Assembly: GCA_032718475.1 (NCBI GenBank)
Contig: JAUCBJ010002763.1
Location: forward strand, 13,009-77,008
Length of the DNA: 64,000 nucleotides
Origin: Nemertoderma westbladi
Taxonomy: Eukaryota; Animalia; Xenacoelomorpha
Reading direction: 5' to 3'
In this document: positions 1 through 64,000 of the stretch, piece by piece
Layout: the number at the start of each line of letters is the position of its first letter
Position numbering within the stretch: the first letter of the stretch is position 1
Program-made: the position numbers and the translations under genes
Notes under the pieces: model-generated
Seen by the model: only the letters and a program-made list of their open reading frames with translations
What the model was told of the DNA's origin: nothing
Database searches by the model: none

Positions 1-1651
1 GTATTTTTACATAATTATTAGTTCTATACTAATTCTCGTTGTCTCTTATTTAAAATAAAAAGTCGGTTCCTTATCGGGCCGCTAGGCCCGTCACTAGTTA
101 GGAACCGAAGGTTACTTTCTGTAAGAATTTGATGTAATAGTAGTAATAGTAGTAATATTTTGAAGCGAAATAACATTAAAACGGCTCTAACAATTTTGTT
201 AATTAAAATTTTGCATAACGCAATGTTTTGATGACCACTATCATTTCCCGCTGGTCCCATCTCTGTCCATAGAATGTGGGCTCGAAAAATAGTCATAAAC
301 AAAAAAACGCCATAGGCGCATAGATAATACACCAGCTGGAGCACATGAAAAATGTATAGAGGGCCTAGTGATTCTATTCAATAGAGAAAGGGCCAACTAG
401 CAAGGATGTACTCTCTGTGCCAAGTTTTTATTTAATCACTCACTCTTTCAACCCAGACTATAAGCAAACATTAACTAGATTAGTTTGTAATCTACTATTA
501 TCCCACCAGCTGAATAACTCTTCCCCATGCTTCCTACAGTAAGGGAATATCTACAAGGTGGTGGTGGGTTGTAGGTCAGCGGAATTAATTTTAGTTACAC
601 ACATAGTGCTGGTTACCGTTAATGGTACTATACTCATCTAATAATAAAATAATAATTGATGTATTTAAAAATCCGAGAGGGAGGTGAGTTAATGACTTGC
701 TTGGCAAACATTAATTATATTAATCTGTCAAACCAAAGGGAATACAGAGTGGGATCTACAGTACCTGTCTCTGTATAACTTTTTACCCAGCTGATAGCTC
801 CTTTAATCCAACACAAACTGTTGCCCTGGATTCAATGAATGCGAATGTCTATTACAGTATGTTCCTGGGAAAAGCTGGCCGGCCACCTGAATGACTTTTT
901 AGTTATAGAGTAGTGTACACGAGTGAGGCCTAACTCTCTCAGCGAACAATTATAATTATACTATGGCTAGTTATATATTCCAATATTGGCTTCCGACACA
1001 CACACACTGAAACCTACACCTAAGTTCGCTGGTTATTCGCAGTTCTGACTCGCCATATATGAATCTAACTGTAGGGTACTATTGATAAACTATCAATTAA
1101 AATCAGAGTTTGGAGGTCTAATTATGTTTTGCAACATTAATACTATGAGTGGTGTTTGGTATAATATATAATTTTGATGTAGACAGGATATATGTTGCCC
1201 TAACTGCTTTAATAATTATTAGGAACAGATTATGAGATATATGAGTTTCTTTTCCCTAAATTGAGAATTTAACATTGAGGCGGGATATTAATTCGCCAAG
1301 GTGGGTTTTGCATCCACTTCCCCCCCTGTCTTCTTTGTTCACTACCTTGGTGCAATTTTTTATTATAAATGCTGAACATACATGCAAATTACAGTATTAG
1401 TATAGGTAGTGCTGGCTGATACTGGGTGCTCATATTTGCAACCATTTGTAACAAATTGTAACCAGGGACATCAATTCGTGACAAGGTGCTCATATTTTTA
1501 ACCAAACACATTGATTCGTAATGCGGAAATACAGATTTGTAACCAGGCGCTCAGATTCGAAACTGGTTTAGAGTTGATATCCTGAAAAAAATAGTTAGCG
1601 GCTTATGGCCTGTAAAAATATTAGTTTCGGTTTGGTTTAACTTCGGTTCCT

Positions 1652-2650
1652 TCACGGCGTCTCGATGCCGTCTTTAATTGGATCAGTACATGGATGTTTG
1701 GTTGTTTCACAGTCCGTGTTGGGGTGAACCAGTTGCTGAACAACTTTAGTGCCAGAGCCCATGCAGGTCATCCCTGTGTTGTTCGCTTTATGTTTCCTCC
1801 GAGTCCCATTGCTGTTAAATGCTACGCTTTTCGAACAAACATCACATGATGAGTGGCTGTAGGAGCCTTGGCTATAAACTATTGTGGATGTATTAGGCTG
1901 GTCAGAAGTACATTTTAGTTGGTCGCCACTAATGGGAGTGGAGTTACTGATAAATGGCGCCACACCATCCCTGATATTATTGTCATTTTCTTTTCTGTGC
2001 CTTACAAGAACTGCCTCATTTTCAATTTCATTGCAAACACTTTCGCGATAACGTGTAACTATTGAGTCATCGAGATTGCTAAAAGATCGTCCATTTAAAA
2101 GAATCGAGGCAAAGTAACAAACAAAAGCTCCACAGTTGTGGCCATTTTGCTGGATCTTTGGTAGCTGCATGACAATGCTAAGAAGCGGCTGAGTGATGTC
2201 GAAGTCGAGATGTATTTCGGCTATCCATCTCTGTAATAGTTCCAGTGATTCCTGAGTCCTCCATGCTAGCGAGTCAAAGTACCATAGCTGACTGGTCTTT
2301 GGAGAGTAAACAGGCATAACCCAATGGCAGTTACTAATGTTGAAAGGGAAAAACAAAAAATCAAAGTCCAAAAGGTCAGACGTGGTTGAACATTTCACAC
2401 CTCGGAGTCCTTTATGCTTGAAAATCAACAAGAAATTGGAATTAAAGACCTTGGCCGAGCTACTTAATTTGGTACATAGGTTCTTAATGATGGCTTCAAT
2501 AATGTTGTCTGTTAACCACTTGTCTTTTGAAAGTGAATAAATGTCATCTGAAGATATGTTCATCCCACTAAACCTATACAGATCTACTGAACAAGGTGGT
2601 ATATCATTTTGAAGTACACTGTCTGAAAGATCTATACATGTGTTGTTCAT
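1652..2650 (-). CDS. Ulp1/SENP-like (peptidase C48) protease plus a C-x2-C...H...C zinc-finger motif, intronless; probably the 5' part of a transposon ORF
   Basis: WLTDNII, P-F-N-ISNC-HW, YFDSL and QQNGHNCGAFV give the Ulp1 His-Asp-Gln-Cys set; CDVC...GTRRKH...CMGSG resembles the N-terminal Zn finger of CRE-type non-LTR elements. Confidence 0.8.
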   Translation of the reverse strand: MNNTCIDLSDSVLQNDIPPCSVDLYRFSGMNISSDDIYSLSKDKWLTDNIIEAIIKNLCTKLSSSAKVFNSNFLLIFKHKGLRGVKCSTTSDLLDFDFLFFPFNISNCHWVMPVYSPKTSQLWYFDSLAWRTQESLELLQRWIAEIHLDFDITQPLLSIVMQLPKIQQNGHNCGAFVCYFASILLNGRSFSNLDDSIVTRYRESVCNEIENEAVLVRHRKENDNNIRDGVAPFISNSTPISGDQLKCTSDQPNTSTIVYSQGSYSHSSCDVCSKSVAFNSNGTRRKHKANNTGMTCMGSGTKVVQQLVHPNTDCETTKHPCTDPIKDGIETP

Positions 2651-2698
2651 AATTAGTAGGTGATTGAGGAAAATGAATTATTAAAGCACTAACTCAGT

Positions 2699-3823
2699 AT
2701 TATAATACAATGGGTTACATTATATAAAAGTAAATATATATTAAATTTTTATTTCATTTCAACCACTTACAGGAGCCAAATTAGCAAAAAAGTCAGACAT
2801 TTTAAACCTATTTCAATGTGTTCAATATTTCCCTGGTACTCCTTTTTTCATAGTGATTAAATAGTATTTTATCTTATAATTTGTTAATAATATAATATAA
2901 TGTAATATATGGCTAAGAAATCATATGTTTCATATTAAATAAATTAAATATATACACAATAAAATACATCATATTATTTAAAATCGAGAACCAAATCAAA
3001 CAAGAATTTCCAAAATCATTTATCTGGTAGTGGCGGTTTTTCTATAAAATACAGCCGTAGGGCTGTACGTACACAGGTTGGAAACCTTGGGTATCCTGGT
3101 GCAATTTCTATAATGCTTTGTTTCTGTAACAGCGCCTTTGGACATCCAGCAACCACAACCACACAGTCCTCCACTACTGGTCTCCAATTATTAGCGATCC
3201 TGCATCTCTGTTGGTGGTAACCGTTTGAGACTAATTGGCCCCCAGAACGGAACGGCGGCGCACACCAGTATGCTGTGTCAGGCCTATGGGCCCATTATTA
3301 CCGGGGATATCAACGGCCAATAGGATTGCAGTTGCAGAACTGTTTGGAGAAGCAACACCAAAGTTTCCAATAGAAGGCACGAGCCCTCCTAATGTGGTCT
3401 AGTTGGGATATCTCAACTTTTTGCAGTAAATTATTGATTGTAATAGAACGCCCCACAGAGTGAATTGAAATAATTGGCAGGTTAATTCTTGGTGGAAAGT
3501 GCGATGTAACAGGTCAGCTGCTAACCTTAAAATAGTATTATCCCGAGGACCACTTGTACCCCAACTGATAGGCTCGGGGTAATCACCTTGTCCGATTATC
3601 GAGAACCTTCCGCAAAAGTTATCCTCATAGATGATCCACCTATTAATTGATCAAAATAAATGACATAACGAAATATATCTACGATTATTGAATTAGATTT
3701 ATTATGTCAATAATTATGATGTATATTATTTGCTGAATATCTTAATAATGATGGCGAATTTTTGGACATAATTATATTTAAGACATACTAATTGTAATAA
3801 TGTATGTATTAATATTATCATAT
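2699..3823. repeat. 1.1-kb segmental duplicate (copy A) of 27747-28853, containing one crystallin exon
   Basis: Direct, near-identical sequence with a few small indels. Confidence 0.95.
3526..3639 (-). CDS. Crystallin gene exon (WIIYEDNFCGRFSIIGQGDYP...RDNTIL), near-identical copy of exon 28556-28669
   Basis: Same splice sites as the other copy; phase fits after exon 6128-6282; two substitutions relative to the other copy. Confidence 0.7.
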
Positions 3824-6800
3824 GGGCCGAGTAAATTCACGCTGTATAAAAATAGCATATAGTATAGTACAGCAGTACTATGTACTATTAATCTGCTATC
3901 TGCATCTGCTATCTGCATTCTGCTTGACCGTATAGCCGTGTTGGCTAATCTACATGACTGAGATTGGTAATAAATCGCTGGCCGGCGGTGGGGTGCCTGA
4001 TGGCACTTCGCCGGGATCGGTTGGCGTGCTATCTGGTGTTGCTACACGATCACTTGTCTCTGTCTCTGATGTTGGTATTGGTGCTGAGATAGATTCGCAG
4101 GTTACTGGTACCGGTTCGGGTACCGGTAGCGGTAATTTGGATTTCGGTAGTGTGGTTCAAGGACACACTCCAAGCGTCAGTTCAACTATTGTTAACTCGT
4201 GTCTATCTGCTGTGCTGCAGGGTATTATGTGAATGTGCCATCCAGAGATTTGGTGTCCTCAGCAGTTAGAGACCAGCATGGACTCCCTTAGAGGAGTACT
4301 GGAACTACTGCTGCTCTAAATAATCGGACCTTAAGTTTCCGATTAATTCTCGGTGACTTCCAAATCCTGGAAAGCCTATTCAAGGCTGCCCATGCCTTTC
4401 CCTTACGTATTCGAAGGTCCTCATCTGACTTCCGGATCCATGATCCCAGGTACTGGGGCTACTTTTATTTTTCATCAAAATTATAAGTCCCTGCTTATGA
4501 AATTTTAACTTTTTAAGGTTTGGTAGTGTTCATCTATAGTTGTTTCACCAACAGCCCACATTTTGTTGGATTTCATTGGACGATTACAAAAATATAGTGG
4601 GTGGGCCGAATCGCCCCCCCCCCCCCCCCCCAGTGGTGCTAATGGTCAAAACACCCCAGTGGTAATAGAGTTAATGTCATGCACTTCATTTTAGTTTATT
4701 TGAACCGAAATTGTGCTATATCATATTCTGACATTACGAACAACTGCAACTATAAAACTCAGTTATTCTTTTGGCATCCAGCCTTTCAGAAACCACAAGC
4801 CACACTTTTCCATTTATTTGTTTTCGCTGGATTAAAGGCATTATTAATTGTCTCTACAAGGTGCGATGTGAAAATATATAGAGGTAGATCTATTAGTTTC
4901 GTCACCATTAACCCTATTACCAGTGGGGGGAGGGGGGTGGGGGGGGCGAATCGGCCCCCCCCCCCCCCCCCTAGTTTTTAGTTTTTAGTTGCTGTAACTA
5001 TGCAACCACATTACGTACCGGCCCAATTTTTATTGAGAATTAGCCAAATTTAATGCCGCAATTTTTGCAAAAAACGACGTTGCAATTGGATTTCTAATTT
5101 TCGATGTGGGTGCCACCTCAAAATTTGGTCTCCAGCACCAAATTTTTTGAAATTTTCCAATTTTACAAAGTCATTCGTGATTTAGTAATTATTTATGTTT
5201 GGGCTATATTGATTGGTTTGGATCACTATAATGCTCTATACAAGTATGTAAGTGTAGTGGTACGTAATTTTTGGAGCACCAAAATTAGGGCGTGGCACTT
5301 CAAATTTTGAAAAATACGAGATTCGTAAAATACACTAAAGTTTTGATTTCGAAGCATTTTTATTGGTTTTCTGGAGCGCTGAATCGATTGAAAGTGATAT
5401 AGAAGCCTGAAGACTTAGTTGGTCGACATTTTTGGTGCACCAAAATTAGGGCGTGGCACTTCAAATTTTGAAAAATACGAGATTCGGAAAATTTACTAAA
5501 GTTTTGATTTCAAATTATTTTTAAAGGTTTTCTGGAGCGCTGAATCGATTGAAAGTAATATAGAAGCCTCAAATCCTTGGTGTACGTAATTTTTCGGTGC
5601 ACCAAAATTAGGGCGTGGCACTTCAAATTTTCAAAATTACTTTATTCGGATAAAATACTAAAGTTTTAAGGATGCTACGCCGGGTTCATTGTGTCAAGTA
5701 CAATGCCCACATCTCCAACCAGACACTATATAACATTGGAGGTGTCTCATTGGTTCCCCCAAGCTTGACACTAGAACAAAATCGCCTCCGCTTTGCAGGA
5801 CATTGCTTTCGCCGTGAGGACCAGCCAGTGCATAATCTTGTACTTTGGCAGCCTCATGGAGTGAATAAGCATGCTGGACAGCCCATGACTTTCTTCAGAC
5901 GCATCTTAAAGGACACTGGCCTTGAAGATGCGGATGATCTAGCAAATGTCATGGGTGATAGGGAGTTGTGGTGGTGCAATTTTGTCGATAAGCCGGCACA
6001 GCATTCTTAAAAATGCAGCTGCATTGCAGCATGCCGATCCTAGTATTAGTAGTAGTATTAAGTAAGGGACCATTCCACCCCATCTAAAATTAATAAATAA
6101 TTAAGCAGCTATACAAGTAAGACTTACCTGCCACATGTAACTTTTATAGATGATATCAGTTCGTGTTGGTGAGCATTTATAAAGCCACCGCTTGGAACTC
6201 CCCCACTAAGTGAGAAATATTCTCCTTTATAATCAATGTCATTGTAAAAGGTTATCAAAGGCGCTGAACAAGGCTCTTCAACCTAAACATATAAATCAAT
6301 AGAGTATATTAAATATTATATTGTATATTAATTATATTATAATTATAATATAATAATATTTTAAGAATTCAAAAGGTGACAACTTTATGACCAATCTCTA
6401 AAAATTTATTTTTTTATTATTCGTTTTCTCTAGCCAAATCTAGCGGGTTAGCCAAATCTAGCGGGTTAGCCAAATCTAGCGGGTTAGCCAAATCTAGCGG
6501 GTTAGCCAAATCCCTGCGAAACACATACAAAAAAATTAATAAAAAATATTATTTTTCCATAATTGTGTTAAAATGGAGGAAAACCTTTTTAGAACATCAT
6601 TGAAGGGTTGCTTTAAATTTTCAAATTTAAATTTTAAATTTTCAGAAAATAGTAGCGATTTTTAAGGGGGGGGGGGGGGGGGGGGGGGGTTAACCCCCAG
6701 TCTTTTTTTTCATCATATTTTTTTTTAATGTGTTTTCCGATGTGAAATTTTATGGTAATTCCGAATTAGGACAGTAAAGTCAGAGTGTAGTATTGGTACT

Positions 6801-9800
6801 GTAAGACTGTACAGTACACTATAGTTACGTTCACCTGTCACTCTGCTGCTCTGTTTACACCAGCTGCGCTGCGCCACTCTGCCACTTGCCTGGCTGTCAC
6901 TGTTCAGCAATAGCACTAAGGAAGGTACTGTATGCCGTAATTCCTAACTGCCTACTGCTGTACTGTCAGACTGGACTGTGTACCCTGGTACCAGTAGGCT
7001 CTATTGTGCTAGAGGTCTTTTCATTTAATATGGGAAATACATCTGTCAGTCTGTGCATAACGGACCAGTACAGATGCAAATGCAGACAATTAAATGCTAT
7101 TCAATGTTTATTGTTTTGATTCCCCCAATAATGGCCAAACAAGCCTCTGTTAGCTGCTCCTTTAAATGACAATGCAGCAATGGGTCTGGTCAGCCAGTTA
7201 ACAGATCCGGCTGGCTGTCCGGTCAATTGAGCAATAATGGGTCCGTAGACCAAATACCAGTATATAGGCAGTCTGCCTATTGACAGATTGGTACCAGCCT
7301 GCCATTACTGCATGTATGCAGGTACCTCCAACTGCCCAACACGCCTCTGTAACCTGCTCCTTTAAATGACAATTGGTCTGGTCAGCTGGTTAATGGATCC
7401 GGCTGGCTGTCCAGACAATTGAGGTGGTTAGTTGGTCAGGCCACTTTGAGTTAAATAACTTTGGAAAATGTAAGGACCTCTAGCACGATACTCCCCACCC
7501 GTGTAGATATGATGAGTGAGATGTCTTCGAGTACGGAACTGGTACTTCCGGGGAACTGGTTCCGGGGGTACCGGTTCGCAGTTCTAATGTTATTGGACTT
7601 ATATTAGACGAAAATCTACCACTTATTGAGAATCCTGCCACTGAAAAAAATTTACTCGAGGCGGAGGGCAATCCTACCAGCCATATCGTACTAAAGTTCT
7701 GCTCATCTGGGAATGACGACCCTGACCAATCTCATTTAGATAAATGGCAGTGGATCTGGGGGGGATCGAATACCTTTAGTTACCTTGCAACGTTGCAATG
7801 GAAATGTACAGCCGTTAGTGAGTCTGAGAAGAAAATTGATGAAATATTTTTACTGCGAAAAGTCATTATTATAACAGACGGCGAGGGAATACTTGGGAAC
7901 AATTTCAACTCGATATTAATAACCTAATGGGAGACGAAATTATCCTTAAAATATGTAGCATAATATGGGAAGCACGTAAGTAAAGATAAATACCGCAAAG
8001 TTCATACGAAAATTATAGATGTTCGGCGAACCAATTTGTATAGAAAAGTGTATTTTCATATGAACAAATTGATATTTGAAAAATAATGCTTAAACCCACA
8101 GCGCTTAAAATTTGTAAACTTCAATGTGCTTGAGCACACCCTAAAAATTGAGATATGATGCTCAAATTTTTTTTGGTGTGTTTTCTCATAGAATGGACCC
8201 AATTGACACCCTGAGCGATCAAAAAATCACATTTTCGATTATTAAGAGCAACCCTAATGTTCGCGGCACCTCGGTAAATACAGATGTCGATACCGGTACC
8301 AGTATTGTTGAATACAAATGGCATCAAGGGCGCAGGGATCCAGGGTCTCTACAATTGAATCCCATTAAACTTATACATAGATATGAAATAACTACCACTG
8401 GGAGTACAATACCGGTATGAATGCACCTGCTAGTCCAATTCCAAAAGCTGCAAATGTTGCAACTGAATCTAGCCCTATAGTTATTGATTTAATGGATTCT
8501 GGTACTGATGTGGTTGTTGGAGAGCTGGAAGAATCTCGACCAAACTACCAATGCCAATTTACCTCTATGCCTCGCAATGTGTCTAAACCATGGCAAAAAA
8601 TTATAAGTCTACTCATTTTGCTATTATAGTACATGATACTACCATACTAAAATAGCTTATTGATTTTAGGCACACGTACTGGAGAGAAAAGAAAGGAAAG
8701 TGGCAGGTCCACCCAGATATAACTCAAAGCTGATTTGGATATTCTCAACAGATCACTTGAACTTAAACTCAGATAGTAACTTTGTAATGTTTAAAAGTTA
8801 AGCTTAGTTAGTTTATAAAAATATATCAGTACCAAACATTTCATTTGTGTTGCTTTCAAAAAAATACTCGCGATATTATTAGAAATCCCTTTGAATACAA
8901 TATAAGTTCAACATTATAACAGAATTTGAAATCATTCTGAATAGTTTAATTAATTAATATATTTTCAAGTTGGTGTACATATAGTATAGAATATAGTAAA
9001 TCCAATGTTTATAATTACATCAAAGATTCTAACTTTCGTGGCTCGCCACATCCCACATACAGTATAGCAGTTGCAGGTAGTGCTCTGAATGTTTCAGTTC
9101 GAATAAACATTTATATTTTCTACAGTTCCACTTTCGCAAATAAATTAGTTTCAGTTCAAGTTTCATAACAAGTATAAGTATTAAGTTTTAGTTTTGGGGA
9201 ATGGATATGTTAATAATATTAATAGTAGAAGACGAGCTTAGGAGGCGTTCAGAAATGATGTCATGTTTTTTTTCAGCAAATTTTGAACCCCCTCCCCCTA
9301 TGTCACAGTCGATAGTCGAGTAGCTGGAACAGCTTTCGAGCTGTTCAAGCTACACGCGGTCTCCAATCCCAAGAATAGTATATTATTCAAACAAAATTAC
9401 TTGAGTCTTTAAATATTTAATACTATATTATGTCTACAAAACAAATTTCAAGTGCAATGTTCAACTGTTTAGGGATATAGGAGGAAAAATATATATAATC
9501 GTCGTTATCATTACCAGGACATTCCTACTACAGTCTACAGAATAATAGAAGACCATTGTTCGGATTTTTTGTGTCTCATATTCTTACATTTTGCTGAGTC
9601 CGTTTCATCGATGATAGAACATCATTACCCAATGGAATTAAACTATCACTTTCACGATAATATCCAGGGTTGATAACGACTGATCTGCCTGTATATGAGG
9701 AGATCCTGAAAGATTCGAAATTTATCAGTTAATTATAAAAATTTACTCATAAATATAATGATTAACTAAATATGATTTCAAGATAGTCTTGTTATGCTAC

Positions 9801-12800
9801 TCAAAGGGGCAAACACTACCACAAAGTTGTGGTCGTATGACATTACCTGGTGTTAGTTATTTAAGAACCCACAACCTCCGAGAGATGTGAATTCATTGTA
9901 ACCACTACACCAAGGTCTCTCTCTTTAAATAAGAAAATGAATTGAATAATTAATTAAGTACACATTTTATAATATTTTAGTCAATAAATGTAAATTGATT
10001 AACTTACTCGAACAATTCCCATTGTCCACCAGTTACTATGGCAGACGAAGTGATGTCGCCGAAGTTCCCATGGTCGTTATTAGCATGTAGAGTTTCTTGA
10101 GTGGTTGTGGCTTTAAACATTCGTCCCCCATATGACGGGTGTTCAAACACAGCTATACCATCCTAAAAATGACAATACGAATATATATATATATAGTAGT
10201 GTGACATGTACTGCCACTATGACTAGGTCCCAAACCCAGTCAGTATCACAACGTGAGGAATAATGCTGTTGCCTGTCTGAATGCTTGTGAATGCTTATCT
10301 GTTGCCATTATATTAAGGATAAACTTTTCGCAATTGAATTTAATAATGATCTATTGAAACTTACATTTGGCAGTGCCCTAACTGATGATAGTCTATTGTA
10401 TAGGAATGGACTCCAGGCACCGCTATTGGCATATTCTCCTGGTCCAAGCACCTTGGACATACCATCAAAGTTACTTTCATATAGAACCCACCTATATGGA
10501 ATATAATAATGTTATATGTTATTAAATGTGACGGGAGCCAACAGAGTTGGCAGTATCAGCTCCCGACCGGTATGTGAGTTGTACGCGTTGCCGCGTCCGT
10601 TAGCTGCTGAGCTGTCGATTTGATTGTGGTAATAATAGGCCGAAGGCCGTTGGAAATAAACTGAGTTTTGTTATCAGTATTAATAATCACAGTAATCGAT
10701 AATAGCACAGTCTGAATATAATAGCACGCAATACAGCGGTTAGTGACGAAGGTCAAAACTGTTCCGGTCTCACAAGGTACATAAGGAAACCAACTAAACT
10801 ATTAATCAATAATCACAATGGTTATATCATTAACACATATTACATTAGCCATACACTACAGGGTGGCCTAGGTATCCAATAGATGCGCTCTATTCACCCC
10901 CAATGTGCTTTCCCTCCCACTATTGGTTTAACCTGATTAATTGTCACCTCGCCACTCCCTGTTGCCCTTGTCCTTTGTGTGCTAGCCTTACTAGCTTGTT
11001 TGTCCCTCTGAGGTGGTTTGACCTCTCACCTCTCTCTGTGGCTTACAGCGTGTGTCACCCCAGTTGGTTATGAGGTGAGATTATTATTGCTATTCTCACC
11101 TCGCCAACTATATTGGTAAAATGCCACTAATCCCATTTTCGGTGGGTAATGTACGGAATTTAAAGCTCACAAAATGTTTATAAGGGATTGTTATGCTCAT
11201 ATAGTAATGAACTTATTATAATTCGAAGTACTTATTATAATTATAAATTATTTAACTTACATCCCACAATGAATACGAATACTCTTAACTGCATCGTTGA
11301 TATGACGTTTGTTAAAGGCATTGGTGTCAACATTTCCATTGGCATGAAGTGTCTGACCCTAAAATAACAATAACAATGGTAAAGTATTTTGTTGAAGAAA
11401 TTTACTAGATAGACACCTATCTATCATAGGTAGCGATTAGCGGTTTGCATTTCTGTCCAACCTTTCACTTTCTCCACCAGCAAAGCAACATTCAAACATT
11501 GCTGTGTTAGCATACCAAATACGGAATTGTAATGGGATCAAACCCATCAAGGACCTCCCACCTCCCAGCAAGAAGAGTTACCACTACAACAGCTAAGGTG
11601 ATAGTTTATGACAATATGAACTCCGATATTATAAGAAATATAACTAATTTGTCATATTTACCTTAAAGTCATCTTCTGAATAAAGAGTTATTTCATGAAG
11701 GCATCCACCCGGAGATTCTCCAGTTTTCTTTACAGATGATATTGTGTTGTCTCTAGTGGGTAACAAGGCGTCAAAACCTGGGTAGTATCCTGGTCTAAGT
11801 TCAACCTTTATGCCAGCATAGTTGGGATACCTATGGAGCAAAGTGAATGAGAAATAAAACAATTGATTTATAAATGGAAAAAGAGGAAGAATGTGAATGG
11901 AGTTTGAACTAGCACTAAATGTCTTTCCGCTCTTTACACATCATAACGACCATGTATCAGTTAAAACCTGAATAGGTTCTTCTGAATAGGTTAGAACAAA
12001 TTATGAGGACTAGTACCCCATTTTCTCAATTTCTGAATAAGTTTATCAGTCACCTAGCATTTTATTTCAAAATAAGCTCAACTACATTTAAAACATTTGT
12101 CATATACGTGCGTATATAAACATATATAGTTATTTGGTTTTCATAGTTGATATTTTAAATGATAACAAATTATTTCAATGTCCCGCGTTATTTCAATGTC
12201 TTCACTACAGTATCTATATTCTGTTTAAAATATAATGTATAAGTATGTTAAAGTAGTATGTTAAAGTACAACAATTGATCAATAAATAAAGGAGTTATTC
12301 ACATAAATATACTCACTCATAAAGGGTCCATGTTCCACTAACAACTATTACTGAACTGATTACATTGTTAATTATCGAATGATGAGTATACAAATCTGTG
12401 ATATCCTGGTGTAGAGCCATCTGGTTTCCTTCATAATTCGGATAATCAAAGAGCATAATCCCATTCTAAGAACAAATTTAAGAAATGAGAAATAAGATAT
12501 GAGATTTAATAAATGAAATGTATTGTAGTAGAATGTTAGATAAGTTTCTTGAAAATGTTTATAGATTATTTACTATAGAAATAATTATATTTGTTTACCT
12601 CATAATTTAGAAAAGAGTTGAAATCGTTGCAGAAACTTGTTACAAGTATTTCCTTAGAGTGTTTTTTGTTTGTTTATTTTTGCTTATGCTTCAAATTTGT
12701 ACTCAATTTGATACCCTTTGTCAATAAGAGTCCCATATATGACCACAGTTATATGTATCTGGACACCTATATTCAATTATCCATCACTTCAATTCTGACA

Positions 12801-15800
12801 CAACAAAATCTTTAACACTTAGTAAAGGTAGGTGGGAAATTATATCTAGTAGCCATTTTTTGTAAACTTATCCAAAGTAATTTTTTTAAACAACAGTAAA
12901 GTTAACAGTTAACATGAAACACGAAATGAAGGAGACAAACCAACTCTCATCGTAGCTAACTTTAAGGTAGGGATATCACTAGACATAACTAAAATATGGC
13001 ATCGATTGTATACTGCTGTGTTTGCATAAGCTCTAATGTCTCCAATGTCTTGCTTATGAGCACATATTTACATATTCACATATTTACAGCCTTTATTCTT
13101 AAAGATTTGGCGATGCAGGAAAACACAAATTCAAAATACCTCAAGTCCATGTGAGTCGTCATGTTGAATTCATAAAACAAAATAATGGAATATGATGGAT
13201 CCACAACATTCACTTCAGTTATTGTTTTCACTTCAGGTGGAGGCACAGGATAATCAATAGTTCTGTAGGCCTAGCAATAGTCCTTCAAAGAGTCATATAA
13301 TTAGTCTTGATGGAGTCATAATTAGTCACCTGGCTGATGATAACTGGAAGTTTGAAACCTAAGTACCGGGTTCGAGCCCTATAGGAGCGGATGATATTTT
13401 TTGCTAAGGTGCTCGTATAAATTTTATCTTCATTATCGTAGTTATGGACCACCATAGAATATGTTTCAGATTACATATTTACAGACAATTAGCTTCATTT
13501 TGATTCAACCCATTCTTAAGGCACTTGCCTCTGAGGCGGCAAGGAATGCAGTTAAGGCTGTATCTAGGTCCCTGAACAGGCAGCAATCTGTTAATCTACA
13601 GGAGCTAATAAACCAACAGGTTGATGCCATCAATGATGCTGACTGGTCGGAAAAGCCAACCAACCACCAAGGTTAAGGCTGAATCACCAGCTGAACTCCT
13701 CAATGGTTGGAAGGACCACTCTGAAAAGCTCCTCAATAACGACAGGGTATTGCCTGATAACTTTATAGAAGTAAATGTGTCTGTACTCCCAGATATTCCC
13801 ATTGGCAATATCTCCTTTGCAGAAGTGAAGGCTGCTGCAAAGAGCATTAAGACCAATCGTGCCAGTGGAGTAAATGGTGTTCCCCCTGAGGTCTTTAAAA
13901 TACCTGAGTGTTTAAAGCTCATCTATCCCATCATAGTAGACATGTACTGAACAACAAGAGTCCCACAAGAAATGAAAACAAATAAGTTGGTGCCAGTTCC
14001 CAAGAAGGGCAACCTAACAATCTATGGTTTTTTTAGGGTAATCTCATTGATCTCGATTGCTGCAAAGCTATACATTATAATTCTATTAAATCGCATCAGG
14101 GATCCCATTGAGAGACTGCTCCGTGGAAATCAGAATGGATTCCGTAAAGGTCGTGGGACCATGGAACCCATTTTGGCACTAAGAATGATAATTGAAGAGT
14201 TGTCAAAAAAGGATAATTAAAGAGTTATCAAAAAAGAAAGACAGGCATCTGGCTGTTATCTTTGTTGATTTCTTCAAGGCCATTGATTCAGTCTCTCGTT
14301 CACGTATGTTCAGCATACTTTCATTATATCCTGATGAAATTATTGCAGCAATCAGATCAGTATATGATGGTTCGACAACATTTGTGTCTACTGTTGATGG
14401 TGACACAGAACCATTTGAAGTGTTATGGGGCGTCATCCAGGGAGACACACTTGCACCATTATTGTTCATAATTGTGGTTGACTATTTTCTACGCATGTCC
14501 TTAGATCGTCATAATGATGATGGGTTGATGATAACTCCACCTACTGGCTCCAGAAGTCGAGGAAATCCTGCCCAAGGGGGAGCCCAACGGCTCCTCAGCT
14601 CATTAGAACATGCTGCTTCTAGTGTTGGTCTTTTTATTAACTCCAGAAAGACCAAAATTTTGACAGTTAACTTTGAAAGTGCTCAGCAAGTCTCTGATCG
14701 GATGAGCATAAGCACAAAGGATGGTATGCTTGAGCATGTGGATGACTTCTGTTACCTGGGATCATGGATGCGGAAGTCAGGTGAGGACCTTCTAATACAT
14801 AAGGGAAAGGCATGGGCAGCCTTGAATAGGCTTTCCAGGATTTGGAACTCACCGAGAATTAATCGGAAACTTAAGGTCTGATTATTTAGAGCAGGAATAG
14901 TTCCAGTACTCCTCTATGGGAGTCCATGCTGGGCTCTAACTGCTGAGGACACCAATTATCTGGATGGCACATTCACAAGAATGCTATGCCGGGTTCATTG
15001 TGTCAAGTATAATGCACACATCTCCCCAACCAGACACTATATAACAATGGAGGTGTCTCATTGGTTCCCTCCCCCAAGCTTGACACTAGAACAAAATCGC
15101 CCTTGCTTTGCAGGACATTGCTTTCGCCGTGAGGAACAGCCAGTGCATAATCTTGTACTTTGGCAGCCTCATGGAGTGAATAAGCATGGTGGACAGCCCA
15201 TGACTTTCTTGAGATGCATCTTAAAGGACACTGGCCTTGAAGATGCGGATGATCTAGCAAATGTCATGGGTGATAGGTGCAATGGCGCAATTTTGTCGAC
15301 AAGCCAGCACAGCATTCTTAAAAATGCAGCTGCAATGCAGCATGCCGATCCTAGTAGTAGTAGTAGTAGTAAGGCACTTGCCATCAGCATGTGCATCTCT
15401 CACCAGTCATACACACATTTTGGACGCTTATTTTGGAGTAGCTGTATTTCTCAGTCCGCTTGCATAGTGGATATTATTATGTGACATGATATTTTTACAA
15501 TTAATGAGTTCTAAAACAAAATACAATGAACTTATCTAACAGATGGAAGAGGTCGAAGTGACGATATTCTATCCTGAAGGAAAGGATCGAATTCATTGGT
15601 TGTTGGGTAGTTACCAGGTCCGAGAATCTGGTGAATACCATCAAAATCGTGTTCGTAAACTATCCAAGTGCCACACTCTATCTGGAATGTAAAATTATAA
15701 ACATTATATCCAACATGTGTGTGTATCTATAGGGTAGGACAACCTGTGTATCTATGTTGTAGGGCAATGTTGTATAGTTGGTATCAGGAAGTCACTGTGG

Positions 15801-16602
15801 GAATTACTTACCTAATTCTCCCTAAATTTTGAAGTGCGGTGATATTGATATTATTTTAGAACGTTTTGTAACCTTTACATAATAATGTCAGAAATATTAT
15901 TTCATAATTTTTGATTCTAATATCCAAATAATTGTCAAAGTTAAAAATCCTTTAGACAAAGCTAAGATTTTATTAAAACTTAGATCAATACAAACATTCA
16001 GGAAAATATAATTGAAAGGAATATCACATAAAAAATAATACTGTGAATTCTAACATAGTAAAACTCAACCTTAAAACAAAAATTCTGGACCAGTTTTATG
16101 TCAGACTGGATTGTAGTTTGGAAATTCTAGGTCAATAAATACCAATATTTTCTGCTGCAGAAAATTTTATATTCCATCTCAATATTAAAATTCACACGGC
16201 GGTGACAAACAACATAAAAATCAAGGTAAACTAAATATTGCACAGTACCATAATAAATGGGAAACCATTAATGTAAAAATTAGCATTGTTTGTCGTTTAA
16301 TTGTTAGATTGCGTTTAGTTCAAGTAGAATTAGGAACAATTAGGAATCAGTATCCGATCTTGTTTATCAGTAAATGTTATACCTATCAATTCAAATGTTT
16401 TTTTTAAGAGTTCAGCATGTTCGTAGGCCAAAAATTCCCGATTTACAGTTCCTCACCTCCTGTAGTAAGTCCTAAATGAGTATTTGACCATCGATCCAGT
16501 GTGTTTTTCCTGTATTGATGATGAGTTCAATGTCACTCAGGTTGGCTTTCACAAGTCCAGCAAGAGTTTCTATGTCATGAGAATTTGGTCATGAGAAAAA
16601 TG

Positions 16603-16638
<36 letters not shown>

Positions 16639-19600
16639 ATTCATATTCAAACTGCATTGTGTAATCATTAGCAATAATTGCACAAAAACAGGCAGTTACA
16701 CAAGGTAACTGGTAATAATGAATATACGTCAGACTGGCCCGCCCAGACATTTAATGTTGGGTTCTACAGTATGTATATAAACTTACTCTAATCCCTAATG
16801 AATTACTACACCCCTAGCTAGATATTGCACAAATTATATTATAATATATGAATCACTGAGTGTACACAATTTACGAGATGCTATGAAAAAAAGGTAATTG
16901 TTTTTTGCGTTATGTTGTATCATCCCGGTGGTACTGAGTTAGGTAATGTTTTTTTAGGGTTGCATTAAATTCTTTCAAGTGTTGGTATTGGGAAGTTACT
17001 GCCTGTGGTAGTTCATTCCACATTTGTATTAATTTATATGTTAATGATGTATGACCGTAATAATTTTTAGTTTTTGGCATTTTGATTTTAAATGTTCGTG
17101 GGTTTATTTGTTTGTTTTCATTTTTTAAGAATGGTAGGTCGAGATGTTTGAATGGTTCTGCTATTCCTAGTAAATATTTGTGTAAAAAGGTGATGCCGTA
17201 GTATTCGCGAGATGCATAAAGAGTTGGAATTTTAGCTTTTGTGCGAAGTTCGGTAGCAGAACAATCTTTTGGTTTTTTGCTAAATATGCAACGTAGTGCT
17301 AAGTTCTGCATTTTTTCCAAACGGTACAGTATTTTTTTGTGTCCATATTCGTTGTGCAAAGATAACAGCAGCTGGCAACAATAATTATGGTATGGTAAAA
17401 CCAATGCTTTATATAAAGTAATTTTCGTTTTTAGTGGTAATTGCCCTTTAATTTTTCTTAGACCCGAAATTGCCATACCCATTTTACTAATAACTGAATC
17501 AATCTGCTCTTTCCATTCTAGTTTATTGTCTATTTTTATACCTAAATATCGTACGCTAGTCGATTGTTCTATTATACATTCTTCGTTTAATTTAATTTTT
17601 ATTTGTGGAATATTATTGTCTATATTTTTATGTGGATGTAGAAGTAAAAGTTCTGTTTTATCTGGATTAACTTGAAGACTGTATGCCTGGAAAATGTTTG
17701 AAAAATATGAGATATCCATATTCCATTAAGTAGCAACCCAGCTTGTATTTGTTAAGATCATACTGGATGTGGTTAGTGAAGAAGTTTAACAAACTGGGAC
17801 TCAAAAAGGATCCTTGTTTTAATCCAATTGTAGTTGGTATCCCCACTGTCAAGTTTTAAGCTTTTCTCAACAAAACATCCAGAAATGCCGTTTAATATCA
17901 AGAGACAGGTGATTGATGCAGCCCTTATATCCAGTATATTGTACTTATGCGAGTCATGGTTTAATGCTAACTTGAAACCTGCAAACCGAAACAGCTGTTA
18001 GGGGTTTGCACTACAACACCAAACCTTCTGTGCCTTTTAGAGCTTGGTCTACCACCACTATCTCACGTGGTCAGACAGAGACAGAAATCTCTATAAAGAA
18101 AGAACTTGAACTCAATGCTCACAAGTGACACTCCCACACAGAGGGTTCTGGACCTATGATCAGAAAGTGTTTCTGCATGTTTTCGGTACATAAAGATGCT
18201 GAAGCAGGAAAATTTTGCAATGAGCGGCTTGGAACTAATTAGTAGCTCTATTAGGAGACAAAGAATCTGCAACTAAAATGTGTAATTACCTCGAAGTTAA
18301 TCCCTTCGAACAACACAGGATAGCAACACAGTCTTCGAACAGCACAGGATAGGAACACATTCTTCGAAAAACACAGGGTAGCAACACATTCTTCGAACAA
18401 CACAGGGTAGCTTGGACCATGCTTAGAGTGGGAGGCCATTCACTCCCGATTGAGAAAATGACCTGAGACAAACTACCGAAGGATTTGTGTTTCTGTTGGT
18501 GTGGCGTTAATGCCACACTGATGCACATACCTTACTTTTGTGCACTCCTGTGAGAGATGAGAGAGAAATTTCTGCATTCCACGCCAAAAAATGTAATGGG
18601 ATCCATGATCCATTTGATAAATTGATACATATATTTTCTACTCGCATATTCTTGGCCCCCTTGAATATTCTGGTGGTGATTCTGCCTATGTTTATGTTCC
18701 TGGATTTCAGGAATTTTTCAAAATCCTCATCTGAATTATATTTGTCAATTCCTTGAACAAACATCGCCCTGAAATTTAACCTATTGGATCCCCTGAGTTC
18801 ACTTCCATGTTTGTTTCTGTGTTGGTTAGGTTTATGTAGAGTCTCTATGTCAGTCGTGCTGGTCAGAGTTCCAGAGCATGCCCAGAAGGTGAATTAATCA
18901 CGCTATTAAGGCAATAATACATTTGAATGTATATTACAGGACCTTGGAACTTATCCATAAACAAAACAAAATTCATTATCAAAATCTGTCACACACATCG
19001 TCAGGGCAACACACTTGTTGCTCCAACATTACTACAACCAGTACCAAATTTTCTATAAACTGATTAAGGTTAGATAATATATATATAGTTTGATATAGAT
19101 ATGATATAGTTGTTCTGCAGAATAGGCAGAACGTTCTTAATTAATATAAAGTTACAATGTAAGACATGTGAAATATAATAAATTACTTACTTTGATGCTT
19201 GAAGTCTTTTCATTAAGATTTCCCAGAGATTCTGATTTGCTCGCCATTAGAAATTCCTTCGATTCGCCTTGATAATTTGAATCACTGAATAGTGTAATTT
19301 TATGACAATCCTAAAATATAAATTATTTTACTGTTGATAGTGTACGTAGTTCTAGTTATATTGTATATATGAAGATGCAATCCCGCTTTGAATCACTTCA
19401 ACAAACATACAAAAATTACAGTCTAGAGGTTTTCAACCCTTAAAAACATGATATAAACTGTACTGTATATTATCTAGGTTTTCTTGATCCATGACTCAGT
19501 ATTCAAATTTGGCATATACTTTTCTGTTAGTATGCATGTCAGTTTGTCCGTAACCGCCAGCCTGACAGTTAAACAGACAATTTGGAAGTTATCAAATGTT

Positions 19601-22600
19601 AAATAGCACAAATTTGATAATCAAATATCATTGCCAAATCAACCTGGTTTTATGACATTAATGTACCACATTTCTTGGATTCTGATCACGAATATGAAAC
19701 TCGAAAATATCGAATTATCCAACCAAATTTTATGCTCTGTTTATGTTTCGCCAAACTCGATCGACCGGACAAACCCCAAAAATGATTGTTGGGTTACCAC
19801 GAATGATTTTTAACGAGTTATATCGTTATCAGCGGCTTTGAACACCAGTATAGCTTCAGATTTACCAAATCATAGGCAAAATTTAATGGTTTAAAATTTT
19901 TGCTATTTGTACTTTTCTTTCTTGGGCACAAGAATGGCACCAAAAATGATGTTTGTTTTTCAAGAAATTTCTAGTTTCATCTAGTTTCATCATAATCAGG
20001 GATCCCGAAAACCCGTATACCTTCAGAATTATCAAACCAAACACAAATTTTCTTAGTTTGACAATGTTTTATTTGTACTTTTCTTCCTGGTGGACCATAA
20101 AAGCACTGAAAATTAAGCTTGCATTGCCAGAAAATATTTTTAATAAGTTTTATCATGATCAGCAACCTCTGAAACCCTTATATGATCAAAATTGAAATTT
20201 TTGAACCAAGATCTAAAAAATAAATAAAATGAGCCTACCCCCCCCCACCACCAGGCCAATTAAGTAGTAAAATAGCCTGGGCCAAATAGGGATAAATGTA
20301 CCGGTAACTGAGGATTGCGGTGGTAACTGAATATGAAACTCTTAATTCCGCATCAAACATATAGTAGAGTAAAGTAAAATAAATTATCAGTTCATCAAAT
20401 CATTAAAGAACACTATATTCCATATTTAATAATAATAATTCCCCTAAATAATATCAGTTCCTCAGTATATTGAAGTCGTAATATCAATTTATCTCAGCAT
20501 ATCTATTATGTATCAATAACCTTCTTTGTCTATTAAATCCAAGAGAGTAAGAAGCGAACAATGTGAAGGTGGTCTCTCATTGTCTTACTTGAGATCCTCT
20601 AAAGGGGCTGATATGTCCTCGACAGATTCCCGCTGGTTAAATAGGCAGGAGAATAACACTAACGTGATGGTTCTTAAGGAATAACCAGCCCCTCCAACCC
20701 CACTGCCACCAGTAGCTTCATCTCTATATCAGATAAAGAACTAATTTAAATATCATTCATGAATTACGATTGAGGATGGAAGGTATATTCTTTTAACTGG
20801 CGGTCTTCGAGGAGCTTGAGGTAATCTGTTCACTGAACTCTGAACAGATTCCGGGTGAATCGTTTTTGTTTAACAGGGTCTTTTGATAAAGATGGCCGCC
20901 GGGGTTACCACCCGTCGAAATGTACAAATGTTAGTGGAAGGCCATGGTGTCAACTGTATTGTAGAAGAGTCCTGACGAGTCGAATTAAGTGCCACTGTAG
21001 CCTGTAGCTCGAGTTGCATCCATACACATGCACAGAACTTTCATACAGTAACTGCTAACTGCGCATACAGATACTATGTCTATGTCCAAACCAAGATTAG
21101 GCCACCCTCCTAGCTGGGCTGCCAGGCCATGGTAGAGGTGTTAATAACTAGGCAAATAAACACAGGTACGGATGTAATCATGTACTGCAGTAATGATAAG
21201 GCATTATTGAGGTGCCTAATAGCATACAGTCATTATAGGACCAGTAGCGCAGTGCAGAGAGCAGTGCACAACTGCAAATATGGAATAATACATTGCATTA
21301 CCGGACCAGTACTGTAGTACTGAAATAGAAAGAATGGAAATTTTGCTTCTAATCTTGCTTTCGATTGGGTGGGTACAAAACAAAGACCAAACACCATCTG
21401 TACAAAACAAAGAGGTAAAGTCGCATTAGGTCGCAAAAGAACGTTGGGTCCCATTACCATTTTAGAGGAGCATGTTACAGCAGCGTATTAGGGGAACCAA
21501 AACAATAAACGAAAGTTAACACATGTGATTTGTACAGGTCTTGAGTTTTTGGGTTTTGTTTTATATTCACCTCTTTCGATTACTAATAATGAACAAATCA
21601 TTTTACTAATAATTTTCAGCAATTTTATCAATTCCGAAAGGTGTGCCAAGAACTCCTCATTTGTCTGAATTTTTATTTGTTTTAATCTGAAAGAGGACAT
21701 AATTATAGTTAGTTAATTGTAATTATAGTTCTCATTTTTTCCATTTCTCGACAAAACCATAATATTACATCTTTAATTAAAGTTGCTTTAACAGCTCAAC
21801 TCCAATTTATTTATTTAATATCACCTGGCAGCAATACTCGAGCTGAATATTTATTTATTAGTACTTTCTTCCAGTTTCACTCTAACATACTTGAGGCCAG
21901 TAGGTCCGCTGTTGGAGATAGAATATTTGCAACTTAAGACTGCCTATTCAATAGAAGTGGATTAGGTGGGATAGTGAATGTCAGGGACTAGTGGCTGAAC
22001 TGGTTAGTGCTACTGATGAGGCCTGATAGGCTAAAACGTATGTATAGCGCTGGTTCAACCCCCGGTGACGCGCTTTCTCTTTTTTTTCAATTTCTGGACA
22101 AAACCATAATAATACATCTTTAATTACAGTTGCATTAACAGTTCAACTCCAATTTATTTATTTAAAATCACCTGGCAGCAATACTCGAGCTGAATATTTA
22201 TTTATTTGTACTTTCCTCCTGTTTCACTCTAACATACTTTAGGCCAGTAGGTCCGCTGTTAGAGAAAGGATATGCAACTTAAGACTGCCTGTTCAATAGA
22301 AGTGGATTAGGTGGGATAGTGAATGTCAGGGACTAGTGGCTGAACTGGTTAGTGCTACTGATGAGGCCTGATAGGCTGAAACGTACGTATAGCGCTGGTT
22401 CAACCCCCAGTGACGCGCTTTCTCTTTTTTTTCAATTTCTGGACAAAACCATAATAATACATCTTTAATTACAGTTGCATTAACTGTTCAACTCCAATTT
22501 ATTTATTTAAAATCACCTGGCAGCAATACTCGAGCTGAATATTTATTTATTTGTACTTTCCTCCTATTTCACTCTAACATACTTTAGGCCGGTAGGTCCG

Positions 22601-25600
22601 CTGTTAGAGATAGGATATGCAACTTAAGACTGCCTGTTCAATAGAAGTGGATTAGGTGGGATAGTGAATGTCAGGGACTAGTGGCTGAACTGGTTAGCGC
22701 TACTGATGAGGCCTGAAGTACGTATAGCGCTGGTTCAACCCCCGGTGACACGCTTTCTCATTTTCTCCATTTCTGGACAAAACCATAATATTATATATAT
22801 CTCTTTAATCATACTATTACTTAGCTACTTTATGCATTACCAAAATGTTCCAGAATATGGTGTAAATTTATTAAATAGAATAAAATTGCCTCACTCATAT
22901 GCAAAATTATGCAAGTTTTAAACGCTCATATCTCTGCTATTTTTTAAGATGAAATTTAGATTATGTTACATATTTGGAATCTTTGCACAGCCAGCTTTTT
23001 AATAATACCAACAAATTACTATAAGGGTAAGAATAACTGCGGTGTGAATGGTAACGCTGGTGACACTTTTTTTAAACGCTTGTAGCTAAAGAATGAAAGC
23101 GGAAATAAAAATTTTGGCTCACCATGCAAGGAGAAGGGAGGTGAAACTATCTCTGTTTCAAATTTCATGCAATTTCATTAAGAGTTGTAGAAAAATTTAG
23201 GGGGTATACCTGTGTATATATAATTACAAACATGCTTCCATAATTGTAATAAATATCAAAATCCAGTATATGTATTATGTAATGTAGCTTATTTTGCTTT
23301 ATTGAATTCAAATATCAACTTACATTTGAGTCCTGATCGTTAACAAGTTTCACAGATGATATTTTATCCACCAAGAAATTCCCCAAGTTGCCATGGTGGG
23401 AATATTTACCCACAGAAATAGTTTTCTGGACACCGCCGTAGTCAGGATATCTGTGAAATAATATCAAAAATTATTTAAACTATTTTTTGAGTGGATTGGT
23501 GCATGTTATTAAATTTAAATTAAATTTATATCTTTCAATTGCGGGAGTAAACTGCTTGTGGTTGCAACTCCTACAAGCGTCTTCGCAGTAGGCCACCGTT
23601 GCATTGGTTGATTACCTTCCACCAACCTTGTCTGCATGGTAAGCCATTGGTTAATTACCTTCCGCCTGTTCATGGCCTACTGCCCTGCTGCCAACTGTAG
23701 GGGTCCTTTAGTTACAACCTGAACCAATTGTGCCTCCTAGGTAGCGTATTAGTTCTTCTATAGGTAGCATCTGCCTCCTGCAAGACGCCACTTATAGAAA
23801 CAGGGGACTTCACTCACACCCGCCAAACTCCAAAGAAGCATTAAAAGCATGAGCTGCTGTAGACTGATCGAGGGCAGCGACAACATAGAAATATTTCGTT
23901 GAGTCATTGGAGATCCTGCGAATGGCGAACTGGGCCTCCACCTGAGTAAACCAAACCGCAGCGTTATTCACCCAAAACCGAGGTAATTTGAGGGAAACTG
24001 CATTGACGTCGGTGTTGTGTTCCTCGGCCATCGCGATAGCTCACTCGCTAAATACACAACATGCGGTTGTGTACGTCTGGGTCACCAATGAAGCGGTATA
24101 TCTCCGCTTCCCATTGTAATATAACAAATAGTTTTAATATATTATAATAATCAAGTAGCCTGTTAAACTGCAGTACCGGTGGCACTGCAGGAGAGTCAGG
24201 CAGTAACAGACAAAAAGTCGTACCTGTACAGCGGTATGGCAGGACAGCATTGACAAGTCGAAACTGAAAGTATATTGGTCAAATATATGAAGTTTTAACG
24301 GTATTTAGTTTTTCTTTCGAAGTTAAGTAGCCAACCACTACAAGTGTAAATATATGATAAAATATGATATTTAAAAATCACCACAAAATCAAGTCAATTT
24401 TATCACCATATAGGTTTTTTAGGATTCTGATCACGAATATGACACTGAAATATGTCGTAAATTGTTGTTTAGGGCATTTTTGGATATGTGTCAATATGCG
24501 GCACAAAAAATACAAGTACACAGATTTTATAATCAAAAATCATCACCAAATGAACCTGATTGTTAGATATTATGGGTTTTCTGGGACACTGATCACGAAT
24601 ATTACACTTAAAAATATCGTATTATCCAACCACATTCGATTTTTGAAGTTTGAAATTTAAAGCTACTTGCATTTTTCGTCCCACCAGATAAGCACCAAAA
24701 ATGATAGTTGTATGACCACATATGATTTTTAACAAGTTGTATCGTGATTAGCGACCTTGAAAACCAGTATAGCTTCGGAATTACCACACCAAAGGCAAAA
24801 TTTGTCAGTTTATAATTTTGTGCTACGTGTACTTTTCGTTCTGCGGGCACCAGAATGGCACCAAAATTAGGTTTGCATTACCGGAAATATTTATAACTTG
24901 TGTCATCGTGATCAGCGACCTAGAATACCCGTATACATTCAGAATTATCAAACCATACACAAAATTTCTTAGTTTGACATTTTTTACTTGTATTTTTCAT
25001 CCGTGGGGTCCAAAATAGCACCAAAAATGACCTCGAAAACCCTTATACCATCAAAATTATAATTGTTGAGCCAAGACCTAAAAAATTTCTAAAATGACCC
25101 CCCCCCCCCCCCCCCATGCCAATTACATAGTAAAATAGCCGGGCCAGATAGGGTTAACCGTTTAACGCGTATGGCCCAATAAAAAAACTTTACTTTTACA
25201 CTTTTGCAAATAAAAGTGTTTGTTCAGAAGTTACAGCTATGTTCCATTTAAGGTGCGTTGGGCATTAGAGCACATATTTTTTTCTAAATTTTTTGGAAAG
25301 GCATTCTCCACCTTTCCCACAAACCTCTATACTTTATAACACAAACTTTATAAGTTCTTAGATAAATTATATAGGACCCCATTCATTGTTCAGCAAGCTA
25401 CTGCAGTTAGTTAGGCTATTCAGCTACAGTATGGATAAGCAGGTCATCGGCTTACTGATATAAACTAACTGGAAAAAAGTTACTGTTGTTAAGATAGGTT
25501 CCGGTAGCCGTTTATCAGATGATGTATACCGGGATGTTCTGTCAGATTTACTTTCGGTTTATCGAGTTTCGTTTATAGGCCTATAGGTATAGTATATAAT

Positions 25601-28600
25601 GCGTAATGCCTTACCTCTAGAGTGGGCCTACACGTGCAATGTACACATACTACATAGACTAGGCCTATCAAGTTATCGACTATTGTATCAAGAAGTACAT
25701 TGTGCACAAAAGTACTGTGCAAAGTACTGCTGTTCCGATATACTGATGCTGATCCTTAGGCCGCGTTCACACTACCGAGTCAAAGTCAAAGTCAAAAGAC
25801 AAAATGTAAAAAAAATAACAAGAAATTAATTTTTTTCTAGAACGCCATTATGTATTATATTAGGCCTATATAATGTATTATTATTTATTATTGCTAGCTA
25901 GCTATATTTATTTTCTTTTGACTTTGACTGGTTAGTGTGAACGCGGCCTTATACTGTTATGGGACGGATCAATAAAGGTCCGTGCTATAATTGCATGCCT
26001 GCCAGACCTGCCGGACTCACAGATAGAAACTGCCCTCCTCTGCTCCTGCTTGCCCGAAGGTCGTCTTCGCCCTGCGCTGTTGCCCTCCATCTCTGGTAGT
26101 GCAGTATTCTTTGGAATTCGACCTCATCATGCGTGACTCCTTGTCTGACCTGGTCGGAGGTTCGCTCTCCGACTGGTCATACAATAAGGCCATGCCTTCC
26201 AACCGCTATGGGAGGTCTAGGCCTGCGCAAGGCAACTGACCATGCACCAGCTGCATATGTAGAGTAGACTCCGTTTGCCAGGCTGGACCCCTTGTTTCCC
26301 TCATCCTTGGCCACCAACCAGCCAACCCACACCTTGATCCTGCCCTAACCTCCCTGTCCACATCTGCAGAGGAAACCGAGAGGATATCAACCTCCGCTCT
26401 TCCTGTCCCCACCACCCAGCACACCTGGACATGCCCTCACTGAACCCGGGAGCGTAAGATCGTGGCCCACGCCGAGGAGTGTCACAGCTCCGGGGTCGGG
26501 TTCACCCCATTCGTTTCTGCTGTCTCTTCGTTTGTCCTTTCTTATATATGTATATAATCTTATTAATTAATAAAAATTATTGTTACATTGAAAAAAACAA
26601 TAGTAATACGAACTAGCTAAAAAAATATACTGCTCTACACTGTGTTCTGTTGTACCTAGGCCTTGACTGTACCTACAGTATAGACCTATGCAATGTACTG
26701 TACAGTACACTCGACAATCGAGTTATGTTCTTCACATTTCCACTGGTCATTTGGACAACTTGTAGACATTTTTTAAAAGTTGATCAAAATCAGGTCAAGA
26801 AAATGCAATTTATTCGAGTCAGGTCTAGAATGTGGACTGTATGACAGCTAAACGAGGTAAAATGATGCGTAATAGCAACATAATTGTACAGTAAATGTAA
26901 CTGTTAGTAAATGAAGCAATTTTCAAAAAAAATGTAAAAAAATGTGTTTGAAGTCCCAACGCACCTTAAATGGAACATTTCACTTTGCTGCTGTATTAAA
27001 CATTGTTAAATAAAAATTTGAAAGCTAATACTGATAAAAATGATTAACATAGCATTCAGGCCAACAGGAAAGCTAATTTTCGAAAAATTTTGACCACCTC
27101 ACATCTCATAATTTTAAGATTCAAAAAGGCACCTAAATTTTTCAAAAATGGCACTTTTCAACAGGCAATTTCCAGTTTTGAAATTGATAAAATTTGGTCA
27201 AGTAAGGTGTCATTATGTGAGGAAACATGTAATTTACTCATATCAAAAAAAAATCCCGTTTTTTTCAAAGCAGCAGCCGCCCATGTCTCTCCATATACCA
27301 TGTCCCATTTAAGGTGCAATGGGCGTTAAACGGTTTTAATGTTAATGGAAACTTGACAACAATTGATAATAATCAACTCTTTTCTTAGGAAGGTTTATGA
27401 AAGTGGGAAGTGTATGGGTGACATAAATTTTGACTGGAATTGTTTCTATAGTTGACCATTCACATGATTCTTTAAATAAATTTTTTGTTCAAATTTAAAT
27501 GTGTTTCGATACATACATTTATATAAGTGCAACTAACTCGGCTATTAACCATGTCCCTGAACTAATTATTGCAGAAGAGATCCTATCATGGAATTCGAAA
27601 TCATGGAGATTGGGTTCGCTGTGATCCAAAGTAATAGAACCCCCACAGAAGTTGGGATCATCAAACAGCGCTATATAAGAACCAGTACCATCTAGTGCGG
27701 TCAATGCCCTCACGCTATGCAATTATTAATAAAAATAATAATATTAATTATAATACAATGGGTTACATTATATAAATGGGTTACATTATATAAATATATT
27801 AAATTTTTATTTCATTTCAACCACTTACAAGAGCCAAATTAGCAAAAAAGTCAGACATTTTAAACCTATTTCAATGTGTTCAATATTTCCCTGGTACTCC
27901 TTTTTTCATAGTGATTAAATAGTATTTTATCTTATAATTTGTTAATAATATAATATAATGTAATATATGGCTAAGAAATGATATGTTTCATATTAAATAA
28001 ATTAAATATATACACAATAAAATACATCATATTATTTAAAATCGAGAACCAAATCAAACAAAAATTTCCAAAATCATGTATCTGGTAGTGGCGGTTTTTC
28101 TATAAAATACAGCCGTAGGGCTGTACACAGGTTGGAAACCTTGGGTATCCTGGTGCAATTTCTATAATGACTTGTTTCTGTAACAGCGCCTTTGGACTTC
28201 CAGCAACGACAACCACACAGTCCTCCACTACTGGTCTCCAATTATTAGCGATCCTGCATCTCTGTTGGTGGTAACCGTTTGAGACTAATTGGCCCCCAGA
28301 ACGGAACGGCGGCGCACACCAGTATGCTGTGTCAGGCCTATGGGCCCATTATTACCGGGATATCAACGGCCAATAGGATTGCAGTGGCAGAACTGTTTGG
28401 AGAAGCAACACCAAAGTTTCCAATAGAAGGCACGAGCCCTCCTAATGTGGTCTAGTTGGGATATCTCAACTTTTTGCAGTAAATTATTGATTGTAATAGA
28501 ACATTGGCAGGTTAATTCTTGCTGGAAAGTGCGATCTAACAGGTCAGCTGCTAACCTTGAAATAGTATTATCCCGAGGACCACTTGTACCCCAACTGATA

Positions 28601-31600
28601 GGCTCGGGGTAATCACCTTGTCCGATTATCGAGAAACTTCCGCAAAAGTTATCCTCATAGATGATCCACCTATTAATTGATCAAAATAAATGACATAACG
28701 AAATATATCTACGATTATTGAATTCGATTTATTATGTCAATAATTATGATGTATATTATTTGCTGAATATCTTAATAATGATGGCGAATTTTTTGACATA
28801 ATTATATTTAAGACATACTAATTGTAATAATGTATGTATTAATATTATCATATCACTACTGGAGCTCTGCTCGTGTTCCTGCAGCTATTATTAGTTTGTT
28901 GAGTTTATACTTCTATAGTTCCTCTGTTGGCCGCCAGGTGGCGAATTATAAGAGCTCAGGTTCAACGTTGTTAGCACGGTTTAATTATTAACGATAACAA
29001 TATTGGCACATATTGCATTTACATTACAGTTGGGCAGGTTCCCATCAGTGATGTAAAATGTTCAATTTTATTTGTTCTAGAATTGTTTGATGGACAGTAG
29101 TGGTATGTACACTAGGGCGAAAAAACATTTTTTTTCCAATTTGAATCGGCTGGGTGTGCAAAAGTGGCCAGATGGTCTCAAAACAATGCACAGAAAGAAA
29201 ATTTAAATTTTGCTTATATGATCACTACCTGCAATTTAGCACAACGTGCGCTAAATTAAGAAAATGGTGCCAAATTTCGGAAATATAAAAAATTAAAATT
29301 TGATTTTATTATTGGCTGGCCATATAAAGGTGATTTAATTTAATTTTGATTTAATCATCTAAAAATAACACAAAACAAAAATTTTTCAATTTGATTTTCA
29401 GCAACACCTCCCGCAATTGCTCACAAAGTGTGCTAAATTTATAAAATGTACCAGTTCAATATAGTATGATATATATTTGCTGGTTTTGGCACTTCTCACG
29501 GTTGTATGACATCAATTTTGGGCTGATTAAAAGCGCAATAGTCGGTTTAGTGGGGGTAGAGATGTGTATGTGTTTTAAAAATTCTCAAATTTTCGTGACA
29601 CTTTTTCTATTTATTTTTTATAGATGGAAAAGGCATTCAATTGTCGTGACAAGGCGTGATGCGTAGATGTGTCATAGAGGTGAAACTGTATAAATCTACT
29701 ATGTATTACAGTTCAAATAAACTAAAATGTACTGCATGGCATTAATGGTGACGAAACTAACGGTTCTACCTCTATGCATTGTCGCATCGCACATTGTAGC
29801 GACAATTGATAATGCCTTTAATCCAGCGAAAACAAAAAAAAAAATGGAAAAGTGTTACAAAAATGTGAGATTTTTTGACACATCCAAATCTACCCGCACT
29901 AAATCGACTATTGTGGTTTAAGGGGGGGTAGCGCATTTTCTGACCAAAAAGTCGAATTTTTGAAACATATCCTATCTGATGCAGAATTTCATGCTGAATC
30001 CAAATATGGAAACCGTTTTCCTATATCTTGCTTACTTTTCGAGATATCTGGGATAGAAGAGACTGGCTCCGATATATCGCGATATCGGTAAGGCGATAAA
30101 GTTTGGGGTTTGCATTCAATTTCTGCAAATTTCTGTGCTCAGTGGTGCTAATTGGATGTCTCCACGAGAAAGAGCACAAAATTTTAATTGAGAAGGTATT
30201 TTTTTATGATTATTGGATCTACTGATCAGTTTATAAGACAACTTCATGTCTACGGAATGAAGACAGGACTCGAATAAGCGACTCTGCGGTCTTTGCGGGA
30301 TTACACGGAATAGACTTATCGGTCATCGGAGATCTTCAAAATGTATAATCTCCAGTTCTAGTGGTCGTATGGAGTTCGTTTAGGGCTCATTCGAAAGCTC
30401 TTTTCTCAGAGACCGAAGTTACCATTTGGTTTGGCAAACTCTTGAAAGCTGCCTGAGCAATCATAACTTGAACAAAATTTGCAAGGCATATTTTACCAAA
30501 ATTCATGTTATGTTGCTTTAGAACCATTTTGTCTTAAATCAAATGGTAACTTTGTTCTCTAAGAAAAGAGCTTTCGAATGAGCCTAAAACGAACTTCGTA
30601 CGACCACTAGAACTGGAGATTATACATTTTGAAGATCTCCGATGACCGATAAGTCTATTCCGTGTAATCCCGCAAAGACCGCAGAGTCGCTTATTCGAGT
30701 CCCGTCTTCATTCTGGAGACTTGAAGTTGTCTTATAAACTGATCAGTAGGTCCAATAATCATAAAAAAATACTTTCTCAATTAAAATTTTGTGCTCTTTC
30801 TCGTGGAGACATCCAATGGGCACAGAAATTTGCAGAAATTGAATGCTAACCCCAAACTTCATCGCCTTACCGATATCGCGATATATCGGAGCCAGTATCT
30901 TCTATGCCAGATATCTCGAAAACTAAGCAAGATATGGGAAAACGGTTTCCATATTTGGATTCAGCATGAAATTCTGCATCAGATAGGATATGTTTCAAAA
31001 TTCGTCTTTTTGGTCAGAAAATGCGCCTACCCCCCCCCCCCCCCCCCCCCCCTTAATAAGCCGAAAATCGATGTCATACGACCATTAGAAGTGCCAAGGT
31101 CCGAAGGTCCGATTATTTAGAGCAGCAGTAGTTCCAGTACTCCTCTACATGAGTCCATGCTGGGCTCTAACTGCTGAGGACACCAAATCTCTGGATGGCA
31201 CATTCACAAGAATGCTACGCCGGGTTCATTGTGTCAAGTACAATGCACACATCTCCAACCAGACACTATATAACATTGGAGGTGTCTCATTGGTTCCCCC
31301 AAGCTTGACACTAGAACAAAATCGCCTCCGCTTTGCAGGACATTGCTTTCGCCGTGAGGACCAGCCAGTGCATAATCTTGTACTTTGGCAGCCTCATGGA
31401 GTGAATAAGCATGGTGGACAGCCCATGACTTTCTTGAGACGCATCTTAAAGGACACTGGCCTTAAAGATGCGGATGATCTAGCAAATGTCATGGGTGATA
31501 GGGAGTTGTGGCGGTGCAATTTTGTTGACAAGCCGGCACAGCATTCTTAAAAATGCAGCTGCAATGCAGCATGCCGATCCTAGTAGTAGTAGTAGTAGTA

Positions 31601-34600
31601 GTAGAAGTGCCAAAACCAGCAAATATCTATCAAACTATAATGAACTGGTACATTTTATAAATTTAGCACACTTTGTGAGCAATTGCGGGAGTTGTTGCTG
31701 AAATCAAATTGAAAAATACTTTTGTTTTGTGTTATTTTTAGATCATTTAGTCACCGCGCAAGGCCAGCCAATAACAAAATAACAATTAAAACATTTTTTT
31801 AATTTTTTTATTTGCCGAAATTTGGCACCATTTTCTAAATTTCGCGCACTTTGTGCGTAATTTCAGATAGTAATCATGTAAGTCAAATTTAAACATTTTC
31901 TGTGTATTTTCTCTGTTTTGTAACCATTTTGCCACTTTGCACACCCAGCCGACTCAATTTGGAAAAAAAATGATTTTTCGACCCGCCCTAAAGTATAGTG
32001 TTTTATCTTATTAGTACATTTTATTTTATAGATTAATTTTATTATATGAATGGATCACCTTCCACATTCCACTTTTATACTGGACACAGCGTTGCCAGTT
32101 TTAGTTCTGTCGAAAGTTCCCTCATCTGTGTCGCCATTTACAGTCATTTTGTATCCCTGGAAGTTTCGATCTGTGTAGAGAGTTATTTTTGGACTCGGGC
32201 AATCGCCAGACACTTCCTTCTCCAGAAGTTTTATTGAAGAAACAGCATCCCTTCCCGGTGGGTAGAAAGCGTCCCAATATGGGTAGTACCCAGGGTTGAG
32301 TATTATTCTAGGTCCACTGAATGTGTCACTGAATAAAATTGAGAATATTAACAAAAATCTAGTTATTCCAATATTTAAATTCTTACATGGAACAATTTTT
32401 GCCAAGGTTTGAACATAGCTGCATACCTTTTTTTCCCTAACTGTAAACTAGGTAGTCCTAGTAACCAACCACCTACACAACCTATGCTCGACTAACCTAA
32501 CCATCTAATGTGTCACAATATCAGAAACAAAGTGACTTACTCTAATCGACTATGAGATTTTCAATTTTCAAAAAATTTGAAAGTTACAATTTTCAGCTTA
32601 TCTTTTTTCAATACAGGTTTCCTGGGGCGCTGAATCCATTGGAAGTTATTTAAAAATGATATGATTACTATATAAGGCCGTTTTAGTCCTCTACATAGGC
32701 AAAAAATGAAAAAAAAATAAGTAACCAGTACATTTCAGTTTGAAAACAAATATTTTAATGACATATACGAAGATATAAATTCACATTTTCAGGTTTTCTG
32801 GGTAGCTGATTCTAATTAATACATTTATAATTTCCCAAATCATTGCTACTCGTATTTTTAGGCGTAATATGGCATGTTTTGGTGCTAGCACCAAATTTCT
32901 TACCCATAACCAAAAATTACAACTTTGAGATGTCCAGTGCTGTTTTTATTGATTCAATCGGATTCAGGACCCTCAAAAACTCGTATCACGCAAGAAACAA
33001 GATGATATTATCTATTGATCAAATTTGCTAATCTATTAATCAAAATTACAAATTTATCACACAACAACGCTGAAATATACAAGCAAATTTGAGAACAGTT
33101 ATGTAATTTTTACTTATTCCACTGAATTCATATCCTTTTGTTGCACACGCTAACTGCATGTCGAAATCTTATATTTTTATCGGAGAACTATTCAACTTCT
33201 GTGCGCATAATATTCGTCTCAAATCCATGTTGTATATCACTGTTAAGATTGTTTGTCCGTTGCCCAGCATCGGTTGCCGTAATCCTAAAGCTCCTATTGC
33301 ATTGGTTGCCATACTTTACAATACTTATACTTATACCTATATACTTACTGTAATTGATTGTACATTCAGACCAGATATATATATTAGATAATTATATAGT
33401 CTAGTGTAGAACGAAAAATATAGACAGAGCAATCAATATCAAGCAATAAAAATAAAATGTATACGATATTTCAAGTCAGCGTGACTCTTATTCATGTATT
33501 ATTCTTAAATTCGAATTAATTTTCTAGAACAAATAAATAATTGAAATACTGTCTAAATACCCTAGGTAACAACATAAATATAAAGTTTTAAACTTCTTGA
33601 AGAAAACCTGTGTAGCCATGTAAATTTTCGGTTGCTTCATTAATTGTGTTTATTCCGTATGGTTCCAAGGGCTGCAGTGTGCACTGGTAGTAACCCTCCC
33701 TCTTTCTCATTTGGATTTTGAGTTCTTTTCCCTTGTATCCCTTAATACTATCTATCGATGTTATATGAAAATCTTCCGATGAATGTCCGTTGCTTGTCTG
33801 CTTCTTTTTGTTTGCAATCTGTGTTTTATAATTAGCAATTCTAGCTTTAAAATTAATTGCAGAACCCACCGCTTGTTTATTACATCTAGAACATGATACA
33901 AGGTAAATTACATTCGTACTCTTGCAGTTCAAATTTTCTGTTATAGGAATTCTTCTCCGCTGGTCCCCCGATTTTGAAGAAACAAATTCCATTTATTTGG
34001 AAGAGACGTACCTAATACCTGCAATATCCTACTGTAAAGTTTGTGAATCAAATCATAATCCGACCTTCTCACCAAAACAGTAAACTCTAAGTAAGCGAAT
34101 ATATATTGCAGTATCGGTCTCTTATAACCGGTGAGGCAGAAAACAGTCTACGAACGGACAAACTTCGATAAAACAAAATCCCGTGCAGCGAATCCTAAAA
34201 TCAGGCTGACTCGCTGACGGACTAAGGGGCTCGTATACTTTGCCGCTGACTCGCTGACGGACTAAGGGGCTCGTATACTTTGCCGCGGTGTGATTTATAT
34301 AGTTGGGATAGAGAGATGCTAGCTAGGTGCAGAGATGTCTAACTAGCGGGCAAAGTGCAGTACGGACAAAGTTAATTTTATATATTTTGAGGTGTAAATA
34401 ATTTCTAACACGCGTGTGTCTTAATTCTAAACAGTCAAAGTCAGTTTTGTTCCTTCATATATATAATTACTGGGTCCGGTGTACATTTTACAAATATTCT
34501 AATTTTATAACTTGTAGGTCCAATACTCACGAATGATAAGGCTCCTCCCCCTTTTGTGTATTTCCAGGACTCAAATTCAGGCATAAGGTTAATACTACGC

Positions 34601-37600
34601 CCAGAATTCGGCAATTTAATTTACCAGGTCCCTAATACTAAGAAGAAATGTGTTAGTTTACTACAGTAGGCGTACAATTACTAATAGCTAGCCTGGCGTT
34701 CTTATCTAGAATTTTGGTTGCCTAGATGGGTACGGCAACTTCCTAACAGAATGTTGGCGGGGACACGGTAGATGTTAGTATCCCTAAATAGCCTCAATTT
34801 ATTTTGCGCCTAGTTGTAAACTGCCCTACCGCCTGAATGGTACAATCCCAATTCAGGTAAAACACAGTAACCCTTCTGGCCTACAAGTTCAAATGCAATG
34901 GACACCGTTGTACTACAAATAGTCACAGACGCACCTGCACTTAGCAAGAGTTAGGCGTACAGTTTGCTGCACCCTACCAATGTGTATGCCTTGTACCGGT
35001 GTGCCTGCGTCCTATCTGTATACTAGTATCTCTGCCTGATCTCCTCTCCCCCCGTAGGAATATGAAGGTCTACTGCGGGTTTTCTCTGAATTAAGACAGT
35101 ACGGTCCCTAGATGTAAATTTTAGCGCACAGCGTGTCACTACCTCTACCTTCGATCTTTGGTCTTATACTTAGGTAGCAAGGCATTGAACGCTGTCTAAC
35201 CTTTCAGGCGATGGGCGAATAACTCAAGAATGATATTGCGGGTTGTCTCCTTCTACATTCCTCAGATGTTCCCGTTCACTGCTGTGGCCCGATGTTTAGC
35301 CTGCCATCCTGTCCCTCAGTTTAGTTCACCGTGGTGAAGCATGATAGGAAAACAGATGTAACAAGTATTTCTAACTTTATTACAGAATATATACATAAAC
35401 TGATACAAGAAAGTAATAGATAACTAATAAGTGATAATCTAAAGCAAGAATGATTGTATACTAAGAATATAGAAGAGATTAATAACTAATGAACAAAGTC
35501 GCACCTTTTATAGCAAATTTGTGCTGCAATCAATCGAGAAAATTCTCGATTGTTCTATGAGTTCTAATAGGTTTTTAAAGATAACTATTGGTCCAGCGAA
35601 TATATAACTTGCACGACATTGGTTACTATCTAATAACTACAATCCCATTGGTTAATCTACTTCGAGCAATTGCAATTTAATTTGTAGCGGTTAATTTAAA
35701 TGAGTTGAAACTCTGCACAAAAAATAATTCGCACCTACTAGGATTCGAACTCAATACCTACTACATATAATTTCCAACACTTTACCGACTGAGCTACTGA
35801 ACCACTTGAATAATCATCGTACAAATAGATATAGTAAATACAAATGAGGACTTAATGTAATCTTTATAGCAAAGTTAATTCGAACAAAATAAAATTTTGA
35901 AAATCCACGGCATTTAGAGGATATAATTCTATACCGCTCCATGAAAACAGGATATTATAGTGCATAAAATATACGGTTTTCACCAATACTAAATCAAATT
36001 ATGGAATACTTGGGACGTACTTACATATTTACAGATTAAATCTCAACAATAATACCTCTACATAATAATTCGATACAAAATAATTACAAATTCAAACTTT
36101 ACGTATTTAAGGCTTTATTAAGTAAGTACAATATAAATCTAAATTAAATTCACTAAAATAAATCTATTGCATCTCAAATATTGCATAAATTCAAACAATC
36201 ACAAATACTAATACTACTTAAATATAAAACAAATTGCATAAGTTCGGATAATTTCAAATAAATCACAAGAAAGGCTCACAAGTCTTCCGTCTGCTCTTGC
36301 CTTCTATTTACTGTGAATACAAATACTGCTTCTTTATAAAATATAAATTGCATAATATTCGAAACAATAAATTGCGTAAGTTTGGAATGACTACAAATAT
36401 AGCACTTTCTAAATATAAATCTTTACTAAATTGCATAAGTTTAGAATAATACTGCATAAGTTTAGAATAATACTGTATAAGTTTAGAATAATACTGCATA
36501 AGTTTAGAATAATATAAACTCCTTTGCATCTCAAATATGAAATATAAATCTTTCAAATATAAGTTCCTTCTAAATATAAACTTTCTAAATTTCATAAATT
36601 CGGAACAATACAAATACATAAATTTAGAACAAATGTAAATTGCATAAATTTAGAATAATATAAATTGCATAAATTTAGAACAATATAAATTGCATAAATT
36701 TAGAACAAATTCAATTTACATAAACAATTTGATTTACCTAAACAATGCATAAAACAATACATAAAACAAACATAAAGCAAATAATTCATAAGAAAGGCTC
36801 ACGAGTCTTCCGTCCACTCCTTCCTTCCCGCTTTAACGCTTAGCGGATCGAGCTCTGCCGCGTCCTCGAAAACTGCGTATCAGCGATTTAGCTCGTGATA
36901 TGGGACTTGTGGGGCGAGCCACTGGTTTACTTTGGATGTTGGGAGATGGTACGACCATTTCCTCACATATTCGTCTCTTAGTTATCCCAAATCCTTGTCC
37001 AATTCCTCGTGACCGATTTGTTGTATCTACCGCTGGTAAAACGTCTGGGAACGCGTGGAAAGCGGACGACGCAGACCCAAGAGAAGCTTGCGCCCCCTTT
37101 TGATCAGCTGGTATATGTCCCGATCCTCCTTGCGGTTCTCTGGGAAGCGAAACCGTATCCCGAGTAATTCGAATAGTCGGTTCGTATCCCCTTCGTTCTT
37201 CAACATTGATAGTTTTCTTTAATTGTTGGCTCACTTTCTGAACCCTTATGATCCTGTGCTGTCCGTCCTCCCGAGGGTGACGTGCAGATGGCGCGACCGG
37301 AGTAGCTGGTATGTTGGTCGCCTCTAGGACCTCCTCTTCCTCGAATACGCTCGCTCGTATACGTTTATGGTAGAACGCGGCTCGGTACGCCCATGCGACG
37401 GTTAACCAAGCTCCCTTGTTCCGCTTTTCCGTTCGGAACCGATCAAATTCACCATAGGTGATACGATTAACGACTTTCTGGAAATTCCATGTATTCTTAT
37501 TGTCAGGATGTATCTGTAACAAATATTCGCGCACAACTCGGAATCCACTATCGTGAGGCAAAATATCAACTACCTCGATGAGTTCGTCATATTGTGGCAT

Positions 37601-40600
37601 AGCGGAGATATATCCTTCCGACATCATAGTTTGAGGATTTACCGCCCAAAATCCAAGATGTGCTCTCATCGGGAACCGTCTTCTTTGCGCCGATACATGT
37701 TCGTCAGCCAAATCTTCCCAATCATCAAATAGTTTTCGCACGAGTTTTACAGATTCGTGTTCGTAAGGTATGTCTCTCAGTTGGCATTCAGATGCTCGGT
37801 GTCCCTTTATATTACAGTATGTGCATTGAGCCATAAATCTCCAGCAAGTATAAAATGTATGGGACCCTTGATCTCCACACCATCCACAAATCAGTTGAGT
37901 CGTAGTAATGTGCTTTCCACTGCACTTTGTCGAATGATGTCCAGCGGCGCCACATTTACCACACATTGTATTAGCAGGGTACCACACTCGCTCATATATA
38001 AGATCGCCAATGGGTCGAGCACTTCCTCCCACACTATAGTCATAATCATCTGGATCGATAGGTTGGTATGTTTCAGAAGGTTGTATGCAAACTACAGCAT
38101 CAGTTGCTTCTAATTGTCGAATCTCCGTCTGAGATTTCTTCAGGAGGTTCCTTTCAATCTCAAGAAGTTCCTCTAAAGGATCATCGATGGTCGTTGTTAC
38201 TTCGAAATCATCACCTAAGAGACCGATAGGCGCACGCGTCTGCCGTGATTCGTCCGTAAGCTCCACGATACGTTCTCCTTCATAAGGTAACATTGTAAAC
38301 ATAGATGGTCTTTCGATAAGAGATCCCGCACAGCGAAGATACACGTCTCGAAATATACTAAATCCTTTGCACCGAATCTTTCGAATGGCGCTGCTGCTTC
38401 CTCTTGGATATCATATCCCCATCTCGGCTCTCCATGTATCCCCTTCGCCATTATTAGAAGTATGATTACATAATCATTGCTACTAGAGGGAATACAACAG
38501 AGTTTATTGTTAGTTGTGAGGAGATGCGAGAGTTTTCGTCTGCCCTTTTGGCTCGACAACGCTCTAACCTCCTACCCATAGCCTAAGATCTAGGGTTTCT
38601 TTAATGACACGCTGTTTCTTATCTAAAATTTTTTTTTGCCGAAATAAAAACGAATTTGGGCTAAACTGGCTGTGAGTCTAAAATACTCACCTTTTGATCC
38701 CAAACTATTATCAGAAAATAAGCAATCGAGAGTTAGTAATAAATATAGGGGAGTCTATTATTTGACGTAACTTATTGAAACAAGACCGTGTAAAATTTAA
38801 TTAAAATTTAAGAAAGGCTCGCGAGTCTTCCTTTCTCTTGTTTCTCTAATTTTAAGTCCCACCCGACTGTACCCTGAAATCTATTCACTGGAGAAAATTT
38901 TAAAAATTTTTCAAATCCAAATGGATTGTCTAAAATTTCGAAAATGTCTCAATATTGTGAGTTCCAAGTAGAATTCCATTTCTTATACCTACAAATCCCG
39001 CTCCTATGTGACACATAAGGGTACGACCCTCAATGTTCACATATAAAGACAATGGAATTCTACCGCTGTCTTTACTACGGTGTACAGGTACGTGGAAATC
39101 TATTTGTAAACTCCTTACTATTTACTAACATTTGTTGGAGACTTGTAATCTCCAGACTTGTTTCGCGTCTCTTCAAGAAGTATGAGACGTTGAGTCGGTC
39201 TGTCTACTGTACGACCGTCAATTGTCCGTACAGTCACAGTTCTTGTCACTCCATCCATAGATGGATGTGTGTCTAAAATTACACCTGTTATCCAGAAGCG
39301 TCTTTTTAAATTCACTTCTGCCAACAGCACATGATCTTCCGCTCTTAAAGCGCGAGTATTTTTGTACCAAGTTGTTCTGGTAGAAATAGAGGGCAAATAA
39401 TGGTTTTGCCATATTTCCCAGAATTTGTTAGCTAGTAGTTGCGTGATTTTCCACGCTTTTCTACCGTAGCTATCGCCTTCTATTGGAATAGAAATAGGCG
39501 TTAATGTGGTCGGTGCCTGCATAAGCAGGTGTGCCGGTGTCAAAGCAAACTGGGATTGTTTGTCATCGGGTACTAATACTATTGGTCTAGTATTTAGTAT
39601 TGCCTCGATTTCAACAAACAATGTTGTCAGTTGGTCGTCTGTCAAGATGTGGTTTACTGGAATTACTTTTGCCATGGCTGTTTTTATAGATCTAATCAAT
39701 CTCTCCCAGACTCCGCCTCTCCATGGACTGTCTGGAGGATTAAACTTCCAAACAATCTTGTAAGGACGTAGTTCGTTTGAGATTTGATCATGATCTAATT
39801 TCTTAAAGGCTCTAGCAATTTCATTTCGAGCACCAACAAAGTTTGTACCTTGGTCTGAGTACAAGCATTTTACTAGTCCGCGTCTAGCGATAAATCGCCG
39901 CAATGCTAGTATAAAGGCGTTGGTGGAAAGATCCATCACACGTTCAATATGAACTGCCCTACTGGACATGCATGTGAAAATCAGTCCCCAGCGTTTCACT
40001 AGTATACGTCCACGTTTCGTATGTATGGGACCAAAGCAGTCAATTCCAGTCTCTGTGAAAGGTGGTCTGAATGCCTGTAGTCTTGCTTGTGGAAGTTCAC
40101 TCAGTTCTTGGGTACTTATTCTAGAATGTACCTTCTTACAAATAATACACATACGCGTCACTGAACTTAACGCTTTACTGGGTCTAATTAATACAAATCT
40201 TGTACGTAAGTAGGAAAGACAGTGGTGTCTTCCAGCGTGTTTCAGATGTAAATGTGCGTCCAGTATCATTGCACGTTGTAATTCGTGATGTTGTGGTATT
40301 ATTATTGGGTACCTAAAATCAGTATTAAAGTCAATGTTTTGAAGCCGAGATTTATGACAAATCAAGCCATTATAAATTATCGGACTCCAACTCAAAATTG
40401 GTGACGACTTGATTGGTTGACCTTGACTTATAGATGTGAATTCGCGCGCGAAATATCGCAATTGATAATGGCGAATTAATTTAATTTCACATCTGTCAAT
40501 CTCAGTCAATGTGAGTCGACGTGTAAAGTCGCGTTTGCCTTTAACGTACTGTACAAAACGTACAATCCACGCTAATTTTCGGCACGCGTTGGTCCAAGAA

Positions 40601-43600
40601 TCTGTCAAATTTACAATACGGTCGACGTAAGTATTTGTGACGTCATCAGGTAAGTCAATGGAGAATTTGGAAGGTTTTGATTTACTAGATGGGCCCACGA
40701 GTCCGCCGGTAGGTATTCCCTTGTTGACTGTTGATCCGTCCGGGTCTACAAGTAATTTGTCCTTCTTCGTCTTCTTACCTTGATTGTCAGTACTTTGTGT
40801 GTCGATCCCTAATGGTGGTTTTAACTCTATGGGATCACTGGGTTTCGGTAAACTTATTTTTCTGCCGATATTTATCCCAGGTCTCACCTTAGGTTGTAAG
40901 TTTGGTATGTCCCTTGAGCGTAAAGTAACACCTGTATTTACATTAGCGTAGGTACTACCCACATCTGTAATACATGAGGTTTCACTGTACTTATGGTTAA
41001 TCAAGGGTGTCAAGTTTGGTAGTTTGTCAATAGAAGGCCGCTCCAATAGGGAAACTACGGCTTTACTATGTGTCGCTACGTTACTAATGTCTGGTAGAAC
41101 ATCTTGTGAAATGTCTGGTAAAATGTTTCGCGGAACTTCCGGTGAAACGTCTAGTGACATGTCTGGCAAAATGTCTGGTTGACCGTCTAGTAACGTGTCT
41201 GGTTGACCGTCTGGCGATACGTCTGGTAACATGTCTGGTTGACCGTCTGGCGATACGTCTGGTTGAGAAAGGCTCGCAAGTCTTCCTGCCCTAACTTTGT
41301 GAGTTATATTTTTCCATTTCGCCTTTGGTTTCTTCTTAAGTTTCGCCGTTGTCTTTTTCTTTGCTTTACCTTTCTTTGGTTTTTTAATTTCGGCGTCCTT
41401 AGGAAAAGTATTAGACTTGTTATCGTATAGTGGCGGCCAATGTTGTGTTGCTCTTTGTAAGAATTGTGGTCCGTGTTGCCAAAATTTCTTGTTTTCCGGT
41501 TTACAGAATTCTTCAGGCATCATTCCTCGCGACGCAATATCAGCTGGATTTTGTGGTCCGGGACAATGTCGCCAATCTTCTTTTATTGAACGGTCAAGAA
41601 TTTCTGCACGACGGTTAGCTACGAATGTCTTGAATTCAAGTGTGTCGTTGTTTATATAAAATAAAACTAACGTCGCGTCAGTCCAATAAAATATCTGTAA
41701 ACTTGACTGTAGTTCAGTCTGTATGAGGTTTACAATTGTCGTTGACAGAGTTGCGGCTTGTAGCTCAGCGCGTGGTGTCGTCATGTACTTAGTAGGCATT
41801 GTTTTAGCCTTAGAAGTAATGAGCGAAACATCAAACTCGTCTGAGTCTACTTGTCTGCGCAAATACGCTGTAACACCAAAGCCGTTGTCACTGGCGTCTG
41901 AAAAACAATGTAATTCTAAGTTGTCAGGAAATGTCGTCTGTAATGGAAAGTACACCCGGGGTATGGAATAATCCTCTAGCGAAGATAATTGCGCCTCCCA
42001 AGTCTTCCATAAGACCACTTGTTCGGATGAGATTGGTTCGTCCCATGTCAGTCCATCTTTCCAAATACTGCGCATATATATTCTTGCTTGCAGTATTATT
42101 GGGCTGATGAAACCTAATGGATCGAACAGTCTGCTTAGTTTCGACAAGCAAGACCTCTTTGTCAGAGAATCCCCTTCAGCGTCCAGTTTTACTTTCACTC
42201 GAAAGTTGTCTGTGTTCGGGTCCCAAAATAGTCCCAACACCTTGGTCGTCGGCAGTGGTTCGAACTCTAAGTCAATGTCCCCACCCCCACGTTCAGTCGT
42301 TTCGAATGAATTTACTAATTCGGCACTGTTTGAGGCAAACTTAGTGAGGTTAAAACCTCCGCCTGCTAAACAGTCCCGTAATTGATGTGCTACTGTTATA
42401 GCACGTTCTACTGTGTCACAACTTTGTAATCCATCATCCACATAAAAGTCTCGTTCTACGATCCGGATTACCTCTGGGTCATACATATGTTTCTGATCCC
42501 TAGCGGTCTGTTTTAGGGCGTACATAGTGCAGTTTGGGCTGTCCCTGGCACCGAAAACGCGAACTTGCATTTGGTAAGTCGCCGGTGGTTGACTTAAGTC
42601 TCCATCCGGGTACCAGAGGAACCTCAAACTGTCTCTGTCTCGCTCTAACGCTCGCACTTGGTGAAACATCGCTTCTACGTCACAAGTAAATGCTACTTGG
42701 CGCTGACGGAAGCGCATAATCACCCCCATGAGATAATTATTCATGTTTGGTCCATCCATCAACTCACTGTTGAGAGACATTCCTTCAAACAGGGCCGCGC
42801 AGTCGTTAACTATGCGTACTTTATCAGGTTTGTCGGGGTGTCTCACGTAGTGATGTGGCAAATAGTATGTCTGGTCTGTCACAATCTCTGGGTTAGTCAT
42901 TTTGATAGCGTATCCTTTTGTTAAATACGTTTCCATCTGAGTATTGTACTGCAGATGGGCTTTCTCGTCCTTCAATAAACGTTGTCGTATTGAGTGTAAG
43001 CGTCGTAAGGCTAGCGGATAATTATTGATAAGTTTAGGGCTTTGGCTACGCCATAGCATCCCTACCTCATAATGTCCGTCTTTTGTCTGGCGGATAGTAT
43101 CTTCCATGATCTTCAAAGATTGTTTCTCTTGTTCCGACATACACGGTTCATATCTACCTGGTTCGGCTGTGTCTTGTTCCAACCACTTGATAGTTTTCTC
43201 TGTTAATTCTTTGTCTAATGTGGCTTGTTCCACTTGACAGTTCCTTAATGCGTCGTCATCGATATCGACGGGCATCACTAATGTTATTGGTGTAGATAGA
43301 CTCGCAAGCCTTCCGGCGTTATCATCTGTCGTCGATGGAACCTCTGCCTGACTCCGCTTCTTCTCAATCTCTATACTAACCTTGTGGATAGGCTGCTTTC
43401 TGTGACTTATCGTATTAGCTACACACGTCGTACCTGTAACGTTGTCGTGTTTTGTCGAACGTAGTGTAGTATAGTCTATGTCAGGTGAAAAGGAATGAAT
43501 CGAAGTTGTAGTTAGTAAACTACATGTACTTTGTACATCGTCTTCCTCATCACTTATATCCAGTGTGCGCACAGGCGCTCGAGTATACCACCCTATCGGA

Positions 43601-46600
43601 GTTCTACAGGCGTAAGCGTTTCCCGCTACGACTACCGATGGTCTGGTTTCCCACACTTGATGTAAGTTGAATTGGTCCGTCCCGATCAGCATTGCTACCG
43701 ACCTATAGTTGACAGGACATTCAGGTACACCAAGGTGTCTGAAATACTTACGGTCCTCTAAGGATTGCTCCGGCACTGGACCCAGTAGGTTACTAAAGTC
43801 CTTGGTGGCCGCAAAAGTCAAATCCTTAAAAGGTAACAAAGACCTCTCCTTTTTGCTATGTTGCGATTTCGGAAGAAGAGTGTCCAAGTTTAACTTAACT
43901 CATGTCACTGGTATTGCACGTTGTCCATGCATACTACTTACAGTGTACTTCACGTGCTTACCTTGTCTAAGGTCCGTCACTACATCAGCTACCTTCTCAT
44001 CCACGTAGCTGTGAGATGAGGCTGAATCTAGGATAGCGTAGATCCTTTTGCTCCCTTTTGTGCCTGTAATCTTAACGGGAATTACACTAAATCCTTTTAG
44101 TTGATCAGGCGTCAGAAGAGCGATCGATGGTTGTTCGTCTCCAACTGAGTATATGTCGTCGTCTTCAGATTCTTCATCTGAAGACCCAGATTGCTCCGGA
44201 AAACAATCCCGAATATGCGTCACGAAGGTTGGTGTTGTTCTTGATTCTCGTGTTTTGTAGACAGTGTTACATTTCACTGCGGCTTCCGGGTGTTCCCTAG
44301 TGAAGCGTTTTGTCGGCGTATGGCTGTCTGTGTGGAGCAGACCGTCATGGTTGCGTCCACAGTAAGGACAGGTGTCCGTATTTGGGCAATCCTTGCGGAC
44401 ATGTCCATGTTGTGTACACCTCCAACAAGAATCTAACGGTCTTATTTGAAGCCGTCGTTCCTCTGAATTTAATTCGCGAAACAGATGACATCTCCTCAGC
44501 TGGTGATTGGTATACCGCTTATTAAGCCGCTCGCAGTATTGGCAACCGCTAAAGTCGGCATTCAGTTGTTGCCTGGTCTGTTTGATGCCAATAGGTGCAG
44601 ACACTTTACTACCGTTAGGAAATTGTCTTGTTTCTGTTGGTGTGGCGTAAGTGGCCGTCCTTGTGGATGTCGTCGGTTGTTTTTGTCTATTTGATGAAGG
44701 TAAGGTGATTCCTTCTGCTACGATGTGTTGGTCAGTGTAGTTAGATCTAGTCTCCACTACCGCTTCCCTGGATATTAATAAGTACACATCTTCCAGTTTC
44801 AAGAATCCACCTCTTTCCTCCCGCTGGTATTCGATTTTTCGCCACTCCCGACGAAGTCGATGATGTAGTCTTCCTATAATTTTTAATAGGACTGTGGGAG
44901 TGTTCCCATAATCGAGTTGTCCAATAGATCTTAGTGTAGTGATAGCGTTTTTAATTTCGTCAGCTAATTTGAGTAAGTCGACGGGTTTTGTAATAGCCCC
45001 CCCCTTACAGAGTTCCTCTATCACTGACTTGGCCATACTAACCGTACCTCCGTAGATTGAAGTTAAGCGATCGTATGCTAACTCGAAGGCATCTGGTACA
45101 TCGACAAAGGTCTCTGCCAAACGTTTGGGTTCTCCTGATAATGTTAGAAGCAGGTAATTAAACTTCTCCCTTGATGTAAAGGCGCACACAGAGATCTGAG
45201 ATTCAATATAGTCTACGAAAGTGTGCCAATGTTTGGAGCTACCGGAAAACTTAGGTGGTTGTTGCACCGGTAGTCCTTGTCTAGCTGCGAATTTAGCTAT
45301 TTCCTCGGCAACGTTCAAAGTTTCGCGTCCTGGGTTGGCAATCTGGCTGGTGTTCTCTCTTCTAGGCGCTTTTCTTTGATACGATGTGTTTCTCGACGGT
45401 ATTGTTCTTTGCGGAACTTTAGGATTTCTATTGTGTTCGAATTCGGAATTTCTCGAACTGTCGGTGTGAACTTCCTCCAAGCGTTCCTTGATCTGGGCCA
45501 ACTTGTTGACAACTGGTCTCAAAATGTCGGCAAATTGTTGGGTACTGATCGCATCCGTTGGTTGTAACGCCCTTTGTATTGGTGTATTTTGTGGAGGATT
45601 ATCGATAAATGAATTATCTGAACGCTCACGCTTACATTCGTCGGCCGCTCCTGTTCTAAATACCTCGCGTTCCGGGTAATCCGACTCGCTTGAAGTACTA
45701 CTGTCACCTGGATACGGTGGTCGACGTGCTCGTGTCCGTTGCGTCGTTCGAATTTTAACATTCCGTTTCGGAACATCGTCCGCTGGTCTCCGTTGTTCGG
45801 TAGGCTCGCAGGTCTTCCTCGAAGTCGTAGATTGCGATGTAAACTGGTTAAACTGGTTAAGCGGTCGCGTATCCACTGGTCTCCGTTGTTCGGTAGGCTC
45901 ACAAGTCTTCCTCGAAGTCGTAGATTGCGATGTAAACTGATTAAACGGTCGCGTGTCCACTGTTCTCCGTTGTTCGGTAGGCTCACAAGTCTTCCTCGAA
46001 GTCGTAGATTGCGATGTAAACTGAACCGGTGGTCGAGTGACAGCGTTTGAATCTAAAGGCCTTGTAGGCCTAAACGTCATTGGGTACGTGTAGTGCGTAA
46101 CGGGTTTTGGTGTCGAAGGTGGACTCACCTGTTTTGTCGTTAGTAGTGCAGGTCCGGTCAATAAACTACTACGATCGGTAATCGGTGGGTTACTTACCTT
46201 GACTTTCAGAATAGGCGACGACGTTGCTCTTGGTGGTATAAACTTGTCCGGAATAACAAACCTGTGTTCCATCGCACCATGGATAGGAGAAATATTACTA
46301 CTACCCGTAATCGAAACAGGTTCCTTAGTCGTAACTGGTGCAAACATAGGAGTTACTTGAGGGAATCTTTGACATAAGTCTTTAACTAATTGTCTTTCTC
46401 GCCCAGGTGCCCCTACACTTCCTTCCTTCATTCGTTCCTGAATTTGGCGGTGCCTTACCTCTATCTGGTCCAAATCATGTCCGTCACGAGATCTCATCGA
46501 TCGATCGCGGGCTAGAAGATCCAGATTTTCCTCGGCTTTGGCTAGTTCTCTCGCCTTCCTTTCGAGTTCGAAATGAAGTTTAACTTCTTTCTCGCGTTGT

Positions 46601-49600
46601 TCCGTCTGTTGTTGTTGCGCCTCGAACTCCGCTTGTCGTATAGCTGATTGAGCCTTTATTTGCCGTTTTTTCATCTCAGCTCTTGCTTCCGAAACTCGCT
46701 TGTGTTCTTCCAACTCTGCTGCTCGTTGCTCTAAATCAGCTGCTGCTGCTCGTCGCTCCAACTCAGCTGCTGTCGCTTGTTGCGCAGCTGCTGCCGCTTG
46801 TCGTTCCAACTCAGCTGCTGACGCTTGTTGCGCTAACTCAGCTGCCGCTGTTCGCTGTGCTATTTCTAACTCCAACCTTTCCATCTCAGCCGCTTCCAAC
46901 TCAGCTTGTTCTTGCAGATGAGAGATTCTCGCAACATTTGCAACGCGTAGTTTTTCTTCCTCTACCGCCGCTTGTACCGTTAACAGTTGAGTTTGTTCCT
47001 CAATTTCTCATTGTTGTCTATAGTGCTGTTGTTGCTGTCTAGAAATTTCTGACGTCACTATACTTACCTCGCCAATTTCGCTGCGAATACTCACTAACGA
47101 TTGGTCCAGTATTCCCGGTGCCGATTCGATTTGTACGGGTGAAGTTCCCCTCGTATATTCCGGCACGGTTTCCAAATCTCCGACGTCTTCGCCGCACATA
47201 CGTAAGTGATCTGTCAGATGTTTCAATTGTCCATCCGGTCGGTACAGTTCCTGTTCTTCCTCAGGCTGTAATAACTCGTCGGAAACTGACTCACCTAGCA
47301 ACTGGTCCGCTTGTTCCTGTTGTATCTGTCTAACGGTCGTCTTAAACTGAATCAGTTTCTCCCTAGCGATCATTAATTTCTCGAGGATTCTAAACTGTGT
47401 GTCCATATCCTGTCTCTGTCTAGCTAGATCTTGTAGACCAATTAGATTATCTACAGACTTATGTACTTTACTCTGTACTCTAACCTGTAGGGTGTAGAAC
47501 TCGAACCGAGACATCGGAGCGGTCAACTCGTCTAATATGCGTTGGCCTTCTCCAATACTCCTGGTAATATGCGCCATGTATCCTCCGACGCTTCTAACCA
47601 CGCTTTCCTGGCCTCCTACTGAACTTACCATGTCCGTTTCTCTATGTCTCGGTTGCGGGACCGTTAGGAAATCCTCAGTCCTGCCGTCGCCTCGTACTAC
47701 GGCATCCGGTACTCCCGTTGGATGTACTGGTGACGCGCACGGTGTAGGTTCGGTAGGCTCACGAGTCTTCCCCTGTGGTTCTTCCGCTTCTGACTTCTCC
47801 GCGTCACATGAGTCATAGTCGGTTTGTGTATTCTTCGTATAGTCTTGTTTGTCACTCATTTCGGTAGTTGTAAGTCAAGTAAAGTGAGTGTCAAAGTGTT
47901 ACGGTATATGGCGCTGTATCCACATTATTAGTCGTTATACTGTATGCAGTATTAGTCCGTTATGCAGTATGCAATATTAGTCCGTTATACTGTACGTAAT
48001 ATTAGTCCGTTGTGCAGCATGATATTTTAGATAAGGCATAATAACGCAGTGGTATTTAGGTAGGGAAATCAAAACGCCCATATATTTGAAACCATCCATT
48101 TTGTATAGTATGTAGCCCTACCTACGTAATTTTGTATTAGGATATATGTAGATAGTTCCAGGGTAGCGAGTTTATTCGGACCCTGGATTTTGTGCTTGCT
48201 GATATTAGTTTGATAGGGCTAGCATATAGGGATGCTATCCTGGCCATTCAGCAGCCAGAGACGTGAACCATTACCATATATGGTAATAATTTGAGCAATA
48301 GGGCTACAATCCGGCCTCCTTATTGGATTAACTGCTTCCAGGTTGGCCTAATGCTAGCATGGACTGGAGAGCCAATAGGAGAGCGATTGAGTCACCCTAT
48401 TGCATCATCCCATCCGGATCACCTATAAATTGGCGGTGTGCCGGTAAAGCCTCACATGACACATCGATCTGTTCAACCTGTTTTACTGTTTTTCAATCAG
48501 TCACTGCTGTTGCACTTGCTGAGCTGTCTCTAATTTTGTATTAGGATATCGTATTTTCTGCAATTTGCTAATTTGATTAATTTCTTGAAATGATTTGCTA
48601 GTGCGATTACTTGCTTGTGTTTCTCAATAATTCCTTCGATTACTGCTAATTACAATTGAACTATGATTTCTACTCTTTGATTAATGGTTCTATGTGATTC
48701 TTTTCTGCGCAATAATCCTAAGGGATTTCTGAGACTGTCAGACTTTGTGATTTGCATGCGCCGCTACGGTAGCTATTAGCATCATGGAGGGCTAAGGTGC
48801 CAGTGGGCGGTGGGCGCATCGGGGGGTTGAGCGACTAGGAGAGAGCGGAGGATTCAAAGCGGGCAACGCTGGCCAGGGTCACCGTTGCGGGCGGGTATCT
48901 TGCACTGCGGCACGCAGACCAATCGCTGGTACAGTATCTAGGGGGCTGATGATCCAGGTTTTGTCTCTATTTAGTATTAGGGGGGCAGGAATTGGGTTAG
49001 TTAGGAATCCTAGATGTACCCGGGAGAGGCCTGCGCGTATTACAACGTTGAGTGTGGAGTACGAGTAGTGAATTGCACAATTGTAAACTGTGATTTCTAA
49101 CGCTGATTGGTGTGTTATTGAAGTGTGCCTAAGATTACGAATGCTTAGATAGGCGCTCTTTTCCCTTTGATTGACTTCTATTTCTTAGCTACAATAATTA
49201 GTTATTGATTAGGTCAAAGTAATACGGCAATTTAGGCTATTACTAGCAAAACCTGTTGCGTGATAAATTAGAATTACGTATTCTGGAACTCTTAGTAATT
49301 AGTACGCTGTTAAATATTTGTGACTGTAATTAATTAGTAAAAATTAAGAATTAGTACGCAGCATAGCGGAGAGTAGCTAAGGTAATAATTAGTGTACTGT
49401 AAACTATTCACGCTAAGCGGTTATTTGTATTAGCGGGCAATCAGCTAGAACGCACTATTCGGTACGCACGATACGCTAGTAGTTTTGCTGGCCTAAAGCC
49501 AGCCGCGGGCAGTTTTAGACTCGGGGTGGTATTATCCACGTAGAAACAGTTACTGTACCATTTTGATAATTTTAAATATTCTCGCATTCACACATTACGT

Positions 49601-52600
49601 TAGGGAACCTCCAGTATTCGCGATTAGAAAGACGTAGGTAATAGCGTGCTTTAATAGTGATAAAATTAGGCGTAAGAATACTCTGAGTGCAAGGCCTCTC
49701 GCACTCGTCTTAAGTAAGCTTAGGGAGCCGACTCGGGTTTATTGTTTTGGTTATTCCTGCGTGGCTCATAGATTCGAACAGTTAGCTCTCTATCGAGCAA
49801 TCGGTAGAGAAAGGAACAAGCGATTTTGCAGGAGTTGTGTAAATTTAGTAAAATATATTAGTGGACGGCAGATTAGTGCCATCCAATGGTAAGTAGCGGT
49901 TTTGTATTTAGCAACCCTTACAATTTAGTAATAGCACGCTCCTGATCCCCTTTACTTAACAGTAGAGCAGTTTTTGTGTCTTATTGGATAGGCGAGAGCT
50001 TATTAGGTTGGCAGAAGGATATTAACGGGTATTGGTCTGTTCAACAGTTCTGCTGTTAGTATAGAGGTCGCGGTTGTTTATCACAAAGTGTCAAACTTAC
50101 CGTATTTATATCAAAACGGTATTAATTACAGTCATATAAAATTAGCCTACCGGCCGATTTTATAGCAGATGGATAAAATTAGCCTCGCGGCCAATTTTAC
50201 AGCAAATAAATGTCACGGAGTAAGTATATAATAAAATTAGCCTACCGGCCAATTTTACAACAAATAAATCAGATAACGATATACGTTATCAAAAGGTAGA
50301 TTAAATACAATAATACGGACTAATTCAGCAATAAACAAAGAAATCATACGGAATGCATAAATACTTGAGACAGTGGAACCCACAATAATTTTAACTAATA
50401 CGGTAATGCCTAACTTATTTATGCAACTTTTCGAACTCACCCCTCCAATGATTCTCCAGAAAAACAGATTCCCAGATACAAACCGGACGTGAACCTTTCC
50501 GTTTCCAGCGTTGCGGACGAAGTGCGATTTTCCCAACCAAAGTTGTTGAGTTATCTATCTCCCAAACTTGCTAAACACGGTCTTGCTCTCGTTACAGTCT
50601 AGAAATGAGCTCTGAATCCTGAAAAACAAAAGAGTTAGGTTTTACTTTACGAAAATTTTGTACCGGTACAATATGGTATTTAAACCCTTTTAAACACCGG
50701 TATTCAATTCCAAAATATTTTACACGCGGTTCAAATCAAAATTTTATTTCAAAATTAGCACTTAGCTAATCAAATATAAACTTTTACCTCAAAATACAAA
50801 ATTTTCAAATAACTTTAGTCCTACCGAACCGTAGTTCAGTAAAACATATTCCTACTAATTTAGGAAATATGTTAAATAATACACATATTCCTACTATTTG
50901 GAAGAGACGTACCTAATACCTGTAATATCCTACTGTAAAGTTTGTGAATCAAATCATAATCCGACCTTCTCACCAAAACAGTAAACTCTAAGTAAGCGAA
51001 TATATATTGCAGTATCGGTCTCTTATAACCGGTGAGGCAGAAAACAGTCTACGAACGGACAAACTTCGATAAAACAAAATCCCGCGCAGCGAATCCTAAA
51101 ATCAGGCTGACTCGCTGACGGACTAAGGGGCTCGTATACTTTGCCGCGGTGTGATTTATATAGTTGGGATAGAGAGATGCTAGCTAGGTGCAGAGATGTC
51201 TAACTAGCGGGCAAAGCGCAGTACGGACAAAGTTAATTTTATATATTTTGAGGTGTAAATAATTTCTAACACGCGTGTGTCTTAATTCTAAACAGTCAAA
51301 GTCAGCTTTGCTCCTTCATATATATAATTACTGGGTCCGGTGTACATTTTACAAATATTCTAATTTTATAACTTGTAGGTCCAATACTCACGAATGATAA
51401 GGCTCCTCCCCCTTTTGTATATTTCCAGGACTCAAATTCAGGCATAAGGTTAATACTACGCCCAGAATTCGGCAATTTAATTTACCAGGTCCCTAATACT
51501 AAGAAGAAATGTGTTAGTTTACTACAGTAGGCGTACAATTACTAATAGCTAGCCTGGCGTTCTTATCTAGAATTTTGGTTGCCTAGATATGCACGGCAAC
51601 TTCCTAACAGAATGTTGGCGGGGACACGGTAGATGTTAGTATCCCTAAATAGCCTCAATTTATTTTGCGCCTAGTTGTAAACTGCCCTACCGCCTGAACG
51701 GTACAATCCCAATTCAGGTAAAACACAGTAACCCTTCTGGCCTACAAGTTCAAATGCAATGGACACCGTTGTACTACAAATAGTCACAGACGCACCTGCA
51801 CTTAGCAAGAGTTAGGCGTACAGTTTGCTGCACCCTACCAATGTGTATGCCTTGTACCGGTGTGCCTGCGTCCTATCTGTATACTAGTATCTCTGTCTGA
51901 TCTCCTCTCCCCCCGTAGGAATATGAAGGTCTACTGCGGGTTTTCTCTGAATTAAGACAGTACGGTCCCTAGATGTAAATTTTAGCGCACAGCGTGTCAC
52001 TACCTCTACCTTCGATCTTTGGTCTTATACTTAGGTAGCAAGGCATTGAACGCTGTCTAACCTTTCAGGCGATGGGCGAATAACTCAAGAATGATATTGC
52101 GGGTTGTCTCCTTCTACATCCCTCAGATGTTCCCGTTCACTGCTGTGGCCCGATGTTTAGCCTGCCATCCTGTCCCTCAGTTTAGTTCACCGTGGTGAAG
52201 CATGATAGGAAAACAGATGTAACAAGTATTTCTAACTTTATTACAGAATATATACATAAACTGATACAAGAAACTAATAGATAACTAATAAGTGATAATC
52301 TAAAGCAAGAATGATTGTATACTAAGAATATAGAAGAGATTAATAACTAATGAACAAAGTCGCACCTTTTATAGCAAATTTGTGCTGCAATCAATCGAGA
52401 AAATTCTCGATTGTTCTATGAGTTCTAATAGGTTTTTAAAGATAACTATTGGTCCAGCGAATATATAACTTGCACGACATTGGTTACTATCTAATAACTA
52501 CAATCCCATTGGTTAATCTACTTCGAGCAATTGCAATTTAATTTGTAGCGGTTAATTTAAATGAGTTGAAACTCTGCACAAAAAATAATTCGCACCTACT

Positions 52601-55600
52601 AGGATTCGAACTCAATACCTACTACATATAATTTCCAACGCTTTACCGACTGAGCTACTGAACCACTTGAATAATCATTGTACAAATAGATATAGTAAAT
52701 ACAAATGAGGACTTAATGTAATCTTTATAGCAAAGTTAATTCGAACAAAATAAAATTTTGAAAATCCACGGCATTTAGAGGATATAATTCTATACCATTG
52801 GTTCAATTTTGTCACAATAAACGCAGTTGTTTCAAGGAAAGGCACCCCCATCTATATATATATATATATTATATTTATGTTGTTACCTAGGGTATTTATA
52901 CAGTATTTCAATTATTTATTTGTTCTAGAAAATTAATTTGAATTTAAGAATAATACATGAATAAGAGTCACACAGACTCGAAATATCGTATACATTTTAT
53001 TTTTATTGCTTGATATTGGTCTGTCTATATTTTTCGTTCTACACTTTGAGAGACCGGATCATGCTGAACATGGTTGTTTGAAAAAACGTCCCTATTACTT
53101 GATTTAATTATTAGATAATATATATATATACATAAACTTTTGTGAGTGTTTTGCTATGTGGCAGGTACCCCAAGGCACTTGATAGCACTTATAAGAGTTA
53201 CAAACGAACTCACTTTGCAGCGGATGTGGGGTCAGCCTCCCGTAAAAGCCAAAGAAGAAGACAGTGAAATATCAGTTTCCAACACTGCCCCCAAGACAGT
53301 GTTCACACCCCCCCCCACGTGAAACGTAAAGTTGCAAAACAGGGAGATCGTTATTGATAAAAGATAATATAGACAATCCTGCGACTTATTTGGTATGATA
53401 CTGATTGTTTGGTTTGATGTGTTATAGTAACATTGTAATAACATTTGTGAATTCTGTTGTGCAGCATTGTGCGAGTGCAACTATTGCAGGTGCATTTCCA
53501 TGTGAATTGTTGATTAAGTCAGAGAGTTTACTTGTGTGACTGTGGTTTAATTTGACATTATTAGTCGTACGTTTGCGAAGCCAGTAGAACATAAGGCTGA
53601 TACCCCCGATGGAGTGTATAGGCAATCACTGCGTACGAAATGGCTAATTACCTATAATTTACTACATTAATTACTGTAGCTTAATAATTTAGTCAGCGTT
53701 TGTATGGTATGTCACGGACAGTCGGACACTATTATCAAAATTGTATTACCCTTCCGGTCTTTATTTATTAAGTAATCTAAGTAACCTGGTATTTTATCGT
53801 TTTACTGTACATACACCCTACACTTACATTTTGTTGTTTATTATTATAAACTTGTAACATAGTGTTACAACCCCCAAATATCGTAAGTACGTTCTATTAT
53901 CTACATACAGAAATAATTAATTCTTACATCTTTCTTCAGGCCATTGAACTGTTTATTTAACAGGCAGACACAGGCCCGATATTTGACATATATTAATCCT
54001 TGTATTTAGATCAATGGAACGGAATCCTACACTAATTTCATTCTGAACATAACCATTTGTTTGGATTACAGGCGACTTCAGACTTACATATTTATTCATA
54101 ACAATATTATTTGCAGAAATAATCTCGGCAGTATTTGTGCTTAGGATTTGAAATAAGCCTTGCACATTAATAGGTGCCCGTGCTTTATTGCGACTTGCAA
54201 CTTAATTTCATCCCAAGGTGATTTACATCTTGCCCCACAACGACATACCATTCCAGACAATTTGTCGCTGAGTGCTTCAACTCAGCCATATACTTACTAT
54301 AAATCAGGAGACTAAACTGCTTTGTTTGACCTACTTAGTCGCGACATACAAATTCCCCTACCATATATTAGTGCTGTTTACTTCCATTGAGTGTTGAGAC
54401 ATGATACACCTCCACAGCCGACAACATACAATAGCGTGGCTCAACATTTCCCATACCTATTGACTCTGTGTGGCGTAATTGCTTGCCCAGTTCGTGGAAT
54501 TCAGAGTGTCAACTCCTTCCTATTAAACAGTAGTCCATAGCAACATTCTTTGGATAGTATCACTGAGTTGATGATAACAGATGACATTCACTCGGATTAC
54601 AGTAGACAGCGACTACTAGCGGTAAAACAAGAATTGTAAAAGCACTTTAATGATACTTGTTACTCCCGTTCTCTTTGAAAGGCATTTCTTAATTTATTTG
54701 AGATAAAGCCACCCAGGGGGAGCAAAGAGTATTACATTCTCAATAATAGCCAAATTATTCATTTCTCTAGGAGGTGCAAATAGAATATCTTCTTTGGTGA
54801 TTAATTATTTATTTTATAGAACAAATACGTAGTTAACACGTCTGTATACATACACACGTATATATATGCACACGCTAACTGCATGTCGAAATCTTATATT
54901 TTTTATCAGAGAACTGTTCAACTTCTGTGCTCATAATATTTGTCTCAAATCCATGTTGTATATCACTGTTAAGATTGTTTGCATCGATTGCCAGCATCGG
55001 TTGCTGTAATCCTAAAGCTCCTATTGGTTGCCATACTTTACAATGTTATTGCTCCCTATTGGCTGTTTCTATTCTTACAGTGCTATAATAGTTGATGTTG
55101 CTATCGCTATCCTCAGGCGTAACCTCATAAGATCTTAAGCCTGTTGCGAGTCATGTAACTAGAAGGACCTATGATATTTCACCTTGCGTGCTGCATGCAT
55201 TGTATCTTGCTTGCTTGCTTATTGCATTGCATCATTAACTTGCTGTGCGTATTAAATATTATCGTTATAGTTATTATTATTGCTTTAACTTGTTGATGAA
55301 TATACAAGACCAAGGATCACACCAACTTGATTTCCACACAGTTAGTGCTGGCTGTGCCCTGTCTGTAATAGATTCGGTTCATTTAGTGCGAGAGTGTGCG
55401 TCCATAGTACTGCAATATTATTCCCCAACTCGTAACTATAATCTATTGATACTATGATGCGAACAGCACGAGTGAACTTTGCGCTTACCACTGTTAGCGA
55501 ATTCAATTCCACTAACCACCCCATAAAGTGGGAAAGAGCGCCTTTAAGCAATATTGGGGAGTACGAGGTTGATTAACAACCAACCTCGTATCACCCCCAA

Positions 55601-58600
55601 TAAACGGGGACGACAAACCCCAAAGGGCCACACACAAAGGGGGTCAGAGGTTACACCTCCGGGAGAGGGAAATTGACAGTGGAGGGGGAAAACACTCCCA
55701 GAGAGATGAGAGGGCGAGAATTAGGTTAACAGCCAATGGGGGGGGGGGGGGGCGGGAGAGGCATCATCTGGGTAGGAAGGCCAATAGTGCAATATAACCA
55801 GTTGGTGTTCTCATATTATAGTTCAGTTATCTAGTCAGTACAGTTAGGGCAGGATGGTGACTTTTATTACCATCGTCGCCACCACCATCAGCAATTATTC
55901 TGTTGTGTTTTACTGCATTACAGGTTATCTATGTTTATCCTTTATTCTGTTATTATATATTTATACGGATCAACAATATCAGAACTCTCGCGAGGTTCGC
56001 GAGGTTCGCGACATCTTAAAAGGATCCGGGTTTAACCTAACCAAGTTCCAATCCAGCTCGCAAGAGTTCATGAAAGCCATAGAGGACAGGAGGCCAGAAT
56101 CGACCACGGATAATCCCACGACAGCCAAGGGACAAGACATGGCGAACAAGAGGATAGAGTCCCAACAGAAGGCACTAGGGATCGTGTGGAATCGAGAGAC
56201 AGACGAACTGAAGTACCAATTGAGCCAGGCGGGCGCAGACATCAACACAAAGAGGGGCTATGTGTCATACATAGCAAGGATATATGATCCCTTAGGCCTA
56301 GCATCCCCATTACTAGTCACGGGGAAGCAAATACTTAAGAAGGTATACAAGCTAAAGGAAGAGTGGGACACAGAGGTACCGGAAGAGATCAGCAAGCAGT
56401 GGTGCAAGTGGACAGAGAGTTTAGAGCAGATGGGAATATATAGCATGCCACGCGTGTATTTCCTGGATGGGGACATGATGAATCTGGATCTACATATGTT
56501 CTCCGATGCATCATTAGAGGCATACGGAGCGGCATTCTACTTAGTACAACGAGAGGGGGTTCACAAGCCCAGACTCGCATTCAGCAAAGCAACGTTGACA
56601 CCGCCAGATTCAGCATCGGTTCCGAAACTCGAGTTGACAGCTGCGAGGTTAGGAGTTAGGGCCACAGCCTACTTGATGGACGCTATTTCCAACATAGTGG
56701 AAACACACTACTGGACGGACTCCATGGTAGTGCTTGGTTGGCTACATAACGAAAGGATGAGATACCCTATATTCATCGCAAACAGGGTGGACGAAATAAG
56801 GGCAACGACAGAGTTAGAAAGGTGGCACTACTGCCCAACGGACGAGAACCCAGCGGACTTGTTATCGAGGGGCGTGGCACGCCACACTTTCTTGAAGAAG
56901 GAAGTACTGTGGCAGCACGAGCCACAATTCCTGAACGACAGGACAGCCTGGCCACCGATGAAGAAGGTGGACCCGGGCTCAGAGGACGTAGAACTAGAGA
57001 AGGAAGGAGCTGATTCAGAAGCTGAGGAGATATATAGCCAGATGGTGAGGGAGATAAGGGATGTGCAACCAAAACCGGAAGAACTGTGCGACAACCCGAC
57101 GGACAAACTTCTTAGCTACAGCTCAAGTTGGTACAAGACCAAGAAGTTAGTGGCGTACTGGAGAGCCTTCGGGGACTTCCTAAAGGGGGTCGTAAAAGAC
57201 ACCAAACGTTGATCTGGAAGGAGCGGCCAGGGCCATGATCCATCACAAACAAAGAAAGAACTACGGCGACGAGGTGGAACGAATCGGTAAACAGCAACAC
57301 CTCCGACGGGACAGCGAGCTGATCGCGCTGTCGCCACAACTCAATGACGATGGGATCTTAGTCATGAACTCTACAGTGCTAAATAATAACAGCCTCATTA
57401 TACCACCAAAACCCATCATCATTCCTAATAAATCGCCAATAGTGCACCAGATCATTTGGGACTCCCACAAGTCGATATTGCACGGGGGCACCAACCGGAC
57501 CCTCACGGAGATACGGAGGACCTTTTGGATCACACAGTTGAGGAAGAAGGTAAAGGCGGTAGTGGAGCAGTGCCAGACCTGCAGACGGGCGAAGAAGGAG
57601 CGGGCCATACAGGAGATGGCGCCATTACCAGCCAGCAGGGTGAGACAACACGACCCGCCATTCATACACTGCGGTGTAGATATGTTCGGGCCGATAAAGA
57701 TTAAGGTGATGCGGCACACAGAGAAGCGTTACGGCATTATCTTCGTATGTAATAACACACGGGCGGTAGGGATAGAACTCACCCAAGACGCAACCGCGTC
57801 GGCATTCATCAATGCCCTAGAGAGGTTCAGGGACCGCAAAGGTGGGACGATCGCAGTAATATACTCCGATAATGGAACCAACTTTGTGGGGGCGGAGAAC
57901 GAGATGGCAGAGGCCTTGGATATCCTGGAAGGGGAGGAAGTCAGGGCAGCCATGAGAAGACGACAGGTTAAGTGGGATAGGAGGACGCCATATGCTCCGC
58001 ATACTCTAGGATGCATCGAGAGACTTGTGGGTAGTTCCAAGCGTCTGATGACGAAGTTGATGAACGCCCACATGGTAACAGAGGACGTACTAAGGACAGT
58101 ACTAGCAAAGTGTGAGGGTATCATTACTAGCAGACCGCTATATCCAGAAAATGATGACCCAGAGTCATTAGATGTGCTGACGCCCAGTCACTTTCTAATG
58201 GAAAGGCCGGCGACCTTCGACATGTGGGGTGTAGACCCAGACGATATACACTCCCGACAAAGTTGGAAAGTCGCTAAGGCGATAAGCGCGGAGTACTGGA
58301 GGAGGTGGGTCGAGGAATATCTACCCACACTTCATAGAAGGAGCAAGTGGAGGAACACCACTAGGGAGTTAAAGGAGGGTGATCTGGTGATCGTAACGGA
58401 CGACACCATCATCAACAACCAATGGAGATTGGCGAGAGTTGTGAGCACTTACTCCGATGAGGACGGAAGAGTACGATCGCTAGAAGTGCGGGCAGGTGGT
58501 AAGATAGGGGTGAAAGATAGAAAGACCTACAGGAGGGCTGTAGGAAAGTGCTGCCTGCTAGAGGGCGCACCTTAGTCGAGTTGAGTTTAGTCGTCCAAAT

Positions 58601-61600
58601 GTTGGACTGAGGGGGGTGGGATTGAGGGCGAGACGCCCTTCCCCATACATAAAAATAAAAATAAAAATAAATAAATAAAAGAGAATAAGAGAAAGGAAAG
58701 TAATAGAAAGTAGTAATAGTACATAATAGGTACGTAGTAAGTAAGTAGGCAGATAGAAGTTAGTAAGAGTTAGTTAGTAAGAGGGTACGTAGTACCATTA
58801 GTTAGAGAGTTAGTTAAGTAGTAAGAGGGTACGTAGTACCGGTTAGTAAGAGTTAGTGGAGTTAGAAGTTAGTAAGAGGGTACGTAGTACCGGTTAGTAA
58901 GAGTTGGTGGAGTTAGAAGTTAGTAAGAGGGTATGTAGTACCGGTTAGTAAGAGTCAGTGGAGTTAGAAGTTAGTAAGAGGGTACGTAGTACCGGTTAGT
59001 AAGAGTCAGTGGAGTTAGAAGTTAGTAAGAGGGTACGTAGTACCGGTTAGTAAGAGTTAGTTGTAGAGCTAGTTAGTAAGAGGGTACATAGTACCAGTAG
59101 TAGGAGTTAGTAGAGAAGTTGGTAGGAGGGTACGTATAGTACCGTTAGTAGTAAGAGTTAGTGGTAGGAGGATATGTATAATATAAGATATAGTGAGAGT
59201 TAGTAGAGATTAGTTAGGAAATTAGTAGAGTTAGTAGTAAGTAGCCAGAGGGGGGCACGTGGGTGCAACTGGATAAATCGTGTAGGCCACGCGATACATA
59301 CTGCTGTACTGCACAAGTCCATAGAGTAGACTAGAATATAGATTATAAAACAGAATAATCCATTAGTAGATAGGGTTATAGCACAGAACAGGGGAAAATA
59401 GGGATAAAACAAAATTAAAACAAAATCAAGAATATCAGGATCACCTCCGAACTAAGAAGAGCCTTCAAGGTGGCCTTCAAAGGTCTGGTAGACCTGGGGC
59501 TGAAGGGCGAGTCAGTGCAATACAACAGCCGGCATCTAGTAGACAGGGAGGTGGATACACATATCACGTGGGAGAAGTTGGAAGCTGATAGATTTGAGGA
59601 GAAGCGACTGGAAGAAGTCGCCAGGCGAGAAAGGCCGAGAGAGAATGACTCGTGTTATGTAGACGAGTATATAATATAATATATGATAATAATAGCCATA
59701 TAATAATTATATAAGTAATTCGTATATATATTATAAAGTATGTACCGTAGTCAAGCACAACCTTTTTCCAATTAGCTACTGGGACGGGGGATTAATTGAC
59801 TAGGGCGACAGGACGGGACTTGGACGGCTCCCACTGACATGAGCGCTCATGTGTGGGGCCCGATAAGTGTGTAAGGGACGAAAGCGAGAATGGGAATCGG
59901 GGGGGGGGAGAATGAAGAGGAGGTTTTTTTGACAGCATGACGGGAAGTGAGAGGAGTGCGATTCGGGTGTGGGGAGCGAGTAAGATAGAGTGGAGAGGAG
60001 TTAAAGTTGAGTAGTGAGGAGAGTTTAAAAATTGTGTGAGAAAATGCACAATCGGCCCGACACTGAGACACCAGATGTCTTGGTGCAACATAGCCGAAGT
60101 TGCACCAAGAGAGGGTAACAAATATCATACCCATAGGGAGCGGCCTGGAAAGCCGGCTCCGAAGAAAATAACTCCACCCCACGCCCGATAGTAAATCGGG
60201 ATCCAGCGGAATTGTAGCGCACTAGAGGTGGATGCTATCTTCTCACCGGGAAGATAGCATGGGGGGGAGTGTTAGCGAATTCAATTCCGCTAACCACCCC
60301 ATAAAGTGGGAAAGAGCGCCTTTAAGCAATATTGGGGAGTACGAGGTTGATTAACAACCAACCTCGTATCACCCCCAATAAACGGGGATGACAAACCCCA
60401 AAGGGCCACATACAAAGGGGGTCAGAGGTTACACCTCCGGGAGAGGGAAACTGACAGTAGAGGGGGAAAACACTCCCAGAGAGATGAGAGGGCGAGAATT
60501 AGGTTAACAGCCAATGGGGGGACGGGAGAGGCATCATCTGGATAGGAAGGCCAACAGTGCAATATAACCAGTTGGTGTTCTCATATTATAGTTCAGTTAT
60601 CTAGTCATTACAGTTAGGGCAGGACAGTGACTTTTATTACCGTCGTCGCCACCACCATCAGCAATTATTTTGTTGTGTTTTACTGCATTACCCGTTATCT
60701 ATGTTTATCCTTTATTCTGTTATTATATATTTATACATACGGATCAACAATATCAGAACTCTCAATCTATCGACAAACCCTTTTCACACACGGTGGGGAC
60801 GCGTAAATAAAATAACCAGTCGGGATTCTCGGATCCCGTCACAACCACACACTAGATCCAACATAGTGTCCTACCTGTAATATATATAAGTCACACGTAC
60901 ATTTACCCGCCAACAACACAACATAACGGAACGGTTTACACATAAATATTACTTTACTCCCTTGAAGCAGTTTATAGTGCCGAAGCTATATTCTTACAGC
61001 TCATCAGCTACACTTGTGTAGCTGAGGAGCCAAATCCCGGCGAAACACATATGCAAAAATGTAACCAATGTGACAATTTTACTTACAGTATTTAAACAGG
61101 GTTGCGCTTTGTGTCCCTGCTTAAATAAAACGAGGACTACTTACGGTTGAACAGATAGAAACATGTTGTTTCTCTGTTTCCAAATAATGTTACTTGCTTC
61201 CAAATAATGTTACTTGCTTGATATTGGTCTGTCAAAAACATAATTCGTTCAACTCAAAATTATATTTAAGAGACCGGATCATGCTGAACATGGTTGTTTA
61301 TAATGCCTTCCTATTATTTAATTTTCATTATAATTAGCAACCATGCAGTAGACAAATTATCTCATATAGTGTTGCTAAGGAAATGATTGCTTATTTGATC
61401 TGGAATGCAATACTATTTTGTTTATATGTATGTGTGTGTGTTTAGCTGGTTTTTGGTGTAGTTAGTTTGATTAACATGTGTCCTGCACGGGTTAGTGTAG
61501 CTGATGAGCCAAATCCCGGCGAAACACATATGCAAAAATGTAACCAATGTGATAATTTTACTTACAGTATTTAAACAGGGTTGCGCTTTGTGTCCCTGCT

Positions 61601-63654
61601 TAAATAAAACGATGACTACTTACGGTTGAACAGATATAAACATGTTGTTTCTCTGTTTCCAAATAATTTTACTTGCTTGATATTGGTCTGTCAAAAACAT
61701 AATTCGTTCAACTCAAAACTATATTAGATAATATATATATATGTGTGTTCCTGCTATGCGGCAGGTACCCCAAGGCACTTGATAGCACTTATAAGAGTTA
61801 CAAACGAACTCACTTTGCAGCGGATGTGGGGTCAGCCTCCCGTAAAAGCCTTGACATAACCCTCACATAATGCAAGTAACAAGATGACACAATCAATTTA
61901 TATCTGATCGGTTTCAAAATTTGGCAAAAAAAACTAAAGCAAAAATTAGCACCAAATTTTGCACCTCTTTCGAAAAATATAGTTATAACAATAATATGTT
62001 TAGTTATATACTTATTTATTCCATTGAATTCAAAACCCCCATAAACATTTATAATGCGAGAAATATGTCTTACCAACCCACTCTTGATCAACTAAATAAT
62101 GAATAGGCTAAGTGCTTATCGGGCCTGCCCTACTTGGCTGACAGCTACAGGTAGTACCACATTACTGCCATAGTGGTAGCAGGATCTGGGGACCTGACCT
62201 CACTAGTTGCAGATTACAATGATGATGAATAATGCGAATTACTCTCCCCTACATAAAATATTTATCCAAACATGGAATAATACTGAATATAGGGCCTACA
62301 CAGTAGGGATTTAACGAATTTAACGAATATAACGGATGCTTAATTGGGTTTAAATAATTGTAATTGGGGCATTTCAATGCAGTTTGATCATGCGGAGTGC
62401 GTCCGAATTGTATACCTGTATTAAGAATTTATTTATATTATACATGTTAGACCTCACACAGGTACATTTCGTTTAAGGTTTGATGTAGCATATGATTGGC
62501 CTTACGACGCTATTCGCTTTTCATTATCAGTAAATACTTTATGTATAAACTGCTTAAACAGTATTTCTATACATTGATAATTAATTGAGAAAGAGTACAT
62601 TCAATTCAATTTAATTTTGGCAGACTTTCTAGAAATTTTAAACGTGACTATTGGCTAATGGCTATTGATTTAATATTGACACAGGATTCTCTCTTTTGCA
62701 TCCACTGTATTTTACTAGCCAAGCTGTAATATTTAGTTATTTTACCGAAACAATTCCCATTTTCCGGTACGAATGATTAAAGAACCTAGATTATCTTGCA
62801 TTGCCAAGGGACCCAAATCGGTGATCGAGTCTTGAGAAGAAATCCCCTCATCTGCGAAGTAAACACCTTGAAACATAACCAATCCACGCTGAAAAACATT
62901 AAGAATTATTTAATTTTGCTTAACTACCTTTACACATAGGTATAGTGGTTATTATAATTTAATAATGTAATGTGTAGAAAAATGTCTAGAAAAAAATCTT
63001 GTCTATTTTGAAGAACACATAAAAATTTAAAGTACAGAAGTGATACTTTAAATTCGGAGCCGGTTATTAAATTGGAGTAGGTTACAGATGCGGGCTTCTC
63101 AAACCAAAACAATAAACGATCTCATTAATATCCAGGGAAAGAACCTGGTTACAGTTGCCCACAAAGTTATTTAAGTGAAAGAAAACATATATTGGTTACT
63201 GAAACTCTTTCTAGAGCAACAACTGATATGCTATGATAGCACTGGAGAATTTTCCTCCTGAGTTTAATTACATAATGCTAACAAAAGTTAAACTTACTAA
63301 CTATTATATAATAATATAATATAATCCAATTAAATTATCTTACATGAGGTATAAAACGAATAAATGAAACTTGATCGCTTAGCTTGGTACTCCAATTTCC
63401 AGGTGAAGGATAAAGCCCAGGTTTCAGGATAACAAAATGACCACTCCTATTGTTTTCGTACAAAATCCAGGTACCCTTATAAATTCTGAAATATAAGATA
63501 TGTAGGTGTATAAATTATGAAATGCAACACCGATATCTAAATACCGCTAAATATATAATAATATTCAAAGAGCATATATTACTTTTCCCCAAACAAAGCC
63601 AGGTTCCCTTTACACTGATGGGTTAGAGTAGGCACTAGCTTCAAAATGTCTTGT
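3526..63654 (-). CDS. Spliced host gene (partial) encoding a multi-domain beta-gamma-crystallin-type protein; 17 exons, about 800 aa in window
   Basis: Exons in transcription order: 63583-63654, 63344-63485, 62746-62888, 32059-32328, 28556-28669, 27538-27714, 23324-23450, 19191-19310, 15541-15681, 12317-12465, 11662-11830, 11261-11358, 10365-10491, 10008-10162, 9588-9705, 6128-6282, 3526-3639. Each has AG/GT ends, the intron phases match at every junction, and there are no stops. The protein alternates motifs x-L-F/Y-x-x-x-N-F/Y-x-G...D-x-I-S-S and G-x-W-x-L-Y-E...PG-x-Y-P...S-S-V-R/K, typical of the beta-gamma-crystallin family. Confidence 0.88.
4215..4453 (-). mobile_element. Internal fragment of the RTE-clade LINE, inverted
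   Basis: Reverse complement of about 14752-14975 (YLGSW...LDGTFT region). Confidence 0.85.
4454..5668. mobile_element. piggyBac-like MITE ends (TTAA-CCCTATTACCAGTGGGG at 4908; inverted end at about 4655-4673) with three ~180-bp subrepeats at 5240-5668
   Basis: TTAA plus CCC termini; repeated gcaccaaaattagggcgtggcacttcaaatttt. Confidence 0.55.
5669..6058 (+). mobile_element. 5'-truncated RTE-clade LINE copy with (TAG)n tail
   Basis: MLRRV...RLRFAGHCFR...LVLWQP C-terminus shared with 14981-15370 and 31210-31601. Confidence 0.9.
6128..6282 (-). CDS. Crystallin gene exon (VEEPCSAPLITFYNDIDYKG...HELISSIKVTCG)
   Basis: gtttag / gtaagt. Confidence 0.9.
6431..6511. repeat. 18-bp minisatellite (tagccaaatctagcgggt) x4.5
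   Basis: Perfect tandem copies. Confidence 0.95.
9588..9705 (-). CDS. Crystallin gene exon (ISSYTGRSVVINPGYY...GNDVLSSMKRTQQN)
   Basis: tttcag / gtaaga. Confidence 0.9.
9846..9915 (-). mobile_element. tRNA-derived SINE-like head, degenerate
   Basis: ggtgtagtggtta (box A-like) ... ggttgtgggttc (box B-like). Confidence 0.4.
10008..10162 (-). CDS. Crystallin gene exon (DGIAVFEHPSYGG...FGDITSSAIVTGGQWELF)
   Basis: ttttag / gtaagt. Confidence 0.9.
10365..10491 (-). CDS. Crystallin gene exon (WVLYESNFDGMSKVLGPGEY...YNRLSSVRALPN)
   Basis: atatag / gtaagt. Confidence 0.9.
11261..11358 (-). CDS. Crystallin gene exon (GQTLHANGNVDTNAFNKRHINDAVKSIRIHCG)
   Basis: ttttag / gtaagt. Confidence 0.88.
11662..11830 (-). 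CDS. Crystallin gene exon (YPNYAGIKVELRPGYYP...DNTISSVKK...ITLYSEDDFK)
   Basis: ccatag / gtaaat; within ORF 11644..11862. Confidence 0.9.
12317..12465 (-). CDS. Crystallin gene exon (NGIMLFDYPNYEG...NNVISSVIVVSGTWTLY)
   Basis: tcttag / gtgagt. Confidence 0.9.
13530..15370 (+). mobile_element. 5'-truncated, decayed RTE-clade non-LTR retrotransposon (RT pseudogene)
   Basis: VPKKGNL, QNGFRKGRGT, FVDFFKAIDS, GVIQGDTLAP, YLGSW, RFAGHC motifs with stops and frameshifts; (TAG)n tail; target-site duplication taaggcacttgcc at 13517-13529 and 15370-15382. Confidence 0.92.
15541..15681 (-). CDS. Crystallin gene exon (IECGTWIVYEHDFDG...GPGNYP...QDRISSLRPLPS)
   Basis: ttccag / gttaga; phase 0/0. Confidence 0.9.
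16606..17852 (-). mobile_element. 3' end of a CR1/L2-group LINE (RT C-terminus, ORF 16910-17719) with poly(A) tail
   Basis: GLKQGSFLSP, LQVNPDKTE, YLGIKIDNKLEW, LYKALVLP..YC, WNELP; T-run at 16606-16634 is the A tail. Confidence 0.88.
18300..18410. repeat. Degenerate 27-29-bp tandem repeat (cttcgaacaacacagggtagcaacacatt) x4
   Basis: Visible tandem units. Confidence 0.8.
19191..19310 (-). CDS. Crystallin gene exon (DCHKITLFSDSNYQG...LNEKTSSIK)
   Basis: ttttag / gtaagt; phase 0/0. Confidence 0.9.
19600..20294 (+). mobile_element. Non-autonomous DNA transposon remnant, related to 24330-25156
   Basis: Shared internal subrepeats and right end aaaatagcc.gggcca.ataggg(t/a)taa. Confidence 0.6.
21729..22805 (+). 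repeat. Tandem array of ~345-bp units (three full plus one partial) with hammerhead ribozymes: non-LTR retrozyme-like
   Basis: Unit anchors acaaaaccata at 21751, 22098, 22443 and 22777; each full unit has CTGATGA-stem II-(G)AAA. Confidence 0.9.
22341..22402 (+). ncRNA. Type I hammerhead ribozyme (best-preserved copy), predicted cleavage after GUA at 22389
   Basis: Stem I ttagtgcta/tagcgctgg, core CUGAUGA, stem II ggcct-gat-aggct, GAAA, minimal stem III AC-gtac-GU with palindromic loop. Confidence 0.85.
23324..23450 (-). CDS. Crystallin gene exon (YPDYGGVQKTISVGKY...VDKISSVKLVNDQDSN)
   Basis: tcacag / gtaagt. Confidence 0.88.
23810..24090 (-). mobile_element. Ty3/Gypsy remnant: tRNA-Trp-type PBS followed by truncated gag N-terminus
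   Basis: PBS tggtgacccagacgt at 24073-24087; VSLKLPRFW...WFTQVEAQF...TKYFYVVAAL is the typical CsRn1/Mag-like gag start. Confidence 0.8.
24330..25156 (+). mobile_element. Non-autonomous piggyBac-like remnant (right end GGG-TTAA)
   Basis: Homologous to 19600-20294; ends atagggttaa. Confidence 0.6.
25157..27333. mobile_element. MITE with TIRs ccgtttaacgc / gcgttaaacgg, carrying nested insertions
   Basis: Terminal inverted repeats next to TTAA; subterminal inverted repeats at about 25240-25262 and 26955-26978. Confidence 0.6.
25759..25948. mobile_element. PIF/Harbinger-type MITE
   Basis: TIR ggccgcgttcacacta..agtcaaagtcaaa and its inverse; TTA flanks on both sides. Confidence 0.8.
27538..27714 (-). 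CDS. Crystallin gene exon (VRALTALDGTGSYIALFDDPNFCG...FHDRISSAIISSGTWLIA)
   Basis: gcatag / gttagt; within ORF 27519..27722. Confidence 0.9.
27747..28853. repeat. 1.1-kb segmental duplicate (copy B) of 2699-3823
   Basis: Direct, near-identical sequence. Confidence 0.95.
28556..28669 (-). CDS. Crystallin gene exon (WIIYEDNFCGSFSIIGQGDYPEPISWGTSGPRDNTIS)
   Basis: taatag / gttagc; phase 2/2; completes the domain begun at 32328. Confidence 0.88.
29922..31052. mobile_element. Fold-back MITE with ~510-bp TIRs, TTAA target duplication and GG termini (Kolobok- or Sola3-like)
   Basis: ttaa-ggggggg...ccccc-ttaa; 29922-30430 is the reverse complement of 30540-31052. Confidence 0.88.
31098..31601 (+). 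mobile_element. 5'-truncated RTE-clade LINE copy
   Basis: ORF 31149-31550; (TAG)n tail; TSD tagaagtgccaa at 31086-31097 and 31602-31613. Confidence 0.92.
32059..32328 (-). CDS. Crystallin gene exon (DTFSGPRIILNPGYYP...DAVSSIK...ITLYTDRNFQG...NAVSSIKVECG)
   Basis: ttattcag / gtgatc; two Greek-key motifs; lies within ORF 32055..32405. Confidence 0.9.
33400..33582. repeat. Penelope pseudo-LTR segment, inverted copy at 52868-53045
   Basis: Reverse-complement match flanking the GIY-YIG fragment, the usual inverted pLTR arrangement. Confidence 0.8.
33588..33993 (-). pseudogene. Penelope-like element GIY-YIG endonuclease, C-terminal part; the N-terminal part lies at 52795-52852 beyond the BEL insertion
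   Basis: NCKSTNVIYLVSCSRCNKQAVGS...FKARIANY...REGYYQCTL..LEPYGIN is the PLE endonuclease pattern; removing the BEL element and one CCATT restores NNCVYCDKIEP-MEFVSSK in frame. Confidence 0.88.
33994..35933 (-). repeat. 3' LTR (1940 bp; includes a private 40-bp tandem duplication at 34206-34285)
   Basis: About 99 percent identical by eye to 50895-52794. Confidence 0.95.
36340..36720. repeat. 21-bp minisatellite (tgcataagtttagaataatac) in the BEL 3' UTR
   Basis: Multiple degenerate tandem units. Confidence 0.85.
36833..38344 (-). CDS. Extra ORF after pol: about 490-500 aa with three CCHC zinc knuckles and a basic RG tail; function unknown
   Basis: CGKCGAAGHHSTKC, CGWCGDQGSHTFYTC, CTYCNIKGHRASEC; long open frame inside the LTR pair. 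Confidence 0.82.
   Translation of the reverse strand: MYLRCAGSLIERPSMFTMLPYEGERIVELTDESRQTRAPIGLLGDDFEVTTTIDDPLEELLEIERNLLKKSQTEIRQLEATDAVVCIQPSETYQPIDPDDYDYSVGGSARPIGDLIYERVWYPANTMCGKCGAAGHHSTKCSGKHITTTQLICGWCGDQGSHTFYTCWRFMAQCTYCNIKGHRASECQLRDIPYEHESVKLVRKLFDDWEDLADEHVSAQRRRFPMRAHLGFWAVNPQTMMSEGYISAMPQYDELIEVVDILPHDSGFRVVREYLLQIHPDNKNTWNFQKVVNRITYGEFDRFRTEKRNKGAWLTVAWAYRAAFYHKRIRASVFEEEEVLEATNIPATPVAPSARHPREDGQHRIIRVQKVSQQLKKTINVEERRGYEPTIRITRDTVSLPREPQGGSGHIPADQKGAQASLGSASSAFHAFPDVLPAVDTTNRSRGIGQGFGITKRRICEEMVVPSPNIQSKPVARPTSPISRAKSLIRSFRGRGRARSAKR
38215..38451 (-). CDS. Possible 78-aa ORF (MAKGIHGEPRWG...CLQC...) overlapping the start of the extra ORF in another frame
   Basis: ATG in good context, protein-like composition; could instead be a frameshifted N-terminus. 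Confidence 0.35.
   Translation of the reverse strand: MAKGIHGEPRWGYDIQEEAAAPFERFGAKDLVYFETCIFAVRDLLSKDHLCLQCYLMKENVSWSLRTNHGRRVRLSVS
39118..43899 (-). CDS. pol: BEL pol: protease C-half, RT, RNase H, integrase
   Basis: YLPHH, K.RIV.DCA, DVEAMFHQV, FYVDD, LHCFSDAS, HHCC zinc finger, IDCFGP, SDQGTNFVG, WERLI; in frame with gag across one TGA. Confidence 0.95.
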   Translation of the reverse strand, partial: VKLNLDTLLPKSQHSKKERSLLPFKDLTFAATKDFSNLLGPVPEQSLEDRKYFRHLGVPECPVNYRSVAMLIGTDQFNLHQVWETRPSVVVAGNAYACRTPIGWYTRAPVRTLDISDEEDDVQSTCSLLTTTSIHSFSPDIDYTTLRSTKHDNVTGTTCVANTISHRKQPIHKVSIEIEKKRSQAEVPSTTDDNAGRLASLSTPITLVMPVDIDDDALRNCQVEQATLDKELTEKTIKWLEQDTAEPGRYEPCMSEQEKQSLKIMEDTIRQTKDGHYEVGMLWRSQSPKLINNYPLALRRLHSIRQRLLKDEKAHLQYNTQMETYLTKGYAIKMTNPEIVTDQTYYLPHHYVRHPDKPDKVRIVNDCAALFEGMSLNSELMDGPNMNNYLMGVIMRFRQRQVAFTCDVEAMFHQVRALERDRDSLRFLWYPDGDLSQPPATYQMQVRVFGARDSPNCTMYALKQTARDQKHMYDPEVIRIVERDFYVDDGLQSCDTVERAITVAHQLRDCLAGGGFNLTKFASNSAELVNSFETTERGGGDIDLEFEPLPTTKVLGLFWDPNTDNFRVKVKLDAEGDSLTKRSCLSKLSRLFDPLGFISPIILQARIYMRSIWKDGLTWDEPISSEQVVLWKTWEAQLSSLEDYSIPRVYFPLQTTFPDNLELHCFSDASDNGFGVTAYLRRQVDSDEFDVSLITSKAKTMPTKYMTTPRAELQAATLSTTIVNLIQTELQSSLQIFYWTDATLVLFYINNDTLEFKTFVANRRAEILDRSIKEDWRHCPGPQNPADIASRGMMPEEFCKPENKKFWQHGPQFLQRATQHWPPLYDNKSNTFPKDAEIKKPKKGKAKKKTTAKLKKKPKAKWKNITHKVRAGRLASLSQPDVSPDGQPDMLPDVSPDGQPDTLLDGQPDILPDMSLDVSPEVPRNILPDISQDVLPDISNVATHSKAVVSLLERPSIDKLPNLTPLINHKYSETSCITDVGSTYANVNTGVTLRSRDIPNLQPKVRPGINIGRKISLPKPSDPIELKPPLGIDTQSTDNQGKKTKKDKLLVDPDGSTVNKGIPTGGLVGPSSKSKPSKFSIDLPDDVTNTYVDRIVNLTDSWTNACRKLAWIVRFVQYVKGKRDFTRRLTLTEIDRCEIKLIRHYQLRYFAREFTSISQGQPIKSSPILSWSPIIYNGLICHKSRLQNIDFNTDFRYPIIIPQHHELQRAMILDAHLHLKHAGRHHCLSYLRTRFVLIRPSKALSSVTRMCIICKKVHSRISTQELSELPQARLQAFRPPFTETGIDCFGPIHTKRGRILVKRWGLIFTCMSSRAVHIERVMDLSTNAFILALRRFIARRGLVKCLYSDQGTNFVGARNEIARAFKKLDHDQISNELRPYKIVWKFNPPDSPWRGGVWERLIRSIKTAMAKVIPVNHILTDDQLTTLFVEIEAILNTRPIVLVPDDKQSQFALTPAHLLMQAPTTLTPISIPIEGDSYGRKAWKITQLLANKFWEIWQNHYLPSISTRTTWYKNTRALRAEDHVLLAEVNLKRRFWITGVILDTHPSMDGVTRTVTVRTIDGRTVDRPTQRLILLEETRNKSGDYKSPTNVSK
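43900..47007 (-). CDS. gag: BEL gag (DUF1759-like capsid, three Cys-His boxes) and aspartic protease N-half
   Basis: PPKFSG..W..F, EKFNYL..L.GEP; CQYC..H...C, CWRC...GH....C, CPYC...H..LLH; ILDSAS. Confidence 0.92.
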   Translation of the reverse strand, partial: EIEEQTQLLTVQAAVEEEKLRVANVARISHLQEQAELEAAEMERLELEIAQRTAAAELAQQASAAELERQAAAAAQQATAAELERRAAAADLEQRAAELEEHKRVSEARAEMKKRQIKAQSAIRQAEFEAQQQQTEQREKEVKLHFELERKARELAKAEENLDLLARDRSMRSRDGHDLDQIEVRHRQIQERMKEGSVGAPGRERQLVKDLCQRFPQVTPMFAPVTTKEPVSITGSSNISPIHGAMEHRFVIPDKFIPPRATSSPILKVKVSNPPITDRSSLLTGPALLTTKQVSPPSTPKPVTHYTYPMTFRPTRPLDSNAVTRPPVQFTSQSTTSRKTCEPTEQRRTVDTRPFNQFTSQSTTSRKTCEPTEQRRPVDTRPLNQFNQFTSQSTTSRKTCEPTEQRRPADDVPKRNVKIRTTQRTRARRPPYPGDSSTSSESDYPEREVFRTGAADECKRERSDNSFIDNPPQNTPIQRALQPTDAISTQQFADILRPVVNKLAQIKERLEEVHTDSSRNSEFEHNRNPKVPQRTIPSRNTSYQRKAPRRENTSQIANPGRETLNVAEEIAKFAARQGLPVQQPPKFSGSSKHWHTFVDYIESQISVCAFTSREKFNYLLLTLSGEPKRLAETFVDVPDAFELAYDRLTSIYGGTVSMAKSVIEELCKGGAITKPVDLLKLADEIKNAITTLRSIGQLDYGNTPTVLLKIIGRLHHRLRREWRKIEYQREERGGFLKLEDVYLLISREAVVETRSNYTDQHIVAEGITLPSSNRQKQPTTSTRTATYATPTETRQFPNGSKVSAPIGIKQTRQQLNADFSGCQYCERLNKRYTNHQLRRCHLFRELNSEERRLQIRPLDSCWRCTQHGHVRKDCPNTDTCPYCGRNHDGLLHTDSHTPTKRFTREHPEAAVKCNTVYKTRESRTTPTFVTHIRDCFPEQSGSSDEESEDDDIYSVGDEQPSIALLTPDQLKGFSVIPVKITGTKGSKRIYAILDSASSHSYVDEKVADVVTDLRQGKHVKYTVSSMHGQRAIPVT
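47008..47859 (-). CDS. BEL polyprotein N-terminal segment (gag leader, helical/coiled-coil)
   Basis: In frame with 43900-46899 across a single TGA. Confidence 0.8.
   Translation of the reverse strand: MSDKQDYTKNTQTDYDSCDAEKSEAEEPQGKTREPTEPTPCASPVHPTGVPDAVVRGDGRTEDFLTVPQPRHRETDMVSSVGGQESVVRSVGGYMAHITRSIGEGQRILDELTAPMSRFEFYTLQVRVQSKVHKSVDNLIGLQDLARQRQDMDTQFRILEKLMIAREKLIQFKTTVRQIQQEQADQLLGESVSDELLQPEEEQELYRPDGQLKHLTDHLRMCGEDVGDLETVPEYTRGTSPVQIESAPGILDQSLVSIRSEIGEVSIVTSEISRQQQQHYRQQ
52236..52512 (-). promoter_or_regulatory. LTR Pol II promoter and poly(A) module: three CCAAT boxes, TATAAAA (52367-52373), AATAAA about 130 nt downstream
   Basis: Motif order on the minus strand; same in the 3' LTR (TATA at 35506-35512). 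Confidence 0.6.
52580..52664 (-). ncRNA. tRNA-like Pol III unit inside the 5' LTR (second copy 35719-35803)
   Basis: Box A tagctcagtcggtaaagc, box B gagttcgaatcc, then a T6 terminator; the acceptor stem does not pair, so it is not a functional tRNA. Confidence 0.7.
53953..54800 (-). pseudogene. Possible decayed CMC/EnSpm-type transposase C-terminus
   Basis: NVICYHQLSDTIQRMLLWTT weakly recalls the NVHxLxHL...GPLW motif; many stops. Confidence 0.25.
54868..55043. repeat. Direct repeat of 33142-33322
   Basis: gcacacgctaactgcatgtcgaaatc...ccatactttacaat shared. Confidence 0.85.
55990..58575 (+). pseudogene. pol: BEL pol remnant: RT C-end, RNase H, integrase; one frameshift near 57200
   Basis: GFNLTKF, IYDPLG, LHMFSDAS, VPKLEL, ENPADLLSRG; H..H..C..C, VDMFGP, SDNGTNFVG. 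Confidence 0.92.
58725..59240. repeat. ~51-bp G/A/T-rich tandem repeat (gttagtaagagggtacgtagtaccg...) in the BEL-2 3' UTR
   Basis: At least five degenerate units. Confidence 0.9.
61014..61850 (+). repeat. ~480-bp tandem unit related to the Penelope pLTR at 53005-53250, carrying hammerhead cores
   Basis: 61015-61260 matches 61495-61720; ttgcttgatattggtctgtc, gagaccggatcatgctgaacatgg and ggcaggtacccc...cccgtaaaagcc are shared with 53005-53250. Confidence 0.85.
61476..61529 (+). ncRNA. Type III hammerhead ribozyme, predicted cleavage after GUC at 61482
   Basis: Stem III atgtgt/acacat, stem I ctgcac/gtgtag (loop gggtta), CUGAUGA, stem II gcc/ggc (loop aaatccc), GAAA. Confidence 0.9.
62746..62888 (-). 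CDS. Crystallin gene exon (RGLVMFQGVYFADEG...QDNLGSLIIRTGKWELF)
   Basis: tttttcag / gtaaaa; phase 0 start follows IPH. Confidence 0.85.
63344..63485 (-). CDS. Crystallin gene exon (IYKGTWILYENNRSGHFVILKPGLYPSPGNWSTKLSDQVSFIRFIPH)
   Basis: tttcag / gtaaga; even-type Greek-key motif. Confidence 0.88.
63583..63654 (-). CDS. Crystallin gene exon (QDILKLVPTLTHQCKGNLALFGE), most upstream seen
   Basis: ctctag acceptor, gtaata donor, phase 2/2 fits the next exon; sequence is less diagnostic than the other exons. Confidence 0.5.
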
Positions 63655-64000
63655 CTAGAGACACAACAGTGCGAAATTTTGTAGTAATAAACTATAAATG
63701 GAAAATACAATATTTAATACATATCAGACAGTCTGCTTATGTACTGTAGGCTTGTACTGTACTTATGCTACCGGTTTTACTGTAGTTATAGACAATAATA
63801 AAATGACGTTATAAATAATTGCACTGAATTTTGAAGAAATATAATTAAATATTGAAAATAAATAGAAATTAATTAAATATTGCGGGAATGAGAAGAAAAT
63901 ATTGAAGAGGAATGTTAGACTAATATGAGAGGTGGGGGGGGGGGGGGGGGGGGGGGGCTTGGACAAGCATAAAAAGTAGATCGTGGGGGGGGGGGGGGGG

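What the first reader, a model, noticed from the sequence alone, without database searches (positions are those of the whole stretch)
50815..50905. Giant BEL element with TA...TA termini and no tRNA primer-binding site: candidate self-priming system
Seen: the CCATT duplication and the restored host ORF fix the LTR ends at 5'-TATAG...AAATA-3', not TG...CA. After the 5' LTR the RNA reads G-UAGGAAUAUGU, with no TGG. UAGUAGGAAUAUGU occurs twice, 40 nt apart, with its complement ACAUAUUUCCUA between them, so two alternative hairpins are possible. An 8-bp stem with a C-UACG-G tetraloop follows. The predicted transcript 5' end, about 40 nt past the TATA box (52323-52332), reads UAUAUUCUUA and can form 10 bp (two G-U) with this site. 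Known: fission-yeast Tf1 primes from its own 5' end, whereas BEL elements are described as tRNA-primed with TG...CA ends. Inference: this lineage may prime without tRNA. The match is AT-rich and could be chance.
Basis: partly seen in the sequence, partly recalled or inferred. Interest (0 to 1): 0.78.

Follow-up and report, generated by a model that had tools for sequence, protein, structure and literature searches.

The report
Self-priming BEL retrotransposon with TA ends
An 18.8-kb jumping gene, likely of an animal, lacks the usual tRNA landing site, and the 11 bases in its place pair perfectly with a highly conserved stretch of its own terminal repeat, so it likely starts copying itself with a piece of its own RNA, as the yeast element Tf1 does.

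Summary
The element is real: an 18,801-bp BEL/Pao retrotransposon (minus strand, 33994-52794) with 1.9-kb LTRs reading TA...TA, a 5-bp target duplication and no TGG for 182 nt after the 5' LTR. It sits in a 36-nt island with no listed variant at 1% share in family contigs of two samples. Minor sister forms end in CA but keep the same non-TGG site, so TA ends are not required for it. Two distant BEL relatives show three compensatory changes between their primer site and an LTR splice junction. Self-priming is likely (about 0.8 in some form); the transcript start, the cut and the primer itself are untested, and host tRNAs could not be searched. Our paper searches found no self-priming BEL in print, but this scan has noted it before in other genomes. 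New variant of a known mechanism.

The parts
50895..52794 (-). 5' LTR, 1900 nt, TATAG...AAATA
33994..35933 (-). 3' LTR, 1940 nt, same TA...TA ends; 15 substitutions against the 5' LTR
52795..52799 (.). target-site duplication, left copy (CCATT on +)
33989..33993 (.). target-site duplication, right copy
50884..50894 (-). primer-binding site position, GTAGGAATATG, directly after the LTR with no spacer; no TGG
50845..50855 (-). second exact copy of the site, 39 nt downstream; absent as a duplicate in minor sister forms
50860..50872 (-). imperfect inverted copy that can pair with either site copy
50820..50845 (-). cUACGg hairpin, 9-12 bp
50895..50933 (-). last 39 nt of the LTR: begins with a decayed copy of the site after a CA and resembles the 39-nt unit 50894-50856
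   Evidence: 0 of 5000 shuffles; tails alone 30 of 5000
51915..51925 (-). candidate self-primer CATATTCCTAC, perfect complement of the site
51909..51944 (-). conserved 36-nt island: 19 nt, the 11-mer, six G
35054..35064 (-). same 11-mer in the 3' LTR
52366..52373 (-). TATA-box match (one of several in the LTR; function untested)
51659..51664 (-). only AATAAA downstream of the island; candidate polyadenylation signal
43900..47874 (-). gag-protease region (DUF1759, zinc knuckle, protease DSA motif), interrupted by an in-frame stop at 47008-47010 and ending at one at 43900-43902
39118..43899 (-). pol: RT (YVDD), RNase H (Peptidase_A17 region), integrase (H2C2, DDE), DUF5641; open for 1593 codons
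36833..38410 (-). extra ORF, 525 codons, three CCHC-like knuckles, no relative found
35934..35940 (-). weak polypurine-tract candidate before the 3' LTR (GGAGCGG)

Best explanation
This BEL/Pao retrotransposon carries in its LTR (51925-51915) a perfect complement of the 11 bases that follow the 5' LTR, and likely uses it as its own primer: the genomic RNA would start at or a few tens of bases before this 11-mer, fold back about 1 kb to pair it with the site, and be cut after it, likely by the element's RNase H, so that reverse transcriptase would extend straight into the terminal A of the LTR. Shown: the complement, its zero offset from the LTR end, its conservation, intact RT and RNase H motifs. 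Inferred: start site, pairing in vivo, the cut, the enzyme that cuts. The TA ends are a separate trait: integrase accepted them at least once (clean 5-bp duplication, TA at all four LTR ends), and CA-ended sister forms use the same site.
For: Perfect 11/11 match beginning at +1: 5 of 5000 dinucleotide shuffles of the LTR reach it at offset 0, 32 of 5000 at offsets 0-5; best duplex in the LTR at -16.1 against -8.5 for the next window. It meets the operational self-primer test of PMC6317226 (10 bp or more, starting 0-5 nt after the LTR; passages) and equals the Tf1 length of 11 (PMC7175516 passage). Family contigs (196, 253, 156 and 1 records from X1-X4): all 9 substitution rows and the 12 indel rows shown lie at 51908 or below or 51945 or above; depth peaks over the island; one 462-nt X4 contig aligns only over 51904-51939. 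Three sister end forms, two ending in CA, run directly into the same site (joints). Folds starting at 51948 or 51925 pair the 11-mer with a site copy at P about 0.9-1.0. An initiator-like match lies at 51926. The G-rich bases after the 11-mer can pair 8 bp with the U5 end, total -26.5 kcal/mol (6 of 1888 and 75 of 1882 LTR substitutes do as well), as one flanking duplex of the Tf1 'pretzel' would (bioRxiv 10.1101/2022.12.06.519325 passage). Two BEL relatives at 39-40% RT identity lack TGG and show 3 adjacent compensatory changes between site and LTR splice junction.
Against: No RNA evidence for the start site. A strong TATA match at 52373 would put the start about 420 nt upstream, and in that fold the 11-mer pairs with neither site (P 0.0); another TATA match at 51160 lies downstream of the island. 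In this copy the fold prefers the second site (0.88-0.99) over the LTR-adjacent one (0.01-0.09), which would lengthen the LTR by 39 nt, yet the 3' LTR ends at the first. The flanking 8-bp helix is absent from the full-length minimum-energy fold, where the U5 end pairs locally. The island runs 19 nt upstream of the 11-mer, and neither its extra pairing with the leader (1692 of 5000, 699 of 1881, 3096 of 5000) nor its own hairpin (27 of 200) beats chance. No compensatory change was seen in this family itself; 2 indel rows were not shown; variants under 1% are not listed; X1 and X2 are one sample and may be the window's source. A variant-free 36-nt stretch alone is modest evidence at about 6% variable places (154-173 places at 5% share in 2701 nt). 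Folds of 1.1-1.6 kb are unreliable.
Confidence: 0.6

Rival explanations
1. The same 11-mer is the primer's 3' end, but the primer is long or made separately: the RNA starts near 52345 (TATA 52373), perhaps spliced into the acceptor-like site at 51947, or an LTR-driven short RNA acts in trans, and it is cut after 51915.
For: TATAAAAG at 52373, acceptor-like match at 51947 three bases before the island; 19 conserved bases upstream of the 11-mer; relatives L002/L004 have an intron in the LTR.
Against: No GT[AG]AG donor upstream of the island; the unspliced RNA from 52348 does not pair the 11-mer with the site.
Confidence: 0.2
2. A host tRNA half or other small host RNA primes, and the LTR complement is a structural or regulatory pairing (or a promoter motif).
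For: Half-tRNA primers without a 3' CCA are described for some Copia lineages (PMC6317226 passages); ICTV describes belpaovirids as tRNA-primed (PMC8742986 whole text). The host tRNA set could not be searched: no genome is held, none in the window.
Against: It needs a second perfect complement to exist beside the element's own, which is already a 1-in-150 to 1-in-1000 match, conserved, and at zero offset; compensation in relatives follows the LTR.
Confidence: 0.12
3. The match is chance and the island is conserved for an unrelated reason.
For: 32 of 5000 shuffles reach 11 nt when offsets 0-5 are allowed; many elements are screened in this scan.
Against: Exact +1 start, conservation centred on the match, same site after three different LTR ends.
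Confidence: 0.05
4. The first reader's UAUAUUCUUA (52332-52323) is the primer.
For: 10 bp with two G-U, 40 nt after a TATA match.
Against: Background energy; lowest-depth, variable part of the LTR; pairing probability 0.0; 40 nt is further than the usual 25-31 (recalled).
Confidence: 0.03

Closest known systems
Tf1 and the Tf1/sushi group (Ty3/gypsy chromoviruses)
   Same: 11-nt complement in the 5' LTR of a site next to the LTR; no tRNA site; one possible flanking duplex.
   Different: BEL/Pao proteins, no chromodomain found by Pfam; about 1 kb loop; LTR ends in TA, whereas the fission-yeast elements always end in CA; primer not shown to be at the RNA 5' end.
Belpaoviridae / BEL-Pao (ICTV profile PMC8742986; survey PMC3118150)
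   Same: DUF1759, Peptidase_A17, integrase, DUF5641 in PR-RT-RH-IN order; best protein matches 39-46% to BEL-type polyproteins, named ones mostly from corals, molluscs and echinoderms.
   Different: No 18-nt tRNA-Arg/Gly site; 18.8 kb and 1.9-kb LTR exceed the ICTV ranges (4.2-10 kb, 0.2-1.2 kb) but not the survey maxima; TA...TA; extra zinc-knuckle ORF.
Plant TAR (Copia) and Tcn1 lineages, predicted self-primers (PMC6317226)
   Same: Same computational criterion met.
   Different: Other superfamilies and hosts.
AtRE1 (TA...TA) and TARE1 (TA...CA), as cited in bioRxiv 10.1101/137141
   Same: Non-canonical TA ends exist in print (passage).
   Different: Plant elements; that survey covered plant genomes only.

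Membership tests
BEL/Pao (Belpaoviridae) | BEL-type gag and pol domains in PR-RT-RH-IN order | tested here: met
BEL/Pao (Belpaoviridae) | two LTRs with target-site duplication | tested here: met
BEL/Pao (Belpaoviridae) | RT tree position among named clades (Sinbad, Suzu, Dan ...) | not tested
   no named reference proteins among the 120 hits listed
BEL/Pao (Belpaoviridae) | 18-nt site for the 3' end of tRNA-Arg or tRNA-Gly (ICTV profile) | tested here: not met
   first TGG at +183; hence filed as a variant of the lineage, not a typical member
BEL/Pao (Belpaoviridae) | LTR 0.2-1.2 kb, genome 4.2-10 kb (ICTV profile) | tested here: not met
   1.9 kb and 18.8 kb; within survey maxima of 2.4 and 22.8 kb
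BEL/Pao (Belpaoviridae) | polypurine tract of about 10 nt before the 3' LTR | tested here: inconclusive
   only GGAGCGG
Tf1/sushi group | Ty3/gypsy chromovirus proteins | tested here: not met
   BEL domains, no chromodomain hit; not a member
Tf1-type self-priming (mechanism) | 10 bp or more of complement in the 5' LTR to a site 0-5 nt after it | tested here: met
   11 of 11 at offset 0
Tf1-type self-priming (mechanism) | primer is the 5' end of the RNA | not testable with these tools
   only contigs were served, no RNA holder on record
Tf1-type self-priming (mechanism) | three-duplex pretzel structure | tested here: inconclusive
   central duplex yes; one flanking helix possible but not in the full fold; leader prefers its own hairpin
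Tf1-type self-priming (mechanism) | RNase H cut after the primer | not testable with these tools
   RNase H motifs present; activity untested

The most novel reading that the evidence does not exclude
A BEL/Pao lineage evolved Tf1-like self-priming on its own, and because the primer and not a tRNA spacer sets the LTR end, the end creeps in 39-nt steps: an old primer site behind a CA (50933) was absorbed into U5, the present end has drifted to TA, and the duplicate at 50855 is the next step caught in progress, again behind a TA.
Probability: 0.25. Interest if true: 0.75.

Novelty: new variant of a known kind. Interest (0 to 1): 0.6.

Why it matters
The ICTV profile describes all BEL/Pao elements as tRNA-primed, and self-priming is described for Tf1/sushi, Tcn1 and TAR elements. 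A high-copy animal BEL family with a defined 11-nt self-primer would make it a third superfamily, give a testable substrate, and mean that tRNA-fragment silencing at the primer site would not reach it (inference). TA ends and a missing TGG also make such families easy to miss for annotation tools that expect TG...CA.

Tried and rejected
No whole genome is held, so sister copies and host tRNAs could not be read directly. No RNA holder listed; X5 is only guessed RNA, has 12 records, and was not used for start sites. Single-protein locus searches: 0 loci in viral contigs, 1 weak 1276-nt locus (27%) in metagenomes, 0 in genomes; alignment search: 0 in viral, 5 in genome contigs, of which 2 were informative, 1 (L006) gave no clear complement (9 nt at offset 5) and 2 (L003, L005) had no resolvable LTR end. 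Island pattern in viral contigs: 0. Rfam: 0 matches in 50300-53000 at E 1 and in 52540-52720 at E 10, so no ribozyme or tRNA family support. Top hits P0001 and P0002 are internally repeated predictions, not close relatives. Extended pairing of the island's upstream 19 nt and the island's hairpin do not beat chance. The second BEL element in the window has a rearranged 5' junction and gave no control. PMC554778 and PMC8556966 hold none of the primer-site terms searched. TG-start readings of the LTR were rejected because the 3' LTR has C there.

Full report
Anatomy. Self-comparison shows one 1.9-kb direct repeat 16.9 kb apart. On the minus strand the element runs 52794-33994 (18,801 bp), with LTRs of 1900 and 1940 nt that differ by 15 substitutions and 40 gap columns, and CCATT on both sides. 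Pfam finds DUF1759, Peptidase_A17, integrase H2C2 and DUF5641; RT, RNase H and integrase motifs are present. The gag-pol frame has TGA stops at 47008-47010 and 43900-43902. Of 7987 candidates scored, the 120 listed are BEL-type polyproteins at about 39-46% identity, the named ones mostly from marine invertebrates; no close relative is held. An animal host is inferred from that and from the ICTV host range (PMC8742986, whole text). The size is above the ICTV range but under the maxima of a published survey (PMC3118150 passages and supplement 9).

Ends. All four LTR ends read TA. The right end is fixed by the duplication and by the point where the two LTRs part. The left end is ambiguous by two bases because GG precedes both LTRs; the 5-bp reading gives TA...TA, and no reading gives TG in both. 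TA at the two inner ends as well as the outer ones means the trait was likely inherited through reverse transcription, and integration with these ends left a clean duplication (inference). Contigs of the family show three other end forms joined directly to a single copy of the site: two end in CA (summed depth 98-130 in X1-X3; 242 in X1) and one in AA (28-30 in X2, X3), against 27,000-88,000 in that bin (tables 2, 5, 5c; my reading of the joints). So CA ends exist as minor forms and share the non-TGG site. Whether TA is the family majority is open: 166 variant rows were not shown. TA...TA is in print for the plant element AtRE1 (bioRxiv 10.1101/137141 passages).

Leader. The last 39 nt of the LTR begin with a decayed copy of the site behind a CA (50933) and align with the next 39-nt unit (score reached by 0 of 5000 shuffles; tails alone 30 of 5000; control against the third unit 4387 of 5000). 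Three site-like heads at an exact 39-nt period suggest that the LTR end has moved or been duplicated by mis-priming or mis-annealing; this is inference.

The primer. A search for perfect complements found CATATTCCTAC at 51925-51915 and 35064-35054, matching bases +1 to +11 and stopping there. Shuffles reach this in 5 of 5000 cases at offset 0 and 32 of 5000 at offsets 0-5. Laying contigs on 51865-51985 at 80% likeness and 1% share gave 9 substitution rows and 14 indel rows, 12 shown; none shown falls in 51909-51944, depth there is several times that of the flanks (partly an edge effect), and a diverged X4 contig aligns only over the island with 1 other letter at an unlisted place. These are two informative samples from two studies plus one contig; one may be the window's source; depth is not copy number.

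How it likely works. As in Tf1, where the first 11 bases pair with the site and RNase H cuts between 11 and 12 (PMC7175516 passage), the RNA would pair the 11-mer with the site, be cut after it and be extended into U5. Folds from 51948 or 51925 give that pairing at P about 0.9-1.0, mostly with the second site; a fold from the TATA-predicted start 52348 gives 0.0. For strand transfer the poly(A) site must lie downstream of the island, and AATAAA at 51664 fits; the other, at 52242, is in the low-depth segment. The Tf1 structure has two more duplexes (bioRxiv 10.1101/2022.12.06.519325 passages; its supplements are closed): one is possible here between the G-rich bases after the 11-mer and the U5 end (6 of 1888, 75 of 1882) but is not in the full fold; the other was not found. 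Unexplained: why 19 bases upstream of the 11-mer are conserved (promoter, splice acceptor or structure; pairing tests were negative), and why the 3' LTR ends at the first site if the second is preferred.

Relatives. An alignment of 34 sequences (33 of the 120 listed hits plus the query) fetched 5 loci. In 2 of 5 (L002, L004) the LTR ends in ACA, no TGG follows for 75 nt, and the site pairs with an exon junction across a homologous intron, with three adjacent bases changed on both sides; I looked for split complements because earlier scan notes proposed them. One locus gave no clear complement and two had no usable LTR end. This supports self-priming within BEL/Pao but with another layout; it is two elements and possibly one event.

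Novelty. Paper searches for self-priming with BEL/Pao terms (listings, with passages read in PMC6317226, PMC7175516, PMC3601003, PMC3118150) turned up no description of a self-priming BEL element; the library lacks most subscription papers, including the original Tf1 and C. elegans Cer papers, so this is limited. I recall a report of a C. elegans BEL element (Cer7) encoding a tRNA-like primer; one search did not find it, so it remains a recalled lead. This scan has eight earlier unchecked notes of self-priming BEL elements in other genomes, none with look-alike DNA and none on giant TA-ended elements.

Verdict. Observation largely right, primer misidentified, inference likely right. Works like Tf1 in priming; not a Tf1/sushi member; a BEL/Pao-lineage element that departs from the family profile in primer site, ends and size. 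New variant of a known kind, interest 0.6.

Noticed in passing
L002:1001-1790 and L004:1001-1880: Two BEL elements in contigs filed under a bacterial MAG: LTR ends in ACA, no TGG; the site AGTTCAAC+GTG / +TTA pairs with the junction CAC|GTTGAACT / TAA|GTTGAACT across a homologous GTGAGT...CCAG intron in the LTR; AATAAA follows directly. Splice-built self-primer, as earlier scan notes proposed for other DNA.
   Followed up: partly
window 52575-52672 (-) and the 3' LTR equivalent: tRNA-like A-box and B-box matches (consensus recalled) followed by a T run inside U3; no ARAGORN or Rfam match; not among the best partners of the primer site. Possible decayed SINE head or Pol III promoter.
   Followed up: partly
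window 36833-38410 (-): Extra ORF after pol with three CCHC-like knuckles; no hit among 7999 candidates; Atlas leads under 0.9 to zinc-knuckle proteins.
   Followed up: partly
window 55492-60763 (+): Second BEL/Pao element, about 500-nt LTRs starting TG, 34% identity to the first over 330 aligned residues; its 5' LTR runs directly into pol sequence, so it is internally deleted.
   Followed up: partly
window 33603-33992 and 52796-52834 (-): Insertion target is a GIY-YIG endonuclease relic whose frame continues across the insertion.
   Followed up: partly
window 2699-3823 and 27747-28853: 1.1-kb direct repeat, 95% alike, 25 kb apart; a Ulp1-type peptidase ORF (1652-2677, E 3e-16) lies beside the first copy.
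   Followed up: no
window 29115-31983: Nested inverted repeats (29115-29496 with 31603-31983; palindrome 29922-31036).
   Followed up: no
window 41090-41269 and 45756-46016: 12-nt and about 90-nt tandem expansions inside pol and gag that keep the frame.
   Followed up: no
window 50845-50876: Run X2 lists letters between 50876 and 50845 at depth 457, a go-back that suggests further copies of the site unit in other family members (table 5c).
   Followed up: no
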